Source: a virus
DNA length: 64,000 nt
Reading direction: 5' to 3' (one strand)
IMG/VR virus record: IMGVR_UViG_3300042559_000515
Location: 19,631 to 83,630 of that record
Below are positions 1-64,000 of the stretch, piece after piece (within the stretch, counting starts at the first letter, position 1; the number at the start of each line of letters is the position of its first letter). Below the pieces are notes generated by a model. That model was not told where the DNA came from, made no database searches, and saw only the letters and a list, made by a program, of their open reading frames with translations. The position numbers and the translations under genes were made by a program.

Positions 1-132
1 ACAGAACTCTTCGGTGAAGATAATGATGCGCTTAACTAGTTGGTCAATGAACTCGGCAGAGGTTTCATCAAGTTCCTCGCCCTCACCGAAATCTTCAGTA
101 GGTTCAATTAGTTCATTTTCGTCTAAGGACAT
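1..132 (-). CDS. N-terminal part of a gene running off the left edge; possibly terminase large subunit
   Basis: ATG at 132 preceded by AGGGA. Translates MSLDENELIEPTEDFGEGEELDETSAEFIDQLVKRIIIFTEEFC. The acidic N-terminus resembles my recollection of actinophage large terminases; no catalytic motif lies in the window. Confidence 0.35.
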   Translation of the reverse strand, partial: MSLDENELIEPTEDFGEGEELDETSAEFIDQLVKRIIIFTEEFC

Positions 133-138
133 ATTTCC

Positions 139-375
139 CTATGGTTGTGTGGAACGAGATTGCAACTCATCCCAAAGGTCTTTTACAAGATTTAACACCC
201 TAGAGAATTCATCGGGTGATGCTTTATGGAATGCCCATTGGTCATAGGTGGCTCCAAGTTCCATAAGGCAAGCATTAAGCCACCCACGGAGTTGGATGTC
301 ATCCATATTTTTAATGCGGTCAGCCCGTGGGCGCTCCTGTTTTGTTTCCTTTCGGAACAGCATTCCAGTTTCCAA
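139..375 (-). CDS. hypothetical protein
   Basis: 78-aa ORF co-oriented and tightly packed with its neighbours; true start probably a few codons downstream. Confidence 0.6.
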   Translation of the reverse strand: METGMLFRKETKQERPRADRIKNMDDIQLRGWLNACLMELGATYDQWAFHKASPDEFSRVLNLVKDLWDELQSRSTQP

Positions 376-778
376 TCTCGTGTGGTGTCAGGTCTAGGTA
401 ACGACCCTGCATTGCAGACAAGATACCCGATTCTTCACTGAGATGTTGTGGTTTACAGAGACCAACTTGTAGACAACGCTTAAAGGCAACAATGTAGATA
501 CCTGTCCCCTTGTTCCATGGAGAAGATGTTTGGTGCATGGTCCCAACACCCACATGAATTAAGCGTGTGTCTTTTTTCAAGATTGCGTACACACGACCAT
601 AAACATACAACTGGTCATGTTGAAATTTAAATACAAACTTAAAGTAGAAGAACGCAGGAATAATAAATGCAGGGTGTAGAACTATTGCAGATGTGGCATA
701 ACCAAGAAATACCAGCAATGGCCCAAATGTAAGGGCTTTAGCAATACTCTTAGAAATCTTGCGTGTGGTAGTTGTCAT
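320..778 (-). CDS. hypothetical membrane protein
   Basis: N-terminal hydrophobic segments (ALTFGPLLVFLGYATSAIVLHPAFIIPAFFYF). Confidence 0.6.
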   Translation of the reverse strand: MTTTTRKISKSIAKALTFGPLLVFLGYATSAIVLHPAFIIPAFFYFKFVFKFQHDQLYVYGRVYAILKKDTRLIHVGVGTMHQTSSPWNKGTGIYIVAFKRCLQVGLCKPQHLSEESGILSAMQGRYLDLTPHEIGNWNAVPKGNKTGAPTG

Positions 779-1322
779 CTCGTGAACCTATTCTGCTATA
801 TCTGTATGAGTTTAAAAAGTCATTAATAAAACGACCCTTTGAGTTACTGTTTGCAAAGTTATTATAGATACTTTCAGGAACATTGTTGTACTTGTAGGTA
901 TCTCCACGCTTGTGGAACTTGACATAAACGGTGCCTAGAACATTTGTACCATATTGCGGGTCAACACCAGATTTAGCAAGAAGATATTGTTTTTCTGCTG
1001 GCTTAGGAACAAACTTATGTGAGGCTACACGGGTACTTCGGTCAGGACCCTGACCATAGTTATCTTCTGGTGGACGAGCGTCAGCAACATAGTAGGTGTC
1101 ATAGTTGATGGATACTCCACCCTCTTCACCTTCGGTTGGTAAGTTTTCTGACTTAACACGGGAAGAACCAAACATCTCAAAAGGAGGGAGGTGGTCTTCC
1201 TCTTCTCGTTCAGGTGTTCCGCTAGGGATTAACTGACGAAGGTCTCGGTTTGCACCAATCCGACCTTCTTCAGCAAGGATGTCTGTAAGACTTCTACCCA
1301 GCCGTTTTTTCGGTTTCGCCAT
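750..1322 (-). CDS. KTSC-domain protein
   Basis: C-terminal VYVKFHKRGDTYKYNNVPESIYNNFANSNSKGRFINDFL fits the KTSC pattern (L.V.F..G..Y.Y..VP...Y..F..A.SKG.F). AAGGA RBS. Confidence 0.8.
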   Translation of the reverse strand: MAKPKKRLGRSLTDILAEEGRIGANRDLRQLIPSGTPEREEEDHLPPFEMFGSSRVKSENLPTEGEEGGVSINYDTYYVADARPPEDNYGQGPDRSTRVASHKFVPKPAEKQYLLAKSGVDPQYGTNVLGTVYVKFHKRGDTYKYNNVPESIYNNFANSNSKGRFINDFLNSYRYSRIGSRDDNYHTQDF

Positions 1323-1442
1323 TTGATTCCTTTTGAATTAAAGCCGATTTTAGAATGGCTAATTCAACATTAAGACGAGAAATCTCAGAAGAGAGATGCT
1401 TGATTACTTCTTGTGGGTCAATTTCCATGCGGAGATACTACC

Positions 1443-1970
1443 TTATTCAGGCTTAGGAAGTGCACGCCATGCGGCTTCAAACTTAGCCGCATCCTTTGCC
1501 ATTTCTGGAGAAAGTTCTAAATGCAACCACTTCCCGCCAAAACTTCCAGCGTTATCGGACTCACTAAAAATCTTTACCCCAGCCTCATTTTCGCCTCTTG
1601 AGCACCTGAAACCTCTTCCATACCCCTGGTTTTTGTCCTTGGGGTTTGCGTCAAATGCGTAGTCGTGAATCTCTTCAATTCCTAATTCTTTTGTGTACTT
1701 GATGAACCAGTTCCACATGGCAACGCCGACCTTGCGGTCGTCATACCCAATATCTACAGCGGCTCCAGTGGCGTGGACACTGAGGAATTTCTCCATGCCA
1801 GGGTCGCCAATCTTCTTACCAGCGGTCTTAGAGTTTCGCATCAATCGGGCGGAATAAATTCCCAGATTCTTTGTTTTCCATCTCTTGGCACAAAGTTCTG
1901 CCAGTTTCTCGGTTCCAGGCTGTGCACCTTTTCCATCAAATGCGGGATAATAACTGTATTTTCTTGGCAT
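1443..1970 (-). CDS. endolysin-like zinc peptidase (M15/Hedgehog-DD-peptidase fold)
   Basis: SVHATGAAVD (SxHxxGxAxD) and a downstream WLHLE zinc-ligand motif. Confidence 0.7.
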   Translation of the reverse strand: MPRKYSYYPAFDGKGAQPGTEKLAELCAKRWKTKNLGIYSARLMRNSKTAGKKIGDPGMEKFLSVHATGAAVDIGYDDRKVGVAMWNWFIKYTKELGIEEIHDYAFDANPKDKNQGYGRGFRCSRGENEAGVKIFSESDNAGSFGGKWLHLELSPEMAKDAAKFEAAWRALPKPE

Positions 1971-2013
1971 GCACCTATTTTAGCCTATCTAGTCAAGGCT
2001 CGTTGATGTAGAA

Positions 2014-2256
2014 TCACCACTTATTTACAGGACAAAAAGCGTGTAGCAACTCTGTTTTTGTAGGCATATGACAACCACACTTACTACATTGATGGGTAAT
2101 CAAGTAGTGTGGGCAGGCTTCACAAATTGCCAATCGCTCTGCTTTCACAGTGTCAGATACTTTTGGAGTATCAGGATTAAAAAGGGCTGTAGGGGTAACG
2201 ATTCCTGCTTGTTGTTTGGCTAGGTTCTTAGCCTTCCAGTCTTGCCAAGGACTCAT
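2014..2256 (-). CDS. small Cys-rich zinc-binding protein (DUF6171-like)
   Basis: ERLAICEACP...QCSKCGCHMPTK...CPVNKW pattern. Confidence 0.65.
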   Translation of the reverse strand: MSPWQDWKAKNLAKQQAGIVTPTALFNPDTPKVSDTVKAERLAICEACPHYLITHQCSKCGCHMPTKTELLHAFCPVNKW

Positions 2257-2453
2257 GGCCTAACAAACCCTTCACCGTTCCAAAGCAACCCTTCTTCAAC
2301 AGGGACATCGGAGACAATAATCTTTGGGTCGCTGCTGAGAATGGCTATCAACTTATCAACAGCATCCGACTGGATATTTGGGACAGGCATTTCGCCTGCT
2401 ACTTCTCCATCTACTACAAAAATAAAATGTGACATATCGCTCCTTAACAGCAA
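2253..2453 (-). CDS. hypothetical tail-associated protein
   Basis: 66-aa ORF overlapping both neighbours; ends in WNGEGF, a common tail-accessory ending. Confidence 0.55.
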   Translation of the reverse strand: MLLRSDMSHFIFVVDGEVAGEMPVPNIQSDAVDKLIAILSSDPKIIVSDVPVEEGLLWNGEGFVRP

Positions 2454-3097
2454 CTAATGATTACGCACTGGTCTGTACCTGTCTTACGATAGCCGCCAAC
2501 AGAGCAACTATCTACATTCTCAGGGCCAACTAGCCCTGAACCGCCTGAACAGGATGCATTAGCAGTTCCTGCACTATCGGAGTATAGCCATCCCCAAATA
2601 GTTCCAGTTACATACTGACCATTGTTAAGTTGGATGGTAACAAAATCAAAGTATGAAGTCCATGAACCACAGGAACCAGTTGTGTAAGTAGTGCAACCAG
2701 AACCACTATTAGCGGTATACAAAGTGGCAGAACCGCAGCCAGCGCAATCCACCGATGATGCAGTAAAGCAACCACTATTACAATCAGGAGCAGCAACAGT
2801 AGCGCCAGCGACATCATAAGATGGACAACCATCCTTTGTATAACGAGTGGGAATCTGGTAGGTGCGGTTGCCACATGACCCTGAGTACACAGCACTTAAA
2901 GTAGTTGTTCCCCAATCACGACCACCAGCGTCATGCCTACGGCAATCAGTCCATGCCCGTGCCCATACGCCGTCTTTCTTAGCCCATACACTTTTAGCGT
3001 AAAGCCAGTTTCCCCCTGATTTACCATACATAACGGTTCCTTGGGATTGGTCATCACCACCAACCCATGTTCCATTTTTGTTGGCTTTGAGAGTCAT
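2444..3097 (-). CDS. Cys/Gly-rich putative tail/receptor-binding protein
   Basis: N-terminal K.GG.W...WAKKDGVW repeats typical of fibre ends; Cys-rich C-terminus. Confidence 0.6.
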   Translation of the reverse strand: MTLKANKNGTWVGGDDQSQGTVMYGKSGGNWLYAKSVWAKKDGVWARAWTDCRRHDAGGRDWGTTTLSAVYSGSCGNRTYQIPTRYTKDGCPSYDVAGATVAAPDCNSGCFTASSVDCAGCGSATLYTANSGSGCTTYTTGSCGSWTSYFDFVTIQLNNGQYVTGTIWGWLYSDSAGTANASCSGGSGLVGPENVDSCSVGGYRKTGTDQCVIISCC

Positions 3098-3100
3098 GTC

Positions 3101-3628
3101 TTAAACCACAATCCAAACATCACCGTTACTTCCACCTGTGGGACCACTAGCAGATACGGTAATTGCAGTAGAAGCAGGACCTGTTGCACCTGTAGGACCA
3201 GTAGCACCTGTGGGACCAGTTGGTCCACCTGCGGGGCCAGTAGCACCAACGGGGCCAGTAGCACCTGTTGCACCCGTTAGACCAGTGGGACCAGTAGCAC
3301 CTGTCGCACCAACTCCAGTTGGACCAGTTGGTCCTGTTAAGCCTGTGGGTCCTGTCGCTCCAACAGGTCCAGTAGCGCCTGTTAATCCTGTGGGTCCCGT
3401 GGCTCCTGTTACACCAGTTGGTCCAGTTGGACCTGCAACTGATGATGCGGCTCCAGTAGGCCCAGCAGGTCCTGAGGAATAGGCAAGAGACGACCACGCC
3501 GTGGTCCCATTACCAACTTTAAACTTACCCGTGTCTTTTTCAAGACCCATCTCACCTTCAGCAAGGATGGGGTTAGCGGTAGTCCACTCAGCCGCTGTAC
3601 CTCTACGAAGTTGAATTTTAATAGGCAT
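3101..3628 (-). CDS. tail fibre protein: Mtd/hyaluronidase-like N-terminal domain plus collagen repeat
   Basis: [46 protein letters not shown] followed by G-P/A-T triplets and a terminal GDVWI. Confidence 0.85.
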
Positions 3629-3954
3629 TACACACCACCTGCATTAATTGAGTCAATTCCACCGTATGAGGAATTGGGAAAACCACCATCTAGATTAGTT
3701 GAACCTGATGAAGCGGTTATATCAGTTTGTAACCAAAAAACATTAGTCATGTTTTCATCATCTGCGGACACCACAATCTGCGTCCCAATAGTAGGTACAG
3801 CCCAAACACCATTAGAAGACTGCCTACCAATACGAGAAATTGAAATTTCTGTATTCACACCTGTTACCGAAGGAATTTTTACCCGAATCTCACCTGTAGT
3901 TGGGTTGGTATAGGTGACAAGGGCACGATGAACAATAGATGAGCAACTATGCAT
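3628..3954 (-). CDS. baseplate spike/hub (gp5/gpV OB-fold-like) protein
   Basis: [12 protein letters not shown]...[12 protein letters not shown] resembles the gp5-like OB motif (R.KV.IP...P.IG..V.V). Start re-called to the ATG at 3954. Confidence 0.55.
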
Positions 3955-3956
3955 AA

Positions 3957-5021
3957 TTAATCCTTTAACTGGTACCAACCATCTTCCCACAAAGTGAGGA
4001 GACGGTTGAAGTACTTCTCATACATTAAACCAACGGGAGTAAGACCATATCGGTCTTTAGCGTAGGTGCTGATTAACTGGCGGTCTAGTTCTGGCGCCTT
4101 TTTAGCCGCATCTACAAACTCTTGAAGAGTGTGGCAACGGAACCCCGTCACTCCGTCTTGGACAGTTTCAGTAAAGGCGCCCCAGTCGGTAGAGATAACA
4201 GGGGTACCACAAGCCATCGCTTCAATAGCCACTGTTCCAAAAGGCTCCACATAGATTGTTGGTGCAAATAGGGCTATTGCGCCTCCCATGAGTTCGGCTC
4301 TTTTTTCTGTTCCTACAACACCTACATACTCACCGTACTCTGGTGGTACACCCTGCCCAGCAATCACCAGACGCTTCCCTAGAGCCTTACAGACATCTAC
4401 GGCTATCTGGTAGCCCTTGCGCTCAATAAGGCGTCCCATATAGAGATAGTAATCCCCAGGTGTTTCTTGTAATGGAAAATCATCAACATCAATGTAACTA
4501 GGGATGACGGTGTCATAGAACTTACCGTCAAGGGCGTGGGGGTCGGTTACCTTGGAGCCGTAACAGGAGTGCATCCATGCGTAGGACTCAAATACCTTGT
4601 AGGGGGCAAATGAGCCACCATAACCAATACCGAACTCCACACTCAATTCATTTGGGAAAGCGTCAGCAATAGGTTTGGAGGCATAGCCAGCGATAAGACA
4701 AATAAAGTCTTTGTGCTCTAAGCGCTCTTTAATTCCCTTGATGACATTGTTGTTGAAACTAACCCAGTGGGGAAGTGTCCAATCAAAAGAAGCCGCTGAG
4801 TAATGGTTGTCTCCAACTGCAACAAGCCGTTCTTCTTCTGTAATACAAACAATGTGCTCGTCACAAGGGGCTTCATTGAATTCCCCACCATACAGATAGA
4901 CCGTATGACCAAGGTCTTTCATCATGATGCAGAACTTGCGAATCTTTTCTGTATAGGCGCAAGCCGTAAAGTCTTCAGTGGTGTTTGTGTGAGGAAGACT
5001 AACTATGTGGAATCTCATCAA
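3957..5021 (-). CDS. glycosyltransferase family 4 (GT-B)
   Basis: YLYMGRLIERKG and EPFGTVAIEAMACGTPVISTDWGAFTETV (EX7E motif). Confidence 0.92.
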   Translation of the reverse strand: MMRFHIVSLPHTNTTEDFTACAYTEKIRKFCIMMKDLGHTVYLYGGEFNEAPCDEHIVCITEEERLVAVGDNHYSAASFDWTLPHWVSFNNNVIKGIKERLEHKDFICLIAGYASKPIADAFPNELSVEFGIGYGGSFAPYKVFESYAWMHSCYGSKVTDPHALDGKFYDTVIPSYIDVDDFPLQETPGDYYLYMGRLIERKGYQIAVDVCKALGKRLVIAGQGVPPEYGEYVGVVGTEKRAELMGGAIALFAPTIYVEPFGTVAIEAMACGTPVISTDWGAFTETVQDGVTGFRCHTLQEFVDAAKKAPELDRQLISTYAKDRYGLTPVGLMYEKYFNRLLTLWEDGWYQLKD

Positions 5022-6084
5022 GGACCTGCTTCTTGTTTTTAAATAATCTTAACTGGTTATGTACATATGGGCTAAGCGATTCATGAATGTGTAATTGACA
5101 ATGCTCAACGATTCTGTGAGTGTCGGACATTTCCCAATCTTCTGGAATTTGATAGTAGTCCCTAAATCGTTGAATACCAGCGTTTAGTTCATCTTGCTCC
5201 GCATTTAAAAGTTCTTGTGTATCCCAAATTCCTGGGTAAAGCACTGACAAGGATGATAGTGAACTACTTGCCATGTTCTTTTTAATAAATTCAATTAGTT
5301 CTGGTTTGTTAGGTTGCACATCCGTAGGACGCATTCGTGCGTTCTCGTTACCCTTAAGGTAGTTAGCAACTTGCATGTCAACTTGTGTATCAATAAAGTC
5401 AAGTGTAAAACCAAAAGTATTTAAAAACTCAGATGCTTTAAGAGCAATTTCTTCGGTGTTGTTAAACGGTTCTTTAGTTACTTCTGACCATTCATACAAA
5501 ACTTTAAACATTTCTGAAAGAGTAAGTCCAGCACAAGGGCTTTCTGCATTATTTTTATATTTTTCACGAACTTCTTCGTCAAGATGTAAATGTAAGTAAA
5601 TAAGATAACCAACACCATGCACTGATAATATTGATTCATATGCAATTATTTTATTAATTGTAGGAACAAGTCGTTCATCTTCTTGTACAAAAAGGTGTGG
5701 ACCATACAGTGTGTTGTCACAACGCCATTCTGCTTCTGGGTCAAAAAGTGCTCTTGAAGAACAAAATCCAAAATACCCTTGTGTTGTGTTGTCAATATCT
5801 GTGTCATAGATGTCAACAACTCGTTCCCAGTAATTTAAGTTTACAATTTCTTCAATATCCCCTTGTTTAGCAATTAAACAATTATTAAAAGCGTGTCTAA
5901 AAGGATGTGGGATAGCAACCACAAGGTGACCATCTTGCATAGAAAACACTTCGGCATCTATAAATGGGTCATCACCAGCAGGGGTACGGCGGTATAAATC
6001 TACGGTAGTTCCTGTAATGTGGTCTAGTACATAAAACAACTTGTGTGTTTTAATGGCATCAATGGTAAATGGTTTAACAAGCAT
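4999..6084 (-). CDS. hypothetical protein
   Basis: 361-aa ORF in the operon; no recognisable motif. Confidence 0.75.
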   Translation of the reverse strand: MLVKPFTIDAIKTHKLFYVLDHITGTTVDLYRRTPAGDDPFIDAEVFSMQDGHLVVAIPHPFRHAFNNCLIAKQGDIEEIVNLNYWERVVDIYDTDIDNTTQGYFGFCSSRALFDPEAEWRCDNTLYGPHLFVQEDERLVPTINKIIAYESILSVHGVGYLIYLHLHLDEEVREKYKNNAESPCAGLTLSEMFKVLYEWSEVTKEPFNNTEEIALKASEFLNTFGFTLDFIDTQVDMQVANYLKGNENARMRPTDVQPNKPELIEFIKKNMASSSLSSLSVLYPGIWDTQELLNAEQDELNAGIQRFRDYYQIPEDWEMSDTHRIVEHCQLHIHESLSPYVHNQLRLFKNKKQVLDEIPHS

Positions 6085-6092
6085 AAGCCCTC

Positions 6093-7306
6093 TTATGGTC
6101 CAAAGTATTTAAATGTTACACCACCAGCAACACCAGCATTAAACCAACCTTGTCCACCAGTTCCTACGATTGGTCCGCTACCTGCTGGAACTGAACCATT
6201 TGCGCCAACACCTTGCGTGCCTCGTCCTCCACCGCCGTTACCGCCACGAAGACCGTAGGCTCCACCACCTGCGCCTCCTGCACCACCGTTGTGTGAAGCA
6301 CTGTTTTGAGTGGCTGCGCTGGCACCAGCAGCATCAGTTCCACCGCCGCCACCGCCAGCGTAATAACCGCAATCGTAGGCGTAGCAAGTTTGGTAGCAAG
6401 TTTGGTAGCAGGTTTCGTAACAAGTGTCGCAGCAAACCGACCCATTAATACAGTTGCCATTCTTGTCAACACCTTCACAGCAGCGACAGTTACAAGCGTA
6501 AGGGTTACAAGAAAATGGGTTACAGTTAAACGGGTTGCAGTTAAATGAGTAGTAATAACCATAAGTATTGTTTCCACCACCTCGTGCTGAGTTGTCTCCT
6601 GAACCAACAGCACCGCCAGTTCCGTTTGGTGCGCCACAAGAACCTGGGTGTGCGCCAGTGCCACCACCGCCACCAGTCCATGTTGTTGAGCCAATAGTTA
6701 AGGTTGTATTTCCGCCTGCTGTTGCTCCACCAGCACCATTCCCACCGTTACCTCCTGTACCACCAGCACCTACGGTTCCACTAATTGTTTGAGTTCCTGT
6801 AGTAGAAGATGTGTGAGATGCAGAAAGACGATAACCGCCTCCGCCACCTCCTGCGTAGTTGGCTCCACCGCCACCACCATACAAAAGAATTTCGGTAATG
6901 GTAGGGGCAACACCAGGAATTGAGGGTAAAGACAACGAATAAGCACCAGCAGTGGTGTTTAAATAAGTTTTCAGACTCCAAGTAGTAAACGAAACAGTAT
7001 TACCTGTTGTTGTCCCAACGCCATTAACTGCACGGCAACGGACATAATAAAGTGTTCCATTTGACAACCCAGTAACAGTTGAAGAAATTGTTTGATTTTG
7101 TCCAGTAGTTGTGGTTGCTGTTACTGTTGTAAAACTAGAAAAAACAGAACTTGTTGAATAATCAAAATAAACAACAGTTGATAAGTTGTTTGCACTTACA
7201 GTGGCGTTAAAAGTTGCTTGATTTTGATTAAAGTTTGTTACAGCATCAGTTGTTACTGTTGGTAACTCGCCAATGCTAGAAGCAAATGTGCCTTTTTTGA
7301 TAGGCA

Positions 7307-7307
<1 letters not shown>
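6093..7307 (-). CDS. virion protein with FN3-like domain, Gly-rich domain and Cys-rich insert
   Basis: VTGLSNGTLYYVRCRAVNGVG (FN3), GGGGG repeats, CNPFNCNPFSCNPYAC and CYETCYQTCYQTCY. Confidence 0.8.
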
Positions 7308-10590
<3,283 letters not shown>

Positions 10591-10594
<4 letters not shown>

Positions 10595-11310
10595 ACTGGG
10601 GGCACAGAGGTTGAAGGCTCTACAACAACCTGCCCCTGCGAAATGCTTGACCAATCACCAGCACTATCTTTTACGAATAGGTCAAATGAATAGGAGCCAG
10701 CAGGGATACCATTGGTGTCAGAGATATGGATTTCTAGCGTGTAACCTGCCTTAGGCGCAATGTACCCACGCTTGTTAGAAGGGCTTAGGGCGATAATAGT
10801 TGACTCACTTGGAGCAGTTGAGAACCAGCGGAGGTCAAGGACGGTGGTTCCAGAAGTGTTCTTTGCCTGCATGAAAGCATCAGTGACAGTCAAGATGTTG
10901 CCATCAGAATCTTTCCATGTGTAGGACTGGCGGAAGTCTGTATATTTCTTGAAACGGATTTCCATAGCGAGAGCGTCCTCCAGAGGCGTAATGTTGTCTA
11001 GGGCAGATACTGTAATTGTACCTTTTGAAATCATTGTTTGGATACCCTTAACAGTTGCAAGGACATCATAAGAAAGTTCACCGAGTGGTAAATCTTGTGT
11101 TTCTTCTGCTGTTAGGCTTAACTCCACCCCACGCTCAGTAGTAATAGTGGTGGTAATCTCGGCTACAGTCAAATCACCTGTCTTGATGTAAGCACGGGCA
11201 TCAGTAGGGGCATACAAACGGCGTGTTCGTCTATCCTTAATGATAAGCAACCGTTCCCACGGTAATCCCCGTGTGAGACTGTATTTAATTGTCTGAGCCT
11301 GATAAGACAT
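10591..11310 (-). CDS. putative virion structural protein (tandem Ig-like/BppU-like halves)
   Basis: Two similar halves ([16 protein letters not shown] and [16 protein letters not shown]); lies in the tail cluster. Confidence 0.6.
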
Positions 11311-11334
11311 GTATCTATTCTACTTCAGAACAGG

Positions 11335-11502
11335 CTACTCGTCCCCGCCCTTTGCGATACCTGAAACAACATGTACAACTAGGGCTATGCCACTAATCCA
11401 CAGACCATAGGTACGAACCTGTCCAGACAAAGTAATTAGAACTAATGCGGTTCCAGCAAGCGTCCACGCTAAACCTTGCAATTCTTCAAAAAATCTTTTC
11501 AC
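11335..11502 (-). CDS. small two-TM membrane protein (not in ORF track)
   Basis: GTG start; MKRFFEELQGLAWTLAGTALVLITLSGQVRTYGLWISGIALVVHVVSGIAKGGDE; coupled to the upstream stop codon. Confidence 0.65.
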   Translation of the reverse strand: MKRFFEELQGLAWTLAGTALVLITLSGQVRTYGLWISGIALVVHVVSGIAKGGDE

Positions 11503-12953
11503 TATGGCCTCCTACGGGAATCTGACTGGGGACCGCTGGAAGACGAAGAAGATACAGAAACTACTGGTGCCATAAATAATACACCAGTTGCGGCTACTAG
11601 GACCTTGCGCTGTCCGACATTGATGTTTGAACCAATCGGTACATAACTATTAAACTTATTGTCAAACACATTGATGCTTTCTTCAAATTCGGCTCTGACT
11701 TCCTCTGAAGCGCCCTGAACGGCTTCCACCAGTTGTTCTGCTTCTGCGTCAGACAAATCTGACACTTCCACAGCATCAAAGATTTCTGCGGCTTGCTCTG
11801 CGGTCACCGATTGGATGACATCAGGGTTTGTAGCCAGTTCTTCAGCCTCAGCCGCACTAACGCCTTCTTCAATGATGTTGTCCACAGCGGCTTGAATCTC
11901 TTCTTGTGGAAGGTCAGCAATAGCACCCAAAAGAGCCAAAACTTCTGTGTCAACTACTTGCTCAGGGTCTGGTTCAGGGGCTATAGTTGTGGTTGATGGA
12001 ATTTCTAATGTGGTTGTTGTTTCTGGCACTGTTGTCGTTGTGGTTGTGGTTGGAGCCATCGTCACAACTGGTGGCACCGTTGTTGAAGAAGAAGTTGTGG
12101 TCGTTGAAGAAGTGGTGGTGGTCAACTCGGTTGTCGTGGTGGTTGGCGGCACAGTGGTTGAAGGTGCAACTGTGGTTGTACTCGTTGAAGTCGTGGTTGT
12201 ACTCGTTGAAGTCGTAGTTGTTGGTACTGGTAAAGTTAAACCTGACACCTCATTACTCCACCCCGAATAAACGGTAATAGAATCGTTATCAGCACGAACT
12301 TTAAACTGGTATTCGGTATTCGGTGTTAGGTCTTCAACAACTGCGGATGTCTGTATTGACGAAATTGCCCATCCAGTACGCCAGTTGTCATTTGAGAAAA
12401 AAACAGCGTATCTCTCTACCTGAGCATTAGATTGTTCTGGGGCATCCCATGATAAGTAAACCTTATTTTGGTTTGTAGATGTGACAATTAAATTCTGTGG
12501 GGCGTTTAAATACGGGGCAATTGTCGTTGTGGTGGTGCTAGTCGTTGTCGTAGTTGGCTGTTCTGGCACTTCACTAGGTACAGAGTTAGTTTCTAGTGTG
12601 TAAGAAGTGCCATACCACCTATTGGGGTCACCGCAACAAACTCCTGTGCGGAGACGGTATGTACCACTTGTTTGCACATCATAAGAAATAAATGAATCTA
12701 ACCCGTAGTAGTCATCATTTGAAGACAAAACAGTGTTATTACTGTCATACAGCCAAAACATACTGTCAATACCGTATTGCTGGGCATTTGCCCGCACAGT
12801 AAAGGTAGTACCAGACTCCAACTCAAAGTAGAAGTCGTTGGCACCAGAGGTGGTTAAAGTTTCGGCTTTAGCGGGAGAAGACGGATAGAACCCCAGCATT
12901 GTGAGCGTAAGCCACAAAAAACAACTTGTAATCCGCAAACGGGATTTAAGCAT
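11502..12953 (-). CDS. secreted/surface protein: signal peptide, PPC-like domain, FN3, Thr-rich linker, acidic region
   Basis: Hydrophobic N-terminus ending PAKA, DSMFWLYD..NDD (PPC-like), APQNL..LSWDAP..LTPNTEYQFKVRA (FN3), poly-Thr tract. Confidence 0.8.
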   Translation of the reverse strand: MLKSRLRITSCFLWLTLTMLGFYPSSPAKAETLTTSGANDFYFELESGTTFTVRANAQQYGIDSMFWLYDSNNTVLSSNDDYYGLDSFISYDVQTSGTYRLRTGVCCGDPNRWYGTSYTLETNSVPSEVPEQPTTTTTSTTTTTIAPYLNAPQNLIVTSTNQNKVYLSWDAPEQSNAQVERYAVFFSNDNWRTGWAISSIQTSAVVEDLTPNTEYQFKVRADNDSITVYSGWSNEVSGLTLPVPTTTTSTSTTTTSTSTTTVAPSTTVPPTTTTTELTTTTSSTTTTSSSTTVPPVVTMAPTTTTTTTVPETTTTLEIPSTTTIAPEPDPEQVVDTEVLALLGAIADLPQEEIQAAVDNIIEEGVSAAEAEELATNPDVIQSVTAEQAAEIFDAVEVSDLSDAEAEQLVEAVQGASEEVRAEFEESINVFDNKFNSYVPIGSNINVGQRKVLVAATGVLFMAPVVSVSSSSSSGPQSDSRRRP

Positions 12954-12976
12954 TAAGATAGTTTACCAGAGACACG

Positions 12977-13008
12977 AAGAGGGACCGCCCTCAAGCAGTC
13001 CCCCTCGG
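12977..13008 (-). terminator. possible intrinsic terminator hairpin
   Basis: Minus-strand GGGACTGC...GCGGTCCC stem followed by TCTTCGTGTCT; weak U tract. Confidence 0.35.
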
Positions 13009-13030
13009 TGGGTAAAGACCTCATGAATAA

Positions 13031-13062
13031 TTATACACAACTGTGCATAATTATGTGGATAA
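13031..13062. promoter_or_regulatory. cluster of three DnaA boxes
   Basis: TTATACACA (13031-13039), TGTGCATAA (13042-13050) and TGTGGATAA (13054-13062) all fit TTATNCACA; intergenic. Confidence 0.7.
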
Positions 13063-13063
13063 C

Positions 13064-13294
13064 CTAGAGAACTAGGCTAGGTGAACCACCACCATACATT
13101 CCATAATGCATAGCGAATGCAATTCTGTCTTCTTTCCAACCCAGCAAAAGAAGTGTCTTAATAGCGTCTGCTCTAGATGAAACAGTTGCAACGATGTGCT
13201 TTTTCATAAGAGACGCCGCTTCTTCGGGGGTAACAGCGTCATCTGCTCCAGGTGAGTAATAAAGATGTGGTCTAATCACATGTACCGTTGACAT
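13064..13294 (-). CDS. hypothetical protein
   Basis: 76-aa ORF with TAATG coupling. Confidence 0.6.
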   Translation of the reverse strand: MSTVHVIRPHLYYSPGADDAVTPEEAASLMKKHIVATVSSRADAIKTLLLLGWKEDRIAFAMHYGMYGGGSPSLVL

Positions 13295-13896
13295 TAATAA
13301 TCTCCTACTACGAATTTTGCTCTAAGTGGTTCGCCTTTTATGAGGGCGGCAGTTGCTCGGTGATGTCCACCAAGCAGTCGCAGTTCCCCTGTGTGTGGAT
13401 GAATATACACGAAGGGTGTTTGATTCCCAACATCCTCATGGTCAGCATGGAGGTCTCCATGTTGTCCGTGCTCTAAATAGTGTAGAACTCCACTAGAAGT
13501 AACGGAAGGCTGACTCCCGCTGAGAAATCGTGGGTCAAATTCACGAAGGTTATCTACTGATGGCTTGTCATGAATTACCCTACTTACCAACGAAGGGTCA
13601 TAACTAAATCCGCCCTTATTTTTGGTTGATTGACTCCAGGGGATACCAGTTTTAAGACTGGCGGGTTGACCTTCTCGTACCCATGGGCTTTCTTCATAGT
13701 CAGGATTACGCCTACGAGAGTAATCAAGTTCTGCTGGTGAAGTAGGTTTACCTTGACCAAACAAAGGGTAAATGCTTTTTGACCCAAATAAGTTTTCTAG
13801 GCGCTTTGCGTAGTTTGCCTGATGATATGGGTGGCTCAGGTAAGCCATGTCAATGTATTCACCAAGTTGTGTTTCACTAAGCCTGTTGGTTGACAT
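13294..13896 (-). CDS. ParB/Srx-like N-terminal-domain protein (paralog 1)
   Basis: LLGGHHRATAA (GHHR motif). Start re-called to ATG 13896, 7 nt after TAAGGT. Confidence 0.7.
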   Translation of the reverse strand: MSTNRLSETQLGEYIDMAYLSHPYHQANYAKRLENLFGSKSIYPLFGQGKPTSPAELDYSRRRNPDYEESPWVREGQPASLKTGIPWSQSTKNKGGFSYDPSLVSRVIHDKPSVDNLREFDPRFLSGSQPSVTSSGVLHYLEHGQHGDLHADHEDVGNQTPFVYIHPHTGELRLLGGHHRATAALIKGEPLRAKFVVGDY

Positions 13897-13947
13897 GGGC
13901 GTAACCTTATCCCTTAGTAAATACTTTCGCAACATTAGAGGTGTTCA

Positions 13948-14073
13948 TCAATAAACTCCCTCGCAACAAGCATCCCTAGCGCCGCAAGATTCGCACTTAT
14001 AATGAGCGTGTTCAGGACGCATTTTGCCCCCACACCAAACACATTGAGTAGAGCAGTCTTTGGCATCACTCAT
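13948..14073 (-). CDS. small zinc-ribbon protein (not in ORF track)
   Basis: MSDAKDCSTQCVWCGGKMRPEHAHYKCESCGARDACCEGVY, with two CxxC motifs. Confidence 0.55.
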   Translation of the reverse strand: MSDAKDCSTQCVWCGGKMRPEHAHYKCESCGARDACCEGVY

Positions 14074-14239
14074 GACACCACGAGGATGATGTCCCAGGAA
14101 CTAGCCTCAATCTGGATAGCCTTTGACAATACTATGTTCTTATAACCACTAGCCTTGGCAAGGTTTGTTGCAATCTTGATGGCGTCACTGATTAAAACCG
14201 TGTGCACAGGATAGGTTACAAACATAATTTAAAAAAAAA

Positions 14240-14503
14240 TTATTGCTCTGTGCGTGAGATGCCAGAGTCAGACGCAAGCAACTGTCCTGACCACTCGTTG
14301 GCGTTACAGTCTTGACAATTGTCTAAATCTTTACAATTACAGCGTGATGTAATTGCATTGATAAATGCCGCCTGATTGCGCTGTCCTCGTGAAAGGAAGC
14401 CACCGCCACCTCCGAGGTTAATACCCTCAATTGCAGGTCGTTCCATTTCGCTACGGCTTGGTGTATCTGGACCGCTACCCATGCCTGATTTTTTCTTTGC
14501 CAT
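14240..14503 (-). CDS. hypothetical protein
   Basis: 87-aa ORF; TATAAT 6 nt upstream of the ATG. Confidence 0.65.
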   Translation of the reverse strand: MAKKKSGMGSGPDTPSRSEMERPAIEGINLGGGGGFLSRGQRNQAAFINAITSRCNCKDLDNCQDCNANEWSGQLLASDSGISRTEQ

Positions 14504-14536
14504 ACAGAAATTATACCTTAATAGCCAATGGGGGGT

Positions 14537-14938
14537 TTATGACCCTTTTCTAGGGTCAATACCTAAGTTGAATAAGTGCTTACTGTCATCCCCATACTCA
14601 ATAGGGATAAACATGTCAGGGTTGATGCTAAATGCCGAAGCGACTCGGTGGTGACCATCAGAGATAACTGTTTCATCATTCTCTCGGCTGAAGAACTCAA
14701 TATTGACAGGGTTTTGGACACCCTTTTCTTTGATTGAATCATGGAGGTTAAGGTTGTCATACATTTTTGCGTAAGAAATAGGGTCCATAGACTCTTCAAG
14801 TTTTTCATTTAACAATTCTGGATTTTGTGACATAGGACGCCACTCTTCCAAATCATCACCTGCTGGCATGTCCATTAACTCACGGGCAGTCATAAATAAC
14901 TTGAGTTGTTTTGGATTGAGGTGATTTTTAGCCGCCAT
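14537..14938 (-). CDS. ParB/Srx-like protein (paralog 2)
   Basis: LHDSIKEKGVQNPV...ISDGHHRVASA. Confidence 0.8.
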   Translation of the reverse strand: MAAKNHLNPKQLKLFMTARELMDMPAGDDLEEWRPMSQNPELLNEKLEESMDPISYAKMYDNLNLHDSIKEKGVQNPVNIEFFSRENDETVISDGHHRVASAFSINPDMFIPIEYGDDSKHLFNLGIDPRKGS

Positions 14939-15789
14939 TAGTAATCCTCTAAACCAGGAAGTTTGGGTTGTGAATTATTATTTGGCAAATCTTCTTGAGA
15001 AAATTGAGTAGACATCTTAGAACGGCGATTTCTTCTAAGTTCGTCCCTTAGTGCGCTTCTTGCCACACGCACATCTTCATGTGATACCTCACCACGAAGG
15101 TAAATGCCCATGTGCTTTTCTTCAAAAGGTGTGACAATCTTTGGCTCAAACATAGTTGTGTTTACTTGTTCACTTCCAGGATTGTCTTCATTAGGTTGAA
15201 TTAATCCACGCTCTACAGCGTGCTTAGCAATACGACTGCTATGAGGGGACAAGTTTGCTGAGGGGATAATGTCAGAGTTTAAGTGGTCTTGCTTAATGAT
15301 TGACATCAATGTTGGAAAAGTGTGTGTTGCATGCTTATCAAAGTACGCATTAGAAATTTCTAGAGTACCCCTCTGTTCCCCAAACAGTTTCCCAGTATTA
15401 ACCATAGGGTGATTTTTAATAACCTCTACTGCCCTACTAAAACCCTCTGGGTCTGTCCTATGTGTAGCCTCGTCATTGATGACGCTACTGATGGAAGAAA
15501 CATCTTCTTCAGACATGTTGGGGTCATTGAAGTCACTGAGGTGTTTGATTAGTTCATGAGAGACACCAGTGGCTCTACTTAGGTGACGGGTAGGTGCGTA
15601 CTTACCCCGTTCGTTTCCATTGTCCCAGATAGGTCCGTTAAAACCTGGGTTATGGATTACGCCTACTTCACCCCAAGCGTGGCCTGCAAGAGCACCGCTT
15701 CCAACTAAAGCGTCACTGTCAGTTGCAACAGCACGGTAACTCTTCCAACCTGCACCAAAGTTACCGTCTCCCCTAAAGTACCTACCCAT
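14938..15789 (-). CDS. hypothetical protein, divergent member of the 16810-19327 paralog family
   Basis: LEISNAYFD..HTFPTL..IIPSANLSPHSSRIAKHAVERGL..NPGSEQVN aligns with the three paralogs; C-terminal QPKLPGLEDY. Confidence 0.75.
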   Translation of the reverse strand: MGRYFRGDGNFGAGWKSYRAVATDSDALVGSGALAGHAWGEVGVIHNPGFNGPIWDNGNERGKYAPTRHLSRATGVSHELIKHLSDFNDPNMSEEDVSSISSVINDEATHRTDPEGFSRAVEVIKNHPMVNTGKLFGEQRGTLEISNAYFDKHATHTFPTLMSIIKQDHLNSDIIPSANLSPHSSRIAKHAVERGLIQPNEDNPGSEQVNTTMFEPKIVTPFEEKHMGIYLRGEVSHEDVRVARSALRDELRRNRRSKMSTQFSQEDLPNNNSQPKLPGLEDY

Positions 15790-16019
15790 TACTTAGACTT
15801 CTTATCTACTTTATTAAAGACATCGTTGATTTCGTCAACGGTAAGTTTTCCATCATCCATGAAGGCACGAGCAAGACCTTCAACTACAAATGAGACACCG
15901 CCAATACCTGCCATCAGTACGGCTTTCCATAGTGGAATACCAGCAATAGCGCCTGCGCCAACAACGGAAAGACCAGTGGCTGCAAAAGTGGCAAGAATAC
16001 GGAGAAGAATCTGTTTCAC
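15789..16019 (-). CDS. holin-like membrane protein
   Basis: Two hydrophobic helices and a charged tail (DDGKLTVDEINDVF..KKSK). Confidence 0.55.
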   Translation of the reverse strand: MKQILLRILATFAATGLSVVGAGAIAGIPLWKAVLMAGIGGVSFVVEGLARAFMDDGKLTVDEINDVFNKVDKKSK

Positions 16020-16034
16020 AGACTCTATTTTACA

Positions 16035-16208
16035 CTAACCGCCGTTGCGGTAAAAGCCACGACCAACAAGGTTGACCGATGGGGTGCCGAAGACCTTTTT
16101 CATCTGTTCTTGGCACTCTGGGCAGATAACTACTGGCTCTTCGGCATGAATTGACCGACTCTCCTCGTGGGAGTGGTCATTTGAGCATTTGTACTGATAT
16201 GTAGCCAT
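16035..16208 (-). CDS. FmdB-family zinc-ribbon protein (not in ORF track)
   Basis: MATYQYKCSNDHSHEESRSI...CPECQEQMKKVFGTPSVNLVGRGFYRNGG. Confidence 0.8.
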   Translation of the reverse strand: MATYQYKCSNDHSHEESRSIHAEEPVVICPECQEQMKKVFGTPSVNLVGRGFYRNGG

Positions 16209-16391
16209 TTAGTCGTCTTCAAATTTATTTTTCTGGAACAGGTACGCAGGGTAGGAATCCATAAAGTCATCCGTCTCGTTTTCACGGCGCTCACGAAGAA
16301 TCTGTTTCTGCTTGCGCTTTTTGTGCTCATTGTCAAACTGTGGACTTAATTTCTTTTGACGAAATTCGTTGAGGTCTACTACATCACCCAT
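16209..16391 (-). CDS. hypothetical protein
   Basis: 60 aa; begins MGDVVDLNEFRQKKLSPQF. Confidence 0.6.
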   Translation of the reverse strand: MGDVVDLNEFRQKKLSPQFDNEHKKRKQKQILRERRENETDDFMDSYPAYLFQKNKFEDD

Positions 16392-16405
16392 ATGTTCTTA
16401 TTCTA

Positions 16406-16810
16406 TCAATAAGTGTCGTAGTGGTAGTCTGAGTCGTCAAAGTGTGGCAAATCCACTTTATGGTCTGCCTGTGTTTGGTAGTCATAGTAATTAGCATAAC
16501 CAGGACCGACTTCATAATTTACAGGAATGAACTGGTCTGGGTTCAAACGATGTTGTGCGGCAATACGGTGGTGCCCGCCAACAATATACTGGTCCTTAGG
16601 GTGTAGAGAAACAGGAATCTGTACACCTGTCTCCTTGATGCTGTCCATCAAACCATTTTGTTCCGCTTCATCAGCCTTGCGTTCCCACAGTTCATCTGTG
16701 GATTCACCAGGAAGGTAGTCACCGTCAATTGGTTCAAAATCTTTGACGATTTCTCGTGCAGTCATAAACAGTTTTAACTGATTTGGATTTTCTTGTTTTT
16801 TCCGAGCCAT
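16406..16810 (-). CDS. ParB/Srx-like protein (paralog 3)
   Basis: LMDSIKETGVQIPV..IVGGHHRIAA; N-terminus QLKLFMTARE shared with 14537-14938. Confidence 0.8.
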   Translation of the reverse strand: MARKKQENPNQLKLFMTAREIVKDFEPIDGDYLPGESTDELWERKADEAEQNGLMDSIKETGVQIPVSLHPKDQYIVGGHHRIAAQHRLNPDQFIPVNYEVGPGYANYYDYQTQADHKVDLPHFDDSDYHYDTY

Positions 16811-17637
16811 TACACGAATCCTTCCATTCCAGGCAAAAACTGGTCACTCAACCCTTTTCTAGTGACAGGAGTAGTGTTTCTAATCTTAGGCTTGCGGAGC
16901 ATCTCACGAACATCCTGTCGTGCGGCACGCACCATATCAGGGTGAATGGCTTCATCGGGTTGGTCATTACCCCACACATTGTTAGCAAACTCACTACCTA
17001 CAGAACGATTATGTTGTCTGATGGTGTTTGTTACTTCTGCGTTAGGGTTTGCGGGGTCTGTTTCAACTAAACCCTTATCTAGTGCTGTTTTAGTCAATTT
17101 ACTACTATAAGGAGATAACGAACCAGACGCAATTATTTTTTCTGCACCTAAATCACGCTTGGCAAGGGCGGCAAGGGTAATAGCAGTGTGGGGCATACTT
17201 GGGTCCGCAACCATGTTGTCAATTTGTATAGACGATGGTATTCGTTCAAATAGAGTTTCTGGTTGAAAGTATTTGTTACCCTCTATGTGTGGCTTCATTG
17301 CCTCTTTATCAAAACCCCCACTACGAAGAGCATGTAGTATCTGGTTTGCGGAATCTTCGTGACCAGTCCAGTCATCTTCTGGAATACTTTCAATTTTGTC
17401 CGAAATGTGTCTTAGATAATTATTACTTAAACCTGTCACATTGTATGGGTCACGGTAATTAGTTTTTGCACTATTATCAAAAGGGACAACATACTTTGAT
17501 GGCGAGTGTGACACACTGATACTTGCGTATGGTCGGCGCTTTTCTACACCACTAAGTGTTTCTACCTCAAATTCATTACCTACAGCGTTATATGTAGACA
17601 TGTCTTCTTCATGGTTTTTAAAGTATTCAATTGCCAT
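16810..17637 (-). CDS. paralog family protein (degenerate GNAT-like), copy A
   Basis: FQPETLFE..SSIQIDNMVADPSM..AEKIIASGSLSPYSS; ends GLSDQFLPGMEGFV. Confidence 0.75.
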   Translation of the reverse strand: MAIEYFKNHEEDMSTYNAVGNEFEVETLSGVEKRRPYASISVSHSPSKYVVPFDNSAKTNYRDPYNVTGLSNNYLRHISDKIESIPEDDWTGHEDSANQILHALRSGGFDKEAMKPHIEGNKYFQPETLFERIPSSIQIDNMVADPSMPHTAITLAALAKRDLGAEKIIASGSLSPYSSKLTKTALDKGLVETDPANPNAEVTNTIRQHNRSVGSEFANNVWGNDQPDEAIHPDMVRAARQDVREMLRKPKIRNTTPVTRKGLSDQFLPGMEGFV

Positions 17638-18470
17638 TAGACAAAACCTTCCATGCCTGGGAGGAACTGGTCGCTAAGTCCTTTGGCTGTCACTGGCTTG
17701 GGATTGCGCTTGCGACCAAGAATCTCACGCACAGCCTCTTTACCTCGGATAACACTTGTATCAGGGATAGGTGCTCCTTTTTCACGGATAACATCTGCGT
17801 ATTCACTTGACATGGTGTGACGAAGTTGTCTTTGCTCCTCATAGTCACCAGCGGTGCTTTCTGCGCTTGGGTTACCTGAATGGGCACTAACGGGTAGCCC
17901 ACGCTTAATGGCGTTTTGTGTCAGTTTGCTACTGAACTTTGTCAGTGAACTATCTGCCACAAATGGCGCACGGTTCCCCTCATCGTAGGCAATACCAAGA
18001 AGGTTGATACCTGCGGCATTCATGGAGGGGTCAGAGTACATTCCGTTAATGTATGTCTTTGCAGGTTTTGATTCATAAAACAAATGTTCTGGTGTAATGT
18101 GGGGGTTGGTGCGTGCCTGCTCCACCGCCCAATCCATTGTCTTACCGTGGCTTGGATATCCTCTAAGAACACCAAGCGCACGCATAGCATCCATTTTTTC
18201 AGGGTTATCGGCTATATCTGGTTCGTCAAGTAATGAACGATACCTTTTGGTCAGGTATTCGGGGTGGAGACCAGTCTGACCACTGTCATCAGCGTAATTA
18301 GGACCTTGTTCATCATCAAAAGTAGGGGTGTACTCTGCAAACTGGTGATATGTACCTACATTTGCATTCGGCACCGCACCAGTCTCAGGTTTTGGTGTAC
18401 CTAATGCTCTGTAAAACGACTGAAACCCACCAGGGTAGTGTTGGCGAGATTCAAGAATATATTCAGGCAT
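17637..18470 (-). CDS. paralog family protein, copy B
   Basis: YINGMYSDPSM..VADSSLTKFSSKL; ends GLSDQFLPGMEGFV. Confidence 0.75.
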   Translation of the reverse strand: MPEYILESRQHYPGGFQSFYRALGTPKPETGAVPNANVGTYHQFAEYTPTFDDEQGPNYADDSGQTGLHPEYLTKRYRSLLDEPDIADNPEKMDAMRALGVLRGYPSHGKTMDWAVEQARTNPHITPEHLFYESKPAKTYINGMYSDPSMNAAGINLLGIAYDEGNRAPFVADSSLTKFSSKLTQNAIKRGLPVSAHSGNPSAESTAGDYEEQRQLRHTMSSEYADVIREKGAPIPDTSVIRGKEAVREILGRKRNPKPVTAKGLSDQFLPGMEGFV

Positions 18471-19327
18471 CAGACAAAGCCTTCCATACCAGGTAGAAAC
18501 TGAGCGCTGAGACCCTTCTTTGTGACAGGCGTGTTATTTCGGGCTGGTGTGCCACGCTGACCACGAAGCCATCCACGGATGTCATCCCTAGCACCCTTTA
18601 CTTCTTCTGGAGAAATTGGTGTCTCTGGCTGGTCCATACCCCAAGGGTTATCTTGTCTTTTTACCCTGATAGTCCGCTTGCTCTTGTCAATGTCATTTGT
18701 AATCTCTGCTTCGGGGTTATCCCGATGTGTTTCAACTGGCAGACCTCTGGTTACAGCATTCCTAACCAATTGGCTACTAAATGGAGATAGGTCATCAGAT
18801 GCAATTATCTTTTCTGCCTTTTGGTCACGCTTTGCAATAGCGGACAAAGTCATGGCTGTGTGAGCCATACTTGGGTCAGACACCATATTTGTAATCTCTA
18901 TAGACGATGGAACCTCTTCAAACAAAGTTTCTGGTTGAAAATGGGGGTTACTCCGCATCTGACCCCGTACATATGCCTTACTGACAGGGTCTGACATGTG
19001 CATGATGCCGATGGTGTGCATGGCATCGTCATCATAGCCAGTCCAGTTATCTTCACCTTTTTTTGTAAGTTTGTCTGCCAGATGACTTACATAATCATCG
19101 CTGAGACCAGTGTCTGTGTAGGAGTCACCACCAATATTTGTGTAGGGTACGACAAACCTTCCTGGCCTGTGCTTTACATTAATTGTTGCAAAAGGTCGCT
19201 CTTGTAAGTCACCTGGGTCATCAGGAAGTCCAAAGAATGGGTCAGGCTCTACATCAACAGGCTTTCCTAATGCGGTGTAGGAAAAATTACCTTCGTAATC
19301 TGTGTTCTTAGAGTAATCAATTGCCAT
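18470..19327 (-). CDS. paralog family protein, copy C
   Basis: FQPETLFE..SSIEITNMVSDPSM..AEKIIASDDLSPFSS; ends GLSAQFLPGMEGFV. Confidence 0.75.
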   Translation of the reverse strand: MAIDYSKNTDYEGNFSYTALGKPVDVEPDPFFGLPDDPGDLQERPFATINVKHRPGRFVVPYTNIGGDSYTDTGLSDDYVSHLADKLTKKGEDNWTGYDDDAMHTIGIMHMSDPVSKAYVRGQMRSNPHFQPETLFEEVPSSIEITNMVSDPSMAHTAMTLSAIAKRDQKAEKIIASDDLSPFSSQLVRNAVTRGLPVETHRDNPEAEITNDIDKSKRTIRVKRQDNPWGMDQPETPISPEEVKGARDDIRGWLRGQRGTPARNNTPVTKKGLSAQFLPGMEGFV

Positions 19328-19728
19328 TACGAGTTCTTTAGACGGCGGTTGACGAAATCTGCCTGCTCTTGAGGTAAATCAGGTCCAGCGGTTGGTCTAC
19401 GAGTTGTGACAAGGTTTCCTGACTCATATGCCTTCATAGCAGCGCCCATCAGTGCAGAACCAACGCCTTTTCCACGGTGCTCTGGCTCAACTTCAAGACT
19501 TTCAACTGAGTTTGGTGCAAGAGTGGGGTTCATGGAGTAATAAGCATCACCCGTTCCATGCAGTACCAGACGACCCATCACATCTTCGCTTGTGTAACTC
19601 CCACCATCATTAGGAAGTGCAGTCAATGTGGTGTACATAGGGTAGCGACCGTCCTCAAAAGGTAGTCGTTCATCAGAATGCTCTAATGAAATTTGAAACT
19701 GATTGAGGTTGAGATGCTTCTTAGCCAT
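19327..19728 (-). CDS. GNAT-family acetyltransferase
   Basis: VESLEVEPEHRGKGVGSALM is acetyl-CoA-binding motif A (R.xGxG). Confidence 0.85.
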   Translation of the reverse strand: MAKKHLNLNQFQISLEHSDERLPFEDGRYPMYTTLTALPNDGGSYTSEDVMGRLVLHGTGDAYYSMNPTLAPNSVESLEVEPEHRGKGVGSALMGAAMKAYESGNLVTTRRPTAGPDLPQEQADFVNRRLKNS

Positions 19729-19787
19729 ACACTTAGTTTACTATGGTCAAACGGCGAATTTTTTTACTCCGTTCAGCGCCCTAGTTG

Positions 19788-20057
19788 TCAGCGCCGCCTG
19801 TTTCGCTGTTCTGCATTTGCTTGACGAGTCTGGATACCCAACTTACGGGCGACCGCTACCTCACGATGGAACTGCTCTGGGTTGTGTTGTGCCATCCGTG
19901 ACATGTGTTGCCAGTGTGTACGGTCCATGTTCCAGCCCGTAGCCGCCTCTACACCTTCTTTTAGGAGTCCAAAGCCAATCCTCTTGGGGTGTTTTTGCAA
20001 CTCATTGGAAATAATGTTCTTATTTTCCTGGTGTTCTTCGTCAGAAATCTTTGCCAT
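19788..20057 (-). CDS. hypothetical protein
   Basis: MAKISDEEHQ... preceded by AGGAG; start re-called within ORF 19788-20096. Confidence 0.6.
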   Translation of the reverse strand: MAKISDEEHQENKNIISNELQKHPKRIGFGLLKEGVEAATGWNMDRTHWQHMSRMAQHNPEQFHREVAVARKLGIQTRQANAEQRNRRR

Positions 20058-20061
20058 AGCC

Positions 20062-20388
20062 TTAACTCCTCTTTTGAGTCCAGTGTTCACCTGCACGGTG
20101 CTGATTAATGACTCCTACACCGTCCTTGTGGGTGGCAACATCTTCCAAAATGTCTCCAGAGGGGCTGAAAACGCTACGAAGACCACCAACTGGGGTGTGT
20201 TCTAGTCCATAACCGTCTACTGCAACGAATCCAACACCCCATTTAGCGTCAGAATCGGCTTCATAAGGGGAAAGACCTGCATCATGGAGCACATCATGAC
20301 CAATAAAGCGTTCTCCAGCGACCGTCATCTTCTCACGGCGGTGTGCAGACTTCAGTAATGCGTTGAATTGGTCGGGGTTAAGTGCCAT
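20062..20388 (-). CDS. hypothetical protein with N-terminal LNPDQF tag
   Basis: 108 aa; leaderless-type TAAACT-N6-ATG. Confidence 0.65.
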   Translation of the reverse strand: MALNPDQFNALLKSAHRREKMTVAGERFIGHDVLHDAGLSPYEADSDAKWGVGFVAVDGYGLEHTPVGGLRSVFSPSGDILEDVATHKDGVGVINQHRAGEHWTQKRS

Positions 20389-20397
20389 TTACCTAGT

Positions 20398-20589
20398 TTA
20401 CTTCAAGATTCCCCATGTGGGATTAGGTTGGAACCTGATGTCATTGGACTCAAAATGCTTGACAATACCCGACTCAAGCACGACAACCCAGCAGGTGTTA
20501 GCGCCCCAGCCATAATCAATGAGTAAAAGTGCTACCCCATCACCGAGAGGGGTAGAAACCTCTAGTGGCTGTTGGAATTCGTGAATCAA
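20398..20589 (-). CDS. hypothetical protein
   Basis: 63 aa; STPLGDGVALLLIDYG..NTCWVV. Confidence 0.6.
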   Translation of the reverse strand: MIHEFQQPLEVSTPLGDGVALLLIDYGWGANTCWVVVLESGIVKHFESNDIRFQPNPTWGILK

Positions 20590-20997
20590 TTAGTCTCGTT
20601 CGTGGAGATAGGTCTCATCTTCACGATGCACATGTGCGGGAAGGCGTTCCGACTGCGCCTCTGGGTCGTTCACAGCCTCTTTGTAGGTCACAGGGACCAT
20701 CCATGAGGGGTCAATGTCATGTGCGGCGGCAATACGGTGTGCACCATTGACAATACTGGTCTGACCACGGCTCCTGCCAAGACGAATGGGGTTGACCATC
20801 CCCTCTTTACGCAGGCTCGTATGCAGTCCTGACTTATATGCTTCATCGCTTTTGCGATTCCAGAATAATTCTTCAGAAGGATGACCAGACCTAGTGACAT
20901 CTTTTGTGGTCATTTCAAGGTCTGAGCCTTCAAGTTCTTCACGGAGCATGCTGGCTGGCATAAAGAGTTGTTCGTTGAGGTGATGCCAAGTAGCCAT
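20590..20997 (-). CDS. ParB/Srx-like protein (paralog 4)
   Basis: LHTSLRKEGMVNPI..IVNGAHRIAAA; TATACT-N6-ATG. Confidence 0.75.
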   Translation of the reverse strand: MATWHHLNEQLFMPASMLREELEGSDLEMTTKDVTRSGHPSEELFWNRKSDEAYKSGLHTSLRKEGMVNPIRLGRSRGQTSIVNGAHRIAAAHDIDPSWMVPVTYKEAVNDPEAQSERLPAHVHREDETYLHERD

Positions 20998-21110
20998 CTA
21001 TCCAGTATAGGGCTATCTAGGTGTGCAGGTGATTGTCCCGATTCCTGGTTAGGGCTATGTGGTGCGTGGGTGGTTTAGGGCTTAGTCGGTCCTACCCCCC
21101 ACCCTGTCCG

Positions 21111-21140
21111 AGGGTACCACTTAACCATGGGGGGTGTCAA
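21111..21140 (-). promoter_or_regulatory. leftward sigma-A-type promoter
   Basis: Minus strand reads TTGACA-N18-TACCCT. Confidence 0.5.
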
Positions 21141-21150
21141 GCCCTGAGCA

Positions 21151-21223
21151 TATGACATTCGTCACATGTGCCCATCGTCACACCCCCGACCATGTGACCT
21201 TCGTCACAGTGACCTTTGTCACA
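21151..21223. promoter_or_regulatory. four CRP/GlxR-like palindromes (TGTGA-N6-TCACA)
   Basis: TATGACATTCGTCACA at 21151, TGTGCCCATCGTCACA at 21167, TGTGACCTTCGTCACA at 21193 (perfect consensus), AGTGACCTTTGTCACA at 21208. Confidence 0.7.
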
Positions 21224-21245
21224 CCCCGTTTACTTGACATCCAGG

Positions 21246-21588
21246 AAACCCTTACACCGCAAGGGTTTGCGGGGTACTCATCATAGTTCCCCCCCAATGT
21301 CAACCCCCCCTACTCCCCAGTAAACCCTTATGGCATAAGGGAATCCTCTCAGACGCTCTCTAAGCCCCTCTACCCATGAGTAACCCCCTCTAGGCACCTA
21401 GCACCCATTTTGCGCATTTAAACGGCTCTACGGCGATTCTGCATGTTTATGCAGGGCTTCAAATACCCCTGATTTCATTGACTATTTGAAGATTGAGCCT
21501 GTCAAAAACACCAATGAAAACGGGCTTTTTGGTTTTGACATCGCAGATATTCCATACATCCCATGAAACCCTTGAGCCATAAGGATTT
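21246..21588. repeat. three imperfect AAACCCTT-N7-AAGG(G/A) palindromes
   Basis: 21246 AAACCCTTACACCGCAAGGGTTT; 21322 AAACCCTTATGGCATAAGGGAAT; 21566 AAACCCTTGAGCCATAAGGATTT. Confidence 0.65.
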
Positions 21589-21924
21589 GCGCCCATTTGG
21601 CACATATTTCATACAGAAAATGATGCATGAACATGCACTACAACTGGGGCTATGGAATCAGGGGCACACACAAGGGGGCGAGGGGGGCAGGTATTCCCCA
21701 CACCTCCGATGCCCAAGGCACAATCCCGATGCCCCAGCACACCCCTGAGCCTCCAGCACCTACTCCCCCCTCAGACCACACAGAAGAGCCTTCAGAGCGT
21801 TCAAATACCCTCTCTGCCACCTGCATACCCTCCCCCTGTCTTCCCCCTATCAGAGGCTCTCCCAGCACGGTTTGGGCGCCCTTTTCCTCACCCCCCTATC
21901 CCTCGGAGCCTTGCCATATATGGG

Positions 21925-21988
21925 CAAAAAAAGAATCAGAAAAAACATTTGAAAACTATTGACATTCCGAAATGCCCTCTGCGAGACT
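21925..21988 (+). promoter_or_regulatory. strong early promoter with A-rich UP element
   Basis: A-tracts at 21926-21957, TTGACA at 21959-21964, 18-nt spacer, then GAGACT. Confidence 0.65.
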
Positions 21989-21996
21989 GGGGGTGA

Positions 21997-22031
21997 GGGG
22001 CGCTTCGGCGCCTCGCTCTTTGAAAACTGAA
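21997..22031 (+). promoter_or_regulatory. boxB-like hairpin plus boxA-like antitermination element
   Basis: GGGGCGC-TTCG-GCGCCTC immediately followed by GCTCTTTGAAAACTGAA. A second copy, CCTTGAAAATTGAAGATT, lies at about 22160. Confidence 0.6.
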
Positions 22032-22710
22032 GATTCCGCCGTGTTCTTGATGGCTGGGCTTTGCCCATTCCATAGCGCCCTGTTCCTGTCCTGCCCTAAG
22101 TCCTTGGGCATTGCAGTTCAGATTCAGTTGCCTCCACGGTTCATGGAATCCAGTCAGTCCCTTGAAAATTGAAGATTCTCCGCCAGCAGAGCAAACGCTC
22201 GCCACGCTGGTTTACGGTCAGAGCACTTGACCCAGTTCATACGAAGCCCTTGGCAGGGTGAGAATCAATCAGATATGCGCCACGGTCGGCAAGGGGTGGC
22301 AACCCCTCCCCAGTCAGACCGTGGTTATTGCGAACTAGCAGGTTCTGTGAACCTCCTCGGCTCCGCTAAGTCCACTCGGTGGATACTGGCGGATGACCCA
22401 CTGACGCTAAGTCCAACGCTGACACTGCATTGTGTTGACCCCATAGTGGGTCACTTGCTCCAAGGAGCCTTTGCAGGACAGGCAATGGTAATGCGAATCG
22501 GATGGAGGGTTCCGTTCATCAAGGTCACCACTTCGGTGTGTGCGCCAATTACGAACGAGGGCAGGTGTCAAGGGATTGGCACGACACACAGAACAGAGGC
22601 TCTGCGGAGAAGGACTCAACTAGCACCGACTACACGGCACACGGTTCGCAACCCACACCAGTTGACGCTCAAGGTCAGTTGGAAAGCATCAGCACATGGT
22701 GTGGGGTCGC
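22032..22710 (+). ncRNA. candidate large structured leader/ncRNA
   Basis: No credible CDS between the promoter and the first RBS; many stems (CCACGGTC/GACCGTGG, GACCCACT/AGTGGGTC, CCCACACCA/TGGTGTGGG); three copies of CTAAGTCC. Confidence 0.5.
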
Positions 22711-22711
22711 A

Positions 22712-22792
22712 ACGGTGTCGGGGGGTTCGCCCCTCGGCTCCGTGCCACTGGCACATCGCAAGGTGTGCTGGTGGGACGGATAATCCGTTCCC
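22712..22792 (+). promoter_or_regulatory. overlapping three-hairpin RNA element, copy 1
   Basis: Hairpin A (TTCG loop); long stem B, TCCGTGCCACTGGCACATC-GCAA-GGTGTGCTGGTGGGACGGA; hairpin C, GGGACGGA-TAA-TCCGTTCCC. Confidence 0.65.
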
Positions 22793-22814
22793 TCTACCAA
22801 AGGAGCACCACACA

Positions 22815-23276
22815 ATGGCACTTAATGTTGATTGGGGAAACACCCCCGTTTATAAAGAGTTCCTCGCCACCACCCCTGATGGCGACTTCACTGACTCCAA
22901 CGGCTACCCACGCTTCCCTATCGGTGACCTCATGTTCAGCATGATGATTGTCCAGCAGGGTCGCATCTCTGAGAAGAACGCCCACAAGGTGTTCGCTCGC
23001 CTGTCGCTTTACCTTGAAGCGATGGTCGGTGGTTCATTCTCACGAGTGTGGGATGGCGAGAAGGTCATTGAAGAACGACTCAGCCCTGAGCACATCAAGC
23101 GTGCGATGGGCTTGCGAGTCAATGTGTCCGATGAGTCCGATACCAGTTGGGTGCAGTACTTCTTGCGTCTTGTAAAGCGTGAGAATGCTGAGCCTGTTGC
23201 TGGCATGACCGAATGGACAACGGCGAATATCAAGCGCCACCTTGCGAAGTACGAGGTTGACTACCTCGCCTCGTAA
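22815..23276 (+). CDS. early hypothetical protein
   Basis: AAGGAGCACCACACAATG RBS; starts MALNVDWG. The ORF-track extension to 22227 is rejected. Confidence 0.8.
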   Translation: MALNVDWGNTPVYKEFLATTPDGDFTDSNGYPRFPIGDLMFSMMIVQQGRISEKNAHKVFARLSLYLEAMVGGSFSRVWDGEKVIEERLSPEHIKRAMGLRVNVSDESDTSWVQYFLRLVKRENAEPVAGMTEWTTANIKRHLAKYEVDYLAS

Positions 23277-23294
23277 GTCACACCCACTACCAAA

Positions 23295-23366
23295 GGCATC
23301 AGCGCTTCGGCGCTGGTGTCCTCACTGTGCATCGGCTTCGGTCGGTGCATGGTGAGGACATTGTCC
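23295..23366 (+). promoter_or_regulatory. three-hairpin RNA element, copy 2
   Basis: GGCATCAGCGC-TTCG-GCGCTGGTGTC; TGTCCTCACTGTGCATCGGC-TTCG-GTCGGTGCATGGTGAGGACA; GGAC-ATT-GTCC. Confidence 0.75.
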
Positions 23367-23388
23367 ACAACACAAGGAGCACCACACA

Positions 23389-23754
23389 ATGAAAGCAACC
23401 GACCCTGAGTTTGCAGGAATGCACCACGATGAAATCTTGAAGCACTTTGCAGGCATCAAGGCAAGCATCAAGAAAATGGGGGGCGTGACAGTCCCTCCAA
23501 CACGCCAGCAGGTTGAGTGGGACAGCGTCCCTCTCATTCACGAAGACGCAACAATCGGTCATGTTGTCAAAGACATCCGAATTGACAGCGTTGGTCATGT
23601 CGGCATCGTTGATGATGTGAGCGTCATCACGAAGCGTGACGGACGCACAGCAGTTGTTGTGTCGTTCCGATTCGTCAACCACACAACGCTCAACCAATCC
23701 CGTACCGACATCAGAACTCGCAAGGTTGAGTTCATCCTCAACAACAACCAATAG
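23389..23754 (+). CDS. early hypothetical protein
   Basis: Same AAGGAGCACCACACAATG RBS as the gene at 22815. Confidence 0.75.
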   Translation: MKATDPEFAGMHHDEILKHFAGIKASIKKMGGVTVPPTRQQVEWDSVPLIHEDATIGHVVKDIRIDSVGHVGIVDDVSVITKRDGRTAVVVSFRFVNHTTLNQSRTDIRTRKVEFILNNNQ

Positions 23755-23762
23755 GAGCACCA

Positions 23763-24047
23763 ATGACAACACCTAAGACATACCCAACCTTCACTGACCC
23801 TGACGGCGTCCTACAGCCGTTCAAGGGTATGACCACGGGGCGCCATGCGAAGCGTGTCGTCTCGTACTGGCGCAAGGATGCGAGTGAGCCGTGGAAACGC
23901 TTCGGTAACTCCGTGAGCGTTGACGCCATGGACAAGCGCATGCGTCACATTGAAAAGCAAGGATGGAAGATTCGTTACTCCATCATTGACATGGACAACC
24001 AACTCACCATCAAACAAATTGAAACCATCAACAAGGAGAACAAATAA
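23763..24047 (+). CDS. early hypothetical protein
   Basis: AGGAG RBS. Confidence 0.7.
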   Translation: MTTPKTYPTFTDPDGVLQPFKGMTTGRHAKRVVSYWRKDASEPWKRFGNSVSVDAMDKRMRHIEKQGWKIRYSIIDMDNQLTIKQIETINKENK

Positions 24048-24376
24048 TGAGCACATCAACCAACACACGCCACCCACTGACCATCTCGTACACCCTCATG
24101 GTGAGCGAGGAATTGCTGGACAACCTCAAGTCGCATGACGGCACCCGTTACTGGGTGCTGGGCGAATACGAAGTCCACACTGACTTTGAGGGTGAGACCT
24201 ACATCACCGACAACGGTCACCGCTTCAACTACGACACTGAGACCGCACTGCGTGGCATCGCACTGTGGATTCAGAACGGTGGTGACTGGGACGAACTCAA
24301 AGACTTGTCCACCGACCACTACGACCACGATGCCATTTGGCAGTACGGGTTCTTCGGTGAACTTGTCTACGGCTAA
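24047..24376 (+). CDS. early hypothetical protein
   Basis: TAATG coupling; C-terminal DHDAIWQYGFFGELVYG, a recurrent phage motif. Confidence 0.75.
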   Translation: MSTSTNTRHPLTISYTLMVSEELLDNLKSHDGTRYWVLGEYEVHTDFEGETYITDNGHRFNYDTETALRGIALWIQNGGDWDELKDLSTDHYDHDAIWQYGFFGELVYG

Positions 24377-24422
24377 CCCATTGACCACCTACAACAACAA
24401 CACCAACCAACAAGGAGCAATC

Positions 24423-25367
24423 ATGACCACATCAGTAACCGAGGTGCAGAGCACCCTTTCAACCTTCCAGCCTCGTGACCGCAAGTACGACTTGCGCACC
24501 GCCGAGGGCAAGTACTTCAAGCGCCTCAACTCGTACAACAGTGAGTACACAGTGACCACTGGCGTTGTCATCGTCCCTGAGGAGCGTGGCTACGGCGACA
24601 CTGCCACCGTCATTGATGTGACCTACGATGCCATCCATCTTGTGCGCACCGTTGATGTTGACAGCGACCTCGTTGAGACCTACCTCAAGGGCAAGTTGCA
24701 GTACGACTGGCAGTCTCGTGACCGCAAGAAGGCATCGTTCATTGTCGTCAACGAGGCGCTCTTCCAAGAGAGTTGGTCGGGCGGTCGCTGGGTGCATGTT
24801 GACTACTCCGTGTGGTCGCTTGAAGAGGGTGGCGAGGTAGTTGCCACCACTGGCACCAGCGACACTGACCATTACGAGACCTCACGCATTGTTGCTAAGG
24901 CGCTCGGTAATCGTGTGTTTGAGATGAACTCGGACATCCAAGCCAATGAAGCACGCAAGGCACAGGCTGACGAGCATGCACGCAAGGTTGCCGATGTCTT
25001 GTCAGCGTTCGTGCCGTCCTACTCCTACGAGCGTTCGCTTGCCGAAGCCACCAAGTTCATTGAGCGTGGTGTGAAGGAGTCAGAGGGTGAGAACAGTCAC
25101 TGGCACAATCATGTGCATGTCGCCATTGACATTGAGGTGATGAAACTCTGTAAGCGATATGTACAGATTCTCGGTGCGACCACCGACACTGTCCGCATTG
25201 CGTTCAACTCGTACAGCGGTGACATCAAGGTCGTTGATGAGCACATGGCATACGCCACGGTCATCGCAGAGCGCACTGGTGGTGGCTGGTCAAGCAACGA
25301 CTTCTCAGGAGCGTTGCTGGGTCAGGTACTTCACCGCTTCACCAAGATTGTCTGCCAGCACATCTAG
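24423..25367 (+). CDS. early hypothetical protein
   Basis: AAGGAG RBS before ATG 24423 (MTTSVTEVQ). Confidence 0.75.
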   Translation: MTTSVTEVQSTLSTFQPRDRKYDLRTAEGKYFKRLNSYNSEYTVTTGVVIVPEERGYGDTATVIDVTYDAIHLVRTVDVDSDLVETYLKGKLQYDWQSRDRKKASFIVVNEALFQESWSGGRWVHVDYSVWSLEEGGEVVATTGTSDTDHYETSRIVAKALGNRVFEMNSDIQANEARKAQADEHARKVADVLSAFVPSYSYERSLAEATKFIERGVKESEGENSHWHNHVHVAIDIEVMKLCKRYVQILGATTDTVRIAFNSYSGDIKVVDEHMAYATVIAERTGGGWSSNDFSGALLGQVLHRFTKIVCQHI

Positions 25368-25386
25368 TCACGACAACATCCCCCAA

Positions 25387-25473
25387 GGCATCACAGGCTC
25401 CCCCAGCCTGTGGTGTCCTCACAGGACATCGGCACTCCCCCAAGTGTCGGTGTCTTGTGAGGGCATACAGCCC
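25387..25473 (+). promoter_or_regulatory. three-hairpin RNA element, copy 3
   Basis: GGCATCACAGGCT..AGCCTGTGGTGTC; TGTCCTCACAGGACATCGGCACT..AGTGTCGGTGTCTTGTGAGGGCA; GGGC-ATACA-GCCC. Confidence 0.75.
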
Positions 25474-25499
25474 AGCACCACTATCAACAGGAGAATCCA

Positions 25500-26045
25500 A
25501 TGGGCGTTTATCAATACGCAATTACAAAGACCAAGCGAATCAAGGGACTGTCCGATGTCTTCGGTGACATCGGTGTGGTTGAGTTCCGCTACAGGTACTC
25601 GTGGTCACCGAACGAGAAGTTTGAGAAGTACTGCGCTCGCCTTGACGCCAATATTGAGCGCAAGTGGGCAGGCACTGAGTTGCCGATTCTTGTGACCGAC
25701 AAGAAGGGCAGGGGCTTGTCAGTGTGGGTCGGTGACAGTGCGAACTGGTGTGACGGTGACAGCAAGGGTGGCGAGATGCCAATCGGCTCATCGCAGGGCT
25801 GGGATGCCTTGTGGCACTGGGCAGAACGCAATGGTCGTTTGGAGATTCCACTGTGGTTGATGACCGCTGGCGACTTTGAGCACAGCCAAGAGATTCCATT
25901 CGTCCCGACTACTGAGAAGGCATACCGAGAACTGGTGGACGCCTGCTCCACTCTCCGCCTCCGTCAGCGTGGCGACAGCAACGCTCAGCCACAGATTCCG
26001 AACAACCGCTACTGGGTCAACAATGACCTCTACACATACCTTTAA
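25500..26045 (+). CDS. early hypothetical protein
   Basis: AGGAG RBS. Confidence 0.7.
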   Translation: MGVYQYAITKTKRIKGLSDVFGDIGVVEFRYRYSWSPNEKFEKYCARLDANIERKWAGTELPILVTDKKGRGLSVWVGDSANWCDGDSKGGEMPIGSSQGWDALWHWAERNGRLEIPLWLMTAGDFEHSQEIPFVPTTEKAYRELVDACSTLRLRQRGDSNAQPQIPNNRYWVNNDLYTYL

Positions 26046-26055
26046 GGAGAACCCA

Positions 26056-26352
26056 ATGACCATCAAGCAATACACAGTCACAATGTCCAGCACGCACTTC
26101 GTGCTTGCCGAATCCATATCGCAAGCGGAGAGCATCGTGTACGAGGCACTGCTTCGTCTCTCCAAGGTGGACGAGCGTGTCCCCGACAGTGAGGTGGACT
26201 GGTTCCACGCAGTCACCCTTGAGGACGGGCACTACTCAACCATCGTGCGAGACGGTGACGAGATGAGTGACTACGACAGGAAAGTCCAACGATTGAAGCG
26301 AGTGCGAGAACTCGTTGAGAAGGTCTGCAACGAAGAGATGGAGAAGAACTAA
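26056..26352 (+). CDS. early hypothetical protein
   Basis: TAAGGAG RBS before ATG 26056. Confidence 0.7.
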   Translation: MTIKQYTVTMSSTHFVLAESISQAESIVYEALLRLSKVDERVPDSEVDWFHAVTLEDGHYSTIVRDGDEMSDYDRKVQRLKRVRELVEKVCNEEMEKN

Positions 26353-26654
26353 TGACCACAATCACAGTTACATGGAAGGCGTTTGCGGACTCACTGACCT
26401 TTAAGGAGAAGGTCACATCGGCAACCATTAAGACCAACCGCATTCAAGGTGATGGCATCGCCATCGCTGAGGTGGTGTTCCGTGACACCAACCTCTACCA
26501 AGGCGTGCTGTGGGACTTGCTGGAGCCTGTCCTGCCTGAGAACCGAACACACACAGCACTGAGTGTTGGTGACGAGGTGACCGTTGACGGTCGCACTTAC
26601 CAATGCGCCAGTATCGGCTGGGTGGAACTCACCTTTGACGCAGTCAACCAATAA
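26352..26654 (+). CDS. hypothetical protein (YodL-like 'SLSVGD' motif)
   Basis: HTALSVGDEVTVDGRTYQCASIGW. Confidence 0.65.
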   Translation: MTTITVTWKAFADSLTFKEKVTSATIKTNRIQGDGIAIAEVVFRDTNLYQGVLWDLLEPVLPENRTHTALSVGDEVTVDGRTYQCASIGWVELTFDAVNQ

Positions 26655-26684
26655 ACAACCAGTTCTAGTAAAGGAGAACAAAAA

Positions 26685-27404
26685 ATGTCAGCCACCACCA
26701 TCACCCCCCGTCAGCAGTCATTTATTCGCTCACTCTTAGAGGAGCGTCTTGATGTACTGGAAATCACCAACCTTGACGAGTACATCGTCTCGGTCGGTCT
26801 CAACGCACTCACAGCGAACTCTGCGAGCAAACTCATTGAGCATCTCAAGTCGGTGCCTGTGGGCAAGAAGTCAGAGCATGCGCACTTGCCCGAAGGTCGG
26901 GTCATCGTCAACAAGTTCGCCAAGGAGTGCACGCTCTGTGGTGGCTTGGTGGACAGCGGTGCTGGTCATGCAGTGCAGACTGCTAATGGCTGGCGGACAT
27001 TCCATGCGATGGACAAGTGCAGTGCACCAGCCGATGCTCCACGCATCACGGTTGAGTCCAAGCGTGCGTATCGCTGTGACGATGGCACTGTCGCTATCGC
27101 CTACACCACACAGAACGGTCGCATTGCGATGCGCCGTCTTGTGATTCACGAGGACAACAAGGGTTCTCTTGAGTACTGGAAGGGCGGTGTCGCCATCGTG
27201 AGCGCCACTGGCTCGCTCCTTACGCAGGAGCAGGCATCCGAACTCGGCAAGGTGTACGGGTTCTGCATCTGCTGTGGCAAGGACTTGAGTGAAGACCAGT
27301 CGCTTGCTGTCGGGTATGGCAGGACTTGTGCTGGCAACAATGAGTGGTGGTACCCATCACCCAGTGAAGCACGAGAGATTCTCAACCGACCAGTCAGTAT
27401 CTAG
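26685..27404 (+). CDS. DUF6011-family zinc-finger protein
   Basis: GFCICCGKDLSEDQSLAVGYGRTCA plus NKFAKECTLCG; lies directly upstream of an SNF2 helicase. Confidence 0.75.
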   Translation: MSATTITPRQQSFIRSLLEERLDVLEITNLDEYIVSVGLNALTANSASKLIEHLKSVPVGKKSEHAHLPEGRVIVNKFAKECTLCGGLVDSGAGHAVQTANGWRTFHAMDKCSAPADAPRITVESKRAYRCDDGTVAIAYTTQNGRIAMRRLVIHEDNKGSLEYWKGGVAIVSATGSLLTQEQASELGKVYGFCICCGKDLSEDQSLAVGYGRTCAGNNEWWYPSPSEAREILNRPVSI

Positions 27405-27421
27405 TTCAACCCATTAGTTGA

Positions 27422-27506
27422 GGGGACAGCACGAGCAACTGTTCGTGCCGTCCTCACTATCTATTCGCAATGTGTGAGTAGGTAGTGAGGGCGATATCAT
27501 CGCCCC
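27422..27506 (+). promoter_or_regulatory. three-hairpin RNA element, copy 4
   Basis: GGACAGCACGAGC-AACT-GTTCGTGCCGTCC; CGTCCTCACTATCTATTCGCA-ATG-TGTGAGTAGGTAGTGAGGGCG; GGGCGAT-ATC-ATCGCCC. Confidence 0.75.
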
Positions 27507-27536
27507 TGAGCACCCAACATAACCAAGGAGTATTCC

Positions 27537-29075
27537 ATGTCCCACCGTTCCGCACTTGATGCCCTGCTGTCCTCAGCAGTGCGTGTCCCCAAACCCATTG
27601 ATGTCTGCCCCGAACTCACAGCGCTGTCGGGTGCACATGACTATGACCTCGGCTTTGACCTGTCACTGCCATTACTCCCGTACCAGCGTGCTGGTGTGGC
27701 GTATGCGCTCAAGCAACGCCGTGTCATCCTCGGTGACGAGATGGGCTTGGGCAAGACCCCACAACTCATTGCCGTGGCTCTCAAGGCTGTTGAGGACGGT
27801 CACCGTGCACTCATCGTGGTGCCACCGTCACTGCGCCTCAACTGGGACAGAGAGATTGCCAAGTTCACCTCTCGCCGTCTCACCGTGGAGATTGCTGAGG
27901 GCACCACGCCCTACGCACTGCGCAAGTCTGATGTCGTCATCATCGGTGACGCCAGTGTGGTCGGCTGGGCGCCTGCGCTCAACCGTCTCAACTTCGGTGC
28001 ACTGTTAGTTGACGAGGCACACCGCTTCAAGAACCCCAAGGCAAAGCGCACCATCGCATTGCAGGGCATCGCTCGTGGCATTGATGCTGACGGGTATGTC
28101 GTGCTCGCTTCGGGTACGCCAGCAACCAACCGCCCCGTTGAGTTGGTCGCACTGCTTGACACCATCGGTCGCCTTGACCCTGTGTTCGGTTCTGCTGGTT
28201 CATTCAAGTGGCGCTACTGCGACCCGATTCGCAATGCGTTCGGCTGGACATTCAACGGTTCAACCAACAGTGCCGAGTTGCACGACAAGTTGCGTGGCAC
28301 TTGCTACATCCGCCGTAAGAAGGCTGATGTGCTCACCGAGTTGCCAGCCAAGCGCCGTGCTCAGGTTGCTATCGCTCTGACCGATGTGGAGTTGCGTGAG
28401 TACCTCCGCATTGAGTCTGACTTCCTCATGTGGGTGTACGGCAAGGGTGGTCGTGAGGCTGTCATGCGTGTGTCTCGTGCCGAGGCAATCACGCAGTTGA
28501 CCGCACTGCGACAGGAGATGGCAAAGGTCAAGGTCAAGCACGCCATTGAGCACATTGAGTCCATCGTTGAGGGTGACCAGCCAGTGGTCATCTTCGGACA
28601 TCACCGTGCGGTGCTTGAGTCCATCATCGCTGAGTGTGAGACACGCTCTGCTGAAGACCCACGATGGAATGTCGTGAGTGTTCTCGGTGGCAAGTCCGAT
28701 GCACAAAAGCAACAAGCAGTGGACGACTTCCAGTCGGGTCGTGCGAGCGTGTTCGTGGGCAACTACACCTCCGCTGGTGTCGGTCTCACACTCACTCGTG
28801 CCAACCAGTGGGTGAGCGTGGAGTTACCGTGGACACCTGCTGAACTACAGCAAGCCGAAGACCGATGCCACAGATTCACGCAAACAGAATCTGTGACTTG
28901 CTGGCACCTGACTGGTGCTCGTGCCAATGGTCAGTTGACCATTGACGACCGACTCTTCGGTCTGCTCAACAGCAAGGCGGAGGTTCTCTCCGCAGTGCTT
29001 GACGGCAACGCCGAAGACCTCGGTGCTGAGGCTGGCTCACTGCTCGCCTCGCTCCTTGGTGACTGGGTCGGCTAA
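27537..29075 (+). CDS. SNF2-family helicase (SMARCAL1/HARP-like)
   Basis: DEMGLGKT, DEAH, SGTPATNRP, GVGLTLT, QAEDRCHR. Confidence 0.93.
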   Translation: MSHRSALDALLSSAVRVPKPIDVCPELTALSGAHDYDLGFDLSLPLLPYQRAGVAYALKQRRVILGDEMGLGKTPQLIAVALKAVEDGHRALIVVPPSLRLNWDREIAKFTSRRLTVEIAEGTTPYALRKSDVVIIGDASVVGWAPALNRLNFGALLVDEAHRFKNPKAKRTIALQGIARGIDADGYVVLASGTPATNRPVELVALLDTIGRLDPVFGSAGSFKWRYCDPIRNAFGWTFNGSTNSAELHDKLRGTCYIRRKKADVLTELPAKRRAQVAIALTDVELREYLRIESDFLMWVYGKGGREAVMRVSRAEAITQLTALRQEMAKVKVKHAIEHIESIVEGDQPVVIFGHHRAVLESIIAECETRSAEDPRWNVVSVLGGKSDAQKQQAVDDFQSGRASVFVGNYTSAGVGLTLTRANQWVSVELPWTPAELQQAEDRCHRFTQTESVTCWHLTGARANGQLTIDDRLFGLLNSKAEVLSAVLDGNAEDLGAEAGSLLASLLGDWVG

Positions 29076-29095
29076 CACAATCTGAGGTGGTGCTC

Positions 29096-29181
29096 ACGGG
29101 CGTCACGAGGTGCGAGCCTCGTGGCGTGCCGTGGTCATTGTGGGGTCGGGACACTCCGCAGTGACCACGGGACGCAAGTCC
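29096..29181 (+). promoter_or_regulatory. three-hairpin RNA element, copy 5
   Basis: GCGTCACGAGG..CCTCGTGGCGT; GCGTGCCGTGGTCATTGTGGGGT..ACTCCGCAGTGACCACGGGACGC; GGAC-GCAA-GTCC. Confidence 0.7.
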
Positions 29182-29212
29182 AAACAGCACCAACACAACA
29201 AGGAATTAAACA

Positions 29213-29581
29213 ATGAAGACACAAGCAATCATCACTATCAACCATCCCGACAACCTGTCAGCGAACTGGGTTATCGCTGATGTCATTGACCCATTCATCG
29301 CTGATGTCAACACTGGTGGCAACGATGAATGGAATCTCGCCTTGGCGTTGTCACTGACCGAGACGCAACTGCGTGACAAGGCATTGCGCAGTGCGCTGTT
29401 GCTGGTTCTCAGTGACTTCCCTGCGGACATGAGCAACGAGTGGATTCTTGACGGCGTCCTCAATGATGACGAGCGCATCATTGTGTGGGAGCCGTTCTCC
29501 ATCGTCAACTGGGACAAAGAAGAACTGGTCGCTCACATTGAGCAGACAGCGGACACCATCTACAACACATACTTTCAATAA
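29213..29581 (+). CDS. early hypothetical protein
   Basis: AAGGA RBS; acidic protein. Confidence 0.7.
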   Translation: MKTQAIITINHPDNLSANWVIADVIDPFIADVNTGGNDEWNLALALSLTETQLRDKALRSALLLVLSDFPADMSNEWILDGVLNDDERIIVWEPFSIVNWDKEELVAHIEQTADTIYNTYFQ

Positions 29582-29592
29582 GGAGACAAACA

Positions 29593-29790
29593 ATGAAGAC
29601 AGAGACCATCAACAACATCCTGCTCGTACTACTGGGAATGGCACTTGCTCTTGGGAGTGTCATCTTGTGGGACACCGTGGACTACTACGCCAAGTGTGAT
29701 GCGGTCGTGGTGCAGGACATCAATGGCAATCGCTACTGCGTGGACAAGGCAACGCTCGTTGAGAGCACAACAACTAATTACAACAAGTAA
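29593..29790 (+). CDS. small membrane protein
   Basis: N-terminal TM helix; AAGGAG RBS. Confidence 0.65.
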   Translation: MKTETINNILLVLLGMALALGSVILWDTVDYYAKCDAVVVQDINGNRYCVDKATLVESTTTNYNK

Positions 29791-29800
29791 AGGACACATC

Positions 29801-30082
29801 ATGAACCCATACGAACAACCCGAACAACCAATCGGTTGCCAATGCAATGTCACCTTCGGTGGTCAAGAGATGGCAGTCATCATCGCATTCGGTGATGACC
29901 CAGTTATCACTGACGACATCGGCAACCCTTGGTATGACCTTGACATCAATGTCTTCTACTACCTCAACGATGCAGAGACAGACCAACTACACGATGCAGT
30001 CAACAAAGGCTTAGAGGGCTTTGCTGTTGACGGCGAAATTGAAATAGTCATTGACAGTGACTTTGAATACCTTTTTCTTTAA
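29801..30082 (+). CDS. early hypothetical protein
   Basis: AAGGA RBS before ATG 29801. Confidence 0.65.
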   Translation: MNPYEQPEQPIGCQCNVTFGGQEMAVIIAFGDDPVITDDIGNPWYDLDINVFYYLNDAETDQLHDAVNKGLEGFAVDGEIEIVIDSDFEYLFL

Positions 30083-30094
30083 GGAGCAACCAAC

Positions 30095-30415
30095 ATGAAC
30101 ATCACATCAGAACAAGAGCAGGCAGTAGACAACTGGGAGTACCAGTACCGACCCATCAAGAACCACATCAGTGGTGACCTTGGATGGAACGGCACCGTCT
30201 TTGAGACCTACGGAGACGACATTGCGTTCGTGGTTTCACAGCCACAAAACCTCATATGGACATGGGTAGACACCGACAATGGCACAACCATCCTCAGTGG
30301 TTACCACCTTGTCAATCGCATCGGTTACTTCGTGACCGAGTACCCATGGGTGAGACCAACCGAGGTGCAGGTAGAGACCTACACAGAAGAAGAAACAGAA
30401 GAGGAGCCGTTCTAA
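30095..30415 (+). CDS. conserved phage hypothetical protein
   Basis: FETYG..IWT..GYHLVNRIGYFVTE.PW motif. Confidence 0.75.
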   Translation: MNITSEQEQAVDNWEYQYRPIKNHISGDLGWNGTVFETYGDDIAFVVSQPQNLIWTWVDTDNGTTILSGYHLVNRIGYFVTEYPWVRPTEVQVETYTEEETEEEPF

Positions 30416-30639
30416 TGCAGAACATCAAGTTCGTTCAGAGTGTGACCATCTCGGTCACCTTTGACATGTCCTTTCCCAGCGACTGGACACTCCAGCAGAT
30501 TCTGGAGAGCATCAAGGACACCACCACTGATATCAGTGCACATGTCCTGCCCGAAACACTTCCACAAGGTGCAGTAAGTAACAGCACCATTGTGGATGAC
30601 ATCATTATCAACCACACCGCCATACAGGAGAACAACTAA
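30415..30639 (+). CDS. early hypothetical protein
   Basis: TAATG coupling; GAGGAG RBS. Confidence 0.6.
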   Translation: MQNIKFVQSVTISVTFDMSFPSDWTLQQILESIKDTTTDISAHVLPETLPQGAVSNSTIVDDIIINHTAIQENN

Positions 30640-31052
30640 TGACCGCAACAACCGCCAGTGACTTCCAAGTCACGCTCGCATACATCCAACAGAACATTGA
30701 TGCCATCGCTGAGTTTGCTCAGCAGTTCCTCAATGAGAACTACTTTGAAGACGATGATGTCTTCCACTCATACGGAGACCGTGTTGACCTCAACTTCATC
30801 CGAGATGAAGATGACAACAAGTGGAGGTGCTTTGCATACCCAGTGGTCAACGGTGACCCCTCCTATGACTACGAGGTAGCCATCCCAGTGGACACCGATA
30901 CCTACAAGGTTGTGCGGTTCTACAAAGACATCAGCCGTGCCAACAAGGTCATCCTGACTGGACTTACCTTGCAGGACGCAAAGGAACACTGCAAGCGTGA
31001 TGACACGCACAGTGACGACTGGTTTGACGGATACGAAAAGGAAAGCAAGTAA
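30639..31052 (+). CDS. early hypothetical protein
   Basis: YKVVRFY..GLTLQDAKEHC..DT..WFDGY C-terminal motif. Confidence 0.7.
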   Translation: MTATTASDFQVTLAYIQQNIDAIAEFAQQFLNENYFEDDDVFHSYGDRVDLNFIRDEDDNKWRCFAYPVVNGDPSYDYEVAIPVDTDTYKVVRFYKDISRANKVILTGLTLQDAKEHCKRDDTHSDDWFDGYEKESK

Positions 31053-31243
31053 TGGAAACACAAGTCAGCAAGCAATCACTGGACACCATCGTTGATGCTC
31101 TGTTCCTCTACATGAAGTGGAACGAGGGATTCTCAAAGGTGGCTATCACACAGAACGACTACGAAGCATCAGCACGACACATCATCAACGCAAACAACGC
31201 AGAGCGAGCAATCGCAGAACTCAAACAACAAGGAGACAAATAA
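31052..31243 (+). CDS. early hypothetical protein
   Basis: TAATG coupling at both ends. Confidence 0.6.
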   Translation: METQVSKQSLDTIVDALFLYMKWNEGFSKVAITQNDYEASARHIINANNAERAIAELKQQGDK

Positions 31244-31416
31244 TGAACCCTGAGAAATACCATTGGTTCGCAGAAGACGGTTCCTATGGCAGTGGTGTCA
31301 CCCTCGTGGTGGACACCAGCAACTGGACGGATGAAGACTGGCGAGACATTGAAGACACATCAGACAGCGAGCGCTCCACAGTGGCGCTTGAGATAACCAA
31401 GAAGAGAAAGGGGTAG
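31243..31416 (+). CDS. early hypothetical protein
   Basis: AAGGAG RBS; MNPEKYHWFAEDGSYG. Confidence 0.6.
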   Translation: MNPEKYHWFAEDGSYGSGVTLVVDTSNWTDEDWRDIEDTSDSERSTVALEITKKRKG

Positions 31417-31419
31417 GTC

Positions 31420-31653
31420 ATGCCCACCACATCACCAGCGACTTACTACAAGGAATCCATCAGCAATGCGTTTGGCTCCCTCGTAGGCAAAACAGTATTG
31501 CGAGTGCGTCCGTTCGTACCGAGCGAGTATGAGATGTTTGGGTGGTCAGAAGGTCACGCATTCCTCATTGAGTTTGACGACAACACCTTGCTCATTCCCG
31601 TATCAGATGAAGAGTGCAACAGCGCAGGCTGGCTGTACATTGACGAACTCTAA
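31420..31653 (+). CDS. early hypothetical protein
   Basis: LVGKTV..GW..DEECNSAG. Confidence 0.65.
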   Translation: MPTTSPATYYKESISNAFGSLVGKTVLRVRPFVPSEYEMFGWSEGHAFLIEFDDNTLLIPVSDEECNSAGWLYIDEL

Positions 31654-31670
31654 AAGAAAGAACAACAAAT

Positions 31671-32219
31671 ATGAACACCAATCTTTGCAGTAACTGCAAG
31701 ACCGAACTCAACGAAGATTCCATGCGCTGGTCAAGCGTCCTCAGCGGAGAAATCTGTGAGGGTTGCTTTGACGAAGACATGACTTACCCAGCGACCATCC
31801 GTATCGTTAACCCGAACGGTGATGTGGAGACCTACCTTGTCGGTGACCTCAACATCATTACCGAGTACGGAGACGATACAGACCTCCCTGCCAAGCGTCA
31901 GTGGGTCAGCACCGATGGCTGGCGTGGCTATAACAAGACAGAGATTGATGGCTGGGTAGCAGTACTCACTGGATGGACAACGGGTGGCTATGACGACCCC
32001 ATCGCTCGTAGGAAGCGCCTGTTCAACAACTTTGCTGAGTACCTGCTAACCAATGACATCTACCCACCATGTCAGGTTGCCTTGATTACCGACACCACAT
32101 CCAACCTGTTTTCAACCGCAGTGACCGTTCAGGTTCTTGCAAAGGATGAGGACACATTCAACAACTGGCTGAACTCAACCGAGTACCCAGCCGAAGAACT
32201 ATCACACTCATTGTCTTAG
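31671..32219 (+). CDS. early hypothetical protein with zinc finger
   Basis: CSNC..CEGC; WVSTDGWRGY. Confidence 0.7.
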   Translation: MNTNLCSNCKTELNEDSMRWSSVLSGEICEGCFDEDMTYPATIRIVNPNGDVETYLVGDLNIITEYGDDTDLPAKRQWVSTDGWRGYNKTEIDGWVAVLTGWTTGGYDDPIARRKRLFNNFAEYLLTNDIYPPCQVALITDTTSNLFSTAVTVQVLAKDEDTFNNWLNSTEYPAEELSHSLS

Positions 32220-32231
32220 AAAGGAGACACC

Positions 32232-32483
32232 ATGACCACCATTATCCGTAACTATCAGAAAGATGAACTCATCTCTGATGCACAGGACATCTACACCAAC
32301 TACACCTTTGAGGAACTTGATGGTGCGGTGTTCTTGACCAGTTGTGACATCACAGGCGCTGAGATTTACCACCTGACCAACGACAAGGTTGCTTGGATTC
32401 AATCCATTGACCTTGACTGGGTCGCTCCGTATGACGAGCGTGTCCTTCGCACGACATCATTAGACACTGTGGAGGTCAAGTAG
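32232..32483 (+). CDS. early hypothetical protein
   Basis: AAGGAG RBS. Confidence 0.65.
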   Translation: MTTIIRNYQKDELISDAQDIYTNYTFEELDGAVFLTSCDITGAEIYHLTNDKVAWIQSIDLDWVAPYDERVLRTTSLDTVEVK

Positions 32484-32485
32484 CC

Positions 32486-32728
32486 ATGGCAACATTCAAG
32501 TTCAAAGTTCAGTGGGACATAGAGGTAGACATAGACGCCATTGATGAAGACGAGGCATACGAAATCATCTATGGCGATGTCCTCCTTGATGCCTACGGCA
32601 GGGGCAAAGGCTCCCTCAGTGTTGACCTCGTAGAAGACATTGAAAAAAGTGAATGGGGTTTGTTTGATACCGACCCCGAAGAAGAACCAATTACCTACCT
32701 CGCTCTTAATGACGAGGATTACCTCTAA
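32486..32728 (+). CDS. early acidic hypothetical protein
   Basis: GGAGG RBS. Confidence 0.65.
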   Translation: MATFKFKVQWDIEVDIDAIDEDEAYEIIYGDVLLDAYGRGKGSLSVDLVEDIEKSEWGLFDTDPEEEPITYLALNDEDYL

Positions 32729-32738
32729 GGAGAACCCA

Positions 32739-32972
32739 ATGATTAACCAACTACCGTTCTGGTGCCGTTCATGCGAAGCGGACTTCAACAACTTTGATGA
32801 GCAGGGAGTGTGTGGCAAGTGTGACACACCAAATGTTCTTGAGCGCCACAACATCACAGTGACCATTCCAGTAGACGCCTTCTCACTGCTTGACGCTCAA
32901 GCAAATGTAGAGGCTCTCATCAAGCAATTAATCAAACAGCAAATCGTCTCTCCAGAGACAACAGTGTTCTAA
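32739..32972 (+). CDS. small zinc-ribbon protein
   Basis: TAAGGAG RBS; CRSC..CGKC. Confidence 0.6.
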   Translation: MINQLPFWCRSCEADFNNFDEQGVCGKCDTPNVLERHNITVTIPVDAFSLLDAQANVEALIKQLIKQQIVSPETTVF

Positions 32973-32985
32973 GGAGGACATCAAC

Positions 32986-33270
32986 ATGGGATACCAAACA
33001 GCACTCGGCATTGCCGAGACCGACATCAGCCTCAGCCAGCAAGTGTCATGGCACTTCAGTAGCAACTGCTACCCACCAGTGCCACAGTTGATGGTGCCAG
33101 TGGCAGTAGAAGCCATTGAGAAAGTTCTCTACGAAGACGGCGGTGAATTACTTCAACTGCCCGAAGGTGTGTCCTTCCGTGGTGACACTGAGGTCAATGC
33201 ATACACCATCGTGGAGAACCTCCACCTGTGGGCATTCGTACACGACAACCTTGAAGGAGAGGACGAGTAA
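32986..33270 (+). CDS. conserved actinophage hypothetical protein
   Basis: WHFSSNCYPPVP..LPEGV..IVENLHL. Confidence 0.7.
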   Translation: MGYQTALGIAETDISLSQQVSWHFSSNCYPPVPQLMVPVAVEAIEKVLYEDGGELLQLPEGVSFRGDTEVNAYTIVENLHLWAFVHDNLEGEDE

Positions 33271-33491
33271 TGGCTGAACAAATAAATACATCCATTGTCA
33301 TTCATCACCGAGGATTCCTCCTCGGCTACAGCGTGTCCGTGACGCTTTGGGTAGAAGGTGAGTTTGAGCCACTGGTGGACAACCGACAGTGGACATTCAC
33401 CAAGCGCAAGGCTCGCAGTATCGCACAAAAGAATGTCATGGCGATAGAAGCCATCAAAAAACTACAGGAGGCAATGCGTGCAGGTATCTAA
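33270..33491 (+). CDS. hypothetical protein
   Basis: TAATG coupling. Confidence 0.6.
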   Translation: MAEQINTSIVIHHRGFLLGYSVSVTLWVEGEFEPLVDNRQWTFTKRKARSIAQKNVMAIEAIKKLQEAMRAGI

Positions 33492-33669
33492 CTACCAACG
33501 ATTCCGAAACCGTGTGCTGTACCCCATCGCAAGCATCTTTTTTGTGGTGGCTCTGTACATCTCATGGTTCAAGTCCATCTACCTTTACGGACAGCCCATC
33601 ACGCTGTTAGTAGTCATGACTCTCGTTGGGTTCGGGTTTGCAATCGCAAACTTTAAACCCAAACGCTAA
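33478..33669 (+). CDS. small two-TM membrane protein
   Basis: GGAGG RBS; two hydrophobic helices. Confidence 0.6.
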   Translation: MQVSNYQRFRNRVLYPIASIFFVVALYISWFKSIYLYGQPITLLVVMTLVGFGFAIANFKPKR

Positions 33670-33670
33670 G

Positions 33671-33699
33671 TTGTCATCAACCAATCACGCCGATAAATT
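33671..33699 (+). promoter_or_regulatory. sigma-A-type promoter
   Basis: TTGTCA-N17-TAAATT in the intergenic gap. Confidence 0.55.
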
Positions 33700-33751
33700 A
33701 GTCGGTGTGGTACCACCCACAACAAAAACCAAACACAGAAAGTAACTAACC

Positions 33752-34777
33752 ATGTCACGAGAAACTTACGAATGGCTCAACACCAACATCCTTGTCGGAT
33801 TCAGCGAACAGCGAGGTAATGCATGGCATTACAAGGAGTCAGCACAAGGCACCGAACCCAACCACTACACGGGAGCAGTTCCTGTGGATGATGTCCTCCG
33901 CCGTCTCTTCAACTGGACAGCAGTTGAGGCTGAGTCCTGTGTCCGTGTCCCAAATGGTGACGGAACATTCCGCCTCATCACTGACCCGACCCGAAAGGCA
34001 ATCGTCCATTCCGATAACGACACCGTCTTTGCGGTGTTCAAGAACTCTTACCAAGTTCACCAGTACAAGAAGTGGCTCCTTGACACCGTTGCGAATCTTG
34101 TTGACGACAACGACCTCGCCATCGGCGGTGCTGGTCTCCTCCGTCAAGGTGCCAAGGCATATGTTCAGGTGGAATTGCCTGAGACGATTAAGACGCCATC
34201 AGGCTTTGACATTCGTCCTCACCTCCTCGCCTGCACATCACATGACGGCACCCTGTCATCAACCTTCCAGTTGGTATCCACTGTGGTCGTGTGTGACAAC
34301 ACGCTCGCTGGTGCCTTGAGTGAGAAGACAGCCAAGCACAAGGTGCGCCACAGCAAGCACTCCATCGGCAAGTTGCAGACAGTCCGTGACGCTCTCGGAA
34401 TCATCCATGAGTACACAGATGACCTCATGCTTGAACTGGAGCGCCTGTCCACTCAGAAGGTCTCTGACCGTGAGTTCAATGCAATCATTGAGCACCTCGT
34501 GCCACTATCAACAGACTTGGACATCCGTCCTCAGGTCAAGGCTCGTGTGGAGAACAAGCAGGAACTCCTGCGCCACATGTACACCAATGACCCGATGGTC
34601 TCTCCATGGAAGGGCACTGCGCTCGGAGTACTTCAGATGTGGAACACCTACCAGCACCACTTCGCTGGTGCAGACGGTTCCCGTATTGAGCGCAACATGC
34701 TCAACGGCATCACTGGTAAGACCAGCGACCAAGACAAGTTCGTCTTGAACGCCATTGACAACTTGGTGCTCGCCTAA
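33752..34777 (+). CDS. DUF932 / phage-plasmid TIGR03299-family protein
   Basis: AGLLRQG..LLACTSHDGT..VVCDNTL..HS..GTALG motifs. Confidence 0.85.
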   Translation: MSRETYEWLNTNILVGFSEQRGNAWHYKESAQGTEPNHYTGAVPVDDVLRRLFNWTAVEAESCVRVPNGDGTFRLITDPTRKAIVHSDNDTVFAVFKNSYQVHQYKKWLLDTVANLVDDNDLAIGGAGLLRQGAKAYVQVELPETIKTPSGFDIRPHLLACTSHDGTLSSTFQLVSTVVVCDNTLAGALSEKTAKHKVRHSKHSIGKLQTVRDALGIIHEYTDDLMLELERLSTQKVSDREFNAIIEHLVPLSTDLDIRPQVKARVENKQELLRHMYTNDPMVSPWKGTALGVLQMWNTYQHHFAGADGSRIERNMLNGITGKTSDQDKFVLNAIDNLVLA

Positions 34778-35154
34778 TGGCAACGGAGGTAGAAGTGGGG
34801 GGCGTCAAGCCCCCCTCTTCTCGTTACATCCGCTTGACGGACTACGACACAGGTAACTTCGTTGACCTACCTAGCCTCAAGTTTGAGGACGATGGTCTGT
34901 GGAGGGACAAGGCATACTGCAAGGGTCAGACATACATGACCCCTGTGTTCTTCACCGAGAATGCACAGCGCAACAACACACGGGCAATGATGATTGAGAA
35001 AGCACAATCATTCTGTAATAAGTGTGAGGTGCGCAAGGAGTGTTACAACTTCGCACGGAAAAATGACTTCAGGCATGGTGTGTGGGGTGGTGTGGACTTC
35101 TTCGTATCCAGCGAATCACCACGCCGTATCCCTCTTCCCGACAGCATTGATTAA
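34777..35154 (+). CDS. whiB: WhiB-family transcription factor
   Basis: W..AYC..FF..A..FCNKCEVRKEC..A..GVWGG. Confidence 0.85.
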   Translation: MATEVEVGGVKPPSSRYIRLTDYDTGNFVDLPSLKFEDDGLWRDKAYCKGQTYMTPVFFTENAQRNNTRAMMIEKAQSFCNKCEVRKECYNFARKNDFRHGVWGGVDFFVSSESPRRIPLPDSID

Positions 35155-35166
35155 AGAAAGACATTT

Positions 35167-35508
35167 ATGAAATTGAATATCAGCGAATTATTGGAGTCAA
35201 CCTACTCAACAGAGCATCCTGAACTACTGGCGATGTATCACATTGACATTGAAGAAGAGGGGGAGGACGGCTCATGGCATGGGAAACTATGGTGGGACAT
35301 GGAAGGTCAAGAGCGTACAATTCCATTCCTTGCAGTTAGTAACGCAAATGATGGTGGCAAGAACAAGTACACACCAATCACGGGTGTTGCAGATAAGAAA
35401 GCATTCTTTGAAGCATCACAAAAAGCATTCCCACAGTCTGCGGAGCCAGCAGACACGGCATGTGTTTATCTAGAACTGCGTCAGGCAGTACTGGACGAAA
35501 TGGAATAA
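35167..35508 (+). CDS. hypothetical protein
   Basis: 113-aa ORF; last gene of the plus-strand operon. Confidence 0.65.
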   Translation: MKLNISELLESTYSTEHPELLAMYHIDIEEEGEDGSWHGKLWWDMEGQERTIPFLAVSNANDGGKNKYTPITGVADKKAFFEASQKAFPQSAEPADTACVYLELRQAVLDEME

Positions 35509-35513
35509 CAGCA

Positions 35514-35597
35514 GTGGTGGTCACGCCAGCAGAAGGTGACCGTAAATAAGGGGAATCGTAATCCCCGTGCGCAGTGATTAACGGGTGCGCTTACCAC
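35514..35597 (+). ncRNA. small four-way-junction (cloverleaf-like) RNA
   Basis: Closing stem GTGGT/ACCAC with three arms: GGTCAC/GTGACC, GGGGA/TCCCC, GCGCA/TGCGC. Confidence 0.5.
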
Positions 35598-35600
35598 AAG

Positions 35601-35640
35601 GAAAGACCCTCACCTTAATCGGTGGGGGTCTTTTCCTTTT
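35601..35640 (+). terminator. intrinsic terminator between convergent units
   Basis: AAAGACCCTCACC-TTAATC-GGTGGGGGTCTTTTCCTTTT. Confidence 0.8.
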
Positions 35641-35773
35641 CCTTTTCCTCAACCAACGGAAGAGAAACCACTCTGTTGGCTTTCTTTGGACACTTGTGTG
35701 TCGGTGGGATTGCCAACTTGATACTGGTACTCATTGAGACATTGCACGATGGGCACTGATACTTCTCAGTCAT
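35615..35773 (-). CDS. small zinc-binding protein (not in ORF track)
   Basis: MTEKYQCPSCNVSM..PPTHKCPKK; overlaps the stop of the upstream gene. Confidence 0.5.
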   Translation of the reverse strand: MTEKYQCPSCNVSMSTSIKLAIPPTHKCPKKANRVVSLPLVEEKEKEKTPTD

Positions 35774-35978
35774 TATTGATTACCTTCCATGGACGCCACT
35801 TAGCAAGAAACTCCATGACCTCTGTCCTGTCCCACAGTGGTGTTGATGCCAACTGCACGAATGGTTCAGGGAACTCAGCCATCTGACGGAGTGAGTGAAT
35901 CCGTTGCTTGGACACGCCAAGAACCTCAGCGACCTCAGAGGTGCCGAGAATATCTTCAACGGGTAGACACTTACTCAT
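35766..35978 (-). CDS. AlpA/excisionase-like HTH DNA-binding protein
   Basis: LGTSEVAEVLGVSKQRIHSL..FPEP..LW..EV; TACTAT-N6-ATG. Confidence 0.8.
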   Translation of the reverse strand: MSKCLPVEDILGTSEVAEVLGVSKQRIHSLRQMAEFPEPFVQLASTPLWDRTEVMEFLAKWRPWKVINND

Positions 35979-36018
35979 GACTCCATAGTACCTTTCTTGT
36001 AGACCGCTTTGTCTAGGA

Positions 36019-36582
36019 CTAAGGGCGAGTCTTCTTCCACTCCGCCATACCAGCCTCGGTGTAGCGGTCACGGAGTGGTTTGCGTGTCTTCCAGTTAATG
36101 CAGTTCTTGCCCCAGTTCTTTGAACTGCGCCAGCCGATTGCTGGTCGGAAGAAAGGCTTGTTGTTCAACTTGTCATCAAGTGTTCTGAACACATTCTTGG
36201 TCTGAAATCCGAAGAACGAGATTCTGTTGGCAACGATAATTTGCTCTTCTTTGGTTGCGTTCTTTGGTGATGTTGCGAACTGCCATCCACCGAATCCACG
36301 CCATGCGCTTTGAGCGATACCGAGACCACCTGCGTAGTAGCCACCGTCATTCCACTTGTGGTTGGTCTCACACCATGAGACTGCTTCCCAGAAGCGGACT
36401 GAGCCTGCCTTTTTAGTTTTGAGTTGTGCCTGTAGTTCAGGATGCATCATGTTGATGCTTTGCGCTTGGACTGTTGTAGCCACAGTGGTTGTAGTCGTCA
36501 CCTCCACTTCTTGTGCCGATGCTCCATGCATCCCTAATGGAAATGAAAGTGTGGCGACTAAGCCAATGCGTGCTAACAGCAA
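36019..36582 (-). CDS. secreted resuscitation-promoting-factor-like lytic transglycosylase
   Basis: Signal peptide (..GASA); WEAVSWCET..W..YYAGGLGI.QSAWRGFGG..ATKEEQIIVANRI matches the Rpf core with catalytic Glu. TTG start after AAGGAG. Confidence 0.85.
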   Translation of the reverse strand: MLLARIGLVATLSFPLGMHGASAQEVEVTTTTTVATTVQAQSINMMHPELQAQLKTKKAGSVRFWEAVSWCETNHKWNDGGYYAGGLGIAQSAWRGFGGWQFATSPKNATKEEQIIVANRISFFGFQTKNVFRTLDDKLNNKPFFRPAIGWRSSKNWGKNCINWKTRKPLRDRYTEAGMAEWKKTRP

Positions 36583-36690
36583 GGTGTACTCCTTTGTAGG
36601 CGGATAAAGCACGAAACCCATACCAAGAGAGACACGAGTGTCTCAGGGGGTGACCTTGGTATGGGCTTCTGTATCTACTATACAGGGTAG

Positions 36691-37098
36691 TTACTCCAAC
36701 AACCCATACCTAACTGTTGATATGTCAATCACTGTTTCATTCATGTACGGAATAACACTCATGTTCACATTCACATTCTCCGTACTATCTTTGTGAGCGC
36801 TAGAACAAAGTTCGCAGTCACAGCCCTGTCGGTAACGGAGCCATGACCCGTGTGGCTTCAGAAGGGACTGCTTGCCATCCTTCATGGGCTGTCGCTCCTT
36901 AGGTGTGAGACCGCCCCACATGCCCCACTTCTCGTTTATGCCATCGTTGAGGCACTCTTTCCACAGAGGGCAACAACGGCACACTTCTCTCGCAATGGAG
37001 TAGTACTGCTCTGGTGCGTCCGCCTCCATGGGTGGATACCAAAACACATTGTTCCTCTTATGGCAGAGGGCTTCTAATCGCCAGTCTTCATCAATCAT
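36691..37098 (-). CDS. whiB: WhiB-family factor with extra C-terminal Cys/His motif
   Basis: WRLEALC..AREVCRCCPLWKECL..GMWGGLTPKER, then HG..Y..GCDCELC. Confidence 0.88.
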   Translation of the reverse strand: MIDEDWRLEALCHKRNNVFWYPPMEADAPEQYYSIAREVCRCCPLWKECLNDGINEKWGMWGGLTPKERQPMKDGKQSLLKPHGSWLRYRQGCDCELCSSAHKDSTENVNVNMSVIPYMNETVIDISTVRYGLLE

Positions 37099-37147
37099 TA
37101 ATTAATCCATGTTGTGTTTCGTACACTAGAAAGGTAGGTTTATTCCT

Positions 37148-37516
37148 ATGACAACCAATACAAATACCCAGTCCCTGTCCACCCTCGTTGAAGAGCGAAT
37201 CCGACTCAAGGCTGAGTTGGACAATCTCACTCAGCGTCTCAAAGACTTTGACGAACTCGTCATCGCTGAACTCCAAAGCCAAAATCTCACGAAGTTTGAG
37301 ACCGCCGTTGGCAAGGTCAATCTCGTCCAGAGCAACACTGTTGTTTGGAATGACGAGGTTCTCAAGGAACTTCTCAAGCCAGTTCAGTGGAAGCGAATCG
37401 TCATTGAGAAGGTTGACAAGTCCCGTCTTGACGCCGAACTCGTGGTCGGTCGTATTGACGAGAGCCTCGTTGAAGTGGCTCGCTCCATCAAGCAGTCCAA
37501 GCCGTTCTTGCGCTAA
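37148..37516 (+). CDS. coiled-coil phage protein (Gp157/Gam-like)
   Basis: N-terminal coiled coil, FETAVGKV, KVDKSRL; lone plus-strand gene. Confidence 0.55.
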   Translation: MTTNTNTQSLSTLVEERIRLKAELDNLTQRLKDFDELVIAELQSQNLTKFETAVGKVNLVQSNTVVWNDEVLKELLKPVQWKRIVIEKVDKSRLDAELVVGRIDESLVEVARSIKQSKPFLR

Positions 37517-37518
37517 CA

Positions 37519-37863
37519 CTAAATCCACTGCTCGTCAGGACGCTGGCTCTCTAGGGGGTCGGCGTCCTGCCTTTGGACACAGTCCCATCCACAACTGTCG
37601 TAGCCTGCGATGTCTGCCCAGTGGTCTTTCTTGTCAGGTGTCCATGCAATGCGTGCAATCTTGACGAGCATCATCATGACGGCAACATCGTGGGGACGAA
37701 TACTTAATTCACCTCGTGATTGCATTGTGCGTTCAAGATATGCCTGCCACAAAGAACCACACGCAGAAAAGTTATCTAGTGGGTCTCCGTAGTCGGTATT
37801 CCTACCACCATTGATGTAAGCAAGTGACTCTTCTAGAATCTCGGAACGAAAGTTCTGTTCCAT
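37519..37863 (-). CDS. DUF6378-family protein (dNTP diphosphohydrolase-like)
   Basis: R..DYGDP.DNF..LW..YL..DVAVMMMLVKIAR..DHWADIAGY. Confidence 0.85.
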   Translation of the reverse strand: MEQNFRSEILEESLAYINGGRNTDYGDPLDNFSACGSLWQAYLERTMQSRGELSIRPHDVAVMMMLVKIARIAWTPDKKDHWADIAGYDSCGWDCVQRQDADPLESQRPDEQWI

Positions 37864-37866
37864 GGA

Positions 37867-38178
37867 TTACTTGCTAAGAGCCTTTACAATCTCACGAGCC
37901 TCGTAATGGCTGACGCATTCACAGACAAAGTCGTAATCCATGGAGCCAATGCGCTTGGAGCGTGCCACCACATAGTTACCGTTAGGCATCTTAACGATGG
38001 AGTAGTCAACCTCTACGGGTGCTGGTGGTGTGTAGGAACCAATGTTCTCACCCTTGTTCTCCCAGCCATTGGGATACTTGTCAACTGCTTTTTGGTATTG
38101 CTCTTTAAAACTAGGCAACTTCTGTTGGTTCTTACTCATTTGGGTGTAGTAACCCTCAGATAGTTTTTCGTAATCCAT
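37867..38178 (-). CDS. hypothetical protein
   Basis: AAGGA RBS before ATG 38178. Confidence 0.6.
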   Translation of the reverse strand: MDYEKLSEGYYTQMSKNQQKLPSFKEQYQKAVDKYPNGWENKGENIGSYTPPAPVEVDYSIVKMPNGNYVVARSKRIGSMDYDFVCECVSHYEAREIVKALSK

Positions 38179-38229
38179 TTGATGTCCTTTCAAATTGTGG
38201 CGAATTGTAGTTTTGTGTTATGCGCCTTG

Positions 38230-39666
38230 TCAAGACTCTTCTGACAGGTCAATGATTTCTGCGTACATGGCATCGGTTGCCTCTGGACTCATCCCACCAT
38301 TGGGCAGTTGGCGAGCCTGCTCCCCTGCCTTGGCTCCGAACAAACGAGACAGGACACCGCTGGTGCCACGAGCCTCAACCTCAAACCGTAGGGTGTCTCG
38401 GCTGTCAGAGATGTTCTTCATGCGCTCCACCATGTTGAAGACTCTGTCCATTTCTGTTGACAGCGTGGTGTCAATTCCTTGACCTTCTAGTTCTTCAGCG
38501 AACCTAGCGAACATCACACGACCCACCTGCATCTCTACGAGAGCACGCATAGCGGCGTTTAATTGGTCTTTGGTACGAATCTCAATGGGCAAAGAAAACG
38601 CACACTCACTATTCTCTTGAAATTGAGGACAACGACTTGCCAAGTAACAATGATTACATTGCCTCAAAGGGTTGGCGTTGTAACGAAGAACATTGACCTG
38701 TTCTGGGTCAATTTCTATTGATTCTCCTTGGTTATCTGTGTGTTGAGTACCTATAGAAGTAACCGTCTCAACACCCATAACTGGGAGTAATCTTTTTTCG
38801 CTTTCGTGCCTCTTTTCAGGTACCTGTGGAACAATGTTTGTACCCCTCGGTGCCACAGATACCGTATTATCGGTATCCCCTGAAATCATTATGATTTGGT
38901 TGTCATCAGTGAGTGTGAACTCTTCTTCGTCATCAACATTCATAAGGTCATAGCCCCCAAAGTTTTTAGTTTCCCATGCTCTCCACGATTGGATAGCGAG
39001 GTGTGCCACAGCGTTTACTTCATCTTCAAGGACTGCGTTGTAATCCACACCAAGACGCTGAATGTCGTTGCGGTGTCTCTTGCGTGCGCTCTCTTTTTGT
39101 TGTGCTGGGTAACGGTGTAGTGCGTGTCCATCCCACACCTGAGTCTCTCCGTAACGCAGTGCGCTAGACCATGAGACGACTACAACGGACTCCCAGTTGA
39201 TGCGACCAATTACATCAGGCTTAGAGGTCATACCGATTAATTGCGTTGACCAGCGTGTAGCAATCTGCCCGATGCGTGAGATTGTCTTACCTGTGATGGC
39301 TTTGTCTGAGATAGCCACACGACCATACTTCTGACACAGCCACTGGAGACGCTCTAGGTCATCGGGGTCATTCCAAATGGGCACATACTTCTCACCCATC
39401 CATGACCCATCATAATCTGGTCGTCCAATTACATAAGTCAAATTATCTATGTGCTCACGAATAAATGAGTCATAACGAGCCAAGTCTTCATCATTCTCTG
39501 AGACATAGAGGATGATGTCATGCCCCTGATACACCGTTGCGAGGTCTAACTCTTTGCGCTTAGGAACGGCGTAATGGGTCAGGTTGATACCGAATCGGGT
39601 AACACCTGCGCTCAACAACATAGACCTGTATGAGCCTTTCTCGGCTCCTCCAAAGAATACTTTCAC
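38230..39666 (-). CDS. large hypothetical protein: degenerate TGT/DpdA-like barrel plus Cys cluster
   Basis: LIGMT..INWESVVVVSWSSALRYG resembles the H.FG.T..W.SVDS.SW..RYG motif; CNHCYLASRCP..ECAF. Confidence 0.5.
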   Translation of the reverse strand: MKVFFGGAEKGSYRSMLLSAGVTRFGINLTHYAVPKRKELDLATVYQGHDIILYVSENDEDLARYDSFIREHIDNLTYVIGRPDYDGSWMGEKYVPIWNDPDDLERLQWLCQKYGRVAISDKAITGKTISRIGQIATRWSTQLIGMTSKPDVIGRINWESVVVVSWSSALRYGETQVWDGHALHRYPAQQKESARKRHRNDIQRLGVDYNAVLEDEVNAVAHLAIQSWRAWETKNFGGYDLMNVDDEEEFTLTDDNQIIMISGDTDNTVSVAPRGTNIVPQVPEKRHESEKRLLPVMGVETVTSIGTQHTDNQGESIEIDPEQVNVLRYNANPLRQCNHCYLASRCPQFQENSECAFSLPIEIRTKDQLNAAMRALVEMQVGRVMFARFAEELEGQGIDTTLSTEMDRVFNMVERMKNISDSRDTLRFEVEARGTSGVLSRLFGAKAGEQARQLPNGGMSPEATDAMYAEIIDLSEES

Positions 39667-39845
39667 TTCTTAGGTTCCATAAACTGTCGCATACGCACCC
39701 TCATCTCAACCAACTGGTCAGACAGTTCAGATACAACTTTTACAGGTACTTCTTTGTCTTGAGCCGCTTTTCGTAAAAGGGCGTCAGCAACTAACAGAGC
39801 AGTTCGTGCTTGACTGAAATAAGACTTGGGAAGACGCTCTGCCAT
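39663..39845 (-). CDS. hypothetical protein
   Basis: GAGG RBS; overlap with the next gene. Confidence 0.6.
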   Translation of the reverse strand: MAERLPKSYFSQARTALLVADALLRKAAQDKEVPVKVVSELSDQLVEMRVRMRQFMEPKK

Positions 39846-39851
39846 AGCACC

Positions 39852-40097
39852 TCAGTTGGGGGGCTTACGCCAGACAGATGGGCTGTGTGCCTCTTCAATC
39901 TCTTGGCGATGTTCATCGTCCTCATAGAGGCGAACAATGTGCATACATGGTGGTTCACCAGACACTTCTTCTTCCATCCACTCATCATCGGACATCGGAA
40001 GTCCATCATGGGTGTAGCACACGGCTGGACCGCACCAGCCATTTTCCATTCCAATTTCCAACCATGTATCAAAATCAATATCCATGTCGTCAATCAT
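39852..40097 (-). CDS. conserved actinophage hypothetical protein
   Basis: FDTWLEIG..GWCGPAVCYTHDGLP..PCMHIVRL; start re-called. Confidence 0.7.
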   Translation of the reverse strand: MIDDMDIDFDTWLEIGMENGWCGPAVCYTHDGLPMSDDEWMEEEVSGEPPCMHIVRLYEDDEHRQEIEEAHSPSVWRKPPN

Positions 40098-40566
40098 TCC
40101 AGTGTCGTTCGGCTTTGGCAAGGGCTTGTGCGTCAAGTTCTTTAGAGAGTTCATCCCATCCTCTGATAGTTCGTCCGTCAACCCATTCTGGTCTTGGGAT
40201 GCTTGGGATAGAGACAAGAAGGGATGTAATCCCTTCATGAACGGACTTAGCGACAGTGGAGGGGTCTGTGTCAACGAACCAGTCAATTCTTCCGTATCCT
40301 GCTTGGATACCACGAATACGCTCCAGTTTGGCATCGGGAGATGTTTCATAAGTTAAATCAATCGCTCCTGCTTTATAGCCTTCACGCTTAAGCCACTCCA
40401 TGAGTATAGGTGTTTTTTTATCGTCAAGTCCGTGAGCAAGTACACAGATACGCCCTTCGTACATTGGAAACATCATGTTCCATAATTTTCGTCCTTCTTT
40501 TGTTGGTTGTCTAGCACCAAGTTCATCCCCAGGATGAGCAAGGACATCAAAACCAAAGACAATCAC
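40090..40566 (-). CDS. HAD-fold-like hypothetical protein
   Basis: IVFGFDVL..WL..G..K..WFVDTDP; degenerate HAD motifs. Confidence 0.5.
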   Translation of the reverse strand: MIVFGFDVLAHPGDELGARQPTKEGRKLWNMMFPMYEGRICVLAHGLDDKKTPILMEWLKREGYKAGAIDLTYETSPDAKLERIRGIQAGYGRIDWFVDTDPSTVAKSVHEGITSLLVSIPSIPRPEWVDGRTIRGWDELSKELDAQALAKAERHWND

Positions 40567-41030
40567 TTGTCGTACAAGCCCATTGCCTTGCGCTCAACAT
40601 GAGCGACATGAGCGCCTACTGGACAGTACATACAGATGTACTGACGGTGTTCGGGTGGTACACCAGTCTTGCGTCCGATGGTCTTGGATTCATCACACCA
40701 GTCGGGGCAACCACCTTCTGGACGATTGTGTTGGTTAAAGCACTTGAGAGCCTGAACCTTGAGGTCGTCTCGTGTCTCACGGATGTAGACATCTTGTTCT
40801 GCCAACTCACCCTTGAGCGCCGTTTCAACATCCAGTTTGCTGGCTGTCTCTGGGTCTACACGGTAGATGAGTGCACGGCAGTTGTCGGGGTCTTGTACCT
40901 GACCATTGTGTCTATCACACAATTCAATTAACTCTTGGTCGTACTCAACAGGTCCGTCATATGGACGCATCTTGTACATAACTCCGTGTGTCTTACAAAT
41001 AAGAATACGGTCAAAACCTGTCTCAGCCAT
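40563..41030 (-). CDS. Cys-rich hypothetical protein
   Basis: CKTH, CFNQHNRP..CPDW, YICMYCPV; GGAG RBS. Confidence 0.7.
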   Translation of the reverse strand: MAETGFDRILICKTHGVMYKMRPYDGPVEYDQELIELCDRHNGQVQDPDNCRALIYRVDPETASKLDVETALKGELAEQDVYIRETRDDLKVQALKCFNQHNRPEGGCPDWCDESKTIGRKTGVPPEHRQYICMYCPVGAHVAHVERKAMGLYDK

Positions 41031-41080
41031 TTGATACTCCTTAGATAGTTACTAAGGAGACTATCACATGTTTTTGGTGG

Positions 41081-44000
41081 TTAGACGATGGGGGAATTAT
41101 CTGCACGGACAGATTCATCGTTGTGGATGATGTGTGCAAGGTTGCGTGCGTTGACAGGCGCATCGGGTCCATGGAATGTCCCGTAGTGGAGGTTGCGCTT
41201 GTAGACAGATGACTTCTGACCACTTGCATGGTGGTCAATCTTGATGTCCTTGCTTGAGTGTCCATAGGACTCAAGCCAAGGGTACATGCTTGCCATTAGA
41301 GACCTGAATCAGCCAGTGGGTGGCGCTCAACGATGCTGTACAGTTCGCCCGTTGGGTACTGTGACTGCAACACATTCATGCGTGCCGTTGCCGATGTTGG
41401 GTCAACCTCTCCACCACGGTCGGGTGTGAGTGACTTGTACTTGCCATCGGAAAGACCAAGACGAAGGTCTCGGTTCATTGAGCGTGAATCATTAACTGCC
41501 ATTACAACATTCCTTCATTTGGATTGGGACGAGAACTAATTAAAACCATTGCGTGCCGTCTTGCATCTCTTTCAGCATTTTGACCTGCAAAATGACCACT
41601 CATTTTTTCTCCGTCAAATACTTGAGAAACACCGCCGTTGTTATGATGGCGGATAGCAATGTTGAGATGTGGATGACCAACCCGTTCTAATGACCACGGG
41701 CTTCTTTCTGTTGTTTCCTCAACGGTTTTGTCTTTTTTGCGCAACATAACAGAACTATTTTACCACTAAGGAGTCCAGCCAGCGGCTGATGTGCGACTGA
41801 AAGCATCAGCGTCACTGTCAAATCCTGATTCCCTTGCTGAAGCCCTACGCCGTGCACGCAATTCTTCTGGAGAGATACCCAACCGTGATGCTGACTCCTC
41901 GTCAAATTCACGCCTCTTTCGGCGGTCAGACATACCTTGCTTTAGGCTTGCAACACCCTTAATAAGGTTGCCAGCGTTTGCAGGTACTTCCCAACGGGAT
42001 TTCTTTGTATCTACATAATCGGGTGTTGAGCCATAATCACGATTAAGACTGACATTAGGAGAATCAAACTTTACTTGAGATACCGCAGGGGGCTTTGGCT
42101 CACTCCATGTAGTTGGTTGAACGCCAAGCGTTTCTGGGACACCAATACCTTGCTGGTACCGACCGTTGCGCATTCTTCCTTGTGTCATGACCACAATCCT
42201 TGCATTGAGTATCGGCTAGAACCTGAGAAATTGTCTTCCATAAAACCATTACGGAACATCACGGGTGCACCTGACACCCATGAACGGTATGTCGGGAATG
42301 CACGGTCAATTGTGAGGGCGTCTGCAACACCCATCTCCTGCTTAGACATCCCTCTAGACTCTGGAAACAATTGTTGTGGCACCACAGGACGAATCGCCCG
42401 AATATCTTCGGGTGTAGAGATTGCACTCTGTAGAGCCATGTCTACGAGCATCTCTTGTCGTGACTGCCACGGCTTAGAAGGGTACTGAGCCATTACTTAC
42501 AGTCGGCGCAAGAACCAGAACCCTTGGGGGTGTTGGTACCACAGTTAGCGCATGATTCCATTTCAGGGCGCTGAATACCACCAGCAGGGGCGTTATCCAT
42601 ATTCATGCGTTCACCTGTCTTTGGGTGAATGTATGGACCATTCATGCTCTCAAGTTCTTTCATTGACATGGGTTTTGGTGCTTTAAAGAACCTAGCCCTA
42701 TCAACACGACCATCTCCTGGTTTTCTACCTATTCCACGAGGCATTACTTATCTTCCTTGTCTAAGCCAAACTCTTTTAATGTTTCAGGAGAGAAAGTAGC
42801 AACCTCTGTGTTGAGGTATGGAGCCTTAGAAGGGTCATCCATCCATTCTCGTGCACTGTCCTGTGCTGGGTACATGTCAAGGTTTGGTGGCTGTTCTGAA
42901 CCATCTCCCTGTGTACGAATCATGTCGTTTGCTGAAGTAGCAAGTGAATGACCAAGTCGTGCAACATGTGCAAAGTTACCCAAACCAATCATGGATGGAT
43001 ACTTTGAGGGGTCTTGCTGACGAGGCATTAACGGACACCACCACGGATGGCGTTACCAATTTCATCGGCGTATGGACCGACATCCATGCCACGGTCACGG
43101 TCTTTGCGGTACTGGTTGATGAGGTCTTGACCCTTGTACTCGTCAATCTCTTCTGGGTAATCTCCGCCCTCAAAGTGACGCTCGTATGCCTCATTGTCTG
43201 CATACAAAGGTGAGTTTGTGCTCACCTCGTCAAATGCATTCTGCAAAGGCTGGATGGCTGTCTCATTAATCCAGTCAGCCAAACGAGCCGCAATTCGTGG
43301 GGTATCACGGTGCACAGAGCGACCTCCGTGATTGCGTGTATCCATTCCTTTAGGCATTTTAGTTTTCTCCTCTTACTCGGCGGTCTTGTACATCTTCTTC
43401 GGTGCGCTCATAGTCGGACGGAAGTCCAACACGGCTCTGAAGAGGACGGCGTGTGCGGTCTGCTGGACCGACTGCTTCATCGTAGTCTGATTGCTCTGGG
43501 TCATAGTTGATACCCATGAGACCAGCGTTACGCTGTGCGAGCATTTCCTGCTGTGCAATCATCTGATTGCGCATGTTGATATATGGGTCTGCGATAGGAC
43601 GCATTCTTTCGTTATGTGCCATTAGTCTTCCTCATCTTCCTTATAGACTTTGTAGTCACGGCGCATTGGCTTAAAGACTGTGACACCATGACCTGATTCT
43701 TGGAATGCCTGAATACCTGCGTCAACTGGAATAGACGAACCACCTTGTCCGTACAAGGTATCTTTACTACCCTCTGGCATAAGGTCTGCATCGGTGAATG
43801 TATCGTAGGCATAGCCATCGTCATCTCGTTCAAAACCTTGTTGCATATTGCTACGACCTTCAAGATGTGGAGCATCCCCACTTGGCAGGTCCATATCTTC
43901 ACGAATCTGCTGTGCTAAGTCACGAGGACCTCGTGCTTCATTTCGCACATCGGTTGCTTGACGATATACAGAAGTGAGACGCTCTGTAATGTCGTTACGG

Positions 44001-46436
44001 TATTTCCTAGTAGTTAAATAAGGGTCTGCAATAAAGCGACCTTTTTCGTTATATGCCATTAGAAACTCACTTTACTTTCTCAGGGATTGGGAGTGATAGT
44101 GCCATACCACCTGAAGGTGACTTTGGTGGCTTCTTACTGTTGCGAAGAATTGACGAACCGCCTTCATCCTTTGGAGGATTGTCCCGAAAGGAGTTGCTGT
44201 CAGCCCCTTTAGGCTCTCTTGCGTAGTAATCACCTTCAGGCTCAGAATTAGGCTTTTCAAGGGTGTACTTTTTATTTGCGCCTGTTTGAGTGAACTCGCC
44301 TTTTTCGTCTTCTCCACTCCATGACTGGAGGCGAAGTTCTGGAGTAAGTCGGGGGTGTTGTTGACCCGCAACGGCAGATGCGCCACTATGGGGTTTTCTA
44401 TATTCTCCGCCAAAACGATTTGCCATACAGATATTTTACTTCATTTAACGCCAGCGTGGAGCGAGAGTTTTTAATTGACTTCTACGCTGAGGGCTAATCT
44501 GTTGAGCCTGACCCTCTTCATTACCACGGGGGATACCACGGGGACCGACCTTGCCGTCATTGGTGAGGCGCACAGGCTCTGCCCCAACTGGAGCAAACTT
44601 GAGACCCTGAGCCTCATACTGGAGACCTGTGTACTTGCCAAACTCTTCAGGCCAAAAGTAATCACCTGTATTGATTCTTTCACCTTTGTGAACGCCACGG
44701 CTGTACTGGCGAGCGTTCATACGGCTCAGAGTGCCGAGAACCTTGTCTTGTCGGCGGTTAGACGACATTGTTCCGAGGTAACCATCAGGGTAGGCGGTGT
44801 CTACTGAGGTGCGGTTACCCGACATGAGTTGGTCTTTAGACGAACGGTAGTACGGAGATGGACCATAACCATTTGTAGGGTCAGAGTTTGGTGCAGAGGA
44901 TGCGTTACCCCATGTACCAAATGATGGTGTCTGTTGTGCCATTACATCATCCCGCCTGCTGAAAATCCGCCTATGAAGCCACCTTGACCATTGCCAGTTG
45001 GCTCAACAGGACGGGCAGAGCGTTCCTTTGCTTTCTTTCGTACATATCGTTGTTGTGTACGGGACTTTGAGCGTGGGTGTTTAGTAGTCATCACCATTAT
45101 AGAAAGATTCTGTAATGTCTTCTGAGCCTTTTTCTGGTTGGTACTTGTTCAAACTTCCACCCTCAAACATGTTGGGTTGGTTCTTGATAGTTCCCCAGTG
45201 TGCGCCACCTGCGCTGACAATGTGCATGTCACCTTGTTGGTTTCGGAATACACGACCACCCTGTTCAACCATACGCATAGCCTCGCCACCCCAGTTGGGT
45301 TGTTTGGATTGACCTTGTGGTCGGAATACAGGTTGACCTTTAAAGGAAGGCATGGTTAGTACTGCTGTCTCCAGATATCACCTTTTGGTGCATTTGCTTT
45401 GATGTCTGAGTCAATACCACCCATGATGCCCTTCCACTCTTCTGCCTGCTTAGCATGGTGTTCACGGGTCTTTGGGTCTGGCGAGTTAGTAGCACGCTCC
45501 ATATGCATATCATACAGTTGCTTAGACGACTCATATCCTTGACCTAATTCGTTACCACGCTTAACTGTTTGTGGATTGTTTGGCTTTGGTGCAAAACGAG
45601 CATTTGGGTTAGGGCGAGGTGGCTGGAGAGTACCTTTAGATGCGTAGGCATCAAATGGATGTGGCGCTCTAGGAGCGCTGTTTGAATTGTTATTGCGGTT
45701 TACTCGCATTCCTCTAAAAAGTGGCATTTCTATTCTCCTGACTTACGCTCAAAGCGAGATGGGGCACTGAGATGACCATGTTCCATATACCGTGAAACGG
45801 CAGTGGAAGGGTGCATTCGGTGTTGTTGGATAAAACCACCAATGGCGGTTTCAAACTTCTTACCACGCTTACCAAATGCGCCAGACATAATCTGTTCTGC
45901 ATGCTTGGCGGTGGCGTAATCTGCTCCTGCAATACGACCAGCAATACCCGTCTCTGGGCTACGAAGGTTTGACCATGCACGCTCTTCTCGCCGTGTCTGA
46001 CGCTTGGTCATTGCTGGGCGTTCAGGCTCGTTGCTAGAAAGGTTAATTACTTTTCGTCCATCACGGACTTCATATGAATCAGTGCTCATCTTAGTTACCA
46101 CCGTGCCGTTTCGTTTTCAACAAAGGAATTTGGCGAAGGAGAAGGAGCAGGCGGGAACTGTGAACTACTGACACTGTGACCATTGCTCTCAGTAGAACGA
46201 GTTACCAATTTATTTACAGCGTAGTTTTTTGCAGAAGATTTAAGAAAATTTCCTGCAATTGCTCTACCACCAGTAGCGGCGGCTGCTCCACCAGCAGTAG
46301 CACCACCAGCGGCGGCTGCTCCGCCAGCAGCGGCTCCGCCAGCAGTAGCGGCTCCTGCGGCTGTAGCGCCAGTAGCGGCGGCTCCGCCAGCGGCGGCACT
46401 TCCTCCTAATGCGGCTAATATTGCTGGTAAAGGCAT
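41081..46436 (-). CDS. run of about 17 small, mostly TAATG-coupled low-complexity hypothetical proteins (41081-41296, 41296-41502, 41502-41747, 41766-42194, 42185-42493, 42493-42744, 42744-43028, 43028-43357, 43359-43622, 43622-44059, 44067-44426, 44445-44942, 45081-45353, 45356-45727, 45730-46101, 46095-46436)
   Basis: Contiguous co-oriented ORFs with stop/start overlaps; rich in G, P, R, N and D. Confidence 0.7.
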
Positions 46437-46444
46437 AGGTCTCC

Positions 46445-46735
46445 TTATTTAATCTGTGGTTTTAATGATATCGCAGAAATAGTTTCACCGTTTTCACCCA
46501 CAATGTCATCAAAACCAATGACAAATGACAAGTCAATGCCACGGGGTGCAACAAACCCACGGGCAATAGCGGCTGCTTTTACAGCCTGATTGACTGCTGA
46601 TGCGCCAATAGCACGCATCTTTGGTGTCTGTCCTGCATTAATGGCACGAGCCATAATTGAGCCTACAGACTGTGGATTACTGGAACCAGAGACCTTTAAG
46701 ACATCGTCAATAGGGGTATTTAGTTCTTGTGACAT
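46445..46735 (-). CDS. spoVS: stage V sporulation protein S family (Alba-like)
   Basis: VLKVS..SNPQSV..RAIGASAVNQAVKA.AIARGFVAP.GIDL..F. Confidence 0.92.
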   Translation of the reverse strand: MSQELNTPIDDVLKVSGSSNPQSVGSIMARAINAGQTPKMRAIGASAVNQAVKAAAIARGFVAPRGIDLSFVIGFDDIVGENGETISAISLKPQIK

Positions 46736-46767
46736 AGTGGGAACTCCTTGTAGTTGTTTCCCCTATT

Positions 46768-47133
46768 TTAGGTGTATTCAGCCTCACCCAACAAGTCAAC
46801 AAAATCATCCAACCTCATCACGACATAAGACTCTCCAAGAGCCTTTTCCCCTTTTCCAGGTCTCTTGACTACAAGTGCAGGCACTGCTCCACCGAGTCGT
46901 TGAGCCTGCTCTACGGTGTCGTTAAGCCATTGGCTAAGTTGAAATGATTTTTGGTTCTTACATTGAACCGCTACTTTTCTAAGAGTCGCCTTACGAGCAA
47001 TCCCATTGATATCCCCAGTGTCATTGCCACCAGAAAGTGCAGGACGGTGAGCATGGATGAAACCCTTTCGGATTAAGTAATCTCTAACAAGAACTTCAAA
47101 GGATGTTCCCTTGGCTTTATTCTTATTTGCCAT
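46768..47133 (-). CDS. Holliday junction resolvase (Hjc-like PD-(D/E)xK)
   Basis: KAKGTSFE..V.DYL..G.NDTGDI..VQCKNQK. Confidence 0.8.
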   Translation of the reverse strand: MANKNKAKGTSFEVLVRDYLIRKGFIHAHRPALSGGNDTGDINGIARKATLRKVAVQCKNQKSFQLSQWLNDTVEQAQRLGGAVPALVVKRPGKGEKALGESYVVMRLDDFVDLLGEAEYT

Positions 47134-47554
47134 CGTAGCACTCATTGTTTAATAGTTCTGTCACATGTGGAGGATACAAGATGTAACCCTTTGCTGGGTT
47201 GTCTGAGCCTCCTGCCAAAACCTTTTGGGTCAGGTGTTGTTTGTTAACTTCTAAATAGTTTTTTAAACGATTAACAGAAACGACAACAAACGCATCGGGT
47301 GAGTGGAGGTACACCCACCAGTGTGCTTGGGTGACATTGATACCTGATGGCTTCCAGCCAGTGCCCCGTGGATTCTGTTCGGTCTCTACGACCATGTTCC
47401 CATTTCGGTAACGGTCGTACTTGACTTCAAAGTGCCCTGCGCTTAAATCAGAAAGGAAGTTTGTGACTATCTGTTCTCCCTCTTGACCAAAGGCTAAGTC
47501 CTTGGTGAAGTCAAACCTGTCAATGTCGTGTGATGGCTGGTACCCAGTGGTCAT
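47123..47554 (-). CDS. PD-(D/E)xK-like hypothetical protein
   Basis: F.KDLAFGQEGE..FEVKYD..GNMVVE..PSGINVTQAHWW. Confidence 0.6.
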   Translation of the reverse strand: MTTGYQPSHDIDRFDFTKDLAFGQEGEQIVTNFLSDLSAGHFEVKYDRYRNGNMVVETEQNPRGTGWKPSGINVTQAHWWVYLHSPDAFVVVSVNRLKNYLEVNKQHLTQKVLAGGSDNPAKGYILYPPHVTELLNNECYDGK

Positions 47555-47764
47555 AGTTAGTTCTTTGTGATGAAGTCGTCTAGGTATTCGTGGTAAATCT
47601 CGGTGGCATCAATGGCATTGATTCCCTTGACATGACCAAAGCCATCAATCTCTAACGCTTGGATTAATCTACGAAGCAAAGCCATTGCTAGTTCTCGCTC
47701 AAGGTATGCGTCAAACGCACGGTCAAAGTTTTCTTGCGACTTCTTCTTCCAGTATTTGGCGGTC

Positions 47765-47986
47765 TTAAACATGTAGCGCCTCAATTGCATTGTCAATGGC
47801 GTTGTGGAGGGTACCCCACTCCATGCGGTGGCGTGCCATTACGGTCTTGTGATACGAGGGCATCTTGCCTTCTTCAATGATGGCGTCTTCAATCTTTTGA
47901 ATTGCCTTGCGAAGTCGTACAACTTCTTCTTGAGAGCGCATGAGGCTTACTTGAAGTTCGTTAATGGTTGCTTGTTGCTCATCCAT
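47765..47986 (-). CDS. coiled-coil hypothetical protein
   Basis: AAGGA RBS. Confidence 0.55.
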   Translation of the reverse strand: MDEQQATINELQVSLMRSQEEVVRLRKAIQKIEDAIIEEGKMPSYHKTVMARHRMEWGTLHNAIDNAIEALHV

Positions 47987-48490
47987 TTTCTTTTCCTTTA
48001 ATCTCCTTGGTATCTACCTGGAGGATAAACATCTTTAGGATTTGGTTTTCCTGAGTTCATCATATCAACGATGAAATCTACGGACTCTCTTACTCGTTCT
48101 GCAAAAGTAGTTTCTGGTTCTTCTGTGTTTTCTGGTTCGTTGCTCATTTATTTAACTTTCTGTCCCATTAAAAGTCCGCATGAAAATACGGCTCCCAACA
48201 TAATGATTTGAATAAGGAAATTACCCACTTACGACCTCCTCGTAATCGTTAAGAATTGCGGAAGCCATTTTTAGCGCAGAAGGTAGGTCATCGTCAAGGA
48301 TGTTGTCAACAATCACATTGATGGTGTTGTACATCAACTTTGCAAGGAACTGCCAATCCTCGTCATGTTCCATAGAATGCTCGCACTTTTTCTTTTAGCC
48401 GTTCGTTCTCGTCTTGAAGGATACGGACTAATGCCCACAATTGTTTAATAGTTTGTTCGTTTGTAGTTTCTGACTTTTCGGAGTCTGACA

Positions 48491-48742
48491 TCAGTACCCC
48501 TTGTATGTCTGCGCTATTCCACGGAGGTAACTTTCCCCATGTGGAGTAATCTTCCACATGTCCTTGATGGGCATCATAAACCCATACTTTGAAAGAATGA
48601 ACATGGTGTCCTTAACACGGGACGGCTTTTCAAACTTGTTGGGGAAGCACTCCATGAGGTCTTGTACACCTACAGGATTATTCTTCATCTTGGCGTATTT
48701 CAAGGCGCAGTGTGTTGCACCGCCATACTTAATTCGGCTCAT
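48491..48742 (-). CDS. winged-helix-like hypothetical protein
   Basis: LSKYGF..WKITPHGESYL wing motif. Confidence 0.5.
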   Translation of the reverse strand: MSRIKYGGATHCALKYAKMKNNPVGVQDLMECFPNKFEKPSRVKDTMFILSKYGFMMPIKDMWKITPHGESYLRGIAQTYKGY

Positions 48743-49269
48743 GGGTTATACCGTGCATTCTTATACTCCTTTGGGGCAAGTCCAATACGGCGACTTAACT
48801 CTCGGCTAAGTACTTGGGCACCACGCTCACACCGTTGAAACACAGTCTCTGTCAACTTGCGGAAAGCACGGGACTCCAAGTACATGTCTTGTGCCTCTAA
48901 GACACTGATGTCAATGTCACGGCGAGCCTTGGCAAGAGTAACAGTGTCTCCCTTTACCTTCTCAACCGTCTGGTCAATGATTGCTTTAGCCTCAGTAACT
49001 TTAAGAAGGTGTGCCTTGCGGTCTTCGTCAATCTCTGACTTGACCAACTCTGCGTGTGTATATGACACCCATCCCATGAACTCTGCGTACAGGTTCATTA
49101 AAGCACTATCGGATAATTCGTCTAGGCTCTCTGGAAGACTCGGAATCTGGTCCGTTGGTTGTTCGGGTAGGTGAAACTTGCTCAGAAACTTGTTCATCCC
49201 CTCTTGGGATTGACCATCCGATGCTCTGACCACTGTCCGCACTTTGTCCGTTGTCACTACTGTTCTCAT
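48739..49269 (-). CDS. hypothetical helical protein (UvsY-like position)
   Basis: LSRELSRR C-terminus; lies in the recombination cluster; start uncertain. Confidence 0.55.
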   Translation of the reverse strand: MRTVVTTDKVRTVVRASDGQSQEGMNKFLSKFHLPEQPTDQIPSLPESLDELSDSALMNLYAEFMGWVSYTHAELVKSEIDEDRKAHLLKVTEAKAIIDQTVEKVKGDTVTLAKARRDIDISVLEAQDMYLESRAFRKLTETVFQRCERGAQVLSRELSRRIGLAPKEYKNARYNP

Positions 49270-50038
49270 TGTTATAACACTGCTTCTTGTATGGGCAACT
49301 CTTACATACCCGATGGGTTTGTTCCAACCATGAAGGTCGTACTGGAGGTTCATTATCTTCTAACGCACGCACCACGGTATGGCAGGAGGCTAGGATGGAG
49401 TCAACAATATCAGGTTGGTATTGAATTGAAAACTCTTTGACATCCTGATTTGCTTTCCATTCATAAAGAATGACTGCATCATGGATGTTTAGGCAATGCA
49501 TGTACAACTGTGTTTGACGCACATGCGATGGGAAAGGTTTCTTAATACTTGCCCAAAGACCATCAATAGTTACTTCACCACGAGCGTAAGGTGCAAACAA
49601 TGCGTAGTCTTCCATACGGATTGTTCCGACACCGAGGCTCTTGATTTCAAGAACAGCCTTCCCCTTGGAGTCATTGATAATGCCGTCTGCATGACCGATG
49701 ATGTGGTGGTCAGCATCCTTGATAGGAACTTCGGCTTGCTCTAAGACACCAGCCTCAGTAAGCCACTTCTGCCACTTCTCATGGATAAGGTGACCTTCAG
49801 CAAAAATGTTTAAACGCTGTAATGAAAACGATTCACTAGGACCTGGGTAACCAGTAATCTTGTACCAAGAGGAGCGTGGGCACCAGTCCTTCTTACAAAT
49901 CTCTGAAGGGTGCAGGTGGAGAGAATCACGCTCTTCACTGCTCTTGGCGTTCTTCTCCAAGAGAAGTCGCTCTACTGGTGCTAGGAGCCTGTAGGGGCTG
50001 CTTAAAAGCCTCTTCATGTCTTCTGTCTTGATGGTCAT
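49106..50038 (-). CDS. Cas4-like PD-(D/E)xK exonuclease
   Basis: HPSEIC..CPR, GHADG, LEIKS, QLYM, CKSCPYKKQC (4-Cys cluster). Confidence 0.85.
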   Translation of the reverse strand: MTIKTEDMKRLLSSPYRLLAPVERLLLEKNAKSSEERDSLHLHPSEICKKDWCPRSSWYKITGYPGPSESFSLQRLNIFAEGHLIHEKWQKWLTEAGVLEQAEVPIKDADHHIIGHADGIINDSKGKAVLEIKSLGVGTIRMEDYALFAPYARGEVTIDGLWASIKKPFPSHVRQTQLYMHCLNIHDAVILYEWKANQDVKEFSIQYQPDIVDSILASCHTVVRALEDNEPPVRPSWLEQTHRVCKSCPYKKQCYNNENSSDNGQSADSGQSIGWSIPRGDEQVSEQVSPTRTTNGPDSESSREPRRIIR

Positions 50039-50358
50039 TCTGCACCTGTCATTTCAATAAAGTCATCTTCGGCAAGAACAACATATCTGCGACCTGCAAG
50101 GTCAAACTGAAGTACTGGCATTCGGTCTTCTACGATTGCTCGTTCAACCAACTCACGAAGGTCAACCTCTTTTAAGGTGATGGACTTCTTGTTAGTAGTG
50201 AACTTATTTTCAAATAAAAACTCTGCCGAACGCACATCGTTCTTGCGTAGCCAGAAAGACCCTGAGCCAGCATTACGACTTCCCTTGTAAGTATCAGCAG
50301 TGCGCTTTTCCTGCTTACGAGAAGTCTTCATAATTTGACGCTTCTCTTCAAGGTTCAC
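50035..50358 (-). CDS. Holliday junction resolvase-like nuclease
   Basis: QEKR.A..G..AGSG..KNDV..FENKFT. Confidence 0.7.
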   Translation of the reverse strand: MNLEEKRQIMKTSRKQEKRTADTYKGSRNAGSGSFWLRKNDVRSAEFLFENKFTTNKKSITLKEVDLRELVERAIVEDRMPVLQFDLAGRRYVVLAEDDFIEMTGAE

Positions 50359-51374
50359 AGTTCAATACCGTGCTTCTCAAAGACATCCTTACGAAGGCTT
50401 GCTTGCATGTCAAGGTCTTCACGGACACCAGCAAGTGCCTTGTCCTTACCCTGCCAACGCTCTCCACCGTATGAGTAGAACGCACCTGCACGCTCAATGA
50501 TGTTGGATGCAATGCCGATGTTCACCATGTCCTTGATGACATCAAAGTCGCCAAACTCAAAATTAGTTGCGTCTGCAAAGTAGAAGTCAACAATGGCTGA
50601 CTGCTGTGGTCGGTGTGTCTTGTTCTTAATAGTACGACCCTTGATGGACTGACCAACGGTCTCGTCTTTCTCCTTGAGCCACTCATCACGCTTGACTTCA
50701 ACACGACAGAAGTAGTGGAAGTTCTTTGCCTTACCACCTGGGGTAGTGCGGTTGTCTCCCCACATGACACCAATCTTCTCACGCCACTGGTTAATGATGA
50801 GACCAGTACAACCACGGTCTTCTTCAATCAATGAACGCTTCTGTGACTTAGAAGACTTGCGGAAGAATTTGCCAGTAAGACGGGCACCGAGACCAACGGT
50901 GAACTCTTCCATCATCTTCTCTGCTTCTGCGTCTGGAACGAGCGCAGGCAAAGAGTCAATAACAATCATGTCAACTGCACGGTTGTCCAACGCACGGATA
51001 GCGAGGTCATACACCTGCTCCATGATGTTGTTCTCCACAATCCAGAGACGGTCAAGGTCTACACCGATTGCCTTTGCATACTCAGGAACGAAGTCCTCAG
51101 CCGCAATCCACATGGCGCAAAACTCTGGGTCAAGTGCTTGGTTAGCCGCAATGGTCTTGAATGCCATAGCAGTCTTACCTGATGACTCTTCACCAATGAT
51201 TTCACTCCACTGGTTAACAGGCCAACCTCCACCAAGCATCAGGTCGTAGGACAAGACACCAGTGGTGATGCGTGGAATCATCTCACGAACATCAGAGCCT
51301 CGGACGATGCTTCCATCACCGTACTTCTTTTTGACTGATGCGATGATGGATTGAAGTGATTCGTATTCTGACAT
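50355..51374 (-). CDS. recA: RecA/UvsX recombinase
   Basis: GEESSGKT, IVIDSL.AL, INQWREKIGV.WG..TTPGG.A..F. Confidence 0.95.
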   Translation of the reverse strand: MSEYESLQSIIASVKKKYGDGSIVRGSDVREMIPRITTGVLSYDLMLGGGWPVNQWSEIIGEESSGKTAMAFKTIAANQALDPEFCAMWIAAEDFVPEYAKAIGVDLDRLWIVENNIMEQVYDLAIRALDNRAVDMIVIDSLPALVPDAEAEKMMEEFTVGLGARLTGKFFRKSSKSQKRSLIEEDRGCTGLIINQWREKIGVMWGDNRTTPGGKAKNFHYFCRVEVKRDEWLKEKDETVGQSIKGRTIKNKTHRPQQSAIVDFYFADATNFEFGDFDVIKDMVNIGIASNIIERAGAFYSYGGERWQGKDKALAGVREDLDMQASLRKDVFEKHGIEL

Positions 51375-51377
51375 TTG

Positions 51378-51782
51378 TTACCTCGGTAGTGCTTGGTCGT
51401 ACATGCCGTTCCAACCACACTCGTAACAGCGTGGTGCTGGGCTTGCACCGTTAATCATGGTGTTATGACCACGCCCTGTCCTGCTGAAAACATAAATGCT
51501 TCCGCAATCTGGGCAGGTCATGTTACCTTCTTTGCGTGTGGCTTCACCACCTTGCCACAAACGAATTGCAGTACTCATGTCAATCTGTTCGTTGGCACCA
51601 CGACTTGGGTCAAGCAACTCCTGTCGTCCACCTTGTTGCACAACATTATGTTGTTGCTGTTGTGGAGACTGCATGGGAGTTTGCATAGGCATATTCAACG
51701 GAGGAGTTGTGGGGGGAGTTGTGTAAGTGCGTTGCGGTGTAGGTGTCTCACCAGCAAGTTTTTTTGACCACCAATCAGTCAT
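51378..51782 (-). CDS. zinc-ribbon hypothetical protein
   Basis: MTDWWSKKL..CPDCGS..RCYECGW; GGAGG RBS. Confidence 0.65.
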   Translation of the reverse strand: MTDWWSKKLAGETPTPQRTYTTPPTTPPLNMPMQTPMQSPQQQQHNVVQQGGRQELLDPSRGANEQIDMSTAIRLWQGGEATRKEGNMTCPDCGSIYVFSRTGRGHNTMINGASPAPRCYECGWNGMYDQALPR

Positions 51783-52131
51783 CTTCGTATTCCTCCAATG
51801 AATCCTGTTCAACCATAAGAATTACTTTTTCTGAGTCTAATAGTTTATTGATTAATGCGACACCGTGTGACACGAGTGTTCTATGAAACTCATCCTTGAT
51901 GTCCTCTGATAAGTCGTGGATGCTCTTTAATTCACAAAACCAATCAGAGCATTGCAATACTTCTTCTAATAACCCCGTGGTTGTCAGAAGTGCCCAGCGA
52001 GCGATGACATCATAAGTTTCAATCTCTTGAACTTCTTCGGAAGGCATAGAGAACCCTGCCTCATGGGCAAAGTCTTGTCCCAAAGAGGGTGACAGCATAA
52101 GGTAATACATTCTTTTGTCCACTGCACTCAT
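51775..52131 (-). CDS. hypothetical protein
   Basis: ATGA overlap with the polymerase stop. Confidence 0.65.
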   Translation of the reverse strand: MSAVDKRMYYLMLSPSLGQDFAHEAGFSMPSEEVQEIETYDVIARWALLTTTGLLEEVLQCSDWFCELKSIHDLSEDIKDEFHRTLVSHGVALINKLLDSEKVILMVEQDSLEEYEDD

Positions 52132-54176
52132 CCTTTTGCCTCAGCCCAACTGTAGGCAGAGTCGCATGAAACAACTAAGGGTACTGCATCTATGACCCGA
52201 CCATGTCCCATAGTCTCTATGAACTTAGGGGTCAATTCATCAATGATGTCTTCATTTACTGACACCACCAATTCGTCATGCACCTGCACCAGCAACTGGG
52301 CGTCAAAGCCCTCCAGAAGCCCTGAGATGCCCACCATAGCCTCTTTACATAGGTCAGCCGCAGAACCCTGCACCACGGCGTTCACAGCCTGTCTCTCGGC
52401 ACGAGAGCGCACATACTCGTCTTGGGAGTTGAGGTCTGAAAGGCGCCTACGGCGACCATACAAGGTAGATACATACCCCTTCTTTCTACCAGACTCAATG
52501 ACCTGTCGTTTCCACTCGGTAAGACCAGCGAACTGCTTGTAGTACTGGTCAATCATGTGGCGAGCCTCTTCAATAGAAATGCCTGTGGTGTTTGCCAACT
52601 TGTGTGGTCCTCCACCGTATGCGGTAAGAAAGTTAACGCCCTTACCAATCTGTCGCTCTTCGCTGGTCACCTCTTCAAGTGGCTTCTTAAGGAGCAAAGC
52701 GGCGGCTCCTGCGTGAATGTCCTCTTCGTTTTTAAAGATTCTAATTAGTTGTTTATCCTGAGAAAACATTGCCATGACCCGCAATTCAATTTGGTCATAG
52801 TCAGCCACCAGCAACTTGTAACCCTCTGGCGCCACGAACAGGCTTCGTACTGAAGACGAGCGTGGGATGTTCTGAAGGTTTGGGTTACTGGAAGATAAAC
52901 GACCTGTGGCTGTGCGGTGCAAATGAAATGAAGGATGCAACTTACTGTTGTTCAACTTAGGAATCAGACCATCAACATATGTTGATTTAAGTTTCTGCAT
53001 TTCTGAATACTCCAGAAGGAGTGGCACTACTGGGTGTTCGTGCTTTAACTTCTGTAGTGATTCTTCATCAACAGATGGCGCACCCTTGGCTGTCTTCTTC
53101 ACGGGCTTTAACGCCAGACCACCTTCACGCTTCTTGTTGAACAAGAGAGCCTGCTTATGTGGGTTGGAGTCAGGGTTGAACCCAACAAAGGAATGTTCAC
53201 TAATGGCAAGAATGATGTCACGAAGTTTTCCATCTAATTCTTTACCTAATGTTTTTAACGCACGAGAATCAACGAGGATTCCATTGTTCTCCATCTCCAT
53301 CAATACACGGAGGACTTTAACATCAAGTTTGAATGCGTTCTCTAGTTCTTCGTTAGAACTAATGATTCTCCACATGCGTGTGTAGAGCGACCATGTCCAG
53401 CGAGCGTCAAGGTGCACATACCGTGCCGCTTTATCAAACGGAACGGTGTCAATGATTGCGCCCAACTTTCCTTCACGACCATGTGAGTGTGTGCGAAAGT
53501 TATTGAGTACTACCTGCTCCATGGAGTAACTCATAAGGTTCTCATCAAGAATGTGTTGCATCAAGATGGTGTCAAAGAAAGGACCCGATGGGATTTCTCC
53601 GTAGTACTTGCCGATAGAGCGAGCGTCAAACTTGACATTGTGACCAATCTTGACAGCGTTACTAAAGAACAGTGGCTTGAGTATCTCAAGTACTGCTGAA
53701 CGGTCTAATTGTTCTGGCACTTCATCGTGTGTTGCTGGGATGTGGTAACGAGCCTTTGCTGATGACTCTTGACCATTCTTAAGCAACTTTCGGTAACCCT
53801 CTGGTGGAACAGTGGAGCCATCACCAATTTCTTCTGGTATCAAAACGACACCAACACGGTGACCCATGGGAATAGCCCAAGAGTGACCGTGTGTGGCTAA
53901 GGCAATCCAAAACACCTCATTACGCAATGGGTCAAGTGCTAACTCACCACGATATTTGTTCTCAAGGTTTTCACGAGCCTTCCGAGCAATCTCAGGTGTA
54001 GGACTCTTCAACTTAGAGAGATGTGTTTTCCATTCCTGTTCAACAATCTCAATAAGGTTGGGATGCCGTTCCAAATTCCCACGGGTCTCCACATCAAATG
54101 CGAAGGCTCCGTGTTGCTGAATAATGGAAACGGCTTCCCTTACCTCATCAAGCGTTGTTACAACGCCGTAAGACAT
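52128..54176 (-). CDS. polA: family A DNA polymerase (3'-5' exonuclease plus polymerase, no 5'-3' exonuclease)
   Basis: FDVET, HNVKFD, TGRLSSSNPNLQNIP, ADYDQIELR, R..K..NF..YG, VQGSAAD, VHDE. Confidence 0.95.
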   Translation of the reverse strand: MSYGVVTTLDEVREAVSIIQQHGAFAFDVETRGNLERHPNLIEIVEQEWKTHLSKLKSPTPEIARKARENLENKYRGELALDPLRNEVFWIALATHGHSWAIPMGHRVGVVLIPEEIGDGSTVPPEGYRKLLKNGQESSAKARYHIPATHDEVPEQLDRSAVLEILKPLFFSNAVKIGHNVKFDARSIGKYYGEIPSGPFFDTILMQHILDENLMSYSMEQVVLNNFRTHSHGREGKLGAIIDTVPFDKAARYVHLDARWTWSLYTRMWRIISSNEELENAFKLDVKVLRVLMEMENNGILVDSRALKTLGKELDGKLRDIILAISEHSFVGFNPDSNPHKQALLFNKKREGGLALKPVKKTAKGAPSVDEESLQKLKHEHPVVPLLLEYSEMQKLKSTYVDGLIPKLNNSKLHPSFHLHRTATGRLSSSNPNLQNIPRSSSVRSLFVAPEGYKLLVADYDQIELRVMAMFSQDKQLIRIFKNEEDIHAGAAALLLKKPLEEVTSEERQIGKGVNFLTAYGGGPHKLANTTGISIEEARHMIDQYYKQFAGLTEWKRQVIESGRKKGYVSTLYGRRRRLSDLNSQDEYVRSRAERQAVNAVVQGSAADLCKEAMVGISGLLEGFDAQLLVQVHDELVVSVNEDIIDELTPKFIETMGHGRVIDAVPLVVSCDSAYSWAEAKG

Positions 54177-54886
54177 TAGTCGTCTGTCTGAATCTCAAGT
54201 GCAACTTCAGCGAGTGTCTTACGAGACGGTGTGCGAATGATTTCGTCCGTGTATGCGTTGCCACTGAAATGGTTGAGGTCCTCTTTGGACAAAGCCTCAA
54301 GGCTCCATTCCTCAAGGTCGCCTTCACGAACCATCTGATGGTTGGTAGAGGTTGTAGCACCCTTACCTGAGCGTGACACAGTCCAATAGTGCTTAGACAG
54401 TGGTCCCATTGCTGGGTGGTCATTGAAGTTCTTAAGTGAGTCAATAACTCGTGCGCCAACTTCGTATGAACGAAGCACTGGCTCTTCCCCTGGTGTCAAG
54501 AGGACAACATTAAAGTTAAAGCGCCATGACGGACGGTTACCTGCTTCACAGAGTGGGCAAGAGGTACCTGAATCCATGTCAGCAATACATGTGAATGACA
54601 TCTGACCTTTGCGCTCTACCCAGTGCTGGCGGTAGCGAGCGTATGGTGCGTCCTCAATGAACTTGATGATTTGGATTGACTCAGTCACCTTGAGGCGCTT
54701 TGCGTAATCACCATCGCTGTTAGTGGAGGTGCGCTCGGTGCTACCCCAACCACTGCGCACTACTTTGCGTACTGGTTCACTTGTTTCTGCTTGTGGCTTA
54801 CGAATAAGCCCTGAATCATTGGATGCTTTGGAAGGTTCCGTGAACTCTTGTTCATCGTCTTCAAAGTCGTTGTCCCATCTACCCAT
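54176..54886 (-). CDS. single-stranded DNA-binding protein (gp32-like)
   Basis: QHW..FTC..CPLC zinc motif; adjacent to the polymerase. Confidence 0.65.
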   Translation of the reverse strand: MGRWDNDFEDDEQEFTEPSKASNDSGLIRKPQAETSEPVRKVVRSGWGSTERTSTNSDGDYAKRLKVTESIQIIKFIEDAPYARYRQHWVERKGQMSFTCIADMDSGTSCPLCEAGNRPSWRFNFNVVLLTPGEEPVLRSYEVGARVIDSLKNFNDHPAMGPLSKHYWTVSRSGKGATTSTNHQMVREGDLEEWSLEALSKEDLNHFSGNAYTDEIIRTPSRKTLAEVALEIQTDD

Positions 54887-54898
54887 GTTGTTTGCTCC

Positions 54899-55351
54899 TT
54901 ACTTGGGCCAATTGGCTTGTATGTAGTGAATGAAAGATACCCAATTGTTGGCGTCTTGCCAACTAGGATTTCTATCTCCCATAAGATTATTTTGGTCAAG
55001 TGCTGTTAGTAACACTTCAACCTGCTCACGGGAATAGAGACGATACCCCTTGCGGTCGGCGTTTAACAACTCCGCACCGCTTGCTTTTGAGGTTCGGTAT
55101 GTGGGGGCAGGAATCCACCCCTTGCGCTCCCATTTGCGAAGGGTAACCGCAGAACGACCAATTACTTTTGCTACTGAACCAACGGTGTACAACTCACGGT
55201 GAACACCACCAATCATTACAAGTTTCTTTGGCACCCCTCGGAACGGGTCATCAACTACTGACCCCTGCTCTGGTTTAAGAGGGCGATTCTTTGGCTTCTT
55301 TTTTCCTGGGTAATCAGGTAAGTCACCAAAAAGTTCAAGGACATCTCTCAT
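54899..55351 (-). CDS. MerR-type HTH protein
   Basis: YTVGSVAKVIGRSAVTLRKWERKGWIP..RLYSREQV. Confidence 0.85.
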   Translation of the reverse strand: MRDVLELFGDLPDYPGKKKPKNRPLKPEQGSVVDDPFRGVPKKLVMIGGVHRELYTVGSVAKVIGRSAVTLRKWERKGWIPAPTYRTSKASGAELLNADRKGYRLYSREQVEVLLTALDQNNLMGDRNPSWQDANNWVSFIHYIQANWPK

Positions 55352-55764
55352 GCCTTAAAAGCCCATGATTCTTTCTCTGTGTAAAACGACATGATGATGT
55401 CTTCCAGAGACTTGTCTGACCAAGCCAATCCTAAAATCTTGTCTTCGCTAAGTACTTCTATAACTTCTTTGACATCGTCCCAGAGGTTATTGTCTCGTGC
55501 CCACTGCTCAGCCGATGCAGTATCAAAAGAACGGGACACACGCTTTTCACGCTTAAGATTTAAATCACCGACAGTCAACCAGATGTGTCCCTTATCGTCA
55601 GGTGTACCGAAGTTTTCTACAGCAACAGACAGTTCTTTTTTCATGTCGTTGGTGCGTTTTTCAATAAGCGCAAGTGTGTCTTTTGACTTCTTGTACTCCT
55701 CAGCCAATCGCTCTAGGTAAGCAGTATCTGGCTGTGGTTGCTCTTCTCGTTTTACAACTCTCAC
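55348..55764 (-). CDS. hypothetical protein (coiled coil)
   Basis: 138 aa with 4-nt overlaps. Confidence 0.65.
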   Translation of the reverse strand: MRVVKREEQPQPDTAYLERLAEEYKKSKDTLALIEKRTNDMKKELSVAVENFGTPDDKGHIWLTVGDLNLKREKRVSRSFDTASAEQWARDNNLWDDVKEVIEVLSEDKILGLAWSDKSLEDIIMSFYTEKESWAFKA

Positions 55765-55949
55765 GAAACTACAAGACTGATGTCGGTGTCAAGAGAATGT
55801 ACAAGTTCAGAAATTAAGTGCTGTGCTTCTTCTGAAGTAAGCGGAGTTGCTGTTTCTGTGTCCAACATTTGGTCATCCATAAAGTCTGTCAAAAACTTGA
55901 CAAATTTTTCTGCAATTTCAATTGTTTCATAGTCATCGTATTTTTGCAT
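55761..55949 (-). CDS. hypothetical protein
   Basis: GAGG RBS. Confidence 0.55.
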   Translation of the reverse strand: MQKYDDYETIEIAEKFVKFLTDFMDDQMLDTETATPLTSEEAQHLISELVHSLDTDISLVVS

Positions 55950-55951
55950 TG

Positions 55952-57496
55952 TTATACCTCTGTATTTTTAAGGAAGTCGGAAAGTGTACCGAGATTTAGT
56001 TCAAATTTACCCTGTTGGTCGTACTGCTTGTCAAGGAACGCTGAATTAATACCACGCTTTTGCATGAGCATTTCGTACTGCCGTTCTTCAATAGACCCCT
56101 TCATTACGAACGAGGTAATTGTGACATGGGGGTGTGTTGAGGATAGTCGGATGATACGGGCGTCTCTTTGGTCCAGTTTTCCAGCCGACCAAGGGAGGTC
56201 GTAAGAGATGAGGTAATTGGCTTGTGGTAAGTCCACGCCATAGCCTCCCGCATCAGAGGATAAAAAGAGCCGAACATTACTGTCGGTTTGGAATTTGGTT
56301 TTAGCACGGTCTCGCTCATCTGCACCCATACCACCCATGAAGAGTACGCTCTCTGTAAGTCCTGTAGTTGCCTCTTGGATAAGCCGTAGGTTCTTCTTAA
56401 AGAACGAGAATAGAACCACTTTGTTATTTGGGTCTTCATTAAGTACATCCGTAATATAAGAAATAACGGCATCTAGTTTGGGTGTCTTAGCGCTCGTGGG
56501 GACCCAGTTGCTTTTGACGATTGCTGAAGCGTACTGACTGCCTTCTGTATTTTGTGTGGGGTCGTCAAACGCTTGTGCTGAGTCCAAAACCAACTGAGGG
56601 TTATCGCAGAGCATGCGGAGCACAGTAAGGCGAGCCATAATTTGACCTTGAGCGTCATTTCCATTTCCTCCGTTGTAGTGTGCCCACAAGTCAAATCCAC
56701 GACCAGTTGTTGTGATTGCTTTGCTGATTTCGTTTTGTAGGTCTTTGCTTATTTTCTCATACGCCGATGCACCTGCACTGTCAAACGGAACAGGAACGAC
56801 TTGTGTGATTACTTTGGGTAATTGGTCAGCAATGTCATCACGAGTTTTTCTAATCATGACTTCTGACAAAGATTCATTTAATGCTTGTAAGTTTCGGTAA
56901 CGCACTGGAGCGCCAAAGTGGTTACGCACAATGAAGGTGCGGTCAAAAATATCAAAGCGACCTAGCACTGATGGGTCAACAAACTCCATGATTGAAAACA
57001 ATTCTTCTGGTTTGTTCTCAATAGGTTGACCAGTGAGTGCAAAGCGATACTGGAATCGCTTACCTAACTTCTTTAACATCTTTGAACGCTTGGCACGGGG
57101 AGACTTGATGATGGTGGCTTCATCAATCACCATTGCATTAGCCCCAAGGTGCGTCAAGAATGTCTGGTCATTAAGAAGAACCTCTGGGTTGACAATGATG
57201 TAGCGACAGCGCAATGCGGTACGCCAAAGGACTTCCCGTTGCTTGGGTGTGCCATCAATAACGACCGCCGTGGAGTCGGTGAACTTCTTAATCTCACGAA
57301 GCCATTGGTATTTCAGCGAAGACGGAACAACAATAAGCACACGGTCTACTTCATTACTTTTGATTAGTTCTTCTATAGCCGAAAGAGTTGTAACTGTCTT
57401 ACCAGCACCCATGACCATGGCAAGAAGCATTTGACCTGTGTCAGCCATCTTCTGGCTTGCTTCTTCTTGGAATGGGTAGAGAGTTCCTTTAAACAT
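55952..57496 (-). CDS. SNF2-family helicase
   Basis: MGAGKT, IDEAT, LTGQPIEN, GGYGVDL, QRDARI.R. Confidence 0.92.
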   Translation of the reverse strand: MFKGTLYPFQEEASQKMADTGQMLLAMVMGAGKTVTTLSAIEELIKSNEVDRVLIVVPSSLKYQWLREIKKFTDSTAVVIDGTPKQREVLWRTALRCRYIIVNPEVLLNDQTFLTHLGANAMVIDEATIIKSPRAKRSKMLKKLGKRFQYRFALTGQPIENKPEELFSIMEFVDPSVLGRFDIFDRTFIVRNHFGAPVRYRNLQALNESLSEVMIRKTRDDIADQLPKVITQVVPVPFDSAGASAYEKISKDLQNEISKAITTTGRGFDLWAHYNGGNGNDAQGQIMARLTVLRMLCDNPQLVLDSAQAFDDPTQNTEGSQYASAIVKSNWVPTSAKTPKLDAVISYITDVLNEDPNNKVVLFSFFKKNLRLIQEATTGLTESVLFMGGMGADERDRAKTKFQTDSNVRLFLSSDAGGYGVDLPQANYLISYDLPWSAGKLDQRDARIIRLSSTHPHVTITSFVMKGSIEERQYEMLMQKRGINSAFLDKQYDQQGKFELNLGTLSDFLKNTEV

Positions 57497-58389
57497 TACA
57501 ACCACCAAGGAATAACTGAAGAGCCGACAATGGCTTCTTCTAACTCTGTATCTGTCATATCCCCAATGTCCTTTGCCTTCGTGTGGCTGTACTTCATCCA
57601 GTACACACCACCCTTTAGCAATGGCATGTCTTTAAAAATCTTTTTAGCACTAGCAATACCTGCTTCATCATTGTCCATTGCAATAATCAGTTTGTCTGCA
57701 ACTGAGTAGGTCAACTGCAACTGCTTCTTACTTACTTGAGCGCCGAATGTGGCAAGGCATTGCATCCCATCAAAGGATGAAGCAAAGCGAACAACATCTA
57801 AAGGTGACTCTACAAGAATAGCAGTGGACGATTTAAAGCGCTCAATACCAAACAGTGTTTCACTCTTCTTAACACCTGTTGGGTGGTTGTACACAAAACC
57901 ATTTCCCTTTTCCTGCCAACCAAGTAACTCACCTTCGGAAGAGACGATGGGAATAATCCATGCGTGCTTATCAGCGTTCCACCTGATGCCATGCTTGCGA
58001 GCAACATCTTCTGACAAGTTTCTGCTTGCAAGAATCTTTGCTGGAACTTCTTCGTAGTGGAGATACATCTGGTGGTCAACATTTGGACGCTTTTCCCACT
58101 TAGGCATCTGCAACCGTTCAACACTGTTGTTCATCAGCATTTGTGTAACAGAGAAATCGTCTTTACCTGTCAACTCCATGATGAGTTGTGGAAGTGTCCC
58201 ACGAGAACCACAGGAGTAACAAATCCAAAGACCTGAGTCGGCGTTCATAGACCATGAAGGAGAGTTATCGTCCTTACCTGTGCGTGCTAGGTGGACAGGG
58301 CATCGTGCAGATATTTCTTGTCCTGCTCTACGGACATCCACACCGATGGACATCAAGAAGTCTGCGAGGTCAGTAGTTCCAGCCATCAT
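57496..58389 (-). CDS. dnaG: DNA primase (CHC2 zinc finger plus TOPRIM)
   Basis: CPVH..CYSC; VESPLD; MDNDEAG; KDIGD. Confidence 0.9.
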   Translation of the reverse strand: MMAGTTDLADFLMSIGVDVRRAGQEISARCPVHLARTGKDDNSPSWSMNADSGLWICYSCGSRGTLPQLIMELTGKDDFSVTQMLMNNSVERLQMPKWEKRPNVDHQMYLHYEEVPAKILASRNLSEDVARKHGIRWNADKHAWIIPIVSSEGELLGWQEKGNGFVYNHPTGVKKSETLFGIERFKSSTAILVESPLDVVRFASSFDGMQCLATFGAQVSKKQLQLTYSVADKLIIAMDNDEAGIASAKKIFKDMPLLKGGVYWMKYSHTKAKDIGDMTDTELEEAIVGSSVIPWWL

Positions 58390-59629
58390 TGTCCGCCTCC
58401 TCTCCGTCTTCTCCTACTTCGGTGAAGTTCATGTTTTCCCAGTCCCACTTAATACGCACTTCACCTTTTGGTGCAGTACGAGCAAGCACTACTCGGATGA
58501 TTGCTTGATTGTCAATGTCTGGGTCTGACTCCACACCAAGAATCAAATCGGAGTCTTGTGCAAACGATGAGGTGTAACCAATTGAGTCAGCAGAAATCTG
58601 CCGTGATTTCTTGTTACCAAGTTTCCATGAAAGAACCTGTGTCGTACCAATGAGTGGAACATCAAATCTCTGTGCAAGTCGCTTTAATGAACGGGTGATG
58701 TTTGTAAGCGCTTGTGGGCTTCCCTTAGGCTCACCATTCTCATCGTCCATCAAATACACACCGTCAACGATGACAAGACCTGGTCGGTACTGCTGAATCT
58801 TTCCTGCGATAGCGCTAACTGTTGTCAATGAAGACGCATCTTCAGTCATGATAAACGGATGCATGTTCTTGCGAATCTTGATGGACTTTTCAATCCTCTC
58901 TAGTTCTGCAATGTTTAAATCTCCACGCATGATTTTGTTGTGTGACACTCCTGCAACCAGTGCGTCATAGCGAGCCTCTTGTTCTTCAATACTCATTTCA
59001 AAAGAAACATACATTGGAGTAATACCATGAGCGTGAGCCGCTTGCGCCATGATGAGTGTCATCAGCGACTTACCCTTCTTTGCTTCACCCACAAATGTAA
59101 TCAACTGCTGGGGTCGGAATCCTGCGGTGATTTTGTCCAGCCCATTGAAACCTGTCGGAATGCCACGCAAGAAGTTTGGAGTATCACGCATTTCTCTGTA
59201 ACGCTCAATGCGTTGTTCCCAAGACTGGATGATGTCAACATCACGAAGATGTGCAACTTCAAGAGCCGCTTTCTGCAAACCCTCTGAAAGAATCTTTGCC
59301 GCTTCATCAGTGTCGTGTTCATTAAGGGATGGTGTAGCCGCAGTAACTGCAAGTACCAAGTGCTTGTGCTTGTACGCCATGTACAACTCATCAATGAGTC
59401 GTGGGAAAGGCTCTGCTTCTGCGTTAACAAGTTGTAGGTCTGCAAACTGTTGTTTAACTACTCGTGGTGTTGGAACGGCACTGTACTCACGCCAGTAACC
59501 AAGCAACCATAGGTAAACCGTGGACAACTCTGAGGTGAAGTGGTCGGGACGAACACCTGCATCAACTACTTCAGTAACACTCGCACTTTGGATAATTTTG
59601 CTGATTAGCAGATGTTCGCTACTAGCCAT
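58370..59629 (-). CDS. dnaB: replicative DNA helicase
   Basis: GIPTGF..LD..T.G, GEAKKGKS, SFEMS, IVDGVYLM, QDSD. Confidence 0.93.
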   Translation of the reverse strand: MASSEHLLISKIIQSASVTEVVDAGVRPDHFTSELSTVYLWLLGYWREYSAVPTPRVVKQQFADLQLVNAEAEPFPRLIDELYMAYKHKHLVLAVTAATPSLNEHDTDEAAKILSEGLQKAALEVAHLRDVDIIQSWEQRIERYREMRDTPNFLRGIPTGFNGLDKITAGFRPQQLITFVGEAKKGKSLMTLIMAQAAHAHGITPMYVSFEMSIEEQEARYDALVAGVSHNKIMRGDLNIAELERIEKSIKIRKNMHPFIMTEDASSLTTVSAIAGKIQQYRPGLVIVDGVYLMDDENGEPKGSPQALTNITRSLKRLAQRFDVPLIGTTQVLSWKLGNKKSRQISADSIGYTSSFAQDSDLILGVESDPDIDNQAIIRVVLARTAPKGEVRIKWDWENMNFTEVGEDGEEADNDGWNY

Positions 59630-60069
59630 TATGGTGCCCATGCCTTTTCTGTGCTCACAACCGTGGCTCGTGGGCCAATGATTTGAGCGACATCTTCGTT
59701 AGAGGTGTAGATGATACGCACGGCACGGCTGAATCGCAAGTCATATTCCAAAAGTTCTGGAGACTCGTAGTAGTACACAGGACAACTAATTCCTTTGCGC
59801 AACAACCACCTGTCAATTGCATCTACTGCATCTTCATGAATAAATGTATAAATGTCTGTACCAAGACCAAGTCGGTTAACACTGTCGGACAGTGCTTTGA
59901 TTGGAAGAGTGTTTGGTTCCCACAAACGAAGAACAGCGTCCCAGTTGTCACGCCTGCGTTGAATTGTTTCTAAAAATGACTTTGAGCCAGACGGAGGTGA
60001 TGCAAGAAGATTATCAAACACCACGCCTTGCGCTAATGGTGCGTAATCAATGATGTCATTGCCTTGCAT
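59629..60069 (-). CDS. hypothetical protein
   Basis: TAATG coupling at both ends; begins MQGNDI. Confidence 0.65.
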   Translation of the reverse strand: MQGNDIIDYAPLAQGVVFDNLLASPPSGSKSFLETIQRRRDNWDAVLRLWEPNTLPIKALSDSVNRLGLGTDIYTFIHEDAVDAIDRWLLRKGISCPVYYYESPELLEYDLRFSRAVRIIYTSNEDVAQIIGPRATVVSTEKAWAP

Positions 60070-60725
60070 TATCTGACCGTGTTCTTCTCCAGCCAATCGC
60101 TCATTCGGTAATCGTCACTCTTAAGTGGCGCCATAAGACAACTGGACTTGATGATTGACTGCAAGTTTGCGCCGTAGATGTCGTTGAGTGTTGATGCCTT
60201 GTGGATGCTTGTAATAATCGTTGTCAATTGGTTGTGATAACGAGATTCAATCAACGATGAGATGGTCCTCTTAGTGAAGTCCGTTGGTCGTTCAGAGCCA
60301 AGGGCGTCAATCACAACAATGTCAAAAACCTCTTGCAGATACTTCATGGTGTTTGGGTCTTCGTAACCTTCTGGTAGGTCATCACCAAACTTGATTTCGT
60401 TGTAAGACATCTGAATGTACTTCTCAGCCGTAACAAACATCCCACAAATGTTGTTGGTGTAGACGACACGCTTCAGGATGGCTTGAGCAAGATGTGTCTT
60501 ACCTGAACCCGTACCACCGACTAAGTACAGCCCCTGACCGTTCTCAACCATCTCTGGTGCTTTGTCAATCCACTTGTTGATGAGTTCCAAGGACTCTTTG
60601 TCTTTGTCTGCTGTGTTGAATGTTTCTAAGTTTTGCGTGCGGAACCTTTTTGGGATTGCGGTGTTATGCACACGCTCTACAGGAGGTCTGTTGCGCCAGT
60701 ACTTTTGGCTACGAAGTTCACCCAT
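60069..60725 (-). CDS. DnaC/IstB-like AAA+ helicase loader
   Basis: IPKRF, GGTGSGKTHLA, VVIDALGSE, RY..L.TIITS. Confidence 0.88.
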   Translation of the reverse strand: MGELRSQKYWRNRPPVERVHNTAIPKRFRTQNLETFNTADKDKESLELINKWIDKAPEMVENGQGLYLVGGTGSGKTHLAQAILKRVVYTNNICGMFVTAEKYIQMSYNEIKFGDDLPEGYEDPNTMKYLQEVFDIVVIDALGSERPTDFTKRTISSLIESRYHNQLTTIITSIHKASTLNDIYGANLQSIIKSSCLMAPLKSDDYRMSDWLEKNTVR

Positions 60726-60727
60726 TG

Positions 60728-61117
60728 CTAAAGCCTTCTATCAGTTTCAACATCGTCATAACTATCTGGTTCCTTGTAGGTGGTCGCTTTCTTAGCGAGA
60801 GCGTCAAGATTAGCAAGGAAGGCACGCCATGGGGCAACGCCCTCCGTCAATGGTTTCTGTTTAATCTCTGTAATAAAAATATGCATCATGTCACGAATCT
60901 GTTTGGGGGTGTAGTTAGCCTCACGAAGTTTCTTTAATCCTTTTGACATCGCAGGAAAATTCACGGGGGAGTTCAACTTGCCCCAAGCGTCCTTTGGTAG
61001 GAGTTCCGAGAAGTAGGTCGTCAATCCAAATAGGGAATCTTGTCGGGGAGTCTTTTTTGGCGGAGCACTCTTAGGTTCGGCGTCTGCCCCAAATGCTGGA
61101 CCCCAGTCATCAGACAC
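60728..61117 (-). CDS. hypothetical protein (replication module)
   Basis: GTG start after GGAGG. Confidence 0.6.
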   Translation of the reverse strand: MSDDWGPAFGADAEPKSAPPKKTPRQDSLFGLTTYFSELLPKDAWGKLNSPVNFPAMSKGLKKLREANYTPKQIRDMMHIFITEIKQKPLTEGVAPWRAFLANLDALAKKATTYKEPDSYDDVETDRRL

Positions 61118-61586
61118 GACCAACCTCCACATCGTCATAGTCCGATTTCGGTCTCTTGTTATGGTTACTCTTATTACTCTTATTATTAACTCTTATTTGG
61201 GTGTCACTGGAGACACTAGGGGTAGTGTCAGGGGTGTCACCCCTAGTGGTGTCACTGGTGTCACTACCTAGTGTCACGGCTGACACTACCTCTGGGTTAT
61301 TAAAGTTGATGATAAATGCGTTGGAGAGGTTGTGTCCCTTGGTCCCACGGTGCTTGCGGATTAACACCCCAGCAGACTCAAGGCGCTTGACAGCACGGAT
61401 AACTGTTCGGCGGTCAACACCCACCTGCTCTGCGATGTATTTGTAGGAGGTCGTGGTGGTTTGGGTATCTGGCTTCATGTAAACCAGCAATTCCAGTAGG
61501 ACTGACTTGGCTACAGAGTCCCCATTGAGATACGGCAAAACCCAGCGTGGAAAGGCTAGGAAGGGTCCTCCAAATTTTGTACTCAT
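61110..61586 (-). CDS. HTH replication initiator (HTH_36-like)
   Basis: SYKYIAEQVGVDRRTVIRAVKRLESAGVL..SN.F; AAGGAG RBS; upstream of the loader, helicase and primase. Confidence 0.8.
   Translation of the reverse strand: MSTKFGGPFLAFPRWVLPYLNGDSVAKSVLLELLVYMKPDTQTTTTSYKYIAEQVGVDRRTVIRAVKRLESAGVLIRKHRGTKGHNLSNAFIINFNNPEVVSAVTLGSDTSDTTRGDTPDTTPSVSSDTQIRVNNKSNKSNHNKRPKSDYDDVEVGRV
61200..61290. repeat. iteron-like GTGTCAC repeats; putative replication origin within the initiator gene
   Basis: Six GTGTCA(C) direct copies plus inverted GACAC copies, next to AT-rich TTACTCTTATTACTCTTATTATTAACTCTTAT. Confidence 0.7.
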
Positions 61587-61733
61587 CTCGTACTCCTTGT
61601 TGGTTGCTACGGGGTAGTGATGATACACTTTTTTTCCAACACTTGGACATACCCTGTGTTGGTTGCTCAGACGAAGGGCTGGGGCGCTTAACTGTGTCCC
61701 AGTCCTTAGTCGTTTATAGGGTAAAATGGTGCC

Positions 61734-61901
61734 ATGGCTACAAAGAAAAAAGAAGTTTGGGACACCCCAGACCCTTCCAAAAAAGACAAGAAGTTGACTC
61801 CTGAACAGAAGTCAGAAGCAAAGGCTCGTGCTAAAAAAGCAGGACGCCCTTATCCAAATCTTGTGGACAACATGGCTGTGTCCAAAAAGGGTAAGAAGTA
61901 A
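61734..61901 (+). CDS. small basic protein (not in ORF track)
   Basis: MATKKKEVW..LTPEQK..AKARAKKAGRPYPNLVDNM; TAAAAT-N6-ATG. Confidence 0.75.
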   Translation: MATKKKEVWDTPDPSKKDKKLTPEQKSEAKARAKKAGRPYPNLVDNMAVSKKGKK

Positions 61902-62164
61902 TGGCTCCATCCAAGTCAAGTGCACCTAAAAAGTCTGCTCAGTATTACAACGATAATCCTGAAGCAAAGGCTAAAAAGGGCGCTTACGATAAAGAGTTCA
62001 ACAAGAAACCAGAACAAAAAGAAAAGCGTTCTGAACTTGTTCAAGAACGCAGAGACCGTGGCGTCTATGGCAAGGGTGGCAAAGATATGTCCCACACCAA
62101 AGACGGTAAAATTGTTGCTGAATCCCCATCCACTAACCGTGGTCGTAACCGAGGAAAGAAATAA
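61901..62164 (+). CDS. small basic protein (degenerate HNH-like)
   Basis: GKDMSH..G..ES.STNRGRN. Confidence 0.65.
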   Translation: MAPSKSSAPKKSAQYYNDNPEAKAKKGAYDKEFNKKPEQKEKRSELVQERRDRGVYGKGGKDMSHTKDGKIVAESPSTNRGRNRGKK

Positions 62165-62430
62165 TGGCTAGTAAGAAAGACCCCCGTTTAGAGCGTGCAG
62201 GTGTATCTGGTTTCAATAAGCCCAAGGCAACTCCAGACCATCCAACAAAGTCTCATATTGTTGTTGCCAAAGAAGGTGACCAGATTAAGACTATTCGTTT
62301 TGGTCAACAGGGTGTAGAAGGTTCACCTGATGGTTCTGCTCGTAATAAAGCATTCAAAGACCGTCATGCAAAGAATATTAAGAAGGGCAAGATGAGTGCC
62401 GCTTATTGGGCAGACAAGGTAAAGTGGTGA
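62164..62430 (+). CDS. small basic conserved phage protein
   Basis: KSH.V..K.IRFGQQG..F..RH..SAAYWA.KVKW. Confidence 0.75.
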   Translation: MASKKDPRLERAGVSGFNKPKATPDHPTKSHIVVAKEGDQIKTIRFGQQGVEGSPDGSARNKAFKDRHAKNIKKGKMSAAYWADKVKW

Positions 62431-62861
62431 GCGCATTAACTGATGACCTCAAGACATTGATGGCTGATGTTGTCACGATGTACTTCGTGGCACATGGTTA
62501 TCACTGGAATGTTGAAGGACAAGACTTCTCTCAGTACCATGACCTTTTTGCGGATATCTACGAAGATGTCTATAGCAGTATTGACCCTATTGCGGAAAAC
62601 CTTCGCAAGTTGGATGAGTATGCGCCATTTACTCTTAGTAAGTTTACTGACCTTCGTACCGTTGAGTCAGTAGAAGTTAAACCTGAGCCACAGGCAATGG
62701 CAAAAGCCTTGTTGAAAGTTAATGACGGTGTCATTGAAACAATCAACAAGGCTTTTAAGTCTGCTGAAAAAGCAGGCGAGCAGGGCATTATGGACTTCCT
62801 AGCAAGTCGTGACGACATGCATAAGAAGTGGCGCTGGCAACTTACCGCTTCTACTAAATAG
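62427..62861 (+). CDS. dps: Dps-family ferritin-like DNA protection protein
   Basis: HGYHWNVEG.DF..YH.LF..YE..D.IAE..R and H.K..WQL. Confidence 0.93.
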   Translation: MSALTDDLKTLMADVVTMYFVAHGYHWNVEGQDFSQYHDLFADIYEDVYSSIDPIAENLRKLDEYAPFTLSKFTDLRTVESVEVKPEPQAMAKALLKVNDGVIETINKAFKSAEKAGEQGIMDFLASRDDMHKKWRWQLTASTK

Positions 62862-63657
62862 GTTTGTAACGCAAGTCTGCAAGGAATCGCTTGGTAAAGT
62901 TTTCTCCAAGCATCACAGACTGTAATACACCATCTTCAATCCAAGTAAGTTGTCCTTGAGTGACATTGAGTGGCTCAACAATTTCTGTTGCCACAACATC
63001 CGCTGAGATGATTGATGCATCACCGTCTACTGGTTCATGGTAGAAGATTGCATCAACAATTTCTTGTTTGGTCTTTCCGACATTCTCAACACCCAATGCT
63101 TTAGCCTGACGGCGAAGAACACCAATGTTCATGTTCATTAACTCGTCACGAGTGAATGGTGTTCCCTCAGTGGTTTCATTAGGGTCATGGTCAACAGTCT
63201 TTTCATGGACAATCTCTGGCTCAATGACATCCATGGTTACAGGCTCTGAACCTTCAATAACAATAGGTGTTAATGCCATAGTCAAGTCCTTAATAGGCTT
63301 GCCAGCATCTGCGCTCATAATTGCCAACTTCTCTGAAGATTCTTCATTGGCTTCATCCCAAAGGAGTAAGACTTCATCACAGACATTGATGATGGTCTTT
63401 GCTGGGTCATCATTTGTGACTACCTCAAGGGCAAAGTTAAGTAGTCCCTGTGGTGCTTTATCATCAATGCGTGTTACTGCGTTAAAAGGAACTTTGTGGT
63501 CTACCAGAAAGTCATAGACATCACTGACGGCTCCCTGTGGTGCACGGCGTGCGTGAATGACAAAGACTGCACCTTCATCACTCTTCAAGATGTCAATGAG
63601 ACCTTCTTGTACAACCTTGGTATTGGCAGACCCGCTACCAATAATTCCATACTTCAT
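62854..63657 (-). CDS. hypothetical protein with Rho-N-like motif
   Basis: LMNMNIGVLRRQAKALGV..KTKQEIVDAI. Confidence 0.6.
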   Translation of the reverse strand: MKYGIIGSGSANTKVVQEGLIDILKSDEGAVFVIHARRAPQGAVSDVYDFLVDHKVPFNAVTRIDDKAPQGLLNFALEVVTNDDPAKTIINVCDEVLLLWDEANEESSEKLAIMSADAGKPIKDLTMALTPIVIEGSEPVTMDVIEPEIVHEKTVDHDPNETTEGTPFTRDELMNMNIGVLRRQAKALGVENVGKTKQEIVDAIFYHEPVDGDASIISADVVATEIVEPLNVTQGQLTWIEDGVLQSVMLGENFTKRFLADLRYKPI

Positions 63658-63666
63658 GTGTTGCTC

Positions 63667-63921
63667 CTACTTGTAAGTTTTACGAGCCGCCAAGTCCCCA
63701 TGAAGTGTCAGTAGACGCAAGAGACCGTGGCAGGCAGAAGCGATTGTAGCGACTACCAACCCACTTGTCCACACATCTGGAAGATTTGTGACAAACGCCA
63801 CCCCATAACCAAGAACAACTCCAACTAATACCTTTACCCAAGGCATTGCTTCTTTAGGCGTCAGTGTGTTAAGAAACTGCATCAACTTGTAAACAGCGAG
63901 ACCTGCTAGTAAATAATTCAT
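63667..63921 (-). CDS. membrane protein (holin-like)
   Basis: Two to three hydrophobic helices; basic C-terminus. Confidence 0.55.
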   Translation of the reverse strand: MNYLLAGLAVYKLMQFLNTLTPKEAMPWVKVLVGVVLGYGVAFVTNLPDVWTSGLVVATIASACHGLLRLLTLHGDLAARKTYK

Positions 63922-64000
63922 TCAAGTACATTCCAATTGATTACATAGTCCGTGCCCTTCACAATTGTGACGGGAACGATGTAGTTCTCAATGATGTTAT

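What the first reader, a model, noticed from the sequence alone, without database searches (positions are those of the whole stretch)
22032..22710. Candidate large (~700 nt) structured non-coding RNA at the head of the early transcript
Seen: about 800 nt separate the promoter from the first SD-led gene in an otherwise dense genome. Local stems include 22280-22324 CCACGGTC/GACCGTGG enclosing AGGGGT-GGCA-ACCCCT, 22363-22394, 22396-22452 and 22652-22705, and CTAAGTCC occurs three times. Long-range complements exist (22085-94 with 22473-82 perfect 10 bp; 22131-42 with 22495-508; 22155-65 with 22568-78; 22176-83 with 22604-11), but they cross each other and some may be chance. Inference: a GOLLD/ROOL-scale phage RNA or protein sponge, released by processing at the element at 22712. 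I do not recognise a known family.
Basis: partly seen in the sequence, partly recalled or inferred. Interest (0 to 1): 0.75.

Follow-up and report, generated by a model that had tools for sequence, protein, structure and literature searches.

The report
Long untranslated leader, phage early operon
An 820-base gene-free stretch at the start of a lake phage's early operon is most likely a folded, untranslated leader RNA that begins like a ribosomal-RNA operon, but only about a third of it is conserved and a function of its own is unproven.

Summary
The sequence features are real. About 820 nt without coding signal lie between a conserved promoter (-35 at 21959-21964) and the first SD-led gene (ATG 22815). 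All the stems, the three CTAAGTCC copies and the four long-range complements are present.

It is not one conserved ~700-nt RNA. In the only full relative found (L002), two blocks stay near-identical: A (22025-22158) and B (22381-22490). The ~210-nt stretches between and after them are replaced by unrelated sequence. A more distant lineage (L007-L009) has a leader of only ~250 nt.

All lineages share the head: promoter, small 5' hairpin, then a boxA-like motif (22015-22027) matching published rrn boxA consensuses.

Block A folds as a self-closing ~130-nt domain. Blocks A and B can also pair (22080-22107 with 22460-22488) in both phages.

Rfam gives nothing, so no GOLLD/ROOL membership. Folding z-scores are no better than those of neighbouring coding stretches. 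Covariation cannot be tested with two sequences, and no RNA data were available.

Best reading (0.5): a Nus/boxA-protected untranslated leader with conserved RNA modules, ended by RNase III-like hairpins at 22712. [quoted passage not shown] A sponge role is speculative.

The parts
21930..21988 (+). Promoter of the early operon: A-rich upstream stretch, -35 TTGACA (21959-21964), 18-nt spacer, TG (21980-21981) plus weak -10 GAGACT (21983-21988). The start site is inferred near 21994-21996.
   Evidence: Sequence. The A-rich stretch and -35 are invariant in the window, L002, L007 and L008. TGn-GAGACT is kept in L002; L007/L008 have TATGCT there. The consensus scan did not list it because the -10 is weak. 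The start site is inferred.
21997..22014 (+). Small 5' hairpin (7 bp, UUCG loop), boxB-like in position.
   Evidence: L002 keeps a hairpin with the same loop and a changed stem: 1 pair changed on both sides. L007/L008/L009 have a different hairpin at the same place.
22015..22027 (+). boxA-like motif GCUCUUUGAAAAC directly after the hairpin.
   Evidence: It compares with the E. coli and B. subtilis rrn boxA consensuses quoted in PMC13753749. GCUCUUU is kept in L002. A related motif sits at the same place in L007-L009.
22025..22158 (+). Block A: a conserved module that folds alone into a domain closed by a 17-pair interrupted helix (22026-22043 with 22135-22158).
   Evidence: Identity to L002 is 0.95-1.0 over 22040-22139. 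The only differences are 22068 T>C and one inserted C at 22069, both in a predicted internal loop. The fold z-score is -3.26 on + and -3.19 on -.
22080..22107 (+). 5' strand of the long-range A-B helix (5+10+7 bp).
   Evidence: It is in the minimum-energy fold of both the window and L002. Pair probabilities are 0.44-0.48 in the window leader, except 0.08 for the first pair of the 10-bp part and about 0 for the outer 5-bp part. In L002 they are 0.96-1.0.
22158..22178 (+). Second boxA-like motif, the second copy of an 18-nt direct repeat whose first copy is at 22019-22036.
   Evidence: It is partly kept in L002, where it reads more like the L007-L009 motif.
22170..22380 (+). Variable stretch V1, several local hairpins including 22279-22325.
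   Evidence: Identity to L002 is 0.25-0.7. L002's counterpart has no match in the window at E<=0.05. The small hairpin 22189-22200 is kept with changed loops in L002 and in runs X16/X22.
22381..22490 (+). Block B: conserved module with hairpin 22394-22453 and the 3' strand of the A-B helix (22460-22488).
   Evidence: Identity is 0.8-1.0, and 1.0 over 22420-22479. L002 carries a 19-nt tandem duplication that adds a hairpin and leaves the helix strand intact. Alone, the block does not fold significantly (z -0.81).
22491..22711 (+). Variable stretch V2 with the stem 22652-22705.
   Evidence: Identity to L002 is 0.3-0.65. L002's counterpart has no match in the window.
22712..22796 (+). Three-hairpin punctuation element: UUCG hairpin, an approximately 18-bp GCAA-loop hairpin, and a short hairpin. 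It is the likely 3' limit of the leader.
   Evidence: It is one of five copies before early genes. In their alignment, 19 of 30 predicted pairs have changes on both sides, with many G-U pairs on the + strand. Copies are also conserved in L007/L008/L010. The pairing of this copy was read by eye.
22800..22817 (+). SD AAGGAG and the ATG of the first gene (153 aa).
   Evidence: All 13 homologues are 153-155 aa and align from the same first residue.

Best explanation
The stretch is the untranslated leader of the phage's rightward (probably early) operon.

Proposed mechanism:
1. Host RNA polymerase starts at a conserved promoter near 21995.
2. The first RNA made is a small hairpin followed at once by a boxA-like motif, as in ribosomal-RNA operons.
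3. By analogy, this motif would load host NusB/S10 and the other Nus factors and make the polymerase resistant to Rho and to hairpin-induced termination.
4. A phage needs that protection to carry transcription through ~800 nt of untranslated RNA and then through an operon punctuated by long hairpins.

In this lineage the leader has been enlarged by two conserved RNA modules. Block A is a self-closing ~130-nt domain. Block B can pair with block A and enclose ~350 nt. They are separated by freely replaceable spacers.

The leader ends at an RNase III-like hairpin element at 22712.

Shown: absence of coding signal, the conservation pattern, the motif matches, and the predicted folds in two phages.
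Inferred: transcription, Nus factor binding, cleavage, and any trans-acting function.
For: Non-coding:
- GC at codon positions 1/2/3 is flat (0.60/0.56/0.56) in the one long open frame, against about 0.57/0.39/0.65 in seven neighbouring genes.
- A 1-nt insertion at 22069 in L002 and in run X16 breaks the only ATG-started frame across block A.
- 9 of 10 ORFs from the intergenic gap 21627-22941, 7 of them overlapping the finding, are absent from the protein collection. The one present lies upstream at 21653-21868.
- All 13 homologues of the first gene are 153-155 aa and align from the same start.

Conserved head: the A-rich stretch, the -35, a hairpin and a boxA-like motif align in the window, L002, L007 and L008.
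- The hairpin differs in sequence but is kept.
- The pattern YYCYTTGAMAAY occurs only twice in 64 kb on both strands, both times in the leader.
- It occurs once at the operon head of L007, L008 and L009.

boxA match: GCUCUUUGAAA shares GCUCUUU with the E. coli consensus and UCUUUGAAA with the B. subtilis consensus. B. subtilis rrn operons also have a small 5' hairpin immediately before boxA (passages of PMC13753749). The same paper notes boxA before other untranslated RNAs.

Modules:
- Blocks A and B are 95-100% identical to L002, while the flanks are unalignable.
- The few changes inside or next to the blocks fall in predicted unpaired places.
- The A-B helix is predicted in both phages. A perfect complement that long between the two blocks arose in 15 of 1000 shuffles.

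Punctuation element: 19 of 30 pairs show compensatory change among five copies.
Against: - No RNA data: none of the 24 listed runs is on record as RNA.
- No covariation within the finding: of 55 pairs predicted on the window/L002 alignment, only 1 changes on both sides, and it lies in the 5' hairpin.
- Fold z-scores are not exceptional. With one method, the leader's 481-nt windows score -4.0 and -2.3; eight downstream stretches of the operon score -3.4, -3.2, -2.5, -0.8, -0.1, -3.3, -0.1 and -2.9. The leader's 300-nt windows range from -0.25 to -4.27.
- There is no consistent strand bias. Block A scores -3.26 on + and -3.19 on -, and 22450-22749 folds better on the - strand. DNA-level dyad symmetry is therefore not excluded.
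- Exact runs of 83-156 nt between the two phages also occur inside genes, so the blocks are conserved like good coding sequence, not beyond it.
- The two folds of block A (self-closed, or paired with B) exclude each other, and nothing here decides between them.
- One deletion in X16 (22436) falls in a predicted stem.
- The promoter's -10 is weak, and the consensus scan missed it.
Confidence: 0.5

Rival explanations
1. The conserved blocks act as DNA rather than RNA. They would be extra promoters, operators or iterons, or a replication or partition site, within the large regulatory region next to a ParB-like gene. The repeated words are protein-binding sites, and the dyad symmetry is incidental or forms cruciforms.
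For: - Same-orientation repeats occur: CTAAGTCC three times and an 18-mer twice.
- The ~1 kb upstream (21000-21990) clearly holds repeated palindromes and hairpin motifs typical of binding sites.
- The neighbouring gene matches ParB-like families weakly (E 0.001).
- Block A folds equally well on both strands.
- A promoter-like site was scored inside block B at 22419-22447.
Against: - Only 1 of the 3 CTAAGTCC copies is intact in L002.
- Promoter-like sites were not more frequent than in shuffles: 2 found against 1.3 expected.
- The blocks are ~110-130 nt of uninterrupted conservation, longer than a usual binding site.
- The stretch lies between a conserved promoter/boxA head and the first gene, so it is probably transcribed whatever else it does.
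- The complete 94.9-kb relative that carries the ParB-like gene (G002) lacks the blocks.
Confidence: 0.22
2. The stretch is a spacer with no function of its own, left over from mosaic recombination and internal duplication. Only the promoter/boxA head and the hairpins at 22712 matter. The blocks are identical between the two phages because they were exchanged recently.
For: - The two genomes are strongly mosaic, with rearranged gene order and equally long exact runs inside genes.
- The leader bears marks of duplication: an 18-mer twice, an 11-mer twice, and a 19-nt tandem copy in L002.
- V1 and V2 are freely replaced.
- The distant lineage manages with ~250 nt.
- Thermodynamic stability is not unusual for this operon.
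Against: - Two separate blocks are kept while everything around them is replaced, and they are complementary to each other (p about 0.015).
- The conservation limits of block A coincide with the ends of its closing helix.
- The stretch is held, wholly or in part, by runs from 21 studies of lake and fresh water. A contig in run X16 spans it at about 95% identity with block A nearly unchanged. That table showed only 40 of 105 differences.
Confidence: 0.18
3. The stretch encodes one or more small proteins, or an N-terminal extension of the first gene.
For: One reading frame has a single stop codon (22170) between 21996 and 22814. It is open for 196 codons in frame with the first gene.
Against: - There is no codon-position periodicity.
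- No SD precedes any start in the stretch.
- The frame is closed in L002 just upstream of the gene.
- Indels in relatives break the frame.
- No such ORF is in the protein collection.
- All homologues start at the same methionine.
Confidence: 0.03

Closest known systems
Ribosomal RNA operon leader (boxB hairpin, boxA, boxC, leader-trailer helix) and its Nus-factor antitermination complex
   Same: It shares the order promoter, small hairpin, boxA-like motif at the very 5' end of a long untranslated transcript. A later long-range helix encloses a structured RNA. The boxA-like motif matches published E. coli and B. subtilis consensuses (background from passages of PMC10250234).
   Different: The enclosed RNA is ~350 nt of phage-specific sequence, not rRNA. 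I recognised no boxC. Nus factor binding is untested. The host and its own rrn boxA are unknown. The A-B helix has no covariation support.
[quoted passage not shown]
   Same: Both are ORF-free regions of ~500 nt or more directly downstream of the early promoter and ahead of the first early gene. The phage here is probably also an actinobacterial one. In L5/D29 the RNA is abundant, stable and toxic to the host (passages of PMC5712189).
   Different: No sequence similarity to any record of the phage collection. Abundance, stability and toxicity are unknown here. The passages I read do not mention a boxA-type head for the mycobacteriophage RNA.
Phage lambda nut sites (boxA plus boxB) and the phage T7 early leader with RNase III sites between early genes
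   Same: These are phage early transcripts that carry an antitermination signal near their 5' end (lambda; passages) or are cut at long hairpins before each early gene (T7; recalled, from no call).
   Different: The order here is hairpin then boxA, as in rrn, not as in lambda. I did not look for an N-like protein. The T7 comparison rests on recall, and the hairpin family here is unrelated in sequence.
GOLLD and ROOL large RNAs of phages and prophages
   Different: No match to any Rfam model at gathering or at E<=10. No tRNA genes nearby. Only ~250 nt are conserved, in two separate blocks, rather than a conserved fold of 600-800 nt.

Membership tests
GOLLD / ROOL (and any other Rfam family) | Match to the family's covariance model | tested here: not met
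   There were 0 matches at gathering score in the whole window. At E<=10 the only hits were chance-level matches to animal miRNA, lncRNA and snoRNA models, far below their thresholds, in 20950-22900 and 21990-22500. The same holds for L002 at E<=5.
GOLLD / ROOL | Frequent neighbourhood of tRNA genes (a feature recalled from memory, from no call) | tested here: not met
   ARAGORN finds no tRNA or tmRNA in the 64-kb window.
rrn-type (Nus factor, boxA) antitermination leader | boxA sequence motif in the nascent RNA | tested here: met
   GCUCUUUGAAAAC lies at 22015-22027. It agrees with the E. coli consensus at 9 of 12 positions and with the UCUUUGAAA core of the B. subtilis consensus, both as quoted in PMC13753749. 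The comparison was made by eye.
rrn-type (Nus factor, boxA) antitermination leader | Position just after the promoter, preceded by a small hairpin, and conserved among relatives | tested here: met
   The alignment of four operon heads from two lineages keeps the -35, a hairpin and the motif in register. The motif pattern occurs nowhere else in the window. The pattern was derived from these same sequences, and L007-L009 are one lineage.
rrn-type (Nus factor, boxA) antitermination leader | Binding of NusB/S10 and termination-resistant transcription | not testable with these tools
   This needs the host's proteins and an assay. The host itself is unknown: an Rpf-type domain hints at Actinobacteria.
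rrn-type leader | Leader-trailer helix supported by covariation | tested here: inconclusive
   The A-B helix is predicted in both phages, and 15 of 1000 shuffles gave a perfect complement as long. Both strands are invariant between the only two sequences, so there is no covariation. A competing self-closed fold of block A exists.
Pleft-type early non-coding RNA of Cluster A mycobacteriophages | ORF-free region directly downstream of the early promoter | tested here: met
   compared with the description in PMC5712189.
Pleft-type early non-coding RNA of Cluster A mycobacteriophages | Sequence homology; abundant stable transcript | tested here: not met
   No blastn match in 50,697 phage records at E<=1e-5 (2.4-kb query) or E<=1 (511-nt query). 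Abundance could not be tested, as no RNA run was listed.
Protein-coding gene | Codon periodicity, conserved frame, ribosome-binding site | tested here: not met

The most novel reading that the evidence does not exclude
The phage carries a non-coding RNA gene built like a miniature rRNA operon. A promoter, hairpin and boxA drive Rho-proof transcription of a structured RNA. Its two conserved modules pair like a leader-trailer helix, so RNase III excises a stable ~380-nt RNA. That RNA acts in trans early in infection, for instance by titrating a host factor such as Nus factors, RNA polymerase or ribosomes through its CCUCC- and UCCUU-containing junctions. Its replaceable inserts would evolve quickly.
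Probability: 0.15. Interest if true: 0.7.

Novelty: new variant of a known kind. Interest (0 to 1): 0.4.

Why it matters
If the reading holds, it gives a second, unrelated example of a phage placing a long non-coding RNA at the very start of its early transcript. The first is the unexplained Pleft RNA of mycobacteriophages. Unlike that case, this one has a recognisable rRNA-type antitermination head, which suggests how such untranslated RNA escapes Rho.

It would also extend boxA-type antitermination to an uncultured freshwater phage group, and it offers two short, sharply bounded modules to test. As it stands, it is a lineage-restricted candidate with thin comparative support.

Tried and rejected
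Homologue hunting
- blastn against GenBank phages gave no match.
- Four exact or degenerate pattern scans of IMG/VR found only the L002 contig. The other six hits (L005, L021-L025) share nothing but the pattern.
- Scans with the first gene's protein, alone or as an alignment, gave only L002 in IMG/VR. They gave four distant loci in JGI metagenomes and nothing in prokaryote genomes.
- The ParB-like neighbour brought L003 and L004, which lack the blocks.
- Ten window ORFs were looked up in the hope that mis-called proteins on related contigs would serve as proxies. None from the leader is on record.

Expression: no RNA holder was listed among the 24 runs, so nothing can be said about expression.

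Laid contigs: parts without cover and the unlisted 65 of 105 differences could not be used.

Host: a scan with the Rpf-like protein gave one weak Variovorax hit of 28 residues, which is uninformative. The nearest isolates by DNA polymerase are Streptomyces phages at ~33%. I could not reach actinobacterial genomes to compare host rrn leaders.

Weak or rejected tests
- The whole-block duplex-energy shuffle test was uninformative: 382 of 1000 shuffles did as well.
- The direct repeats flanking block A suggested a mobile-element or target-site-duplication reading. I dropped it because the repeat overlaps the closing helix and is not kept in L002.
- Tandem sigma-70-type promoters inside the blocks got no support beyond chance.
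- Anti-SD-like words (CCTCC three times by eye, against about 1 expected by my own arithmetic) are not significant.
- I built no covariance model. Two near-identical sequences would add nothing over blastn.

Literature: searches were for analogues only. I make no claim that this element is absent from print. I did not request supplements of the papers cited; an alignment of the mycobacteriophage right ends is said to be in one.

Full report
Setting

The window is bases 19631-83630 of an 83,630-base IMG/VR virus record, rated 89% complete. Runs that hold the stretch are lake and freshwater metagenomes: 24 runs from 21 studies, none on record as RNA.

An Rpf-type transglycosylase domain (PF06737, E 1e-12) hints at an actinobacterial host. 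The nearest isolates by DNA polymerase are Streptomyces phages at about 33% identity.

The finding lies in a ~1.8-kb gap. On one side is a leftward gene with weak ParB-like matches (20590-20997, E 0.001). On the other is the first rightward gene, with SD at 22800 and ATG at 22815. The rightward genes are many small ORFs and a helicase. Calling them 'early' is an inference.

Observation

Every stem, the three CTAAGTCC copies and the four long-range complements are present. The octamer is enriched: 6 matches in the window against 1.5 expected, and 0 of 100 shuffles reached 6.

A perfect complement of 10 bp somewhere in 679 nt is common, arising in 18 of 100 shuffles. Between the two conserved blocks it is rare, arising in 15 of 1000.

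Not coding

- Neighbouring genes show GC of about 0.57/0.39/0.65 at codon positions 1/2/3. The one long open frame in the leader is flat at 0.60/0.56/0.56.
- That frame is oddly open, with one stop in 820 nt. It is closed in L002.
- The relative L002 and a contig of run X16 carry a 1-nt insertion at 22069.
- Of 10 ORFs looked up, the only one on record lies upstream of the finding.
- All 13 homologues of the first gene are 153-155 aa and share the start.

Known RNA families

Rfam gives nothing at gathering score for the whole window. At E<=10 it gives only chance-level hits, and likewise for L002. ARAGORN finds no tRNA or tmRNA.

Comparative anatomy

Only one relative with the whole leader could be fetched, L002/L006, whose first gene is 98% identical in protein. 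The alignment is a mosaic:
- Block A (about 22025-22158) and block B (22381-22490) are 95-100% identical.
- V1 (22170-22380) and V2 (22491-22711) are 25-70% 'identical' with many gaps. L002's versions find nothing in the window.
- The adjacent gene is 94.9% identical in DNA.

Exact runs of 83-156 nt also occur inside genes. The blocks are therefore conserved like good coding sequence, not beyond it.

A contig of run X16 covers 21832-23300 at about 95% identity. Among the 40 of 105 differences that were listed, only 22068 and 22069 fall in block A.

Relatives that share the ParB-like gene (L003, L004, and the complete 94.9-kb record G002) lack the blocks.

A distant lineage (L007-L009; first-gene protein about 32% identical) has a leader of only ~250 nt and a different first gene.

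The head of the operon

All four sequences from the two lineages align over four features:
- an A-rich stretch;
- an invariant TTGACA;
- a -10 region (TGn-GAGACT here, TATGCT in L007/L008);
- a small hairpin of differing sequence, followed by a boxA-like motif.

The window's motif, GCUCUUUGAAAAC (22015-22027), shares its first seven letters with the E. coli rrn consensus. It shares UCUUUGAAA with the B. subtilis consensus. In B. subtilis too, a small 5' hairpin immediately precedes boxA (passages of PMC13753749).

A degenerate pattern covering both lineages occurs only twice in 64 kb, both times in the leader. I tested it by the cross-lineage alignment and against the literature consensus. Binding of Nus factors remains an inference.

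Folds

- The stretch 22020-22500 folds with z -5.26 on + and -3.55 on -. The whole leader gives z -6.1 with 20 shuffles.
- With one method and 40 shuffles, the leader windows score -4.0 and -2.3. Eight downstream stretches of the operon score between -0.1 and -3.4.
- The leader's 300-nt windows range from -0.25 to -4.27, with no steady strand bias.
- The background for 46 windows is -1.1 +/- 1.4 on the + strand.

Stability alone therefore does not mark this stretch out.

More telling is the fit between fold and conservation:
- Block A alone folds (z -3.26) into a domain whose closing helix (22026-22043 with 22135-22158) coincides with the limits of conservation. Its only variable site lies in an internal loop.
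- Blocks A and B also pair (22080-22107 with 22460-22488) in the minimum-energy folds of both phages. Pair probabilities are about 0.45 here and about 0.99 in L002.
- L002's 19-nt duplication and X16's AA insertion spare that helix.
- One X16 deletion (22436) hits a predicted stem.

The two folds of block A exclude each other. With invariant strands there is no covariation: 1 of 55 pairs changes on both sides, and it lies in the 5' hairpin.

The 3' end

The element at 22712 is one of five copies before early genes. Among them, 19 of 30 predicted pairs change on both sides, and many G-U pairs point to the + strand RNA. Copies are kept in the distant lineage. A long imperfect hairpin before each cistron suits RNase III-type processing, but cleavage is inferred.

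Reading

I rate the rivals as follows:
- A boxA-protected untranslated leader carrying two conserved RNA modules and replaceable spacers, ended by a processing element: 0.5.
- DNA-level sites: 0.22.
- Functionless mosaic spacer: 0.18.
- Coding: 0.03.

The closest analogues are the rrn leader and the abundant, stable, toxic non-coding RNA made from Pleft in mycobacteriophages L5, D29 and StarStuff (passages of PMC5712189). There is no sequence similarity to the latter.

The GOLLD/ROOL comparison fails the membership test. The sponge idea is neither supported nor excluded.

Noticed in passing
window 21142-21227: There are four TGTGA-N6-TCACA-like palindromes in two phased pairs (repeat families D2, D3, D6). 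The relative L003 carries at least six similar TGTGACGAA-GTCACA sites in its equivalent region, counted by eye. They are probably operators of a CRP-family or phage regulator.
   Followed up: partly
window 21243-21274, 21316-21347, 21566-21588: A hairpin motif of the form AAACCCTT-loop-AAGGGTTT is repeated three times upstream of the promoter. Similar hairpins are visible in L002, L003 and L008. Its function is unknown.
   Followed up: no
window 21690-21860: A strongly C-rich, G-poor tract lies on the + strand just upstream of the early promoter (GC skew -0.19 for 21001-22000). If transcribed on the + strand it would resemble a Rho loading site. It is partly conserved in L002.
   Followed up: no
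window 22712, 23295, 25387, 27422, 29095 (start of each copy): A family of two-to-three-hairpin elements precedes early genes, with compensatory changes in 19 of 30 pairs. Copies at 23296-23361 and 25386-25469 are also conserved in the distant loci L007, L008 and L010.
   Followed up: partly
window 22746-22773: The long middle hairpin of the element at 22712 is replaced by about 110 other letters in L002 and in a contig of run X15. The punctuation element itself is therefore modular.
   Followed up: no
window 21996-22814: One reading frame has a single stop codon in 820 nt and is open for 196 codons in frame with the first gene. By my own arithmetic the chance of this is about 0.001. Yet its composition is clearly non-coding and the frame is closed in L002. 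This remains unexplained.
   Followed up: partly
window 22815-29000, + strand: Several coding stretches of the rightward operon fold markedly better than their shuffles, with z down to -3.4 for 481 nt and -5.1 for 22801-23100. The minus strand of the same stretches does not. The whole early mRNA may be unusually structured.
   Followed up: partly
window 23389-31250 versus L006: Gene order differs between the window and its close relative. For example, 25489-26037 follows the first gene directly in L006, and 23389-23750 has no match there. This is strong mosaicism at the scale of single small genes.
   Followed up: no
window 36022-36621 (- strand): A 200-aa protein carries an Rpf-type transglycosylase-like domain (PF06737, E 1e-12). 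Among the 14 control genomes, the same family rang only in Corynebacterium glutamicum. This hints at an actinobacterial host.
   Followed up: partly

What the first reader, a model, noticed from the sequence alone, without database searches (positions are those of the whole stretch)
22712..29181. Five copies of an overlapping three-hairpin RNA element punctuating the early operon
Seen at 22712, 23295, 25387, 27422 and 29096, in each sizeable intergenic gap of 22.7-29.2 kb and just before an SD. Each has hairpin A, a long stem B of about 19-24 bp, and a short hairpin C. The base of B shares nucleotides with both A and C, so full B competes with A plus C. Sequences differ but pairing is kept, with many G-U pairs and UUCG/GCAA loops; three copies keep GTCCTCAC...GTGAGG, and none has a U tract. 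Established: T7 early mRNA is cut by RNase III at intergenic stems of similar length, and HK022 put RNAs are twin-hairpin antiterminators. Inference: a processing cassette in which cleavage of B frees A to cap the upstream 3' end and C to cap the downstream 5' end; alternatively a conformational switch or antiterminator. This is the strongest undescribed cis-RNA system in the window.
Basis: partly seen in the sequence, partly recalled or inferred. Interest (0 to 1): 0.85.

Follow-up and report, generated by a model that had tools for sequence, protein, structure and literature searches.

The report
Three-hairpin RNA punctuation between phage genes
A lake-water phage of actinobacteria separates its early genes with a conserved, undescribed three-hairpin RNA element whose two-turn central helix looks made to be cut by host RNase III, and which also marks the joints where gene cassettes are swapped between related phages.

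Summary
Four gaps of the + strand operon (23293-23376, 25385-25481, 27423-27509, 29097-29190) carry one RNA family. The copy at 22712-22797 has the same layout, but its middle stem is only 13 bp and it scores marginally.

A covariance model found 5-9 same-strand copies, in one 5-9 kb cluster, in each of five related IMG/VR phage records. Patterns found the motif in 19 contigs. It found none in SNF2-helicase relatives at 45-49% identity, GenBank phages, the bacterial stretches tested, or Rfam.

Over 30 distinct copies, 96.9% of cells pair and 21 of 28 pairs show compensatory change. G-U outnumbers A-C 111 to 6, so the sense RNA is what is selected. Helix B is 20-22 rungs in 29 of 30 copies. Its base can pair instead into hairpins A and C, and the two folds are isoenergetic.

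The best reading is a host RNase III "cut, refold, cap" signal (about 0.5, inferred, no RNA data). The elements also sit at cassette-shuffling breakpoints.

The scan had already noted this family in a sister 97-kb phage (e1-5990655, e1-6022451). I found no paper describing it.

The parts
22712..22797 (+). E1, a divergent look-alike at the end of the long leader. A is 22712-22743, B is 22745-22774 (13 bp, GCAA loop), C is 22774-22790. The start codon is at 22815.
   Evidence: Fold z -4.69. Stem of 13 bp. R1 gives 16.5 bits, E 1.4e-3, filters off. In L002 the same 13-bp stem is kept with changed letters but encloses about 100 extra nt.
23293..23376 (+). E2, type I. A-full is 23295-23320 (11 bp, UUCG loop), B-long is 23314-23363 (23 bp, UUCG loop), C is 23356-23366. 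The upstream stop codon ends at 23276 and the start codon is at 23389.
   Evidence: R1 gives 76.6 bits on the sense strand and 24.0 bits antisense. Fold z -4.98. Stem length.
25385..25481 (+). E3, type I. A-full is 25387-25417 (13 bp), B-long is 25413-25466 (24 bp), C is 25461-25473. The upstream stop codon ends at 25367 and the start codon is at 25500.
   Evidence: R1 gives 67.8 bits on the sense strand and 16.6 bits antisense. Fold z -6.89. Stem length.
27423..27509 (+). E4, type I variant. The A core is 27429-27448 (8 bp), B-long is 27449-27493 (21 bp), C is 27489-27505 (7 bp). The upstream stop codon ends at 27404 and the SNF2 helicase starts at 27537.
   Evidence: R1 gives 69.9 bits on the sense strand and 21.9 bits antisense. 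Fold z -7.52. In L002 the orthologous copy has a wholly different A sequence that still forms a hairpin.
29097..29190 (+). E5, type II. A is 29100-29127 (12 bp). B is 29129-29170 (18 bp), extendable to 29124-29175 across one G.G mismatch. C is 29170-29181 (GCAA loop). The helicase stop codon ends at 29075 and the next start codon is at 29213.
   Evidence: R1 (built from type I copies only) gives 25.3 bits, E 3.3e-6. Fold z -7.09. It has the same flanks (GCGTCAC....GTGGCGTG, GACGCAAGTCC) as the type II copies of L058, L061, L066 and L067.

Best explanation
The elements are cis-acting signals in the early polycistronic mRNA of an actinobacterial phage. Each fills the gap between a stop codon and the next ribosome-binding site.

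The central helix B is held at about two A-form turns (21-22 rungs). It is most likely a substrate of the host's RNase III, which would cut the long transcript into cassette-sized messages.

The lowest 4-5 pairs of B use nucleotides that can pair instead with the 5' flank, extending hairpin A to about one turn, or with the 3' flank, forming hairpin C. After a cut in B, the upstream product can therefore refold into a 3'-terminal hairpin A, and the downstream product into a hairpin C near its 5' end. These would act as caps against 3' exonucleases and 5'-end-dependent RNases, and would give each downstream gene a standard leader.

What is shown: the structure, its strand, the length constraint, the two conserved alternative pairings, and the position.

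What is inferred: cleavage, the enzyme, the cut site and the capping effect.

A side effect, or second role, operates at the DNA level. The repeated elements are the places where gene cassettes are exchanged or reordered between related phages, presumably by homologous recombination.
For: Structure and strand:
- RNAalifold on 16 copies gives 28 pairs, 18 of them with compensatory changes.
- On 30 distinct copies (39 hits), 96.9% of 831 cells pair and 21 of 28 pairs change on both sides. 0 of 500 shuffles reach this, and slid controls pair only 29-48%.
- Of the 831 cells, 111 are G-U and 6 are A-C.
- Sense scores are 68-85 bits against 16-33 bits antisense.

Length:
- B has 20 rungs in 4 copies, 21 in 18, 22 in 7 and 24 in 1.
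- A has 9-12 rungs in 26 of 30 copies.
- The passages of PMC3867540 that I read describe an idealized substrate of 22 bp, a minimum of about 11 bp, and five processing signals in the T7 early precursor.

Two folds:
- Column 36 covaries with column 6 (AU 19, GC 9) and with column 102 (UA 20, CG 10).
- The energy difference between the folds is +0.18 +/- 1.15 kcal/mol, and 29 of 30 copies lie within 2 kcal/mol.
- Hairpin C is present in 30 of 30 copies and starts inside B's 3' arm.

Position:
- 42 of 42 sense copies in six phage records are followed by an SD and a start codon 9-35 nt after the model's end.
- The previous stop codon lies a median of 12 nt before the model's start, over 38 copies.

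Other points:
- No T-run or promoter-like site lies in the five gaps, while the operon's own end at 35600-35635 does have a hairpin plus T-run.
- No RNase III gene is found in the window's record or in four related records, three of them 99-100% complete, so any such enzyme would be the host's.
- Two WhiB genes point to an actinobacterial host.
Against: - There is no RNA evidence at all. No RNA run holds the phage, so no processed ends are known.
- T7-type signals have an internal loop that gives a single cut. B here is uninterrupted or has at most 2 mismatches, so the cleavage pattern would differ.
- RNase III needs little sequence. Yet B is nearly identical between two phage clades whose helicases are only 52% identical. 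That would fit a sequence-specific binder, or recent spread, at least as well.
- The 'cut, refold, cap' model does not by itself require the two folds to be isoenergetic before cleavage.
- The length statistic comes from hits selected with a model that has 21 B pairs, so it is biased towards that length.
- The covariation counts are made on an alignment fitted to the model, and many copies are related paralogues in about four subtypes.
Confidence: 0.5

Rival explanations
1. The element is an operator for a sequence-specific RNA-binding protein of the phage or the host. The protein would set translation or stability of the downstream gene without RNase III cleavage, and binding would select one of the two folds.
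For: Stem sequences are conserved far beyond what pairing needs: GCAUCA, GUGGUGUCCUCAC, GUGCAU and GUGAGGGCAU are invariant across clades whose helicases share 52% identity. G-U pairs are conserved at fixed rungs (columns 46/92 in 23 of 30 copies). The two folds are isoenergetic. Every copy sits just before a start codon.
Against: No RNA-binding or nuclease domain was found in the cassette proteins tested: 20 proteins against Pfam and 10 against PHROGs gave only DUFs, SNF2 and unknowns. The SD is 15-40 nt away from C and is not sequestered in the window's copies. At least four sequence subtypes keep the shape but not the letters.
Confidence: 0.15
2. The element is a passive structural insulator. 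The folded block fills the untranslated gap to keep Rho or RNases off the message and to uncouple neighbouring cistrons, with no cleavage.
For: The elements occupy almost the whole gap from stop codon to SD. The short spacer left before the SD is C/A-rich and G-poor.
Against: A filler would not need a helix fixed at 20-22 rungs, a conserved alternative pairing, or conserved stem letters.
Confidence: 0.1
3. The elements are hairpin-only (U-tract-less) terminators, attenuators or pause sites that grade transcription along the operon. They might be overridden by an rrn-like antitermination signal in the leader.
For: The host is probably actinobacterial, and U-tract-less terminators have been proposed for that group (introduction of PMC3993855, passages read). 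An actinophage phiC31 early-region report is recalled only and was not read. Clusters of hairpins have been proposed to terminate transcription (PMC8355165, abstract only). The leader has two boxA-like repeats after a hairpin.
Against: Purified mycobacterial RNA polymerase did not terminate at sites lacking a U-tract, even with NusA and NusG (PMC3993855, abstract and passages). The phage uses a canonical hairpin plus T-run at the operon's end. Stems of 21-24 bp with conserved A and C are not terminator-like. The boxA-like motif is only partly kept in the closest relative, L002.
Confidence: 0.08
4. The primary function is at the DNA level. The elements would be recombination sites (attC-like folded single strands, or PeSL-like homology patches) that make the early genes swappable cassettes, and the RNA fold would be incidental.
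For: Gene order differs between relatives exactly at the elements. 52 of 109 homology-block ends lie at elements, against 14.6% expected. A lake-metagenome contig joins 23372 to 25498, removing the E2-E3 cassette, and another joint starts at 29181. The same element is followed by three different genes in L061, L066 and L067.
Against: No tyrosine recombinase is found in five records, three of them complete. The ratio of 111 G-U to 6 A-C and the tight link to the next start codon point to selection on the transcript. B has no extrahelical bases. No promoter is present. Any intergenic spacer would attract some block ends, so the enrichment is inflated. A UvsX-like recombinase makes plain homologous exchange at any repeat sufficient.
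Confidence: 0.07
5. The elements are put-like, cis-acting antiterminator RNAs that modify the transcribing polymerase.
For: There are two adjacent hairpins with no linker, on the nascent transcript of an early operon.
Against: There are 5-9 copies per operon, spread between genes rather than one next to the promoter. No terminators lie downstream for them to override inside the cluster. There is no Rfam match. put features are recalled, not tested against a model.
Confidence: 0.04

Closest known systems
RNase III processing signals between the early genes of phage T7 (R0.3, R0.5, R1, R1.1, R1.3)
   Same: Several hairpins of about two helical turns lie in the gaps of one long early transcript. 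Copies within a genome share sequence. Cutting is thought to leave protective hairpins at 3' ends (PMC3867540, passages read).
   Different: T7 signals carry an internal loop and are cut once. Here B is a regular helix. Separate hairpins A and C share B's basal nucleotides, so protection would come from a refold. There is no sequence relation, the host is different (actinobacterial), and cleavage is untested.
Bs-RNase III sites of Bacillus phages SP82/SPO1
   Same: Both are repeated intercistronic hairpins in early host-takeover operons. Earlier scan notes file several uncultured phages' hairpins under this family.
   Different: The family model finds nothing in the SPO1 terminal redundancy: the best hit is 12.8 bits, E 0.017, at an unrelated place. 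SPO1 gaps hold 7-9 bp hairpins with a CUCAGUACCWAGA flank next to promoters and terminators. That flank is absent from the elements, with 4 chance-level matches elsewhere in the window.
PeSL (promoter-early stem-loop) cassettes of T4-type phages
   Same: Both are small repeated regulatory cassettes with stem-loops in plastic early regions rich in ORFans. Both serve as points of exchange that shuffle genes (abstracts of PMC2839356 and PMC4122927).
   Different: PeSLs are a sigma-70 promoter plus a terminator stem-loop. Here there is no promoter-like site and no T-run. The conserved feature is an RNA fold with covariation.
Integron attC sites, and attC clusters without integrase in phages
   Same: Both are oriented hairpins with a conserved base and a variable top at the boundary of each promoterless cassette, and cassettes are reordered between relatives.
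   Different: No tyrosine recombinase is present. There are no extrahelical bases.
tRNA punctuation of mitochondrial polycistronic transcripts
   Same: Folded RNAs between cistrons act as processing marks.
   Different: There is no tRNA-like fold (ARAGORN found 0 genes), and a different enzyme is expected.

Membership tests
Phage early-transcript RNase III processing signals (T7 type) | Several copies in intercistronic gaps of one polycistronic early transcript, on the sense strand | tested here: met
   Four or five copies in the window and 5-9 in each of five related records, all on one strand and in one cluster. 42 of 42 copies precede a start codon.
Phage early-transcript RNase III processing signals (T7 type) | Double-helical element of about two turns (about 20-22 bp) | tested here: met
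   B has 20-22 rungs in 29 of 30 distinct copies. The reference length of 22 bp comes from PMC3867540.
Phage early-transcript RNase III processing signals (T7 type) | Internal loop or bulge at the scissile site, giving single-strand cleavage | tested here: not met
   B has 0 mismatches in 13 of 30 copies, 1 in 12 and 2 in 5, and no internal loop.
Phage early-transcript RNase III processing signals (T7 type) | Cleaved by RNase III in vivo or in vitro | not testable with these tools
   No RNA run was listed. This needs bench work.
SP82/SPO1-type Bs-RNase III sites | Sequence and structure similarity to the sites in the SPO1 terminal redundancy | tested here: not met
   R1 with filters off on SPO1 1-16000 gives a best hit of 12.8 bits, E 0.017. 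The folds differ. The flank motif is absent from the elements. The reverse test, an SPO1 model run on this window, was not done.
PeSL cassettes | Strong sigma-70-like early promoter inside the cassette | tested here: not met
   0 of 10 promoter-like sites in 20000-36500 fall in the five gaps, and the total equals the shuffle expectation of 10.3.
PeSL cassettes | Stem-loop that is an effective terminator | tested here: not met
   None of the 18 terminator-like sites found by the scan (hairpin plus T-run) lies at an element. Termination itself was not assayed.
PeSL cassettes | Sits at recombination joints of shuffled accessory genes | tested here: met
Integron attC | Tyrosine recombinase (IntI) in the element or genome | tested here: not met
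   PF00589 is absent from the window's record and four relatives, three of them 99-100% complete. Controls are positive in 14 of 14 genomes. Integrase-less clusters exist, so this alone is not decisive.
Integron attC | Imperfect hairpin with extrahelical bases and the conserved core at its base | tested here: not met
   B is regular. Its base reads GUGUCCUCAC...GUGAGGGCAU, not the core quoted.
Intrinsic terminators | U-tract directly after the hairpin | tested here: not met
HK022 put RNA | Single promoter-proximal two-hairpin RNA per operon arm that makes polymerase terminator-resistant | tested here: not met
   Copy number and placement do not fit. Activity is not testable here. put features are recalled.
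Any Rfam 15 family | Score at or above the gathering threshold | tested here: not met
   0 matches in the whole window. The relaxed search of 21900-29300 gives only mir-187, at 24.6 bits against a threshold of 58.

The most novel reading that the evidence does not exclude
The element is a self-contained, bistable 'cut, refold, cap' RNA module that is also the unit boundary of a gene-cassette system. The same about 85-nt sequence would define message ends at the RNA level, and at the DNA level would provide the homology at which early-gene cassettes are swapped among freshwater actinophages. The balance between its two isoenergetic folds may be set by the ribosome that terminates just upstream. 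In one subtype the stop codon lies inside hairpin A. Processing of each joint would then report whether the preceding gene was translated.
Probability: 0.2. Interest if true: 0.8.

Novelty: new variant of a known kind. Interest (0 to 1): 0.62.

Why it matters
Intercistronic RNase III signals are textbook for T7 and for SP82/SPO1, but nothing comparable has been described for phages of actinobacteria. None of my six literature searches found this motif.

This family has features the classical sites lack:
- a regular helix of fixed two-turn length;
- a conserved, energetically balanced alternative fold that would cap both products;
- a clear role as the joint of cassette shuffling.

It offers three uses:
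- a compact natural 'insulator' part for polycistronic expression in actinobacteria;
- a clean test case for how RNase III substrates and mRNA end protection co-evolve;
- an explanation for how ORFan early genes are exchanged in abundant lake phages.

The covariance model also gives annotators a marker for early operons in this group of phages.

Tried and rejected
- **RNA evidence.** The look-up of sequencing runs listed 20 holders in 17 studies, all lake-water or metagenome DNA contigs. No RNA holder was listed, so expression and ends could not be examined.
- **Read laying.** Four DNA runs gave contig joints only. Most of the 12 joints listed lie inside genes with unknown letters between them, and I do not use those.
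- **Rfam.** Nothing at the gathering thresholds. With E up to 1, only a sub-threshold mir-187 look-alike appears.
- **tRNA-like reading.** ARAGORN found 0 genes.
- **Phage-encoded RNase III or tyrosine integrase.** None found.
- **SPO1/SP82 membership**, suggested by earlier notes. Not supported for this family. The RefSeq and GenBank SPO1 records held here carry no processing-site features, so I compared with folds of SPO1 gaps rather than with mapped sites.
- **GenBank phages.**
  - megablast of 22000-30000 found nothing.
  - blastn of E2 gave four chance-level partial hits.
  - blastn of 4.8 kb of the sister cluster gave one 84-nt hit inside a mycobacteriophage gene.
  - R1 scored the 120 stretches at 37 bits or less, and several of them similarly on both strands.
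  - The two I read are perfect palindromic repeats of Bacteroidota without A or C.
  - They are not family members, and the host could not be found this way.
- **More distant helicase relatives** (45-49% identity).
  - There are no R1 hits.
  - There are no + strand stems of 18 bp or more. Only two of 15 bp occur in 17 loci.
  - Eight of these loci were scanned with 70-nt windows, and none has a strong fold beside the helicase gene.
- **boxA-like leader motif** as support for antitermination. It is present twice in the window but matched by my regular expression in none of the other five clusters, and only partly kept in L002.
- **Cassette proteins.** Pfam and PHROGs gave only DUF6011, DUF2786/DUF7168, SNF2 and unknowns.
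- **Not done.** I did not build a second model that includes hairpin C and all subtypes. I did not scan metagenome contigs. Supplementary files of papers were not opened.

Full report
**Setting.** The window is bases 19631-83630 of an 83,630-bp IMG/VR virus record, 89% complete. Lake-water metagenomes hold it.

It encodes a family A DNA polymerase, a DnaB-type helicase, a UvsX-like recombinase and a DpdA-like transglycosylase. It also has two WhiB-family genes. Among 14 control genomes that family rings only in Corynebacterium, so the host is most likely an actinobacterium. The nearest cultured polymerase relatives are Streptomyces phages at about 33% identity.

A + strand operon starts at 22815, after about 1.8 kb without convincing genes. 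It runs to a canonical hairpin plus T-run at 35600-35635.

**The observation.** A sixth, 46-nt gap is unstructured.

I scanned the whole genome on both strands for uninterrupted stems of 12 bp or more, G-U allowed. There are 15 on the + strand and 10 on the - strand. The only four of 18 bp or more are the B stems of the gaps at 23.3, 25.4, 27.4 and 29.1 kb (23, 24, 21 and 18 bp). The stem at 22745-22774 has 13 bp.

Each B is preceded without a linker by a GC-rich hairpin A and followed by a short hairpin C. The outer pairs of B reuse nucleotides of A's 3' arm and C's 5' arm. No promoter-like or terminator-like site from the consensus scan falls in these gaps.

**Relatives.** The SNF2 helicase (27537-29075) led to 55 IMG/VR loci. 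Only L002 is close (84% identity), and it has matching elements in the corresponding gaps.

- In the copy before the helicase gene, hairpin A has an entirely different sequence in L002 but is still a hairpin.
- A pattern taken from the A/B and B/C junctions found 13 IMG/VR stretches, all true homologues.
- A second pattern, for the subtype of the fifth copy, added 6 more contigs.

That makes 19 IMG/VR contigs besides the window's own record.

**The model and its hits.** A MAFFT alignment of 16 copies gave a consensus of 28 pairs, 18 with compensatory changes. I built model R1 from it.

Over 45 sources (534,947 bases) R1 hit only the window, L002 and the pattern-derived loci. It hit none of the more distant helicase relatives that were searched.

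In whole records the sense hits form one cluster on one strand:

| Record | Size | Sense hits | Position |
|---|---|---|---|
| G002 | 96.9 kb | 8 | 41940-50296 |
| G003 | 97.1 kb | 9 | 25844-34996 |
| G004 | 95.0 kb | 7 | 20111-27691 |
| G005 | partial record | 9 | not tabulated |
| L002's record | partial record | 5 | not tabulated |

In the window's own genome nothing lies outside 22.7-29.2 kb. With filters off, the window's scores are 76.6, 69.9, 67.8 and 25.3 bits, and 16.5 bits for the 22712 site. Antisense scores are 24.0, 21.9 and 16.6 bits.

**Is the structure selected, and on which molecule?** The evidence comes from the 39 best hits, which are 30 distinct sequences.

- 96.9% of 831 cells pair.
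- 21 of 28 pairs change on both sides (161 cells).
- 0 of 500 shuffles reach any of the five measures.
- Sliding the partners by 1-3 columns drops pairing to 29-48%.
- The cells are 694 Watson-Crick, 111 G-U, 6 A-C and 20 other.

That asymmetry, together with the sense/antisense score gap, shows the sense strand is what folds. Combined with the position, this means the transcript.

There are caveats. The alignment was fitted to the model. Copies are paralogues in about four subtypes, so events are fewer than cells.

**The two folds.** Extending A by columns 4-7 with 35-38 and shortening B pairs 94.3% of cells. Column 36 covaries both with column 6 (AU 19, GC 9, unpaired 2) and with column 102 (UA 20, CG 10).

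I folded each distinct copy with either set of pairs forced. The energies differ by +0.18 +/- 1.15 kcal/mol, and 29 of 30 copies are within 2 kcal/mol.

Hairpin C (4-7 bp, of several unrelated sequences) is found in 30 of 30 copies. It begins inside B's 3' arm. For 28 of 30 copies its z-score is below -1.5 against shuffles.

More divergent copies at the ends of the sister clusters keep the same A-B-C plan with different letters.

**Geometry.** Counted from its base, B has 20 rungs in 4 copies, 21 in 18, 22 in 7 and 24 in 1. A has 9-12 rungs in 26 of 30 copies. B carries 3.3 G-U pairs on average. This sample was selected with a 21-pair model.

The passages I read in the RNase III review PMC3867540 give the following:
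- an idealized substrate of 22 bp, two A-form turns;
- a minimum of about 11 bp;
- 3'-terminal hairpins left by single-strand cuts, which act as stability determinants;
- five signals in the T7 early precursor.

**Placement.** In six phage records, 42 of 42 sense copies are followed by an SD and the start of an ORF of at least 60 codons, 9-35 nt after the model's end. For 38 copies the previous stop codon lies -18 to +79 nt (median 12) before the model's start. In one subtype the stop codon is inside hairpin A. The first copy of each sister-clade cluster (G002-G005) ends a long leader.

The cassettes encode ORFans, DUF2786/DUF7168, DUF6011 and the SNF2 helicase. No nuclease or RNA-binding domain was seen. 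No RNase III gene is present in five records.

**Cassette joints.** Between the window and L002, the blocks downstream of the second and third elements are exchanged. Gene-family maps of six clusters show blocks reordered between elements, while [E]-helicase-[E] is constant.

Of 109 ends of blastn homology blocks inside the clusters, 52 lie within -20 to +70 nt of an element, against 14.6% expected. The ends are not independent, and spacers attract ends anyway.

A metagenome contig joins 23372 to 25498, and another joint starts at 29181.

The same element precedes three different genes in three contigs. B is almost identical between clades whose helicases share 52% identity.

There is no tyrosine recombinase. 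A UvsX-like recombinase is present.

**Interpretation.** The fixed two-turn helix, the intercistronic placement, the lack of a promoter or U-tract, and the conserved refold into a 3' hairpin and a 5'-proximal hairpin fit host RNase III processing best. I put this at about 0.5.

Every mechanistic step beyond the fold itself is inference.

Two points argue against it. The strong sequence conservation of the stems and the pre-cleavage energy balance are not explained by RNase III alone. They keep a specific binder or a switch in play.

Cassette exchange at the elements is shown as a pattern. I read it as a consequence of repeated sequence plus homologous recombination, and as a possible second role.

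**Comparison with what is known.**
- T7-type signals are the closest in principle but differ in anatomy.
- The SPO1/SP82 family named in earlier scan notes is not supported for this family.
- PeSLs share the shuffling role but not the promoter-terminator make-up.
- attC sites share the cassette logic but not the integrase, the shape or the strand signature.
- Rfam has no match, and GenBank phages hold nothing similar at blastn sensitivity.
- Six literature searches found no description.
- Earlier notes of this scan had seen the family in a sister 97-kb phage and reached a similar reading. Those notes are leads, not evidence.

Noticed in passing
window 20998-22814: About 1.8 kb without convincing genes lies between the divergent arms. 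A TTGACA at about 21960 is followed by a UUCG hairpin (21995-22014). Two copies of a boxA-like CTTGAAAAYTGAAGATTC motif follow at about 22018 and 22163, then several hundred nt of strongly folding sequence. Parts are 78-83% identical in L002, but the boxA-like letters are only partly kept there.
   Followed up: partly
window 35600-35635: A canonical 15-bp hairpin followed by a T-rich run ends the + strand operon, where it meets the - strand genes. The phage therefore does use ordinary intrinsic terminators.
   Followed up: no
window 34900-35097 (+) and 36886-37083 (-): Two WhiB-family genes (52.4 and 48.2 bits, above the cut-off) are a hallmark of actinobacteria and their phages.
   Followed up: partly
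L113 6255-6310 and 6438-6495; L129 2352-2412: Siphonobacter genomes carry a perfect palindromic repeat that happens to share TGGTGTCCTCAC...GTGAGGACACCA with the phage element but has no A or C hairpin. Pattern hits in Pedobacter, Mucilaginibacter and other Bacteroidota look the same in the hit list but were not read. It looks like a REP-like genomic repeat.
   Followed up: partly
L070, L071, L073 (e.g. L066 955-975): In the sister clade the SD (GAGGAGG) of many cassette genes sits in a small hairpin (ACCUGAGGAGGU). This is not seen in the window's clade, where the SD is AAGGAG in an unstructured C/A-rich spacer.
   Followed up: no
L002 1240-1345: In the closest relative, the 13-bp middle stem of the first (divergent) element encloses about 100 extra nucleotides that fold on their own. 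They are an insertion in the loop relative to the window.
   Followed up: no
window 7307-10654 (-), palindrome at 7837-7869: A 1115-codon ORF has collagen-like Gly-X-Y coding repeats. The repeats create a 15-bp perfect palindrome seen on both strands.
   Followed up: no
window 38230-39666 (-): A queuine tRNA-ribosyltransferase-like (DpdA-type) gene suggests 7-deazaguanine modification of the phage DNA.
   Followed up: no
L070 3785-3870; L071 6903-6987 (-); L072 3502-3587; L073 5204-5288: In one subtype the stop codon of the upstream gene lies 18 nt inside the model, in hairpin A. A terminating ribosome would therefore have to open A.
   Followed up: partly
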